From Nitrospirales bacterium (GTDB lineage: Bacteria; Nitrospirota; Nitrospiria; Nitrospirales; UBA2166): DNA of 37,043 nucleotides. The stretch's first letter is position 1. Every line of letters begins with the position of its first letter. The stretch covers positions 1 to 37,043 of the forward strand of contig DTRN01000064.1 in assembly GCA_012965905.1 (NCBI GenBank). Reading direction: 5' to 3'. The notes beneath the pieces were generated by a model. The model was not told where the DNA came from and did no database searches. It saw only the letters and a list, made by a program, of their open reading frames with translations. Shown here one piece after another: positions 1-37,043 of the stretch. Made by a program: the position numbers and the translations under genes.

Positions 1-2027
1 ACCATGAAACTTGCAAAGGCGGCCATGTCGTTTCCGCTAAATGGGGTAGCCGGGTCGTTGCCCTGCAGGCCTTCAAAGGCCACAATAAACTTGGTAAACG
101 CGGCGACTTCGTCAAGCGGATCACCGCCGGGATCGTTGCCACCGGTTCGATCGCCCCGCCAGTGCATCGGACCATTGTTGGCCATGCCACGCATGGTCTG
201 AGTGGTCATAGGTCCTTTGATCGGGTGGAGTTCCTGCACATTTCCGGTTCCATTGATATTAGGGAACAATTCCGCGGTGCCTCGTCGTCTGACCTCAATC
301 AGATTAGGGAGGACATGTCCGTCCGGATCTCCGAGATCCCAGGTGAGACTGTCGAAGTCTCCAAACACATGACAACTTGCACAGGCGGACTCACCATTAC
401 TCGACGATATGCGCGCGTCATACAGGAAGCGGCGTCCGTTGACGACATGAACGGGTTCGGGATTGAACATCCCGATATGCGAGGTTTCTTTCTCGGCTGT
501 CAGATCAACGACCGAGATGGAATTGTCGAATCGTGTGAGCACATACATGCGTTGGTTCGTTTCGTCCAGAACAATTCCGCTTGGGCCGCCTCCGCTCACC
601 TCGATGTAGTTCGCGCTTGCGGATGTCGGGTCAAAGGTATCAGTTTCGAGTGCGGCCGTATCGAATACCCCAATTTTACTCGAGCCAAACGCTGCGACGT
701 AGAGTGTCGCACCATCTCCGGAAATCGCCATATCTAGGGGAATGGACAGGCTATGTTGCTTCACTTCCGGTGGGGCCACACGAATGTCGTAGTTGATGTG
801 TTTGTTGAGGTGGCGTCGAAGCACCTGGGTTCCATCAAGAACCGTAATTCCCATTTCGTGCACGTGTCCTTGCATCGACGCCGGCTCTCCCATCGGTTTC
901 GCAGCCGTTTCTCGCACAAACGTTCCTGATCCTTCAAAACGGACCTCGTTACGCGCGTCACTCATTGAAACGTAGACCTTCTGGTTTACCGGATTAACCA
1001 CCATATTAAACAAGACAGTGCCGACATGGGCAAAAGAGGCTGTTTCCTCAAGTGTGGTCGTATCGATAGCGAAGACATCGAGATCGGGGAGGGTAAAACG
1101 AATGGCATTGTTCCAATTGCGATCGAGTTCATCGACCCATGCGCCGATCGTTTGGTCAAATTTCACGACAAGCCCCGCTTCCGGGCGTCTGTCTCCGTCG
1201 GCATTGTGGTGTGGCAGCGGCATGCCTCCGGGCATGGTGACCCCCGAAACCAGACAGGGGCCTTCGACGACGTTATTGACGATGTTGGCATCGCTGGTGT
1301 CGCATACCGCTGTTTCCGTCACGGTTGAGGTTTGATTGCCGGAGTGGAACACAGCGGCATAAACAGTAGTACCATCGGGGGTCACGGCAAGGGCACGTGG
1401 TGTATCTCCAAACAATGTGATGATCTTCAGCGGGGTTCCCCCAAGCGCATCTCCAAGATTCAGCGCGTCAAATACCCAGACATCTGCGCGCGGAACACCT
1501 GGAGTGGTGAGTTGTGGGTCTCCAGCACCAGGCACTGCAGCAATGGTGTGATGGGTACGATGTTGCCCACGGTGTGCCGTCGTGATAAAGGCGCGACGGC
1601 TGTCAGAACCGGCAAAGACGATATCCCGCGGTTCGTCACCAACTAAGAGTGTCTTGGTCACGCGGGCTGGCGTTGAGAGAAGGTCGATAATCGAGACGCT
1701 GTCTGAGAGGTGGTTCGTCACCCATACTTCGGTATTCGTCCGTGCTGCGACCGCAACCGGCTCCATTCCTACTGGGATCGAATACTGATGTGTGATTCCT
1801 TTAGCCGTAATATTGAACACCTCGATGCGGTTATCCGGTGTATTGGTTGCAAAAAGGCGAGTCCCGTCAGGTGAGAGCGCGAGTGGGCGAACGTGACCGG
1901 ACTCAAAGGTCATAAACGAAGCCACCGCCGGCTTTGAGCCAAGGGAGAAGAGAGTGCCGATAAGTAGACCCAGCAAAGTATGTTTGAGGATCCGGGTTCC
2001 GCAGTATTTGGTATACGAGAGGTTCAT
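1..2027 (-). CDS. Secreted YncE/YVTN beta-propeller protein with c-type heme (cytochrome c peroxidase/MauG-like) C-terminal region; 3' end truncated by the window edge
   Basis: Hand translation from ATG at 2027 gives MNLSYTKYCGTRILKHTLLGLLIGTLFSLGSKPAVA (signal peptide), then SFMTFESGHVRPLALSPDGTRLFATNTPDNRIEVF...VGMEPVAVA...EVWVTNHLSDSVSIID...VGDEPRDIVF (YVTN blades). The same frame reads CASCH at 383-369 and KGPMTTQTMRGM...MHWRGDR near 230-150. It is probably missing from the ORF track because its stop lies outside the window. Confidence 0.85.
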   Translation of the reverse strand, partial: MNLSYTKYCGTRILKHTLLGLLIGTLFSLGSKPAVASFMTFESGHVRPLALSPDGTRLFATNTPDNRIEVFNITAKGITHQYSIPVGMEPVAVAARTNTEVWVTNHLSDSVSIIDLLSTPARVTKTLLVGDEPRDIVFAGSDSRRAFITTAHRGQHRTHHTIAAVPGAGDPQLTTPGVPRADVWVFDALNLGDALGGTPLKIITLFGDTPRALAVTPDGTTVYAAVFHSGNQTSTVTETAVCDTSDANIVNNVVEGPCLVSGVTMPGGMPLPHHNADGDRRPEAGLVVKFDQTIGAWVDELDRNWNNAIRFTLPDLDVFAIDTTTLEETASFAHVGTVLFNMVVNPVNQKVYVSMSDARNEVRFEGSGTFVRETAAKPMGEPASMQGHVHEMGITVLDGTQVLRRHLNKHINYDIRVAPPEVKQHSLSIPLDMAISGDGATLYVAAFGSSKIGVFDTAALETDTFDPTSASANYIEVSGGGPSGIVLDETNQRMYVLTRFDNSISVVDLTAEKETSHIGMFNPEPVHVVNGRRFLYDARISSSNGESACASCHVFGDFDSLTWDLGDPDGHVLPNLIEVRRRGTAELFPNINGTGNVQELHPIKGPMTTQTMRGMANNGPMHWRGDRTGGNDPGGDPLDEVAAFTKFIVAFEGLQGNDPATPFSGNDMAAFASFM

Positions 2028-2163
2028 AAATTGGTTGGCGATTGGTCGGCTTTGACAATACACAATACAGAATAGAGGTCGCAAGTACGCAATGGTGAAA
2101 TGAGTCCCGATGATTTCGCAAGTCGCCGAGATATTTTTTGATGAGTTCATGTAGTATGCCGCA

Positions 2164-3183
2164 ATGCGATGGATTCCAATGTCCTGGGTGAAGTTCATCT
2201 TATTCCTCGCTGGGATTGGTCTGTTTGCCTGGCTCATCAAATCCGCCGGGCCGCGTGCACTCTTTCATAGCTTCCAGCAGGTCGGATGGCCCTTCCTGTT
2301 TCTGTTTCTTCCATATTTGCTGGTGTATCTATTCGATGCCATCGGGTGGCAGGTTGCATTTCACCATAGGCCAAAGGAACTTGGATTTGTGCGTCTCTTC
2401 TTGGTCCGAACGGCAGGGGAGAGTCTGAACAATACCCTTCCATCAGCGTATCTAGGAGGGGAGCCGGTGAAGGCGCTGTTGCTCAAACGTTTTCACGTGG
2501 ATATGGCCGAGGCCGCGAGTAGTGTGATCGTTGCGAAGACAACGATGACCATTGCGCAGATCATGTTTATCCTCGTGGGCTTTGGGGCCTTTTACCTGGC
2601 GTCGGAACGATCGATCGCGATTCCGGGGCTGTTACCTGGAATCCTGCTTCTGCTTGGCATTGGCGTGTTTGGTATTGGGGTGCTCGTCCGGTGGCAGCGA
2701 ACGGGTTTTACCCGTCCTCTCATGCGATTGGCTGAGAACATCGGCTTTCTTGCTCGGAAATTGAAGCGGCATCAAAAAGGACTCCTGCGGCTCGACGCAA
2801 ATCTCTTGCGGTTTCATGCCGAAGATGGGGGAAAATTTTGGATATCCACTGCATGGTTCTTGGGTGGCTGGGTGATCGGTACTCTTGAGGTCTACCTATT
2901 CGGTGTTCTGTTCGATGTTCCGCTTTCCATTCTCGATGCAGTGGCCATCGAAGCGCTGTCCACCATGGTGAGAACCATGGGCTTCATTATTCCGGGGAGT
3001 GTTGGTGTGCAGGAAGGGGGAATTGTGCTGCTGTTTCTTGCCGTGGGGCAGTCGACCTTGGCCGGCGTCTCGTTTTCGTTGGTGCGACGTGTTCGAGAAC
3101 TGGTGTGGATTGGGTTGGGATTTGGGTTACTGGGATGGTACGGCTGGAGAGGTCACGGTACCTTGGAGAGTTTAGAAAAGTAA
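2164..3183 (+). CDS. LPG-synthase TM/flippase-like integral membrane protein (HpnL-like)
   Basis: Multiple TM helices; family motifs AGESLNNTLPSAYLGGEPVK and IPGSVGVQEGG...RRVRELVW. Confidence 0.85.
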   Translation: MRWIPMSWVKFILFLAGIGLFAWLIKSAGPRALFHSFQQVGWPFLFLFLPYLLVYLFDAIGWQVAFHHRPKELGFVRLFLVRTAGESLNNTLPSAYLGGEPVKALLLKRFHVDMAEAASSVIVAKTTMTIAQIMFILVGFGAFYLASERSIAIPGLLPGILLLLGIGVFGIGVLVRWQRTGFTRPLMRLAENIGFLARKLKRHQKGLLRLDANLLRFHAEDGGKFWISTAWFLGGWVIGTLEVYLFGVLFDVPLSILDAVAIEALSTMVRTMGFIIPGSVGVQEGGIVLLFLAVGQSTLAGVSFSLVRRVRELVWIGLGFGLLGWYGWRGHGTLESLEK

Positions 3184-4538
3184 GAGACAAATGCTCGTAT
3201 GCCGCCCATCGCTTGGCCCCAATCGAATTGTTCGTTTGGCGCATGATAGCCGTGCTCAGGAAGGCTGAGACCCAGGAACATAATGGGGACGTTCCATAGT
3301 TTGGCGAGCTTGGGAACGGCGCCAATAGACCCGCCTTCTCGGATAAAGACAGGGTCTTTTCCAAATCCTTCTCTGACCGCCTCGCGGACGGCGTCGGCAT
3401 ATCGGTCGGCAATTGAGGTTTTATAGGGATGCAGCATGCCTTCGCCCACGACACGAACTGAAGGATTGATCTTTGCCACAAAGTCTCGAAGGAGTTTGAG
3501 AATGTGTTCCGGCTTCTGGTCAGGGACGAGCCGCATGCTGATTTTTAATTCCGCCTGGCCAGGGACGACTGTCTTAATTCCTGGACCGGCGTAGCCGCCA
3601 ACCAGGCCATGCACTTCAAAGGTCGGGCATGCCCAAATTCGTTTGAGCAGATCTGCGGGATCGGTCGTCCGAATCGCCCGCAAGCCATGGGTTCTTTTAA
3701 AGTGCGCGACCCGAAATCCCGAGGCAAGAAAGCCTTGAAGCTCAGATCGAGACGGCGGAATGACGGCCTTGTAGAAACCGGGGATATGGACATGACCGCT
3801 ATGCGCATCCGCGCACGCAGCAGCGACGGCACATAATTCGGCGAGTGGATTGCGTGCGGCGCCACCGGTCACGCCTGAATGAACGTCGTTGTGTCCTGTC
3901 TGGAGGCACAGCCGCACACCAAGCAACCCACGAAGTCCGTACGGAATGGCCGGCCTGGTTCGAGAAACCCAGATGGTGTCTGAGACAAGGACCGAGTCCG
4001 GCTTAGGAATGAGCCCCTTCTGCTTGAATGCATCTCCAAAGTTCGGGCTTCCAATTTCTTCCTCACACTCCCATAAAAATCGCACATTGATCGGGATTTC
4101 TGCCTCGGCCGCATATTGTGCGGCGAGCAGGGCGGTGATGGCCGGGCCCTTATCATCTGTAGTGCCTCGGCCGTAATAGACTCCGCCTTTTTTCCGAAAT
4201 GAAAATGGGGGATGACGCCATTGCGGCTCCTGGGCGGGTTGCACATCAAGGTGATTGTAGATGGTGAGGGTTGGAAAGCGAGCGTCAACGGTCCATCCTG
4301 CAGAGACGACGGGATACCCGGATGTTTTGATAATGCGAGCGTCCGCACCCACGTGTTTGAAAAACTGGGACGCGAGCGTGGCCGATCGACGGACATCTCC
4401 GGCATATTGTGGATCTGCACTGACGGATGGCGTTTCGACCAGTTCGGCAAGCATCTCTTCGAAGCGAGGCTTCGCGGCCCCAATATAGCGCTTGAGCTGG
4501 CTGGCGCGAAGCGTCGTCAGTCTATTCCGTGGCCCCAT
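3153..4538 (-). CDS. M20/M25/M40 family metallopeptidase (dipeptidase-like)
   Basis: Motifs YNHLDVQP, GRGTTDDKG, EEEIGS, REGGSI, HAPNE. Confidence 0.92.
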   Translation of the reverse strand: MGPRNRLTTLRASQLKRYIGAAKPRFEEMLAELVETPSVSADPQYAGDVRRSATLASQFFKHVGADARIIKTSGYPVVSAGWTVDARFPTLTIYNHLDVQPAQEPQWRHPPFSFRKKGGVYYGRGTTDDKGPAITALLAAQYAAEAEIPINVRFLWECEEEIGSPNFGDAFKQKGLIPKPDSVLVSDTIWVSRTRPAIPYGLRGLLGVRLCLQTGHNDVHSGVTGGAARNPLAELCAVAAACADAHSGHVHIPGFYKAVIPPSRSELQGFLASGFRVAHFKRTHGLRAIRTTDPADLLKRIWACPTFEVHGLVGGYAGPGIKTVVPGQAELKISMRLVPDQKPEHILKLLRDFVAKINPSVRVVGEGMLHPYKTSIADRYADAVREAVREGFGKDPVFIREGGSIGAVPKLAKLWNVPIMFLGLSLPEHGYHAPNEQFDWGQAMGGIRAFVSYFSKLSKVP

Positions 4539-5280
4539 GCTTCTTCAGCAACTCCACCATGCTTTTGTTGCGCATCAGTGTGGCGACATGGAGTGGGGTA
4601 TCACCATCGTTGTCCTTGGCATTCACCTTCGCTCCTGCTGCGATAAGCCGCGTGACAATGGGCCGATGGGATTTCACTACCGCAACGTGGAGAGGAGTAA
4701 CCCCGTCGAGGGTCTTCACGTTCACCTTGACCCCCTTGGCGACCAGCAGATCCACCACATCTTCGCGACCGTGCAGCGCGACCAAGTGCAGCGCGGTGGT
4801 TCCAGCCTTGTCTTCGATATCGACATCTGCGCCTTTATCAATAAGCCGAGTCACCACGGCTTTATGCCCGAAAAATGCTGCCATATGTAAGGAGGTCTTT
4901 CCGTCATCCGTTTTAGCGTTGATGTTTGCGCTTGCGGCAATCAGCATGTCGGTCACCGGAAGATGGCCTCGGTCTGCGGCCACATGAAGAGGCGTGAGGC
5001 CGAGTTCATTCTTGACATTGACTTTCGCGCCAGCGGAGATCAAGCGCCGAACGACGGTGTCATGGCCTCCAAGCGCAGCCATGTGCAACGCGGTCGTTTT
5101 CGCTTCATCGACGGCGTTGACATCGGCGCCTGCTGTGATGAGCTCATCAACTTCGGCGACCGACCCTTTCTTCGCGGCGTCGTGAAGTGCGACATCAAGG
5201 AGCGAATGTGCGAGTGCCGATGACGGCACGACAACACTCGTTGCAAGAAAAACAAGACTGAGGATGAGATATCTGGCCAT
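4522..5280 (-). CDS. Exported ankyrin-repeat protein (about 6 repeats)
   Basis: 33-aa repeats TALHMAA/TPLHVAA...GADVN after an N-terminal signal peptide. Start placed at ATG 5280, which follows a GGAGG RBS. Confidence 0.93.
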   Translation of the reverse strand: MARYLILSLVFLATSVVVPSSALAHSLLDVALHDAAKKGSVAEVDELITAGADVNAVDEAKTTALHMAALGGHDTVVRRLISAGAKVNVKNELGLTPLHVAADRGHLPVTDMLIAASANINAKTDDGKTSLHMAAFFGHKAVVTRLIDKGADVDIEDKAGTTALHLVALHGREDVVDLLVAKGVKVNVKTLDGVTPLHVAVVKSHRPIVTRLIAAGAKVNAKDNDGDTPLHVATLMRNKSMVELLKKHGATE

Positions 5281-5644
5281 GGCGTCCTCCCTCATACAGT
5301 TATGTATGGTTCGTTGTCGCTTTCGATGAGTCCATCAATCATCTCGCTCAACAAAAGCATACGCCCGTTTGGATAAGAAGACTAGCTGTAACTCAGGTAT
5401 GTAAGCTAAAGGCTGAAGAGTGAATCTTCAGTGCGGGCCTGGGCGTTTTTCCCCATCCTCTAGAGCCTCACGCTGATGTGCGCGACTTCTGCTGGGGCAT
5501 AGGGTTTGGGAAGAACCCCTTGCAGCGGCTTGACCGACGACATCCGCGCAAGGGATTTATCGTGCTGGCCGGAACTTGCCAAGACTTGAATATCCAGATG
5601 CTCCTATCTCAACCGGCACAATACCTGCGTGCTCGGAAGCCCCG

Positions 5645-5929
5645 ATGGATCTTACCGCACTCCAGAGTCTCGGAGGAATCAGCCTTGTCATTCCCGCATG
5701 GCAGATGGCTGCATATGTTGGGGTCGTCAGCATTTTCCTTCTCTTACGCCGCCTTCAGCGCTGCCTGTTGGCCAACTACGTATTTGTCCTCTATTTGTGA
5801 TTTCTGGTCTATGCACCAAGTTTCATTGGGGCGGCAGGAGGCAATACGCTTACACTCACCCTCTATCCCCTCTGCGGCCTCGCCGTGGCAGGCTTAGCCC
5901 TTGTTGCCTTCTTTCAACACCCCACCTAG
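5645..5929 (+). pseudogene. Small 3-TM membrane protein interrupted by an in-frame TGA (5798-5800)
   Basis: Reads MDLTALQSLGGISLVIPAWQMAAYVGVVSIFLLLRRLQRCLLANYVFVLYL*FLVYAPSFIGAAGGNTLTLTLYPLCGLAVAGLALVAFFQHPT*. Hydrophobic protein-like sequence continues in frame past the TGA to TAG at 5927-5929. Confidence 0.6.
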
Positions 5930-5930
5930 T

Positions 5931-7931
5931 TTAATACCCGCTATATTCTGACACTTCCCCATCGATTAAGACCCAGGAATCAAGAAGGGTAGCCGGTACA
6001 TCATCGAGAAACCGTGACGGTCGCGACAGTACCGCACCCGCCTGTCGATCATAAATATTGACCGGGTAATTCAAGTACAACAGGTGTTTCGCACGCGTCA
6101 TGGCCACGTAAAACAACCTCCGTTCCTCTTCAAGCTCCTGATTTGAAAAAATTGAATAGCTTGATGGAAACTTGCCATCCAGCAGCCATAAGAGAAAAAC
6201 ACACGACCACTCGAGACCTTTGGCCGAATGGATCGTCGACAGGACGAGCCGTTCCTCGTCGAACGGTTTGCCTTCAACATCAGCGACAGACTCATTCGGT
6301 GGTTCGAGGGTCAGATCTGAAAGAAACACCTGCAATAGATCGTAACGTGCCGCAATCGCCTGAATATGTTCGAGATCACGAATCCGTTTCGGATAGTCAT
6401 CGTAGCGCTGTTTTAGCATCGGTAAATAATAGGTTGAGACAAGGCTCAGGAGATCTGTGGGCGATGACGCTTCCATTTCACCGAGCCGCTTCATACATCC
6501 CGCAAATTCGGCAAGGCCAGTCGACCGCATCCGCTGTGCCATCTCCACCAACCACGCCCCCGGAGTCGCCTCCTGTACCACCTGCGCGACGAGCTGCGCG
6601 CTTTTCTTGGGTCCAATGCCTTCAATCAACATCAGAATACGATTCCAACTCACCGCATCATGGGGATTTTCCACCACGCGGAGATGGGCAAGCAGGTCTT
6701 TCACGTGCGCGGTCTCCATCAACCGCATCCCTCCACGCTTCATAAAGGGGATCCCCCGCTTCCCAAGTTCTATTTCGAGGTCAAATGCCTGATAGCTTGA
6801 ACGCACCAGGACAGCGATGTCGTTCAGCGCGGTTCCTTCCTCTCGCAATTCAAGGATCCGCTGTGCAACAAACCGCGATTGCGTATTTTCGTCCTCAGCC
6901 CGAATAAGAACAGGCATGGCCCCTTCGACCCGACGCGAAAAGAGGCGTTTGTCATAGGATTCCTCGGCTCCACGAATGACCTCGTTCGCGAGGTTCAGGA
7001 TTGGCTGCGTACTCCGGTAATTTTCTTCGAGTTTGATCACGCGCGTCCCCGGAAACTGGTTGGGAAAATCCATGATGTTTCGAAACGTCGCGCCTCGAAA
7101 TGAATAGATCGACTGTGCCTCATCACCCACCGCCATAATATTGTGATGCGCCGACGCCAGTTTCTGTAGAATCCTGGCTTGAAGGAAATTGGTATCCTGA
7201 TATTCATCGACCAGCATGTAACGAAAAGATCTGGAAACCTCTTCTTGCAATGCCGCATCACTGTCCAATAACTCGTCGAGTTTGACTAAGAGATCATCGA
7301 AGTCGGCCAGCGAGTGTTTGGCCTTGTAATTCTTGTAGGCCCTCTGAAGCTGTTGCAGGTCATCAATGAGTTCGACGAAATGCGCGTAGTCTCCAAAAAT
7401 CACATCATCTAAAGGCCGCAGGGTGTTGACGGTCTTACTGAACATTTCTGCAATCGTGTTTTTCCTTGGGACGCGTCGCCCTTTTTCATGCAGACCGCAT
7501 TCACTACGAAGAAGCTGAATAGCGTCTTCTGCGTCTGAGCGATCCATAATGGTAAAATTTGAATCTAGACCGATGGACTGTCCATAGCGACGAAGCAAGA
7601 TATTCCCGACTGAATGGAAGGTGCCGCCGCGAACCTGGTCACTCTGGCCACCAACCAGCAATCCAACGCGTTGAAGCATTTCCTGGGCGGCTCTACGTGT
7701 AAAGGTCAACAGCAGAATGTGCGACGGATGGATACCCTGTTCGATGAGGCGAGCGACCCGATAGACCAAGGTCTGCGTTTTCCCACTTCCAGCACCGGCA
7801 ATCACCAGAAGTGGCCCGTCAAGAGAAAAGACGACTTCAAGCTGCGCAGCGTTCAGCGCCGCTTCATAGTCAATACGAGAGGTGGGATGAGGAGGCGTAT
7901 CTGAAGTCGGCGTTAAAATATAAGGTTTCAC
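5931..7931 (-). CDS. UvrD/Rep/PcrA-family SF1 ATP-dependent helicase
   Basis: Motifs AGAGSGKT, LTFTRRAA, VDEYQDTN, VGDEAQSIYSFRGA, NYRS, STIHSAKGLEW, EERRLFYVAMTRA. Confidence 0.96.
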   Translation of the reverse strand: MKPYILTPTSDTPPHPTSRIDYEAALNAAQLEVVFSLDGPLLVIAGAGSGKTQTLVYRVARLIEQGIHPSHILLLTFTRRAAQEMLQRVGLLVGGQSDQVRGGTFHSVGNILLRRYGQSIGLDSNFTIMDRSDAEDAIQLLRSECGLHEKGRRVPRKNTIAEMFSKTVNTLRPLDDVIFGDYAHFVELIDDLQQLQRAYKNYKAKHSLADFDDLLVKLDELLDSDAALQEEVSRSFRYMLVDEYQDTNFLQARILQKLASAHHNIMAVGDEAQSIYSFRGATFRNIMDFPNQFPGTRVIKLEENYRSTQPILNLANEVIRGAEESYDKRLFSRRVEGAMPVLIRAEDENTQSRFVAQRILELREEGTALNDIAVLVRSSYQAFDLEIELGKRGIPFMKRGGMRLMETAHVKDLLAHLRVVENPHDAVSWNRILMLIEGIGPKKSAQLVAQVVQEATPGAWLVEMAQRMRSTGLAEFAGCMKRLGEMEASSPTDLLSLVSTYYLPMLKQRYDDYPKRIRDLEHIQAIAARYDLLQVFLSDLTLEPPNESVADVEGKPFDEERLVLSTIHSAKGLEWSCVFLLWLLDGKFPSSYSIFSNQELEEERRLFYVAMTRAKHLLYLNYPVNIYDRQAGAVLSRPSRFLDDVPATLLDSWVLIDGEVSEYSGY

Positions 7932-7996
7932 GTCAGGCCGGCAGCTCGTTCAACGCGAACACGACATCATAATACAAACAGCGAGGGAATCTGTGG

Positions 7997-8458
7997 CTAC
8001 ATTGACTGAAGGGCTTCGATGACGCTCTCGGCATGGCCCGTCACTTTGACCTTCAAAAAAATCTGTGCGACCTTGCCATGTTCATCGATAATGACCGTTG
8101 TTCGTTCAACACCCATGTAGGCTCGCCCATACAGCTTTTTCTCCTTCCACACGCCATATTTCTCGATCATGGCATGCGAAGGATCACTCAACAGCGGGAA
8201 GGGCAATGAAAATTTTTGCTTGAACTTCTGGTGGGAACCGACGCTGTCTTTGCTCACTCCATATACGACAGCGCCCTGCGCTTTCACGCGGGCAAGGTTG
8301 TCGCGAAAATCGCAGGATTCCTGCGTACAACCGGGGGTGTCGTCCTTCGGATAGAAGTATAACACCACCCGCTTGCCACGTAGCGAGGCTAGAGAAACCT
8401 TTTCTCCAGAATCCGACTCCAAATTGAATGTTGGAGCGCGTTTCCCTACTTGGAGCAT
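7997..8458 (-). CDS. bcp: Thioredoxin-dependent thiol peroxidase (Bcp/PrxQ)
   Basis: YFYPKDDTPGCTQESCDFRD motif. Confidence 0.95.
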   Translation of the reverse strand: MLQVGKRAPTFNLESDSGEKVSLASLRGKRVVLYFYPKDDTPGCTQESCDFRDNLARVKAQGAVVYGVSKDSVGSHQKFKQKFSLPFPLLSDPSHAMIEKYGVWKEKKLYGRAYMGVERTTVIIDEHGKVAQIFLKVKVTGHAESVIEALQSM

Positions 8459-8478
8459 CTCATCGATTACTCCCCAGG

Positions 8479-8946
8479 TTACTTCTTCAATGCTGCCTTA
8501 ATTTCGTCGTAAAGAGGTTCTTTGCCAGGGTCATCGGACACCCACTTATAGGTAATGGTGCCCCCAGCATCAAGAACAAAGATCGACCGCTTTGAAGCGG
8601 TATAGCCTGTCATTCCAACGAAATCATTGTGGGCCACTCCATACGCGTTCACGGCCACACGATTATAGTCGGAAAGAATCGGGTATTCGATCTTATTCTT
8701 TTCGGCAAACGCCCCGTTGGCAAAGGGCGAATCCACACTGATGCCAAGCACCGTCGCATTCAAACCATTCAATTCCGCCATCGAATCCCGAAACGTACAC
8801 AGCTCTTTCTCGCATACGCCTGTGAACGCTGCAGGAAAGAACGCGAGCACCGCCTTTTTCCCCTTCAAACTATCAAGCGTCACGGATTCCCTCTTGGTGT
8901 TCAACAAATCGAAACCCGGTGCTTTTGAATTCACGTCTGCTGCCAT
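8479..8946 (-). CDS. Peroxiredoxin (AhpC/TSA family, AhpE-like)
   Basis: FFPAAFTGVCEKELC and GISVDS...ILSD motifs; GGGGGAG RBS upstream. Confidence 0.9.
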   Translation of the reverse strand: MAADVNSKAPGFDLLNTKRESVTLDSLKGKKAVLAFFPAAFTGVCEKELCTFRDSMAELNGLNATVLGISVDSPFANGAFAEKNKIEYPILSDYNRVAVNAYGVAHNDFVGMTGYTASKRSIFVLDAGGTITYKWVSDDPGKEPLYDEIKAALKK

Positions 8947-9066
8947 AATGTCTTCTCCCCCTATAAGATTTGTGAAAGGTTGACCTCCTCCAGAAACGGT
9001 TATTCCAGCTCTGGAAGACTGGCCATTCTATTCCATGCCTCCTCCCTTACGCAAGACAGTCATAGC

Positions 9067-9333
9067 TCATGCCGGTGGGGAATGTTTCTCAATAAGCATC
9101 AGGTTGCGAATATAGACAAACGCACCAACCGCTTGGCCGGTAATGAATACCGGATCCGTCCGGTATATGGCATACGCAAGCGTAATCAGCCCGCCGGCAA
9201 GGCTCAAATACCAAAATGCGATGGGCACACCCATTTTTTTTCGCCGTTCTGAATAAATCCATTGCACCAACCATCTGGAAAAGAACGCGATCTGCCCAAG
9301 AAATCCGATTGAGACCCAGACGGCTTCACTCAT
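9067..9333 (-). CDS. LAB_N (lipid A biosynthesis N-terminal domain) small membrane protein
   Basis: IGFLGQIAFFSRWLVQWIYSE...PIAFWYLSL...DPVFI.GQ...YIRNL; start overlaps the GT2 stop. Confidence 0.9.
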   Translation of the reverse strand: MSEAVWVSIGFLGQIAFFSRWLVQWIYSERRKKMGVPIAFWYLSLAGGLITLAYAIYRTDPVFITGQAVGAFVYIRNLMLIEKHSPPA

Positions 9334-10082
9334 GGTAACTCCTTTTTCGTTTGATTCGCTTCCGAGGATTGATACTCATATCGCAAACAACGCTTGTTCA
9401 TCCACCAGACCGCACACAAATCCACGAGCCCACGCCACAGGCGGTTTTGGATCCCATATTTAGATGTCCCGTGGGCGCGTGGGAAATGCTGGACATCACA
9501 CTCGGTAACCGTAAAGCCATACATCTTGGCAAGGGCCGGAAAAAACCGATGCATTCCGTCAAAAAGCTGCAACCGGTCAATCAGTCGGCGGCTAAAGATC
9601 TTCAGCGAACACCCTGTATCCTGCATATGATCATGGGTCACGAGATTCCGGACCACGTTGGCCAGCCGAGAGGAAAATCCACGTATCGCATCGTCATGTC
9701 GTGTCGCTCGCCTCCCACACACAAGGTCAAAATTTTTGCTGAATGGAAGCAACCGGAGAATATCTGTGGGATCATATTGCAAATCCCCATCGAGTGTGGC
9801 GATGCGATCGCCTCTGGCTTGCTTAAACCCGGCATCGAACGCCGCAGTCTGCCCACAACGTTGCGCAAAATGAAACACCCTTACCACGTCATGTGCCACA
9901 CTGAGTTCATCAAGGACGATATCGCTCCCGTCGGTACTTCCATCATCGATATAGATAATCTCATAGGGTTCCTGAGCATGTGAGAGAACACGGATAATCT
10001 GCTCGGTTAATGGAGAAAGATTATCGCGTTCGTCATGAATCGGGATGACGATCGAGAGAAGGGAGTGATTGCGTTGCGACAA
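9330..10082 (-). CDS. GT2 glycosyltransferase (DPM1/ArnC-like polyprenyl-phosphate sugar transferase)
   Basis: Motifs SIVIP, IDDGSTD, GQTAAFDAGF, LDGDLQYDP, DTGCSLK, GMHRF. True start is probably TTG near 10082, just after the ttuA stop; the longer ORF start overlaps ttuA. Confidence 0.9.
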   Translation of the reverse strand: MSQRNHSLLSIVIPIHDERDNLSPLTEQIIRVLSHAQEPYEIIYIDDGSTDGSDIVLDELSVAHDVVRVFHFAQRCGQTAAFDAGFKQARGDRIATLDGDLQYDPTDILRLLPFSKNFDLVCGRRATRHDDAIRGFSSRLANVVRNLVTHDHMQDTGCSLKIFSRRLIDRLQLFDGMHRFFPALAKMYGFTVTECDVQHFPRAHGTSKYGIQNRLWRGLVDLCAVWWMNKRCLRYEYQSSEANQTKKELP

Positions 10083-10084
10083 GG

Positions 10085-11017
10085 TTACGAGACTTTTTGA
10101 TGGATTTTCGCCTTCGCCATCAACTTGCAATAGCTGCAGATCGTCGCCGAGGTCGGCTGACCACATTCTTCACATGGATGAAGTGTCGCGCGGTCCTGGT
10201 CGGATATCGATGGTTGATCTGATTTCGCCTTCTTTCGTTGCTGATCGAGAAATCCCCAATAAAAACTCTGCTTGGATCCTGGCGATGCTTGCTCAATGAC
10301 ATTCAGCGCTTCCTTGTAGACAAGCAGCCGTGATCCCGTCGCCATCGGGCAATCTTGAACGATGTAGTCAATACTGTTCACCACGCAGTAGGCCGCAATC
10401 TCTCGTTCGGTCAAGCGATAGAGAGGTTTGATCTTTTTCGCGAAGCCTTCCATCGAGGCCGGCAGGACAGGACTCTGCTTTTCAAGGAACTCCTGTTGCC
10501 AATGTAGGACATTCCCCATAAGTCGGGCAGCTTCGTCATCAAGATTATGCCCAGTGGCAAGGACATCGTAGTCTTGATCAACCGCCGTGCGATTGAATTG
10601 ATATCGTTTGATACACCCACACGTCGCACAGGTAGGACGTCGCACGAGATCGGCCAACTCACGAATGCCAATGCTCTCATCTGGGGTGGCGTCTTGTGTG
10701 AACAACGTTGCGTTGCGCGATTCCGCAAAGGCCTCCGCTTTTTCACGTGATCGGATCGAGTATTGCCCGATGCCCAAATCTACGTACAGCCCATCAGCCT
10801 GATATCCCAATTTCCTCAACATATCCCATAACGCGAGACTATCTTTCCCACCCGAGACCGCAACGAGGATCTTGTCCTCCTTGGTACACATCTTCTCCCG
10901 CCCGATCGCGCGTTCCACTTGGGCATGAGCATACTCGGTGAGGCAGGGACTGCACAACGCGGTATTGTGGCGTGGAATTGATAACACCGCTTTGCCAGGA
11001 CACTTACGACATTTCAT
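10085..11017 (-). CDS. ttuA: TtuA/TtcA/Ncs6-family tRNA 2-thiolation protein (PP-loop ATPase with Zn fingers)
   Basis: SGGKDS PP-loop, N-terminal CRKC/CSPC, central CATC, TGHNLDDE, C-terminal CEEC...CSYC; adjacent to a ThiS-like gene. Confidence 0.85.
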   Translation of the reverse strand: MKCRKCPGKAVLSIPRHNTALCSPCLTEYAHAQVERAIGREKMCTKEDKILVAVSGGKDSLALWDMLRKLGYQADGLYVDLGIGQYSIRSREKAEAFAESRNATLFTQDATPDESIGIRELADLVRRPTCATCGCIKRYQFNRTAVDQDYDVLATGHNLDDEAARLMGNVLHWQQEFLEKQSPVLPASMEGFAKKIKPLYRLTEREIAAYCVVNSIDYIVQDCPMATGSRLLVYKEALNVIEQASPGSKQSFYWGFLDQQRKKAKSDQPSISDQDRATLHPCEECGQPTSATICSYCKLMAKAKIHQKVS

Positions 11018-11215
11018 CTACGCGCCTCCAGAAATCACCGGTCGAATCTCGATGCTGTCCGAATCGCGAACCATCTCATCTTCTGTCAGAAGCCCATCGT
11101 CTCGAATAACCAGGACGGTTTCCGCAACGATTTTGAGCTCTTTTAGGATTACCTTGACCTGTTTGGGCCCTTGAAGCTCGAGGTTCCGATCAGGCTGAGA
11201 GAGATGAATGATCAT
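11018..11215 (-). CDS. ThiS/MoaD (TtuB-like) ubiquitin-like sulfur carrier
   Basis: 65 aa, MIIHLSQPDR...IEIRPVISGGA, immediately upstream of ttuA. The ORF-track extension to 11437 overlaps the NHL gene and was discarded. Confidence 0.85.
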   Translation of the reverse strand: MIIHLSQPDRNLELQGPKQVKVILKELKIVAETVLVIRDDGLLTEDEMVRDSDSIEIRPVISGGA

Positions 11216-11219
11216 TGTT

Positions 11220-12122
11220 TTAATGCACGGGCGGCTTCCACTTATATAACACAATCCGATCGTTGTGCGTGTCGGAAATCCAGATATGACCGATCCGTGC
11301 CTCAACACCTTCCGGGCCGTCGAGTTGATCACTCCCCTTTCCAGCTTTTCCTGTCCCGATCGTCGCAATAGACTTCCTGAATCGATTGAACACCTTGACT
11401 TGATGATTGAGTTGATCTGCAACGTATAGCCAATCACCTTCGTCTATCGCCATATATTTAGGTTCGTGAAAATCGGCCCCATCACCCCGAAACGTTCCAA
11501 CCACGTCAAGACTCGGACTCAAGATTTGAATGCGATTGTTCCCTGGATCGCCGACATAGAGTTGGCCATCGAGGGAGAACTCGATATCGTGCGGTCGAAC
11601 AAACCGACGAGCCCCCGGTCCGTGGGAACCAAGAGCATTAATTTTCTTTCCATGTTTAAACGCAAGAACGCTGTGTAATCCCGTATTGGTCACATAGATG
11701 ACTCCGCGAGAGTCAGACGTCACGCCTTCAGGACTTCCCAAGCCCCCACGTAATTCTGCCTCATACGTCGCCTTCGCTCCATCGACCTTATAAATCGCAA
11801 TCCGATCGTTCCCACTGTCAGCCACAAGTAATCGACCCATACGATCGAAGGCCACATCATGTGGAGCCGTCAGTTCTCCCTTCCCAATCACACCGAGGGT
11901 CTTTAGGGAAAATGGATCGAGAACCTTGACCACGTGATTCCCTAAATCTGCAACGTACAAGTACTGATTGCTCGGACCGAGCGCAAGATCGTGTGGATGG
12001 TCAAACGTTCCTGAGGAGACCTTCAGAAACATCACCTCATCTCCTACGGCATACAGCAGATGGGGAGTCAGCATCACGCTCGCGACAAGTAAGATGCTGA
12101 TCAGATGTGATCTCAAACGCAT
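11220..12122 (-). CDS. Exported NHL-repeat beta-propeller protein
   Basis: Repeats FDHPHDL...LYVADLGNH, PHDVAFD...LVADSGNDRI, PEGV, PHDI...GDPGNNRIQ. Signal peptide from ATG 12122 with GGAGG RBS. Confidence 0.9.
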   Translation of the reverse strand: MRLRSHLISILLVASVMLTPHLLYAVGDEVMFLKVSSGTFDHPHDLALGPSNQYLYVADLGNHVVKVLDPFSLKTLGVIGKGELTAPHDVAFDRMGRLLVADSGNDRIAIYKVDGAKATYEAELRGGLGSPEGVTSDSRGVIYVTNTGLHSVLAFKHGKKINALGSHGPGARRFVRPHDIEFSLDGQLYVGDPGNNRIQILSPSLDVVGTFRGDGADFHEPKYMAIDEGDWLYVADQLNHQVKVFNRFRKSIATIGTGKAGKGSDQLDGPEGVEARIGHIWISDTHNDRIVLYKWKPPVH

Positions 12123-12151
12123 AATTTCCCTCCGTTTCGTATTCGTGATGT

Positions 12152-12199
12152 CGAGGTGATTATACGATAGTTTGCAGAACTGCAAAGCCCAACACCTCG
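12152..12199 (-). promoter_or_regulatory. Putative promoter and operator of the NHL-thiS-ttuA unit
   Basis: Perfect TATAAT on the minus strand (12164-12159). Palindrome TTTGCAG-AA-CTGCAAA (12171-12186) covers the -35 region, with outer inverted repeat CGAGGTG/CACCTCG. Confidence 0.5.
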
Positions 12200-12314
12200 C
12201 GAGCCCCCTACCCACCCCCGCACCGCTGGGTTGACCAAGGTCCGTTGCCCGGCTGTGTTGGTTCGTGGTAGTTTTTGCTCTCGTTACCAACGAGTTTGAA
12301 CAGCGACGAATACT

Positions 12315-12755
12315 ATGGATCACACCGACGTGAATCAGCCACCGCATATGCTCGGCCTCCGGCATCTCGCCCTTCGTGTTGTTGATATCGAGCGGTCAAA
12401 AGCGTTTTACGCCCGCGTGTTCGGGATGCGGCCTGTATGGGAACCTGATCCACTGAACAGCTATCTCAGCTCGGGTTCAGACAATCTGGCGTTACATCAA
12501 ATATCTTCCGTCACGCCCTCTCGGGAAAACGCCCACGAGGGGGCACTCGATCATTTCGGGTTTCTCATGGAGAATCCAGAAGCGGTTGACGAGATGTTCC
12601 TTTGGGTCAAGAGTTGTCAGGCCCTAATTACCAAAGAGCCAAAACAACATCGCGACGGAAGCTATTCATTCTATATGGCAGACCCTGACGGCAATACCAT
12701 ACAAATCCTGTATGAACCGAACGTAACCGGACCATCGACGAATCCCGCTCGCTAA
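12315..12755 (+). CDS. VOC/glyoxalase family protein
   Basis: Motifs LRHLALRV, FYARVFGM, LDHFGF, FYMADPDGNTIQI. Confidence 0.9.
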   Translation: MDHTDVNQPPHMLGLRHLALRVVDIERSKAFYARVFGMRPVWEPDPLNSYLSSGSDNLALHQISSVTPSRENAHEGALDHFGFLMENPEAVDEMFLWVKSCQALITKEPKQHRDGSYSFYMADPDGNTIQILYEPNVTGPSTNPAR

Positions 12756-12773
12756 GGCTTGTCCCTAAATTGT

Positions 12774-14906
12774 ATGTGGCTTAAGCGCCTCCTCATTCTC
12801 ATTCCACTGCTGTTAACCGCTATTCTCTTGCAGTCTTACTTCTGGGTTCCAACCTATGAGACGCAGGCGAAAGGAAACCCCAAGCGACTTCTCAAGTACA
12901 TCGAGGCATCATCTGGTGATGCCAAGATTTTGAATCCCATTTTGAATGCGGATAGTGCAAGCAGCAATATCGTCGGTATGGTCTTCGATGGCCTGTTGGA
13001 TTTAGACGAGAATCTTGCGCTCCGCGGTCGTTTGGCCACCGACTGGACCATTACCGAACAGGCCTATTTGCTTGTTGACCCGGACTCGCAACTTCCTGAT
13101 GGTCGGCAGGCCACTGGCACACTCATTCAACAACGAATACAGCATGCGCTCAACTCCGGAGCCATTCCTGAACTGGATGGAGTATTGCTCAATATACGCG
13201 GGATGCCATCGGGCTTTCGCACCACGACGGTCGAAGTACTCACCCCAAATAAAAACAATCAATCGAAAACGACATCCGTCGCAGTATCGATCACTGTTCC
13301 TGAACGCCTTGCGTTTACTCTTAATCGAGTCGATCAGGATTTTTTCGACCGATTAGCGCCTATTATCGGAGCGCAATACGGCACCAATTTTGCACATGAC
13401 ACGTATATCCAAATTATAGATTCAGTGGACGCAAAAATTGAGGCGCAAGTCAAAGCGCAATTCCCATCACTCCTCAGCGTCACCGAACATAATCCGGAAA
13501 TTTTGTTTCATCTGCGGAAAGGCGTGCGCTTCCACGACGGACAGGAGCTAGATGCCGGCGACGTCAAGTTTACCTACGAATCGATTATGAATCCCAGAAA
13601 CATCTCCCCCCGCACTTCGGATTTCGAACCGATCAAGAGCGTGACGATTCTAGATTCACATACCGTGAAGGTGATCTACAAACGGCTGTTTTCCCCCGCC
13701 ATCTCGGCATGGACGATGGGCATTCTTCCAGAGCATCTCTTGAATGACGCTGCGATGCAAAAGGAAATGAATGATCGCGACCTCTCCGACGCGACGAGAG
13801 CAACCTTCGGCATGCGTGATAGCCGGTTCAACCGAAATCCAGTCGGTGTTGGATCATTTCGCTTTGTCGAATGGCAGAGTGACCAGTTTATCAAACTTGA
13901 ACGAAATGAATATTACTGGGAGGGGGCTCCGGAGTATGAACAATACATCGTCCGAATCATCCCAGAGTCGCTTCTCCAGGAGATAGAGTTTCGTACAGGG
14001 GCCGTTGACTTCTATTCTGCGCTTCCACACCAAGTCGCGCGTTATCGTGAGGACGACAGATATCAGAATTTTTCTAGCCTTGGGTTTGGGTATGTCTACA
14101 TTGGATACAACAACCGTAAACCACTCTTCGCCGATCCTCGGGTTCGCCGAGCAATGAGCATGGCCATCAACACCAATGAGATTATTCAATATATTATGTA
14201 TAACGAAGCCGAGCGTGTCACCGGGCCATTTCCCAAAGTCACAGAATGGTATGACGAGTCAATTCAGCCAATTCCCTATGACCCGGACGGAGCACGCAAA
14301 TTACTCGAATCTCTGGGGTGGAAAAAAAATGCAGAGGGATGGCTCGAAAAAGATGGAAAGATTTTCGAGTTCAACATGGTCACCAACAGCGGCAATTCTG
14401 TTCGAAAAAATATCATGTCGATCGCACAAAACGCCTGGAAGAAAATAGGCATCAAGTGCAATACGCAATACTTTGAGTGGGCGGTGTTTCTGAAAGACTT
14501 TATCAATACCGGTGATTTTGACGCCACAGTGCTGGGGTGGAGTATGGGCATTGACCCCGACCTATACCAAATATGGCATTCGTCCCAAGCCGGCCCACAA
14601 CAGTTAAATTTTGTCGGATATAACAACCCACACGCCGACGAACTCATCGTGCGCATTCGGCAAGAATATGATCGTGACCAACAGCGGGTACTTGCGCATG
14701 AGTTGCATCGCACCATTCACGAAGACCAGCCCTATACTTTTCTCTATGCGGCCAAGGGAACCAGAATTCTCGACAAGAAAATCGTGATTGTCGAACGACA
14801 GCCGGACGGAAACGAGCAGTACAAAAAAATCTATCCGCTGAAGAGTGGATCCATTCAGTTTTACTTTAATAAGTGGCGAAAACTGGAACATACGCCGGCA
14901 TTCTGA
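12774..14906 (+). CDS. oppA: Opp/Dpp-family ABC substrate-binding protein with N-terminal TM anchor and large insertion
   Basis: Motifs LNPIL, FDGLL, FHLRKGVRFHDG, DVKFTY, PVGVGSF, FADPRVRRAMSMAIN; about 710 aa. Confidence 0.9.
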   Translation: MWLKRLLILIPLLLTAILLQSYFWVPTYETQAKGNPKRLLKYIEASSGDAKILNPILNADSASSNIVGMVFDGLLDLDENLALRGRLATDWTITEQAYLLVDPDSQLPDGRQATGTLIQQRIQHALNSGAIPELDGVLLNIRGMPSGFRTTTVEVLTPNKNNQSKTTSVAVSITVPERLAFTLNRVDQDFFDRLAPIIGAQYGTNFAHDTYIQIIDSVDAKIEAQVKAQFPSLLSVTEHNPEILFHLRKGVRFHDGQELDAGDVKFTYESIMNPRNISPRTSDFEPIKSVTILDSHTVKVIYKRLFSPAISAWTMGILPEHLLNDAAMQKEMNDRDLSDATRATFGMRDSRFNRNPVGVGSFRFVEWQSDQFIKLERNEYYWEGAPEYEQYIVRIIPESLLQEIEFRTGAVDFYSALPHQVARYREDDRYQNFSSLGFGYVYIGYNNRKPLFADPRVRRAMSMAINTNEIIQYIMYNEAERVTGPFPKVTEWYDESIQPIPYDPDGARKLLESLGWKKNAEGWLEKDGKIFEFNMVTNSGNSVRKNIMSIAQNAWKKIGIKCNTQYFEWAVFLKDFINTGDFDATVLGWSMGIDPDLYQIWHSSQAGPQQLNFVGYNNPHADELIVRIRQEYDRDQQRVLAHELHRTIHEDQPYTFLYAAKGTRILDKKIVIVERQPDGNEQYKKIYPLKSGSIQFYFNKWRKLEHTPAF

Positions 14907-14908
14907 TT

Positions 14909-15871
14909 ATGTGGACCTACATCGCACGAAATATCCTCCAACGTATCGTCACGCTGATCATTGTTTCCATTGTGGCACATTCATTTGTGCACCTAGCGCC
15001 AGGCGAACCGAGCGAGGTTGATCCATCAAATCCGAGGATGAAACCGGCTGACATTGAACTTATCCGTGCCGCATTTCACCTAGATGATCCGTTGTATCTT
15101 CAATATGGCTATTGGATGCGCGATCTTTTCACTGGGGAGCTGAAATCATTCAAAGATAACCAACCCGTCCTCCCAAAGATTTGGCAGCGTTTTCTCAACT
15201 CACTTCCTTTGCTTATCTGTGCAACCCTCATTATATGGAGTCTCTCGTTTCCTACCGGCATTTATGCAGCCATTCGAAGAGGATCTGTGTACGACCGGAC
15301 GACTACGTTCACCGCCTATGCGCTGATCTCAATTCCAGGCTTCTTCTTGTCGTACATTATGATTTTGTGGGTGGTCAACACCTTTAACGTACCTGTCATT
15401 GGGATGAAGACCTTTGGTATGGAGGATGCTGACCTCGCATTTCGATCGATGGACCGACTCTGGCACCTCGTGCTCCCCTCTGCCCTTTCAGCGGTCGGTG
15501 GCATTGCCGTCCTATCGCGATATGTACGTTCGCAGATGCTGGAAGTCATCGGGCAAGATTATGTTCGAACAGCCCGCGCCAAGGGCCTTTCAGAGGATAA
15601 CGTCATTTACCGCCATGCGCTGCAGAACGCGTTGCTTCCGTTTGTCACAATGTTTGGATTCCTGCTGCCGGCCCTCATTGGCGGCTCGGTCATATTCGAA
15701 CAGATTTTCGCGTGGCCAGGGCTCGGACGTCTGGGGTATGAGGCCATTCTGGCACGCGATTTCCCCGTCATTCTTACCATCAACTTAATCGCTGCCGTGC
15801 TCACACTTGCGGGAACATTGGTCTCCGACCTGTTGTATGCGGTGGTTGATCCTCGGATTCGGTTGCAGTGA
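14909..15871 (+). CDS. oppB: Peptide/nickel ABC permease B
   Basis: EAA-like loop DYVRTARAKGL; IFEQIFAWPGLG; DPRIR C-terminus. Confidence 0.93.
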   Translation: MWTYIARNILQRIVTLIIVSIVAHSFVHLAPGEPSEVDPSNPRMKPADIELIRAAFHLDDPLYLQYGYWMRDLFTGELKSFKDNQPVLPKIWQRFLNSLPLLICATLIIWSLSFPTGIYAAIRRGSVYDRTTTFTAYALISIPGFFLSYIMILWVVNTFNVPVIGMKTFGMEDADLAFRSMDRLWHLVLPSALSAVGGIAVLSRYVRSQMLEVIGQDYVRTARAKGLSEDNVIYRHALQNALLPFVTMFGFLLPALIGGSVIFEQIFAWPGLGRLGYEAILARDFPVILTINLIAAVLTLAGTLVSDLLYAVVDPRIRLQ

Positions 15872-16860
15872 TGACGATGAACACTCAGCAATCAGCAATG
15901 AGCCCTCACAGGGAAACTATAGCCGAACTGCCCCCGCATGAAACGCAGGTGCAGGAGTTTTGGCGGATACTCAAGAAGGACCGGCTGGCGATCTTCGGGA
16001 TGATCGTGTTAGGCGTGCTGTTGATGCTGGCGATTGCAGCCAAGGTTACGACCGAATGGGTGGTGATATTCGATCCGTCAACTGTGCGTCTCCCCGATAA
16101 GTTCCTTCCTCCAATGTCAGACGCATCCACCGATCTCATTCCTAGTGAAGATCGACCGGTATTCGGAATCTATCTGTTCGGAACCGACGAACTGGGCCGC
16201 GACGTATTCGCTCGTATGCTTCAAGGGTCGTTTGTCTCGCTTTCGATCGGATTTATCGCAGTCGGAATATCAGTGGCGATTGGAATCTTGCTCGGGGGAC
16301 TTTCCGGCTACTACGGCAACGTCAAACTCGGATTCATGACTGTCGACACCCTGATTATGCGTTTTACCGACGTCATGCTCTGTTTTCCGACGTTCTTCCT
16401 GATTCTCACCGTCGTCGCACTACTCCCACCGAGTATCTATAACATCATGATCGTGATCGGTGTTACCAGTTGGATGGGCACCGCGCGATTCGTGCGCGCT
16501 GAATTCTTGTCGTTGCGAGAGCAGGATTTTGTTGTCGCGGCGAAGGCATTGGGCCTCCCAGAACGCCGAATCATCTTTCGCCATATGGTTCCGAATGCGA
16601 TGGCCCCCGTTCTTGTATCCGCCACCATTGGAGTAGCATCGGCCATTCTCACCGAATCTGCACTCAGCTTTCTAGGCTTTGGCGTCCAGCCACCATTTGC
16701 AACCTGGGGGAATATCCTCTCCGACGGCAAAGGATTTATTTTTGATGCCCCATGGCTGTTTTTCATCCCTGGGTTCGCCATCCTCATCGTCGTCCTCGCA
16801 TTCAATCTTTTCGGAGAGGGTTTACGCGAGGCGCTGAACCCGAAACTGCGAAGACGATAA
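15868..16860 (+). CDS. oppC: Peptide/nickel ABC permease C
   Basis: Motifs FGTDELGRD, DFVVAAKALG, ESALSFLGFGVQPP..WG, FNLFGEGLREALNP. Confidence 0.93.
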   Translation: MMTMNTQQSAMSPHRETIAELPPHETQVQEFWRILKKDRLAIFGMIVLGVLLMLAIAAKVTTEWVVIFDPSTVRLPDKFLPPMSDASTDLIPSEDRPVFGIYLFGTDELGRDVFARMLQGSFVSLSIGFIAVGISVAIGILLGGLSGYYGNVKLGFMTVDTLIMRFTDVMLCFPTFFLILTVVALLPPSIYNIMIVIGVTSWMGTARFVRAEFLSLREQDFVVAAKALGLPERRIIFRHMVPNAMAPVLVSATIGVASAILTESALSFLGFGVQPPFATWGNILSDGKGFIFDAPWLFFIPGFAILIVVLAFNLFGEGLREALNPKLRRR

Positions 16861-17850
16861 GTGAACACAGTACACACTCCATTACTCGACGTCAGAAACC
16901 TGTCGACATCTTTCTTCACTGAAAACGGTGAAGTAGGTGCGGTACAGGATGTGAGCTTTCAAATCCAGGCAGGAGAAACCCTCGCCCTGGTTGGGGAATC
17001 CGGATGTGGAAAGTCAGTCACAGCTCTTTCAATCATGCAATTGCTTGACTATCCAGGACAAGTCGTTAACGGCCAGATTCTCTTTGACGAGCAGGACCTG
17101 ACGCAAGCTAGCGAACCAGAACTTCAAGCCATTCGTGGCAATAAGATCGGAATGATCTTTCAGGAACCCATGACATCGCTCAATCCGGTATTCAGAATCG
17201 GCGATCAAATTGGAGAAGCATTATTCACACACAAGGGTTTTACCAAAGAGCAGTCAAAAGCCGAATCTCTACGATTATTGGATCGAGTAGAAATTCCCTC
17301 ACCTGAGAGACGAATCGATCAATATCCCCACGAGCTTTCAGGTGGGATGAAGCAGCGAGTGATGATCGCCATGGCCCTCGCGTGCGGCCCCGACCTACTC
17401 ATCGCGGACGAGCCAACCACTGCACTCGATGTGACGATTCAAGCTCAAATTCTCGATTTACTAAGAACCTTGCAGGACGACATGGGCATGGCCATCCTCT
17501 TGATCACACACAACCTGGGGATCGTGGCACAATTTGCTCGTAACGTGGTGGTCATGTACGCTAGCAAAATCGTGGAGCGAACTGATGTGCTGACGCTCTT
17601 TAAGAACCCGCAGCATCCATATACAAACGCCCTTCTCAATGCGCTTCCCCGCCCGGGGCAACAGTCCACCCGTCTTGCATCAATTGACGGCATGGTTCCC
17701 TCCCCGCTTCTCTATCCCCGAGGCTGCCACTTTGCGCCTCGTTGCAGGGATCGACTCGACCACTGCATGGATCAGAAACCAGCGTTAATTCAAACCGAGC
17801 CTACGCACGAGACAGCCTGTTGGTTGTACGACAAATCAGAGGTGCAATGA
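16861..17850 (+). CDS. oppD: Peptide ABC ATPase D
   Basis: [24 protein letters not shown] and C-terminal GCHFAPRC...ACW. Confidence 0.95.
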
Positions 17851-19484
17851 TGGCACGGATATTTGTCTTGACCTGTTGTGCATTGATGCTGGGAATCACG
17901 GGACCACACGCGGCAGCCACACAACAGGCACCGCTGTTTGAGAACCTCGGAACCTATCACCGCACGATTACCACCAAGAGTTCTCTCGCCCAGCGCTATT
18001 TCAATCAAGGCATGATTTTCACTTACGCATTCAATCACGCCGAAGCGATTCGATCGTTTCGCGAATCCTCACGGCTCGATCCCGCCTGCGCCATGTGCTT
18101 TTGGGGCGAGGCCCTGGCCCTAGGCCCGAATATCAACGCGGCCATGGCTGATATCACCGTACCTGAAGCGTATGCCGCTCTCCAAAAAGCCGTTCAGCTT
18201 TCGCACAAGGCAAGCAAAGCCGAGCAAGCGTACATCGCGGCGCTACAACCTCGTTATGCCGAAGAACCAAGTGAAAACCAGAAGACGTTAGCCCTGGCGT
18301 ATGCAAAAGCAATGCGGGACCTTTGGCAACGATACCCTGACGATATGGACGCCGCGACGCTATTTGCCGAAGCGCTGATGAACACCACACCCTGGGACTA
18401 TTGGCAACCGGATGGACAAGCTAAAGTGGTCACCGAAGAGATCGTCGTGACCCTAGAACTCATTCTTAAGCGGACGCCCAGTCACCCTGGAGCGAATCAC
18501 TACTATATTCACGCGGTGGAAGCATCTCCCACACCTAACCGTGCAGAAGCTGCCGCGGACCGATTGAGAACCTTGGTTCCTGGAGCCGGACACCTAGTCC
18601 ACATGCCCGCGCATATCTACGTCCGCATCGGCCGGTATCACGACGCGTCAATCGCCAATGAACTGGCCGCAAAAGCTGACGAATCATACTTTACCCAAAG
18701 CAAAGCTCAAGGCATTTATCCCGCACTCTACTATCCACACAACATTCACTTCCTCTGGCATGCCGCAAGCTTTGAAGGACGTAGTCATGTCGCAATGAGC
18801 GCTGCGAGAAAGCTCATCGAGAATGTTTCAATGGAACGGGTGCGAGAGGTTCCAAGACTAGAGCGATTTTTCCCTACTCCGTTGCTCGCACTGGCGCAAT
18901 TTGGGAAATGGGATGAAATTCTCGCTGAATCAAAACCAGCCCAGGAATTTGCTTACCATCTCGCCATGTGGCATTACGTGCGCGGCCTTGCGTGGGCCGC
19001 CAAGCGCGAGACGAAGAAGTTGACGCAGGAGCGCGACTCCTTCCAAGACATTGCAGAGGGGGCCTTACTTCAGAAGCTGATTGATGTCGCCGGATCCTTT
19101 CCAGTTCGTCAGCTTCTCGACATCGCGGACAATATCCTCTCTGGCGAGCAGGCACGTCTTAGTAAGCATACGGAACAGATGATTCAGCACTTTGAGACCG
19201 CCGTCGCCTTCGAAGACGGTCTACCATACATGGAACCACCCTACTGGTATGTGCCAGTCCGCCAATTTCTAGGAGCTGCGTTGTTAGACGCAGGAAAACC
19301 TAAAGAAGCCCAAGCGGTATACCAAAAAGACTTAATCGCACACCCGCATAACGGCTGGTCACTATTTGGTCTCGTACAAAGCCTTGAAGCACAAGGGCAA
19401 ACCGGTGATGCGGCCAAGGCGCACAAACGATATGAGAAAGCGTGGAGCAAAGCCGACGTGACACTTCGCGCGTCACGGTACTGA
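17847..19484 (+). CDS. Exported TPR-like helical protein with His-rich motifs, function unknown
   Basis: Signal peptide; motifs AQRYFNQG...[57 protein letters not shown] overlap with oppD and TGATG overlap with oppF. Confidence 0.85.
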
Positions 19485-20485
19485 TGACAAGCAAGATCAA
19501 ACAGTCGAATAATACGCTTCTTCAGGTAGACAATCTCAAGAAGTATTTTCCCGTTCGTAGCGGAGTATTTTCAAGGATTGCTGGATGGGTGAAAGCCGTT
19601 GATGACATATCGTTCAAGATTTATGAAGGCGAGACGCTAGGACTGGTCGGCGAGTCAGGATGCGGAAAAACGACGGTAGGGAGAACTCTCCTTCGCCTCA
19701 TGGAGCCAACGTCCGGGACTGTCGTCTTCGATGGCAAAGACATCACAGCGATGGACACAGCACAACTTCGGCACACCAGGCCGCACATGCAGATTATTTT
19801 TCAAGATCCATACAGCTCCCTGAATCCACGCATGACCGTCGGATCAATCATTGGCGAAGCCATGAGCGTCCACGGACTCACCAACGGCCAAACACCGGCA
19901 CAAAGGGTCGCCGCGTTACTTGAGCACGTAGGTCTGTCCCCAACCTATCAATCCCGCTATCCCCATGAATTTTCCGGGGGACAACGACAACGGATCGGAA
20001 TTGCGCGAGCCCTGGCCTTGAAACCAAAATTTATCGTGTGCGATGAAGCCGTCTCGGCCTTGGATGTGTCAATCCAAGCCCAAATTTTGAACCTGCTTCA
20101 GGATCTTAAGGAAGAACACAACCTGTCCTACCTATTCATCTCCCACGATCTCCACGTTGTGCAACACATTGCGAATAGGGTTGCAGTCATGTATCTCGGC
20201 AAACTCGCGGAAGTTGCGCCTGTTGACGAACTGTTCAAAGCACCAAAACACCCCTACACCCAGGCCTTAATCTCAGCAAATCCCATCCCCGACCCAACCC
20301 TCAAGACAGAACGCATTCCCCTTTCCGGTGACGTACCCTCTCCGCTCAACCCTCCGTCGGGATGCCGTTTCCACACCCGCTGCCCCCAAGTCATGGACCA
20401 CTGCAAAACAACAGAACCACCACTGATTCAAATTGGGGAAGGAAAGACACAGCACCAAGTGTGGTGCCACTTATATAACGAGTGA
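19484..20485 (+). CDS. oppF: Peptide ABC ATPase F
   Basis: [33 protein letters not shown]...CHLY; ATG at 19484. Confidence 0.95.
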
Positions 20486-20521
20486 CAGAAAAAAACCGTG
20501 CTTTGTGTGAGAGGGAATCCG

Positions 20522-20888
20522 TTACTTCGACAGCTTGGTAATTTTCGATCCTGCGAGGGAGAGGTCGTACATGAGGCCCTTGTTGGAAAAGATGAAGCCG
20601 ATGATGGGTTCTCGGGCAGTATTCGTACCGATCTCTCCACCAGCGCCTATGTCGGCAATCGCGACGCTCGCATCAACGCCCACTTCCCATCCGCCGCTGT
20701 GGCGGAATGATTCCAACACAAGTTCGGTCATGAAAAGAATGATCTCGGTTTTTACCTGCGCTCCCAGCTGAAACCCGATGGATGCCGCAGCCCAGCGCAT
20801 CTACTTCAGCTTTTGAAGCGGCGAATGACTCCGTGACACTGAGAAGCATCGTTATGACTACAGCGAAAATAACACAGATGTTTCTCAC
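20522..20888 (-). pseudogene. Ysc84/SYLF lipid-binding exported protein, internally deleted and frameshifted
   Basis: One frame (GTG 20888 after AAGGAG) gives a signal peptide plus AASKAEVDA. A second frame from about 20791 gives AASIGFQLGAQ...GWEVGVDASVA...FSNKGLMYDLSLAGSKITKL, a SYLF C-terminal half. The usual GVLVFP...KAG segment between them is absent. Confidence 0.75.
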
Positions 20889-20907
20889 GACCAGAAGTCT
20901 TCTCCTT

Positions 20908-21747
20908 TCATGAAATCGAAGCGAGGAATTTCTGATATAAACGATGGTAGATTTCACCAGGTTTGCCATCGCCAATTCGATGCTCGTCGACTGTTACTAC
21001 GGGCATAATCTCTATGGTCGTCCCGGTCAAGAAAACCTCTTGGGCACCCAACAGCATCTCCAGTGAGACAGGCTCTTCAGCAACTGTAATTTCGTTCGCA
21101 CGGGCTAAGTTTAACACCCAATCGCGTGTGATTCCCGACAGAATCCTTGGCCCTTCGGGTGGCGTGTGCAATACGCCATGTCGGACCACCATGATGGTGC
21201 TACTTGAGCCCTCGAATACAAACCCGTCCCTGACGAACAAGGCCTCGAACGCCCCGGCTTGCGTAGCGTGTTGCTTCGAAAGGATGTTCGGAAGCAAATT
21301 CAGCGATTTAATATCGCAGCGATTCCATCGGATGTCATCAACGGTGATTGTCGGAACCCCGCTTTCTCGAAGCTGTGGGTCCTCGAGATCGATTTCACGT
21401 ACGGTCATGACCCTGGTGAGGGGTGCGGAAACCGGAAAGCGATGATCACGTGGCGAGACGCCACGCGTTAACTGGATATAGATTTTGGCGTCAGCATACC
21501 CGCTCCGATCGATGCCTTCGCGAACGATTCTTTCCCACTCTTCATACGAAAGACGTTCGTCCAGCTGTATAGATGCAGCGCTGAGCTTGAGTCGATCGAC
21601 ATGTTCTCGCAGCAAATGCGGCGTCTTGTCATACACTCGGATGACTTCATAGACTCCATCACCAAACTGAAACCCTCGATCCTCAACAGACACGAAGGCT
21701 TCTGAAAGCTTCATGAATTCGCTATTGAGATAGGCAATATCAGACAT
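20908..21747 (-). CDS. dat: D-amino-acid aminotransferase (PLP class IV)
   Basis: Motifs EDRGFQFGDGVYEV, QLTRGV, RCDIKSLNLL, EGSSS, ILSGITR. Confidence 0.9.
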   Translation of the reverse strand: MSDIAYLNSEFMKLSEAFVSVEDRGFQFGDGVYEVIRVYDKTPHLLREHVDRLKLSAASIQLDERLSYEEWERIVREGIDRSGYADAKIYIQLTRGVSPRDHRFPVSAPLTRVMTVREIDLEDPQLRESGVPTITVDDIRWNRCDIKSLNLLPNILSKQHATQAGAFEALFVRDGFVFEGSSSTIMVVRHGVLHTPPEGPRILSGITRDWVLNLARANEITVAEEPVSLEMLLGAQEVFLTGTTIEIMPVVTVDEHRIGDGKPGEIYHRLYQKFLASIS

Positions 21748-21758
21748 GTGGTTTGACC

Positions 21759-22058
21759 TTATGATTTCACAGATACAACGTAGTCACGCCGCTTGATGGC
21801 GGTAAAACGCCAGCCCAACCGTTTCTCAAATGCCAGTTCATAGGTCCCAGGCTGATCAGCCTGAAACTGGAATATCCGCGTTCCAGAATCATTGATGGTT
21901 CCGCCAGATTTTCGCTCGAAATCATCATCGATGAGCAGCATCTGCTCCGAGTCATAGGTTGATACCCACAGTTCACCACGCGTCCGATCTTCCCACAGAC
22001 GAATCTCAAAGGTTTCTCCAGCCTTTGCGGTTATGGTTTTTTCTTGTCGATCATTCAT
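21759..22058 (-). CDS. Chagasin/I42 protease-inhibitor-like Ig-fold protein
   Basis: About 99 aa from MNDRQEK: GETFEIRL, G..W, GTRIFQFQA..PG...L.F....W. Confidence 0.65.
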   Translation of the reverse strand: MNDRQEKTITAKAGETFEIRLWEDRTRGELWVSTYDSEQMLLIDDDFERKSGGTINDSGTRIFQFQADQPGTYELAFEKRLGWRFTAIKRRDYVVSVKS

Positions 22059-22467
22059 CGTTCTGGACACAGGGGCGAACCAGTTTTCCGGACACGCCCC
22101 CTCGGGCTCCGGCAAAATTCGTAAATGTCCCATCCATCACCCCGCCTGTGCGTCGGAGCAACATGCTTTCTTCCGAGAAACCACCTGGAAAATCCCACCG
22201 AATATACACGGTGTTCCCGTTGACAATAAGTTTCGACGGAACTGGGCCTGCATTGGGATTTGGGGGAACCTGTAACACATACTGATATTCTTTATGATTC
22301 AACATATTGTGGACATGCATCTCCCATACACCACAAATCTTTTCCAGCCCGTGCCATTCGGTCGTAATTTGTGTCATGCCTTTTTCTTCGGCTCCAACGC
22401 CAAGAGGGAAAAGGAGAATACAGCCGATAATACATACACCGCCGATGCTACACAATCTCGCAATCAT
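22051..22467 (-). CDS. Hypothetical exported protein
   Basis: Signal-like N-terminus from ATG 22467; beta-rich mature part with a Cys near each end; its stop overlaps the next start. Confidence 0.65.
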   Translation of the reverse strand: MIARLCSIGGVCIIGCILLFPLGVGAEEKGMTQITTEWHGLEKICGVWEMHVHNMLNHKEYQYVLQVPPNPNAGPVPSKLIVNGNTVYIRWDFPGGFSEESMLLRRTGGVMDGTFTNFAGARGGVSGKLVRPCVQNDE

Positions 22468-22504
22468 GTTTCTACGCTGACTCCTCTGCGATGGTGAGTA
22501 ATGA

Positions 22505-23572
22505 TCAGACGTCCTGTTCCTTCCCAGGAAATAAACCGCGAGGCAGCGTAGAATCATACCCATGCAAGAAAAAATTGACCGCATAGCCTATCCCCTGCGA
22601 CCACAATCCATACACAACATCAAAACCTGCTTCTCGCTTCAATGGAATAAATCCTTCCAGCGTTACCGGCCCGGTATATCCCCATTCCATCGCAGGAATG
22701 GTTTGAAACTCATCCGGGGTACCGTCGCGATCATTATCCCTCATGACCGTCGTCACCTGAGGTGCGTTCACCACATCAGATAGGGATCCGTCAATACCCA
22801 AGACCAATTGGAGCACGACACCTCCATCCTTGCCAATGGAGGTTTTGAGACGTCCTTGACGATTCCCTGTTGATCCTGCACGGTAACTGGTGGCAATCGC
22901 TCGATGCGGGCTTTGCTTAATCACCTCGATAAGATCGGTATATTCCACATGCCACCACTCAACTTGCCTAGTATCCGCCGCGACGTCATCGTCCAATATC
23001 TCCAATTCATCATCATGAAAGTATTTCCTGAATCCTGCCCAAAAATCCCGTTGGAGTTCCTTCTCACTCACGGAAGACGTTGTTTTTAGGAACCACCGGT
23101 CGTAGTCATTTTGCACCCCAGTGAGCACATACATTTTGGTCTCATAATCAAATGCATGTTTCATCACCCACCATTGGCCCGTATCTGCCAAAAACGTAAG
23201 GAGCGGCGCAGCGATCAGCAGGAAACACCCGAGTAAGAATTTTTTCATGCGTGGCATTTGACCCGGCAGGGGTCGACGCACGAGCCGAACCATCTCGTAG
23301 ATGAGCACCGCACCGAGCAACAGACTCGCAATCGCAAGCACTTCCCACACCGGCGTACCCACGACCGTACCCACTGAAAGCCACTTTGACGGGTGGGTGA
23401 GCATAAACCATCCTAATTTGATGCCTTTGATCCCATTTCCAAGATTCACCAGGATAAGGATAATTCCAAGAGCCACAGCTATCAACACTGCGGCAGCCTG
23501 ACAAACCATCACCCCGATGGATTTCATGAGGACGGTGCGCCGCTCAGTGTCTGCGTTCGCTTCAATCGTCAT
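22505..23572 (-). CDS. Hypothetical membrane protein (3 N-terminal TM helices plus soluble domain with DxDxDG motif)
   Basis: Long ORF with hydrophobic segments and RDNDRDGTPD. Start uncertain (23572 or 23527); the track start at 23677 overlaps comM. Confidence 0.65.
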   Translation of the reverse strand: MTIEANADTERRTVLMKSIGVMVCQAAAVLIAVALGIILILVNLGNGIKGIKLGWFMLTHPSKWLSVGTVVGTPVWEVLAIASLLLGAVLIYEMVRLVRRPLPGQMPRMKKFLLGCFLLIAAPLLTFLADTGQWWVMKHAFDYETKMYVLTGVQNDYDRWFLKTTSSVSEKELQRDFWAGFRKYFHDDELEILDDDVAADTRQVEWWHVEYTDLIEVIKQSPHRAIATSYRAGSTGNRQGRLKTSIGKDGGVVLQLVLGIDGSLSDVVNAPQVTTVMRDNDRDGTPDEFQTIPAMEWGYTGPVTLEGFIPLKREAGFDVVYGLWSQGIGYAVNFFLHGYDSTLPRGLFPGKEQDV

Positions 23573-23585
23573 CGGGTCATCTACC

Positions 23586-24398
23586 CTACGCGACAAGCCG
23601 CCGGTCAAGGTTTCGATACTGGATCGCTTCAGCAGCATGTTGCAATTCGATGTCAGCCTTTCCCTCAAGGTAGGCAATCGTTCGCGCCACTTTCAATACG
23701 CGGGAAAACGCTCGCGCAGACAGACCCAGTTTATCGATCGCACGTTCAATCATCTCTCTGATGTTTTTCGTAATCTCGCAATATGTTCGCACATGTCGCG
23801 GCTTTAATTGTGCGTTGCAGTATACCCGTTCCCTAGCATACCGCTCAGCTTGGATCTGGCGAGTCTTCACCACTCGCGTTCGAACGGCGGCAGACGGCTC
23901 CGCATCGGCTGGTTGTGCCACCTCATGGGTGCTCACAGCAGGAACGTCAACATGCATATCAATCCGGTCAAGAAGCGGCCCCGAAACGCGCGAACGATAC
24001 CGACGGATCTCAACAGGGGTACATCGACACGGCCGCTGGCTATCGCCTAAAAATCCACAGGGACAAGGATTCATCGCCCCAACCAACACGTAATCACGAA
24101 GTCGATCCCCATCAATGGCACCGTCAGCGACAAGCAGACCAACCGCCATGGGCAGGTCAAATCCTGCCCCTTCTTTTTTAATATCTGCCGGGGCTAGATT
24201 GATGGTGATCCGCTTTAATGGAAACTGAAACCCCGTATTCTTCAATGCTGCTCGGACACGATCGCGACTTTCCTTCACCGTGGCATCCGGGAGTCCAACA
24301 CCCGAGAACATGGGCAGGCCACTTCCCAAATCGACCTCAACCTCAACAAGGTGCGCATCTAATCCGGAGACATCTGCGCCCATCACCTTTGCAATCAT
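23586..24398 (-). pseudogene. comM: ComM/YifB Mg-chelatase-like protein with in-frame deletion of the AAA+ core
   Basis: N-terminal VGLPD...ESRDRVRAA...INLAPAD..KEG..FDLP joins directly at DYVLVG|AMNPCPCG to C-terminal SGPLLDRID...LSARA...VARTIA. 270 aa versus about 500 aa typical; no Walker A or B. Confidence 0.85.
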
Positions 24399-24654
24399 AG
24401 TTCCCTCGGCACTTCGTCACCAAAAAACCGCCGGAGTATAACAGCCTCAGCCCATCGCGTCATGACACAACATTGCCTACAATCAGATTCAATTAAGCAC
24501 TAGGTGTTATAAACGGGGCAGTGACTAGGATGCCGGCAGACATGATCTGTCGGATGCCTTGTGGCATAACACGAAAACGCCGTTGATGCACCAACTTTGG
24601 GGTTATTCCCGAACGGTACAGGCCAGCAACCTTGCGAATGTGGGTCCTATAGAA

Positions 24655-25443
24655 TTACGACGAATAGCTGATTTCTGCTTTTGTAGCCAGGACTGCTCTC
24701 CCAGAAATTGTGATTCTTTCACCCTTGTCTTCACAAAACAGCTCCCCTCCCCGATCAGAGAGTTGCTGTGCGTGCAACGTGGCTTTTCCCAGGCGAGCAG
24801 CCCAATAGGGAACCAACGTACAGTGTGCTGATCCGGTGACCGGATCTTCGGGAATCCCGGCGTTCGGCGCGAAGAATCTGGAAACAAAATCGACGGATTT
24901 TCCAGGAGCCGTCACGATTATGCCCAATACATCACGAACCTGTGACAATACTTGAAAGTCAGGTTTCATGTTTCGGATCGCTGATTCATCTTCGAATACG
25001 GCAAGCACGTCTCGTGATTTCAGAACTTCGCTCGGTGCAACGCCAAGCCCGTTGGTTAGGGTTGCACTGGATGCTGCTTTTTCTGCCGGCCTTGCGGGAA
25101 AGTCCATCGATAGGAGATCACCACGCTTCTCAACGTGTAATATGCCACTGTCAGTCTTGAAATTCACATGTGAAAGGCCTGTGGCGACATTCGAAAAAAT
25201 AACAAAGCCACTGGCCAGGGTGGCGTGCCCACATAAATCAACTTCTACCTTTGGCGTAAACCATCGCAGTTCATATTCAGAGCCGCTTCCGACGAGAAAC
25301 GCGGTCTCAGAGACGTTGTTCTCACACGCAAGTTTTTGAAGTGATTGATCATCCAACCAGCCTTCAAGAAGGCAGACCGCGGCGGGATTCCCCTGTAATC
25401 CCACACCGGTGAATGCATTCACCTGAAACATCGGGATTTTCAC
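24655..25443 (-). CDS. PhzF-family isomerase/epimerase
   Basis: Motifs GNPAAV, SETAF, LRWFTP..EVDLCGHATLA, EDPVTGSAH. Confidence 0.93.
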   Translation of the reverse strand: MKIPMFQVNAFTGVGLQGNPAAVCLLEGWLDDQSLQKLACENNVSETAFLVGSGSEYELRWFTPKVEVDLCGHATLASGFVIFSNVATGLSHVNFKTDSGILHVEKRGDLLSMDFPARPAEKAASSATLTNGLGVAPSEVLKSRDVLAVFEDESAIRNMKPDFQVLSQVRDVLGIIVTAPGKSVDFVSRFFAPNAGIPEDPVTGSAHCTLVPYWAARLGKATLHAQQLSDRGGELFCEDKGERITISGRAVLATKAEISYSS

Positions 25444-25597
25444 GCCGTGTATGACATTCCAATAGCAGAACCCAGGTTACCCGGCGATTGGCCACCTCGT
25501 TCAGCACAACAACGACGCCCCGGTCTCAAGTCTGGCTCTCCACGTTGACGACGTTATTCCTGCACATCCTTTAAGAGAAGGTGTTTGCGCCCATCGG

Positions 25598-26221
25598 TCA
25601 ATGCAGCCCCCCTTCGAGGAAACGACGGACTTCAATCACCTTCCCTATAATAGAACAGTGCCCTGGCAATGGAACAATGGGCTTAAAATTATTATTTGAA
25701 GGATGCAGTTCAATCCGCTGTCGACGAATTTTCAGAGTCTTGATCGTTGCCTCATCATCGACCAGCGCGACGACGATATCACCCGATTCCGCTGTGGGCT
25801 GCGATCTGACAATTGCAATGTCCCCCGGAAGAATTCCAGCACCGGTCATGCTTTCGCCACGTATCCGAAGACCAAAAATGCCTTCGGCCGTCCTGGTCCG
25901 CATCGGAATGTGCCCCTCGATATCTTCGATGGCCGTCGCCAATGCCCCTGCTTGAACTCGCCCAAGAATCGGGATGAGTACTGGAGGAGGTCCTGTCGTC
26001 TCCCCTGCTGGAAGACTGTAGCCTCGTGCAATGCCTGATTGCTTGGCCAGGCGGCCTTCGCTGACAAGCCGTTCAAGATGTTCGCGGGCCGTTTGGACTG
26101 CACGAAAACCAAGCGCGTCCTGCACCTCCCGCACCGTGGGCGGAAGCCCGCACTCAAGCCGATCTCGAACAAAGCGATACACACGCTCCCGGGTTTTTCC
26201 TGGCGGGGTATGAGGTGACAT
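25598..26221 (-). CDS. lexA: LexA transcriptional repressor (LexA2-like)
   Basis: PPTVREV winged HTH, GRVQAG cleavage site, GESM (catalytic Ser) and ATIK (catalytic Lys). Confidence 0.93.
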   Translation of the reverse strand: MSPHTPPGKTRERVYRFVRDRLECGLPPTVREVQDALGFRAVQTAREHLERLVSEGRLAKQSGIARGYSLPAGETTGPPPVLIPILGRVQAGALATAIEDIEGHIPMRTRTAEGIFGLRIRGESMTGAGILPGDIAIVRSQPTAESGDIVVALVDDEATIKTLKIRRQRIELHPSNNNFKPIVPLPGHCSIIGKVIEVRRFLEGGLH

Positions 26222-26256
26222 TCACCAACCATACCAGACAAATGTCTTGTTTGCAA
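26222..26256 (-). promoter_or_regulatory. Sigma70 promoter of lexA with palindromic operator; probably leaderless
   Basis: Minus strand reads TTGCAA-(17 nt)-TATGGT-(6 nt)-ATG. The spacer holds AGAC-ATTT-GTCT (26236-26247). No clear SD. Confidence 0.7.
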
Positions 26257-26277
26257 GAGGAAGGAAAATATGAGTGT

Positions 26278-27060
26278 TTACGACGTCACAGCCGACTTTG
26301 GACGAGTGGTGAACTCCGGCAACATTCTGACAAGGTGAAATGCATACGTCTGAACCAGCACCCACAATCCATATAATCGTCGTGGGCCGGAGACTGGGTT
26401 CATGAGGACGTATTTGGCAATTTCTGAAAGTGGAGGACGCCCCGTGTGTACGTTCATCGCGCCGAGTTCTGGCAATGGCAAGGCCGGCGTATCGACGACG
26501 ACTCGCGCGACCACCCATGGTATGTCCTGCTCGATAGCCGCTCGCGCGATGCCATAACTTTCCATATCGACCGCGATGGCCTCGTGGTGTTTTGCGATTG
26601 CGGCTTTTTCAATGGCACAGTGTATTGGGTCATCGGCAACAGTCACCAATCGCCCCTCGTGCCACTGCGGGTTCTGTTGGAGAGCATGGCAGAGACGATT
26701 CGCTAATGTGTCGTCTGAACTCTGGACGGATTTGAGCGTCGGCCATTTCTCGTCGGCCTTTCCAATAGCACGCACATCTCCAGTGACCACCCAATCAGCA
26801 ACGTTCAGGCCAGGGATCAATGCCCCACACGTTCCAGCAGAAAGCACGTATTCCGGATTGAATCGTGTAATCGCTTCTGCCGTGGCCTGATATGCCTGCT
26901 CAGGCCCAACGCCGGTGGTAACCGTAATAATTCTTGTGTCATTAGAGAGAACACCTTCATACCAGGCTCGCGCCCCGTTCACAGGCGTGGCGTGGAGCCC
27001 CTTGACGACGGGCCGCATCTCGTCATCACCTTCGATAAGTATTAAAAGAGATTTCATCAA
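26278..27060 (-). CDS. Nucleoside phosphorylase-fold protein (HpnG/MTA-SAH nucleosidase-like)
   Basis: Motifs TGVGP, SAGTCGAL, AVDMESYGIA, ARVVVD; directly downstream of hpnA. Confidence 0.75.
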   Translation of the reverse strand: MMKSLLILIEGDDEMRPVVKGLHATPVNGARAWYEGVLSNDTRIITVTTGVGPEQAYQATAEAITRFNPEYVLSAGTCGALIPGLNVADWVVTGDVRAIGKADEKWPTLKSVQSSDDTLANRLCHALQQNPQWHEGRLVTVADDPIHCAIEKAAIAKHHEAIAVDMESYGIARAAIEQDIPWVVARVVVDTPALPLPELGAMNVHTGRPPLSEIAKYVLMNPVSGPRRLYGLWVLVQTYAFHLVRMLPEFTTRPKSAVTS

Positions 27061-27068
27061 TGATTCCT

Positions 27069-28052
27069 TCAGATCATCCCCTGTTCACGAAACCATGCGA
27101 TCTCTTCTTTCAATGACTCTCGAATTTGACCGGGAGCATACCCGAGTTCGCGTTTGGCTTTTTCGATGCTGACGTAATGTGGATATTTCCCCATGCGCAC
27201 CGAAGCCAGGCAGGCCAACGGTTCCTTATTGGTGAGTCGCCCGGTGATCTCGCCCATCACACCACCAATCAGGGTCAGCGCGTATGGGACCTTCACCTTC
27301 GGCGATGGCACACCCGACAACTCTCCCAATATATCGAGAAAGCCTTTCAAGGAGATATTCTCTCCTCCAATGATGTATCGCTCCCCTACTTTTCCTTTTT
27401 CTGCCACCAGACAATGTCCTTCTGCCGCATTCCGAACATCCACCACATTCAAACCCGATTCGGTGTAGGCGGGAAAATTCCCTTTAAGAAATTGAACCAC
27501 CGTATGGCCAATCGGCGAGGGCTTGGCATCGCCAGGTCCAATGGGCGCAGTCAGGTTGATGATGGTCACGGGAAGTCCGTCCTTTGCCGCAGCCACGGCG
27601 ACACGGTCCGCTTCCAGCTTGGAAAGTTCATACACTCCAACCGCCTCATGATCGTCCTTTAACATCGTTTCGTCTGCAGACGGCGAGTTCTGGCCACGTC
27701 GAAGCACTGCCGCAGTGCTGGTATGAATGATTCTCTGAACCTTTGCTTTGCGTGCGGCAGAAAGCACGTTACGCGTCCCTTGCGTATTGGCGGCTCGCAT
27801 CGCCTCCGGATCCCTGGTAAAAAATTTGACGTTTGCAGCCAGGTGATACACCTGTTCACAATCCTGAACCGCATGCTCCAAGCTAGGAAGATCGAGAATA
27901 TCGCCGTGCACGATGTCGACCTGCTGCCCCTTCAGCCCAGCGTGATCTGAATCCTTGCGCACCATCGCGCGAACGCTAGCCCCACGTTCGACAAGCCGCC
28001 GACACAGATGTGCACCGACAAAGCCATTGGCTCCAGTAACTAGAACATTCAT
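27069..28052 (-). CDS. hpnA: Hopanoid-associated NAD-dependent epimerase/dehydratase (HpnA/DFR-like)
   Basis: TGANGFVG, YHLAA, YELSK, PIGPGDAKPSP, GLNVVDV, GERYI, KAKRELGY. Confidence 0.8.
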   Translation of the reverse strand: MNVLVTGANGFVGAHLCRRLVERGASVRAMVRKDSDHAGLKGQQVDIVHGDILDLPSLEHAVQDCEQVYHLAANVKFFTRDPEAMRAANTQGTRNVLSAARKAKVQRIIHTSTAAVLRRGQNSPSADETMLKDDHEAVGVYELSKLEADRVAVAAAKDGLPVTIINLTAPIGPGDAKPSPIGHTVVQFLKGNFPAYTESGLNVVDVRNAAEGHCLVAEKGKVGERYIIGGENISLKGFLDILGELSGVPSPKVKVPYALTLIGGVMGEITGRLTNKEPLACLASVRMGKYPHYVSIEKAKRELGYAPGQIRESLKEEIAWFREQGMI

Positions 28053-28081
28053 TGATTTTCCTTATTGATACGAGAATGCAC

Positions 28082-28531
28082 CTACATCCGCATAATGAAA
28101 TAACACGCCTTATTTAACCCGCCCAACCAACTTTCGTCGTGGAGTGTAGCCGCTTGACGACTCAGAAATCCAGCATGACGTATCGCAACGATTGTTCCTG
28201 CAAAGCTTTTAGAAAAATCGACCGTCACGATGGTCTCGTCAGCCAACTCCTGCGGTTCTTCGATGGCCCAGTTCAACACCATAGATTTCGGCCGTTCGAT
28301 TGAGGTGAATGCACCTGATACGGTGTACAACATGTCCTCACGATTATTCTCGCACTTGATGCGGAATGGTTCTCCAACGCCCGTACTCCCCTCGCACACC
28401 TCAAGCGTATGTATCCACCATTTGTCCCAGAATGCGTGATTGTCAAAATACCAAAAGACCGTATCGACTGAAGCCGGCACGTCCTTTGATACCGACACCG
28501 TAAATTGATTGTCGCACTCTTCTATGGCCAT
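28082..28531 (-). CDS. SRPBCC/AHSA1-domain protein
   Basis: VSGAF..IERP...VLNW, ETIVTVDF, GTIV.I.H.GF, H...W pattern. Confidence 0.7.
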   Translation of the reverse strand: MAIEECDNQFTVSVSKDVPASVDTVFWYFDNHAFWDKWWIHTLEVCEGSTGVGEPFRIKCENNREDMLYTVSGAFTSIERPKSMVLNWAIEEPQELADETIVTVDFSKSFAGTIVAIRHAGFLSRQAATLHDESWLGGLNKACYFIMRM

Positions 28532-28543
28532 CGATCGACGTTG

Positions 28544-29164
28544 TCACTGCACCATAAAAATCTGAAAATTCTGCTTTGGCAAGAAGTCGAATTCCTGGAC
28601 AAGACGATAGCCTGCAGCTTCCATCTCGCTTCGAATGTCTGCTGCCGGGGTGATATGGCCAAACAACCGCTGAAACCAAGTCCGTCCCTCAAAGTCGATG
28701 ATGGCGACTCGCCCTCTCGGACGCAGATACTGCTTAGCATGTTCAAAATAGGCAACCCGATTTTCAACATGATGATAGGTGTTACAGATAAAGATCAGAT
28801 CGACGCCCTGTTCAGGCAGCAGAGGATCATCGTTGGTCGCGACGACGCTTGTAATGCTGGGATATCCGTCGGCCTGCGCCTTGGCGTCCACATACGCAAC
28901 CATCTCCTCGTCAACATCGACCGCATAGACATTCCCGTCAGCCCCGGTCGCATCTGCTAGCCGGAAGGTAAAGTAGCCACCGCCCGACCCAAGATCCACG
29001 ATGTGCTCTCCCGATCGAATACCCAGCGCCAAAATGACGCGTTCCGCTTGCTGCCATCCATCACGCTGAAAACCTTCGTAAAGAGATCGCTTGATATCCC
29101 CGCAACCAGCACTGATCGCCAGAAGCAGAGTAACAGTCAACAGTCTGTAGATCACGTGACTCAT
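28544..29164 (-). CDS. Class I SAM-dependent methyltransferase with lipoprotein-type signal
   Basis: VDLGSGGGYF, VYAVDVD, NTYHH, LRPRGRVAIID; N-terminal LLLAISAGC lipobox. Confidence 0.88.
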   Translation of the reverse strand: MSHVIYRLLTVTLLLAISAGCGDIKRSLYEGFQRDGWQQAERVILALGIRSGEHIVDLGSGGGYFTFRLADATGADGNVYAVDVDEEMVAYVDAKAQADGYPSITSVVATNDDPLLPEQGVDLIFICNTYHHVENRVAYFEHAKQYLRPRGRVAIIDFEGRTWFQRLFGHITPAADIRSEMEAAGYRLVQEFDFLPKQNFQIFMVQ

Positions 29165-30132
29165 AGGCTCACAACGTTTTTTGGCGTACCTGCGTTAAAG
29201 GCTTGGATATTTTCTGCCAGCCGATCGACGAGCCGCTGACGTGCCTCCCGGCTCGCCCATGCGATATGCGGGGTGATAATAAGATTGGGGATACTCGGGT
29301 CAAGGAGAGGATTTCCATCCGTCGGAGGCTCATTGGTCAGCACATCGACCCCCGCCCCGCCGATACGGCCTTGCTTCAACGCATCGCGTAATGCGGCTTC
29401 ATTTACCACCCCGCCACGTGCGGCATTGATTAGCAACGCACTGGGTTTCATCAATGCAATCTCTTTTTCAGCAATCAGATCATTCGTTTCGGGTGTGAAG
29501 GGACAATGCAACGTGAGGACATCGGCTTGTGCGAGCACATCTTCAAAAGCGATCCGATTTTCACGCACTTCAGTGACACCGCGACGTTCCGCAATTAAGG
29601 ACTCCATTCCAAACGCCTCTCCGACTTGCTCGACTGCGCGGCCAATCGCGCCATACCCAACGATGCCAATTCGCTTGCCATGCAATTCTGAGAATGGAAA
29701 ATCCAACGCACAAAACTGTTGGCTTTGCTGCCACACGCCGAAAGACACAGCACCTTGATAATCAGACAACCGGGTCATCAGCCCAAGAATCATAGAAAAG
29801 ACCACTTGGACCACCGACTGAGTCGAATAGCCTCGCGCGTTACAGACAACAATCCCAAGCTCCGTCGCAGCCGTAAGGTCAACGTTGTTGACCCCCGTCG
29901 CAGCGACAGTAATCAACTTCAAATTTGATGCTGCTGCCAGGACCTCTCGACGCATAGGAGTCTTATTACAAATCACAACCTCAGCAGATCCAATACGCTC
30001 AACAGCATCTTCAAGACGCGTGTGCGGATAGAATGTCAGATCCGGAACCGCCTGTTTCAACGAACCCAGATCAAGTTCGTCCGGCTGTATGGAATCGGCA
30101 TCAAGAAAGACACCGTGGGTACAAAGGGACAT
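29161..30132 (-). CDS. hprA: D-2-hydroxyacid dehydrogenase (glycerate dehydrogenase/HprA-like)
   Basis: ATGVNNVD, GIVGYGAIG, LHCP, INAARG, DVL..EPP, TPHIAWAS. Confidence 0.9.
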   Translation of the reverse strand: MSLCTHGVFLDADSIQPDELDLGSLKQAVPDLTFYPHTRLEDAVERIGSAEVVICNKTPMRREVLAAASNLKLITVAATGVNNVDLTAATELGIVVCNARGYSTQSVVQVVFSMILGLMTRLSDYQGAVSFGVWQQSQQFCALDFPFSELHGKRIGIVGYGAIGRAVEQVGEAFGMESLIAERRGVTEVRENRIAFEDVLAQADVLTLHCPFTPETNDLIAEKEIALMKPSALLINAARGGVVNEAALRDALKQGRIGGAGVDVLTNEPPTDGNPLLDPSIPNLIITPHIAWASREARQRLVDRLAENIQAFNAGTPKNVVSL

Positions 30133-30143
30133 GCGTTATTTGT

Positions 30144-30377
30144 TTACCAAATGAGAGCGTCCCGAATTTTCTTAGGCAGGGGGGCATCGAAGTTCTTATG
30201 TATACGAATCTTCCCGCGTGCAGTGCCGGGAGTTTGTCGTTTGGCCTTTTGTATGACCGGAACCAAACGGGCGATCGGCTGACGTCCTTTTGAGATGATA
30301 ATCTCCTCTCCTTGCCGGACACGATCCAGCAGCTGTGAAAGATGGATTTTCACTTCTTGAATAGTAACCACACTCAT
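30144..30377 (-). CDS. Phd/YefM-family antitoxin, no adjacent toxin
   Basis: VKIHLSQLLDRVRQGEEIII...PIARLVP...G.ARGKIRI..NFDAPLP. Palindrome ATTACC-C-GGTAAT (30383-30395) lies just upstream. Confidence 0.85.
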   Translation of the reverse strand: MSVVTIQEVKIHLSQLLDRVRQGEEIIISKGRQPIARLVPVIQKAKRQTPGTARGKIRIHKNFDAPLPKKIRDALIW

Positions 30378-30524
30378 GGTGTATTACCCGGTAATTTAGA
30401 GTACGTCCTCACCTTTGCGTGTAGATCCTGTCATCGGTCACCGCGATGATCCTACCGATACTCGATATGAGTATCAAGCAGGCAACTTGACTTTCTGACA
30501 AGGCGAGATAAAACTGTTTTTCAT

Positions 30525-31577
30525 ATGAAACCAATCATCGATCTTCGCAGTGATACGATGACGAAGCCGTCGCCCGGGATGCGTCAGGCTATTGCTGAGG
30601 CAGAGGTTGGCGACGATGTCTGGGGAGAAGACCCGACGGTCAACAAGCTCGAGGCCTTTGCCGCCGAGATGTTGGGAAAGCCTGCCGCGATTTTCGTTCC
30701 CAGCGGGACGATGGCCAATCAGATTGCCGTCCGATCGCTGACCAACCCCGGTGACGAGATTATCATTGAAACTGGCGCGCATATCGTCAGATATGAAAGT
30801 GGAGCGGTCTCGGCCCTTTCCGGCATCCAACCCTGCATGTTGTCTGCCCCACGTGGCATTCTGACTGCTGAACAGGTTGAAGCCGCGATCCGACCGTCGG
30901 ACATTCACAATCCTCCGACCACGCTGATCTGTCTCGAAAATACACATAACCGCGCAGGAGGAACGGTCTATCCCCTCGGAACCATCTCGCAAATACGCGA
31001 TATCGCAACATCCAGAAACGTTGCCATGCATCTCGACGGCGCGCGCCTGTTCAACGCGGTCTGCGCAACCGGCATCGCACCTGACGTGTATGCATCACGA
31101 TTCGAAACGGTTTCATTCTGCCTTTCGAAAGGACTGGGTGCGCCGGTGGGATCGATGGTGGTGTCGAGCGAAAGCCGCATCGCACGCATGCGGCGCATTC
31201 GGAAAATGTACGGCGGAGGCATGCGGCAAGCCGGCATTCTCGCAGCCGCAGGCTTATATGCCCTAGAACACAATATCGCCCGCCTTCACGAAGACCATGC
31301 CAATGCACAGCTTCTCGCACAGGGATTAGCAAAGATACCGGGGGTCGCGATCGACGAGAAAACAGTCGAGACGAATATCGTGCTGTTTGATGTTGGCGGG
31401 ATGACTCAGAAACCAGATCAGCTATTCGACAGACTCAAAGACGAAGGAGTTCTCGTTTCACGCTTTACACCAACGACATTTCGCGCTGTCACCCACCTCG
31501 ATGTTTCACGGCAGGATATTCTGGATGCGATAGATAGCCTCAAGAATGTTCTCGAGAGCAAATCTCTAAAGAGATAA
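30525..31577 (+). CDS. ltaE: Low-specificity L-threonine aldolase
   Basis: DLRSDT, GDDVWGEDPT, SGTMAN, LENTHN, HLDGAR, CLSKGLGAPVGS, GGGMRQAG. Confidence 0.96.
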   Translation: MKPIIDLRSDTMTKPSPGMRQAIAEAEVGDDVWGEDPTVNKLEAFAAEMLGKPAAIFVPSGTMANQIAVRSLTNPGDEIIIETGAHIVRYESGAVSALSGIQPCMLSAPRGILTAEQVEAAIRPSDIHNPPTTLICLENTHNRAGGTVYPLGTISQIRDIATSRNVAMHLDGARLFNAVCATGIAPDVYASRFETVSFCLSKGLGAPVGSMVVSSESRIARMRRIRKMYGGGMRQAGILAAAGLYALEHNIARLHEDHANAQLLAQGLAKIPGVAIDEKTVETNIVLFDVGGMTQKPDQLFDRLKDEGVLVSRFTPTTFRAVTHLDVSRQDILDAIDSLKNVLESKSLKR

Positions 31578-31591
31578 ACGGAGAGCGCGCT

Positions 31592-31813
31592 ATGCAACAT
31601 TACCCTTGGAGCTACCGTCTGTTTCTGGCGACAGGAGCGGGGTGGATATCCATTTATTTTAAGTTTCCTTTCGACATGGGTCACTTGCCTTCTGGTGATA
31701 CCTTGAGTCTGATATTTGCTGGGATCATACTTGTGTTTGCGGTTGGAGGAGTCGCACTGGGACCCATTGTGTTTATGTTTGAGTTCGCTGCCGTCCGCAA
31801 TAAGGATCAATAA
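31592..31813 (+). CDS. Small 2-TM hypothetical protein
   Basis: GGAG RBS, two hydrophobic segments, fills the gap between co-directional genes. Confidence 0.55.
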   Translation: MQHYPWSYRLFLATGAGWISIYFKFPFDMGHLPSGDTLSLIFAGIILVFAVGGVALGPIVFMFEFAAVRNKDQ

Positions 31814-31838
31814 GGATGACGATTAAAGGAAAGCGACT

Positions 31839-32567
31839 GTGATCTTCGAAGCCTATGTATTCGGAGGACGTCTTGGCATGACGTGTATCGGAATATGTAT
31901 GCTCGTCTCTATTTTGGCGTGTGACAAGAATGAGCCTGCTGCCCCTCGTGAGGAACCCATTCAACAGCAGCAACACGAACCAGTACCGCTACCACCACAA
32001 GGCACTGAAACCACGGAGCCCAGCGAACCCGTTCAACCTACTGGACATATCATCCGTGGGTATGCCTCGCCTGAAGAAGCCTATGAACAATGTGAACAGG
32101 CACGGAAACAGCAGCGTTGGGTCACGGCCCTTGATTGTCTCACCGAAGACGCTCAGGATGACGCGTTGCTGCAACTTCACCGCGCACTCACCCAACTGAT
32201 TCAACTGCAGGAAAACGCCAGAGCATTTGGGCCTGCCAAATCACACTCCACAACCGAGGCTTTAAAAGAGAAGGCCCTACACGCTCTCAAAACAAAGTAC
32301 ACTGCGATTGACGCGGCAAACAACAATATGTCAGCGGTCCTGCCTACAAAATACGAGTACTTCAGGGATATCATGGACTTTCTGTCCGAATACGGCCAAA
32401 GTCTGGAGCCAACGCAGCAGTCACTGATCAATGTGAGCATTGATGGTAATACCGCCACCGGCATGGCAGTCAACACCTACGAGAACGGGGAAGAGAAGAA
32501 GTCCAGCGATATCAATTTCAAACGAATCAACGGCGAATGGTTCAAAGATGGTGAAGTCACCAATTAA
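31839..32567 (+). CDS. Hypothetical lipoprotein
   Basis: Lipobox-like SILAC, Pro/Gln/Glu linker, C-terminal ...IDGNTAT...INFKRINGEW. Start may be ATG 31878. Confidence 0.7.
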   Translation: MIFEAYVFGGRLGMTCIGICMLVSILACDKNEPAAPREEPIQQQQHEPVPLPPQGTETTEPSEPVQPTGHIIRGYASPEEAYEQCEQARKQQRWVTALDCLTEDAQDDALLQLHRALTQLIQLQENARAFGPAKSHSTTEALKEKALHALKTKYTAIDAANNNMSAVLPTKYEYFRDIMDFLSEYGQSLEPTQQSLINVSIDGNTATGMAVNTYENGEEKKSSDINFKRINGEWFKDGEVTN

Positions 32568-32574
32568 CGCGCTT

Positions 32575-33357
32575 TTAATCGGATAAAGAGATTCCCCGAA
32601 GTTTCTGCAATCGTGCGCGATTCGCTTCCAATTTCGGCAAGTCATATTTTTCATCGATCCGAACCACGCGTTCCAGCAAATCAGCGGCCTTTTGAAGCTT
32701 GCCCTGTCGCTCATAGCCTTCCGCCATCAGATACCAGGCGCTGGCCATACGTAGTTCATCTTTGAGTCGCTGTGCAATGGCAAGGCCGGTCTGGCAGACG
32801 TCGATGGCATCATCATAGCGTTGGCCCTTGAGGTAGGCGCGCGCGGTCATGCGAAAGGCGTCTGCCATGGTGGTATCCTGCCCCATACGTTTTGCCAAAG
32901 TGACAGACTGCTTGCAATGCTCAATCGCTTCATCAAGTTGATACGTCTCCTTTGCCACATATCCCAAATCCAAATAGACCATCGCTTTGCTTGTGACATC
33001 CCCAATTCGATCCATGAGGTCTAAGGCTTCAAAATAATGCGCCTTGGCACGTTCCCATTCTTCACCATCCGCGCACAGGTTTCCCAAGTTTACAAGCGTA
33101 ATACTAATCCCGCGGTCATCTCCGAGATTCCGCTGCAGGTCGAGCACTTCCTGGTAATATCGCTTTGCTTCAGGCCGGCGATCACTGACTGCACAGATAT
33201 TGCCCAGATTGCCAAGGGTCATGGCCAGCGCGCGTGAATCGCCGTGCTCGCGGTCAACGTTCAACGCCTGCGCGTAGTGCCGATACGCGTTCGCATAATC
33301 ACCCCGAGAAAAGTACGCGTTGCCTTGTCGGTTGAGCTGTTGCGACGATGATTCCAA
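32575..33357 (-). CDS. Cytoplasmic TPR protein (TPR_12/MalT-like repeats)
   Basis: Repeats LGNLGNI...YYQEVL and LVNLGNL...YFEAL. Likely TTG start at 33357 after AGGGAG, downstream of the flavoprotein stop. Confidence 0.85.
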   Translation of the reverse strand: MESSSQQLNRQGNAYFSRGDYANAYRHYAQALNVDREHGDSRALAMTLGNLGNICAVSDRRPEAKRYYQEVLDLQRNLGDDRGISITLVNLGNLCADGEEWERAKAHYFEALDLMDRIGDVTSKAMVYLDLGYVAKETYQLDEAIEHCKQSVTLAKRMGQDTTMADAFRMTARAYLKGQRYDDAIDVCQTGLAIAQRLKDELRMASAWYLMAEGYERQGKLQKAADLLERVVRIDEKYDLPKLEANRARLQKLRGISLSD

Positions 33358-33367
33358 AAACGGCTCC

Positions 33368-34552
33368 CTATGCGACCCGACCTGCAGCCTGCCCCGACGC
33401 CCAGGCCCACTGAAAATTGAATCCCCCGAGATGCCCAGTGACGTCGACGACTTCCCCGATACAGTACAGGCCAGGTTGCCGCTTACACTCCATGGTCTTT
33501 GACGACAATTCATCGGTATCGATGCCGCCCAGCGTGACTTCTGCGGTACGGTAGCCCTCGGTGGAGGCGGGCGTTATCACCCAGTCGTGTATCTGCTTCG
33601 CAACCCGACGCACCAGATCGTCGGGAATTTCAGCCAGAGGTTTCTCCGACGATGCCGGCCAATACAGCCGCTGGAATTCCAGCACCAGAGCACGAGGAAG
33701 AACTTCAGCGAGCACCGTGCGCACTAGCGTCTTCGGTTTCCGTTTTTTGGCTTCCAGCAACAGCGCAACGGCGTCATGTTCAGGCAACAGATTTATCCAT
33801 ATGTCATCACCAGGCATCCAATAATTGGAGAGTTGCAGCACCGCGGGACCGCTGAGTCCGCGATGCGTAAACAGAATATTCCCGGTGAACGTCACTGCAG
33901 AGACGCTCAGGGATGCGCTCACACTGATACCAGATAAGCGTCCCGTCAACTCGTGCATCGCGCCGGAGAATGTCAAAGGAACCAGGCCTGCGCGTGTATC
34001 GCGCACTCTCAGACCAAATTGACGCGCCAGTCGATAGCCCAAATCAGACGCACCCATTTTTGGAATCGAGAGACCACCGGTTGCCACCACCAGTGACCCA
34101 GCCGAAAATTCTCCTTGGTCACACGCGACGACATAGCATTGCTGATGCACGACTGACGCGTTCGTGCAACCTGTCAATATGCGCACATCCACTTGCGTGC
34201 ACTCTGTGACAAGCATGGCGAGAATGTCTTTCGATGACTGATCGCAAAACAGTTGCCCTGCCGTTTTTTCGTGATAGGCAATGCCGTGCTTTTCGACCAG
34301 GGAGATGAAATCCCACTGTGTATATCGGCTGAGTGCGGAGATACAGAAATTTGAGTTTGCGGATATAAAGCGTGTCGGCTCGCAGTGGAGGTTTGTGAAA
34401 TTACAGCGCCCGCCGCCCGAGATGAGTATTTTCTTGCCGATCTTGTTTGAGGCTTCGAGCACGACAACACGGCGCCCTCGATGTCCTGCCGCTATCGCAC
34501 ACATGAGTCCGGCAGCGCCTCCACCCAGGACAATAACGTCATAATCGGACAC
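33368..34552 (-). CDS. HI0933/YhiN/BaiN-family flavoprotein
   Basis: GGGAAG, GKKILISGGGRCNFTN, ATGGLSIP, LFTHRGLSGPA, AEVTLGG, GGFNFQWAWASG. Confidence 0.95.
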   Translation of the reverse strand: MSDYDVIVLGGGAAGLMCAIAAGHRGRRVVVLEASNKIGKKILISGGGRCNFTNLHCEPTRFISANSNFCISALSRYTQWDFISLVEKHGIAYHEKTAGQLFCDQSSKDILAMLVTECTQVDVRILTGCTNASVVHQQCYVVACDQGEFSAGSLVVATGGLSIPKMGASDLGYRLARQFGLRVRDTRAGLVPLTFSGAMHELTGRLSGISVSASLSVSAVTFTGNILFTHRGLSGPAVLQLSNYWMPGDDIWINLLPEHDAVALLLEAKKRKPKTLVRTVLAEVLPRALVLEFQRLYWPASSEKPLAEIPDDLVRRVAKQIHDWVITPASTEGYRTAEVTLGGIDTDELSSKTMECKRQPGLYCIGEVVDVTGHLGGFNFQWAWASGQAAGRVA

Positions 34553-34584
34553 GTTGGCGGGATGAGTTTTCAGCTAACGTTTGG

Positions 34585-34863
34585 TTACTTGATCGCGTTG
34601 TAGATAGCAGGATTTTCCTTTCCACTGACATTCAGAATCCCTACCGCGCCTTTATCAATACGGAAGATCGAATGATCGACAATCAAGTAGTTTCCTGGCA
34701 CGTCTACGGTGAACTCTGCTACGGGCGGGACCGCTGGAGCAAAGGTCAAATGCGCATTTTCCGCGACTTCTTTTGCCAGGAGACTTGGAGAAAATTCGGA
34801 TATCAGGAGCGCACACACACCCAGAATGAATAGAGTTGAATAAAACAGTTTTCTTAAGATCAC
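34585..34863 (-). pseudogene. nirK: Copper nitrite reductase (NirK/AniA-type) remnant: signal peptide and N-terminus fused in frame to the last ~45 aa
   Basis: GTG 34863 after GAGGAGG, then a signal peptide and AHLTFAPAVPPV joined to AEFTVDVPGNYLIVDHSIFRIDKGAVGILNVSGKENPAIY, which matches the AniA/NirK C-terminus including VDH. Type-1 Cu ligands are absent. Confidence 0.8.
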
Positions 34864-34923
34864 CTTGACCTCCTCATATTGATGTAGGGCTACCGATACG
34901 TTCAATCAATGTGTTCATGGCAT

Positions 34924-34938
34924 CATGAGATTCTCATG
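34924..34938. promoter_or_regulatory. Perfect 7-1-7 palindrome in the divergent nirK/ion-channel intergenic region
   Basis: CATGAGA-T-TCTCATG. Confidence 0.4.
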
Positions 34939-34967
34939 CTATCATCTTGGGTTTGGGAAATACCATT

Positions 34968-35810
34968 ATGTGGCAATCACTCGTTACATTAAGCCTTCGC
35001 ATCACGACCTCTCCGGTATTTACGATCTTCATCGTCGTGGTCATCCTGACCAACGCGGTGATCATCGGCATGGAAACGTACTCGTCCATGCTGGCCCGCT
35101 ATGGCACGTTACTTCACCTTGCAGACCGCATCATTTTGGGTATCTTCGTCGTTGAGATTGTGCTCAAAATCATTGCCTGCGGACGACGTCCCCAGGACTT
35201 TTTTCGCGATGGATGGAACGTGTTTGATTTCATCATTGTGGCCGCGGCATTCGTTCCAGGTATTGAGAATCAAACGACGATCTTGCGCTTGGTCCGGTTA
35301 TTAAGGATTCTTCGCCTCCTGAGCGCGCTTCCCAGTATGCAAGTCATGGTTGTCGCCATGATCCACAGCATTCCCGCCATCGGACAAATGGCCTTGCTTG
35401 CCAGCCTGCTGTTTTATGTGTACGCCGTCATCGGTCAAACGTGGTTTGGCACACACGATCCACAATATTGGGGATCGGTTCACATCGCACTCCTCAGCCT
35501 CTTTCGCGTACTGACCCTTGAAGACTGGACAGATTTAATGTACACCACCATGGAGGCCTATCCGTACTCCTGGATCTTTTTCGTCAGCTTCGTTCTGTTT
35601 GCCACATTTATCATTTTTAATATGCTCATTGGGGTGATCCTTAACAGCATGGATGAAGCGCGAAAGACCATTCGTGAGGAACACGCTCGTACTCAGATGC
35701 CCGACCTTCTCGATTCTGTACAGGCGATGCGCACGGCCCTGGATGATATGGAACGACACATTCATCCAACGAATACGTCTCTGAAACCCAACAAGCAAAA
35801 CAATACGTGA
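34968..35810 (+). CDS. Bacterial voltage-gated Na+/Ca2+ channel (BacNav-like, 6TM)
   Basis: S2 IFVVE, WNVFDF, S4 ILRLVRLLRILRLL, pore LFRVLTLEDWTD, S6 FNMLIGVI, C-terminal helical tail. Confidence 0.93.
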   Translation: MWQSLVTLSLRITTSPVFTIFIVVVILTNAVIIGMETYSSMLARYGTLLHLADRIILGIFVVEIVLKIIACGRRPQDFFRDGWNVFDFIIVAAAFVPGIENQTTILRLVRLLRILRLLSALPSMQVMVVAMIHSIPAIGQMALLASLLFYVYAVIGQTWFGTHDPQYWGSVHIALLSLFRVLTLEDWTDLMYTTMEAYPYSWIFFVSFVLFATFIIFNMLIGVILNSMDEARKTIREEHARTQMPDLLDSVQAMRTALDDMERHIHPTNTSLKPNKQNNT

Positions 35811-35835
35811 TTCTCACCTGACACGAGAGGACACA

Positions 35836-36558
35836 ATGCGAGCAACCACAGCTTATGGTTTGGTGGGATTCCTGTTCATCATGTTCCTCATTGGCGCGCC
35901 ATCGGCATGGGCTTCAGCACTTCATGATGCGGCCAAAACCGGAAATATTGAGGACATGCAGCGGATGCTCACGGAAGGCTATGGCGTCAACGAAGCCGAC
36001 GAGCAAGGCAATCTTCCGCTTCACTATGCCTCGGCCAACGGGTATGTGGCGATTGTTCAACTGCTCACAGATCATGGCGTGACGCTGGATTCAACGGATA
36101 TGCAAGGACGGACCGCGCTGCAAATCTCCACCATTGCCGGAAAGACAGATGTGATGATCGCGCTCCTTACCGCTGGAGCCAACGTGAATGCCAAAGCTAA
36201 ATCCGGTGGAACGGCATTACATCTCACGACAGTGTTGCGTAACCGCGACCTCGCCGAGGTTTTGATTCAACATGGCGCCGACGTGAACGTCCTCGGGAAA
36301 CATGAGACGAGCCGCAGCCTTGACGGCACACCACTGCATTGGGCCGTGAAGTTGGCAGAAACACGAATGGTCGACCAACTGATTGGCGCGGGTGCGGACA
36401 TGACGATCAAAAACAGCGCTGGGCTCACACCGGCGCGTGCGGCGCGTTCCCACTACATGCGAACACGAAACTCCATCTACTTTGAGATTTCCCGCTTGCT
36501 GAAAATACGGTCGGAGCAACGGGAAGAACAGCAGAAATCTCACACCCAACAGCCTTGA
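35836..36558 (+). CDS. Exported ankyrin-repeat protein
   Basis: Signal peptide ending AWA; repeats LHDAA, PLHYAS, TALHL, TPLHWAV...GAD; GAGG RBS. Confidence 0.92.
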   Translation: MRATTAYGLVGFLFIMFLIGAPSAWASALHDAAKTGNIEDMQRMLTEGYGVNEADEQGNLPLHYASANGYVAIVQLLTDHGVTLDSTDMQGRTALQISTIAGKTDVMIALLTAGANVNAKAKSGGTALHLTTVLRNRDLAEVLIQHGADVNVLGKHETSRSLDGTPLHWAVKLAETRMVDQLIGAGADMTIKNSAGLTPARAARSHYMRTRNSIYFEISRLLKIRSEQREEQQKSHTQQP

Positions 36559-36663
36559 GGCTAGGGTGCAACTGCGGGGGAATCAAGGTGATACAACTGA
36601 GGAACTACGACGGGAGGATTGACGTTTTCAGATGGCGGATGTCAATCATCTGACGAGGGGAAG

Positions 36664-37043
36664 TCAAAAATTAGACTTCGGGATGCCCTTTTTCTTGAGT
36701 TTCTCGACGAGGGTGGTTCTGTTCATGCGAAGAAGTTGCGCAGCACGACTTTTGACCCCTTTGGATCGTCGAAGCGCTTCCATAATGAGGCTGGTTTCAA
36801 ATTCAGCAAGGGACTTCGAGAGGTCGATCTCCCTGTCGGGCCCCCATGAAGGGCCTGGATCGCTATTAAGGGTGGCTTGCAAAAGCGTGGTCCGTACGTC
36901 GTGTGTGTTATTGGGATCGGGTTGCAGTATCGACCAGCCACCCTCCCGGATGGTGTCAGGAACGTCCTCGCATTCAATCATGCCTTGGCGTTTCAAGGTG
37001 ACGATTCGTTCCAACACATTTTCAAGTTCACGAACGTTGCCGG
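36664..37043 (-). CDS. Sigma54-dependent (NtrC/Fis-family) regulator, C-terminal part; 5' end outside the window
   Basis: GNVRELENVLER and Fis HTH ALRRSKGVKSRAAQLLRMNRTTLVEKLKK. Confidence 0.92.
   Translation of the reverse strand, partial: GNVRELENVLERIVTLKRQGMIECEDVPDTIREGGWSILQPDPNNTHDVRTTLLQATLNSDPGPSWGPDREIDLSKSLAEFETSLIMEALRRSKGVKSRAAQLLRMNRTTLVEKLKKKGIPKSNF

Follow-up and report, generated by a model that had tools for sequence, protein, structure and literature searches.

Bacterial genes that have become dispensable are inactivated and then deleted; the resulting pseudogenes are short-lived, and closely related genomes are found at different stages of the process. Mira, Ochman and Moran reportedly addressed such deletional decay in bacterial genomes in 2001. 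In host-restricted bacteria, with Mycobacterium leprae as another example besides Sodalis, reductive evolution deletes recombination and competence genes as well as accessory metabolism, and the genomes show very many pseudogenes and a low coding density. Developmentally excised elements, i.e., the nifD and fdxN elements of heterocystous cyanobacteria and the skin element in sigK of Bacillus, provide another case of a gene that exists with and without an internal segment; this segment is foreign DNA that interrupts the gene and encodes a recombinase, and the gene is restored by excision. ComM/YifB is a hexameric AAA+ helicase of natural transformation. Deletional decay of pseudogenes is the subject of Kuo and Ochman (2009, PMC2817411; 2010, PMC2916853) and Danneels et al. 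(2018, PMC6054270); PMC7067036 and PMC3091646 deal with host-restricted bacteria such as Sodalis and their reductive evolution, and a preprint (10.1101/2024.02.06.579203) relates to ComM/YifB.

The stretch of DNA analysed here (the window) is a contig of 37,043 nucleotides from a Nitrospirales bacterium, on which three genes, comM, nirK and a SYLF/Ysc84 lipoprotein gene, have lost their middle and kept both ends (Table 1). Very probably, they are young pseudogenes that arose by internal deletions of dispensable genes in a small-genome, free-living marine genus of the Nitrospirales. Full-length orthologues in relatives, collinear flanks and the lack of a second copy in the assembly identify the remnants as pseudogenes formed by internal deletion. 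The phenomenon is the stepwise deletional decay of pseudogenes and no new kind of system. There is no essential difference from the described cases; here, public metagenomes show its stages in an uncultivated deep-sea Nitrospirales population, and two of the genes happen to have a large in-frame deletion as their first lesion. The genome (G000) is a metagenome-assembled genome (MAG) of 200 contigs with 88.6% completeness, and its population was detected in hydrothermal-vent, vent-plume and seawater metagenomes. An earlier note on the window had singled out the three genes and described the comM and nirK junctions as in frame and the Ysc84 junction as frameshifted. Profile matches and alignment to full-length relatives, against which the breakpoints of all three genes were set, confirm both statements.

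Table 1. Positions of the three remnants and their parts in the window
Feature	Positions	Strand	Remarks
SYLF/Ysc84 lipoprotein gene, whole remnant	20522-20907	minus	frameshifted; about 60 codons missing
SYLF/Ysc84 5' part: signal peptide and ...SFAASKAEVDA	20796..20907	minus	counterpart of residues about 1-33 in the intact copy of 183 aa (G004:C84)
SYLF/Ysc84 3' part with native stop, in a different frame	20522..20791	minus	88 C-terminal residues; PF04366 E 3.8e-12
comM remnant, whole	23586-24398	minus	270-aa open frame
comM remnant, codons 1-107, Lon-like ChlI N-terminal domain	24078..24398	minus	ChlI match; 59-70% identity to N-terminal parts of full-length ComM from 25 genomes of the order
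comM remnant, codons 108-270 and stop: end of the AAA+ module from the NPCPCG motif, Mg_chelatase_C	23586..24077	minus	profile matches
nirK remnant, whole	34585-34863	minus	92-aa frame; 106 aa counted from an upstream TTG
nirK remnant, codons 1-47: signal peptide and ...HLTFAPAVPP	34723..34863	minus	alignment to intact sister-species NirK
nirK remnant, codons 48-92 and native stop: last strands of the second cupredoxin domain	34585..34722	minus	TIGR02376 positions 276-320 of 326

In the comM product, residues 20-109 match ChlI (profile positions 1-88 of 121; PF13541, E 6.6e-31), residues 103-159 correspond to no more than the final 57 positions of Mg_chelatase (PF01078, 150-206 of 207), and residues 167-262 match Mg_chelatase_C (PF13335, E 2.9e-29). 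The family model TIGR00368 is hit in two stretches with 286.5 bits, below its cut-off of 362.4, and model positions of about 106-339 are absent. Codon 108 is fused in frame to codon 107 at 24078/24077; in the alignment to six full-length orthologues, 238 residues are gone between G107 and A108, and this segment contains Walker A (GPPGSGKT) and Walker B (LFLDE) in all six. The remnant shares the N-terminal ChlI/Lon-like domain and the C-terminal Mg_chelatase_C domain with ComM/YifB, but it cannot be a working member of this family because the ATPase core is absent. A gene for a membrane protein lies directly downstream of comM.

The frame of the 5' part of the SYLF gene continues out of register past residues ...SFAASKAEVDA (about 20796). 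The 3' part is 73% identical to residues 95-182 of the intact sister copy and matches NF049970 at positions 106-193 of 194 with 119.4 bits, below the cut-off of 200. No single frame of the gene encodes a lipoprotein signal peptide followed by a full-length SYLF domain. The nirK junction falls between P47 and V48 (34723/34722) and is in frame, with 248 of 340 codons missing. In comparison with a sister species, whose intact NirK has 340 aa, residues 1-45 and 282-340 are kept and residues 46-281 have no counterpart; the two complete cupredoxin domains that carry the copper sites are lacking. On TIGR02376, the remnant scores 30.7 bits over only those model positions listed in Table 1 (cut-off 296.3), and intact sister genes score 344-346 bits. 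While the truncation of nirK described earlier is thereby confirmed, two short forms exist rather than one. The second has 110 aa and holds 18 more residues; sequence from run X15 corresponds to it and carries 54 additional nt at the junction, and the two forms differ by four amino-acid changes and two silent changes. A flavoprotein gene is located 33 nt downstream of nirK.

The junctions recur in public data. The 270-aa ComM cluster comprises 11 proteins from NCBI, JGI, ENA and Logan, nine of which cross the junction, all with the sequence YVLVG/AMNPCPCG, and the junction is present in eight further protein variants from independent public assemblies. The 92-aa NirK form belongs to a cluster of eight proteins, and its junction is likewise found in seven other variants from independent public assemblies. 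At the DNA level, a Logan contig of 14,496 nt from run X5, possibly the source sample of the MAG, covers window positions 20000-27987 with 12 differing letters and zero gaps and crosses the SYLF and comM junctions, whereas the nirK junction is seen in protein records only. Among the contigs listed for the four runs, none extends by at least 31 letters to each side of the 92-aa nirK junction; near it, one X5 Logan contig ends at 34676 and the next starts at 34695, and among the pieces listed, the match of an X11 Logan contig to the window ends at 34734. An assembly or scaffolding artefact, by which the middles were dropped through collapse or a closed gap, would suit a MAG of 200 contigs and the X5 contig breaks within 50 nt of the nirK junction, and two of three junctions in frame are allowed by chance alone (p about 0.26). 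This alternative, which had been raised in the earlier note, is nevertheless extremely unlikely given that several non-identical protein variants, drawn from independent assemblies and sources, share identical junctions, that an independent contig crosses two of them, that repeats long enough for a collapse are absent, and that comM and SYLF are gone from the same slots in sister species.

Programmed or site-specific rearrangement, in which internal segments are excised and re-inserted and intact and deleted forms alternate, has an even slighter, almost negligible probability. Re-used break positions may be cited in its favour, as the 92-aa and 110-aa nirK forms both break after APAV(P/Q)P, and 24077 is a break position common to the 270-aa comM form and that of X15. 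However, the three junction sequences are mutually unrelated and one of them is out of frame. Recombinases and inverted repeats are absent at the junctions, and a repeat search of the flanks revealed no IS ends and no IS-like or long repeats there, which agrees with the earlier statement that IS scars are lacking. The missing middles were not found elsewhere in the assembly, an absence that a MAG of 88.6% completeness does not prove, and the endpoint in sister species is a clean loss. Unlike in the nifD, fdxN and skin elements, the gene's own core is gone, and excision would destroy the gene. A special mechanism and an assembly error are both disfavoured, and the three remnants look like the products of ordinary deletion.

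It is also very improbable that the in-frame short forms are functional mini-proteins under selection, consisting of the N-terminal and C-terminal domains of ComM and of the signal peptide and tail of NirK. Both frames are open from native start to native stop, and the 270-aa ComM form, in its eight variants, has just four variable positions. Yet the short forms are limited to one species-level population, with the next matches at ≤82% identity and of different architecture, and the catalytic parts, i.e., Walker A/B of ComM and the copper-site part of NirK, are lost. Moreover, decay continues in other strains by additional deletions and a frameshift: in Logan contigs, comM of run X11 skips an additional 558 nt, and in run X15, 495 nt are swapped for 46 letters and a 1-nt deletion is present at 24158. 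The congeners have no trace of comM at all.

Differing decay states are also apparent across species. None of the four congeners has ComM above the cut-off or any trace of comM; in the three other families of the order, ComM was matched in 26 of 26 genomes, 25 of which have both parts in one open frame of 502-730 aa. The comM slot measures 84 nt in G002 and 157 nt in G004 versus 847 nt here, and in a metagenome relative (L117) the membrane-protein gene comes immediately after phzF, with no comM. SYLF is intact in one of the four congeners, and its slot spans 116-331 nt in G001, G002 and G004 versus about 430 nt here. NirK is intact in three of the four. DprA was detected in none of the five genomes of the genus, as compared to 24 of 26 genomes above the cut-off in the other families, and ComEC exceeds the cut-off in one of five versus 25 of 26. 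In G000, comEC is reduced to a 95-aa 3' stub (C60:2742-3026). Nearly all genomes in the order's other families retain all three competence genes. These distributions support the view that the loss of comM belongs to a wider loss, that of the entire natural-transformation set of this genus, which fits the earlier proposal that deletions erode dispensable genes.

A special or intense erosion as in host-restricted lineages, which had been suggested as well, does not agree with the genome-wide count. The pattern of both ends kept was observed in 2 of 989 orthologue comparisons in G000 versus one credible case in 1011 in G002, where two of four internal-deletion flags were chaining artefacts (negative gaps), one was a non-coding-strand-like ORF, and one was retained. 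Partial genes number 17 and 15 per about 1000 orthologues in G000 and its closest sister genome, each compared against the other, and ORFs cover about 92% of G000 and 90% of the sister genome. The remnant load is low and symmetric between the two. In contrast to host-restricted genomes, remnants make up 1-2% of the compared genes, and the organism, present in vent-plume and seawater metagenomes, resembles a streamlined free-living genome. A scan for in-frame stops with long open flanks did not single out the gene with an in-frame TGA pointed out earlier.

The positions of the three remnants within 14 kb were given correctly in the earlier note, but the cluster is not clearly beyond chance. At 20-30 remnants per genome, three of them are expected within 14.3 kb somewhere with a probability of roughly 0.2-0.7 (scan-statistic approximation), the remnants of G000 are spread over at least 14 different contigs, and the window was chosen by a reader and not randomly. 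We therefore regard a locally deletion-prone, flexible region that concentrates remnants as unlikely, even though three remnants lie in 14 kb, most ORFs from about 24.4 kb onwards are without orthologues in the fetched 81% of G002, synteny to G001, G003 and G004 is interrupted in several places, and an orphan antitoxin gene, present only here, is located in the same stretch.

For ordinary deletional decay, we infer the following order of events, the molecular mechanism of deletion and the neutrality of the losses. Genes would first have lost their necessity in a free-living marine genus with small genomes (about 1.9-2.3 Mb), and the general bacterial mutational bias towards deletion would then remove the dispensable genes in pieces. 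The first hit would have removed the core, with slippage or illegitimate recombination at very short repeats as the probable cause, and subsequent hits would trim the remaining gene ends; in sister species, nothing is left at the same chromosomal slot. comM is the final trace of the natural-transformation gene set (ComEC, DprA, ComM) lost by the genus, and nirK and the SYLF lipoprotein gene are accessory genes with patchy occurrence across it. The microhomology proposed earlier as a possible driver of the deletions is plausible for comM, where the motif (V/M)LVG flanks the break on both sides in intact relatives, and weak for nirK, with about 2 nt; the relatives used for this comparison share 55-88% identity at the protein level or 72-85% at the DNA level.

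Re-use of the 5' breakpoints in nirK and comM and the in-frame state of five of eight large deletions led us to consider that decay is not purely random. The short repeat that remains at a junction might seed the next slippage, and selection in a compact, operon-dense genome might favour non-polar in-frame deletions, after which translation would still reach the native stop and the downstream gene would stay expressed; we rate this as quite unlikely. The in-frame proportion has a binomial p of about 0.09 versus 1/3, and no in-frame excess is claimed since the sample is biased, in-frame forms being more readily noticed. An association of in-frame deletions with co-directional downstream genes is consistent with comM, nirK and SYLF but is contradicted by an MlaD remnant on contig C9, which is frameshifted and yet has a co-directional gene 25 nt downstream.

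The locus offers a natural snapshot of gene disappearance, with genes that have lost their core, are further shortened or are gone across strains and sister species. That the genus has given up the ComEC/DprA/ComM route of transformation bears on gene exchange of abundant plume and deep-water bacteria. Public records that list the 270-aa product as 'ATP-binding protein' or 'hypothetical protein', and those of the 92-aa ORF, call for a pseudogene flag, and NirK should not be credited to this population in metabolic reconstructions. A search of a limited paper collection yielded nothing on these remnants or on competence-gene loss in marine Nitrospirales. A metagenome scan with LexA as query returned 80 loci, the best at 86% identity, none of them with comM, nirK or SYLF; LexA in the window is intact.

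Profile matches, together with alignments to orthologues and sister-species genes, bear out that the SYLF/Ysc84 lipoprotein gene, comM and nirK have each lost their core and kept both ends, as the earlier note had described. As also claimed there, the remaining parts of comM and nirK are joined in frame, with 238 and 248 codons lost, respectively, as compared to about 60 codons and a frame change in Ysc84. In the comM remnant, two domains are intact, ChlI/Lon-like (PF13541, E 6.6e-31) at the N-terminus and Mg_chelatase_C (PF13335, E 2.9e-29) at the C-terminus. The AAA+ module matches at its last 57 of 207 positions alone, and TIGR00368 scores 286.5 bits, below its cut-off of 362.4. The number of residues missing from ComM was exactly the same in all six alignments, each to a full-length orthologue from the same order. 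The nirK remnant matches TIGR02376 at positions 276-320 of 326 alone (30.7 bits vs 296.3) and, compared with the intact gene of three sister species (product of about 340 aa), retains residues 1-47 and the last 45. In the SYLF remnant, the signal-peptide part and 88 C-terminal residues, the latter matching NF049970 positions 106-193 of 194, lie in different frames; of a 183-aa protein, about 33 residues remain at the N-terminus and about 90 at the C-terminus.

Coordinates of gene remnants and deletion junctions (window positions unless a contig of the source assembly, G000, is named; a hyphen within a motif marks the break)
Feature	Position	Strand	State	Basis
SYLF/Ysc84 lipoprotein gene	frame change at 20791-20796	minus	internally deleted, two frames	
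comM remnant	23586-24398	minus	open frame, 270 aa, internally deleted	
comM junction	G107/A108, 24078/24077	minus		alignment to six full-length orthologues
nirK remnant	34585-34863	minus	92 aa (106 aa from upstream TTG), internally deleted	
nirK junction	APAVPP-VAEF, 34723/34722	minus		comparison with intact sister-species nirK
MlaD-like gene	G000:C9:9963-10590		113 residues lost, frameshifted	tblastn vs ORFs of the closest sister genome, G002
comEC 3' stub	G000:C60:2742-3026 (L197)		95-aa open frame	model positions 622-663 of 663, extreme C-terminus

The junctions are not an artefact. Assembly collapse, raised earlier as an alternative, is contradicted by a 14,496-nt Logan contig of sequencing run X5, possibly the source sample of the assembly, which covers 20000-27987 without a gap and with 12 different letters, and so crosses both the SYLF and the comM junction. 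It is further contradicted by the recurrence of the short ComM and NirK forms in protein clusters. The 270-aa ComM form belongs, at 90% identity, to a cluster with 11 members (NCBI, JGI, ENA, Logan), one record of which is titled 'Nitrospirales bacterium'. Nine members cover the junction: eight have 270 aa and one has 265 aa, and the window's own protein is among the nine. The junction is identical in all of them, with variation at four other positions. The NirK short form is represented by eight proteins, of which six have 92 aa and two 106 aa; support for this junction comes from these protein records, as no contig among those listed for four runs bridged it with at least 31 letters on each side. 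A search of the source assembly for the missing segments, as suggested earlier, placed them nowhere else: TIGR00368 matched the two window pieces of comM and, weakly, other AAA+ proteins, and in tblastn with intact NirK and SYLF proteins the window remnants were the sole matches.

The absence of IS scars was confirmed, with neither IS-like ends nor long repeats at any of the three junctions. The proposed microhomology is plausible for comM and weak for nirK. Full-length ComM orthologues read VLVG-ELSLDG at the N-side boundary of the missing segment and MLV(A/V)-AMNPCPCG at its C-side boundary, and the closest protein retaining the core (P0143, 356 aa) reads VMLVG-AMNPCPCG. A (V/M)LVG-coding repeat thus probably flanked the comM break on both sides, as judged from proteins rather than ancestral DNA. 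For nirK, relatives at 72-85% identity allow no more than about 2 nt of microhomology to be read.

Decay is ongoing in other strains, with variant forms found for both genes. NirK also exists in another short form, of 110 aa (P0122; 124 aa as P0142), which shares the N-side break and retains 18 more residues (ASPLESVQTTTVPSAGAT). A contig of run X15 agrees with this form, as its two pieces overlap at 34724-34734 and leave 43 letters unmatched, yielding 54 extra nt. In comM, a contig of run X11 lacks another 558 nt (23793 to 24352), and one of X15 has 23582-24076 swapped for 46 letters and one base missing at 24158. Two small oddities are that the same 5' breakpoint was used again in variant forms of both genes, and that five of eight large deletions are in frame (our own binomial p of about 0.09, from a biased sample).

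The four sister species share 67-84% DNA identity with the window region. ComM was found in none of them by protein search, and none scores above the family-model cut-off; against 847 nt in the window, the comM slot of G002 has 84 nt and that of G004 157 nt. A metagenome relative (LexA identity 76%) has a membrane-protein gene directly after phzF. SYLF was found in G004 alone, at a different location, and its slot of about 430 nt compares with 116-331 nt in G001, G002 and G004. NirK was not found in G001 (98% complete), the one sister species in which it is not intact. In the other three families of the order, ComM was matched in all 26 genomes, with both parts in a single frame of 502-730 aa in 25 and a contig end interrupting the 26th; DprA and ComEC scored above cut-off in 24 and 25 genomes, respectively. 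Within the genus, DprA was found in none of five genomes and ComEC scored above cut-off in one (G003, contig-truncated). In the source assembly, a comEC stub lies 176 nt after glmM, and the remainder of the gene is absent. Because these genes are widespread in the other families and so depleted in the genus, the comM remnant is the last stage in a loss that took in the complete set of transformation genes.

A 1.73-kb nirK block is common to G002 (L029, 2070-3803) and G004 (L030, 1785-3517) at 96.5% identity. Its flanks do not align, and the remaining shared DNA of both genomes has about 74-84% identity to the window. This suggests recent within-genus transfer of a nirK cassette, or binning overlap.

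The load of such remnants was counted genome-wide, as had been proposed, by tblastn in both directions with ORFs of at least 100 aa from G000 and G002 (1.52 Mb compared, about 81% of the genome), excluding best matches below 50% identity (126 G002 ORFs; 243 in the reciprocal run). Among 989 G002 ORFs with a G000 orthologue, 804 matched end to end in a single piece, 76 were interrupted by contig ends, 84 were partial elsewhere, 23 had frame changes, and two, nirK and the MlaD-like gene, had both-ends-kept internal deletions. The latter lies in an mla-like ABC transporter operon (C9:9960-11042) that is decaying, with 39% of the ATPase gene left and a permease ORF of 151 aa vs 270 aa in G002. In the reciprocal run, one credible case was seen in G002 among 1011 comparisons, a sulfatase-like protein of 747 aa of which the first 70 and last 82 residues remain, joined in frame. 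Genes of at least 150 aa with under 70% of their length remaining, not counting losses at contig ends, numbered 17 in G000 (14 contigs) and 15 in G002. As this screen is blind to remnants of genes fully lost from G002, such as comM and SYLF, there are perhaps 20-30 remnants per genome. With that number, the chance of one three-remnant cluster within 14.3 kb in 1.89 Mb is about 0.2-0.7 by our own approximation. Gene content is poorly conserved among congeners in the window beyond about 24.4 kb, which may contribute to a build-up of dispensable genes in that part. In the reverse direction, a 580-aa TPR-like protein is intact in the window (17742-19484, plus), and G002:C8:122738-122851 retains no more than its first 38 codons.

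Of the erosion interpretation, real deletions of dispensable genes stand; a host-restricted type is not supported. The metagenome-assembled genome, of which the window is contig C64 in full, has 1.89 Mb in 200 contigs (completeness 88.6%, contamination 0.6%). A 10-kb stretch was present in 19 of 21 public runs listed, from 12 studies, labelled as hydrothermal-vent or seawater metagenomes, barring some small records whose organism names are codes. Together with high ORF cover (92% in G000 and 90% in G002, a crude upper estimate) and a low, symmetric remnant load, these labels point to a free-living, small-genome lineage rather than a host-restricted one. The process is the usual deletion-driven decay of pseudogenes in bacteria (PMC2817411, PMC2916853 and PMC6054270).

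Further features of the window were noted. A Phd/YefM antitoxin gene (PF02604, E 6.2e-10; 30144-30377, minus) is an orphan with no adjoining toxin gene and just 11 nt to the next gene; at the corresponding place G003 has about 25 nt and G004 about 73 nt, which restricts the gene to the window species among its congeners. The 250 nt at 31577-31826, with a 73-aa membrane-like ORF inside (31592-31813, plus), are about 80% identical to non-syntenic places in G002 (C8:87474-87728) and G004 (C52). The TGA at 3153-3155 closes a 461-aa ORF with an 85% identical G002 orthologue and is followed by 86 further open codons in frame; it is possibly the 'in-frame TGA gene' of the earlier note.
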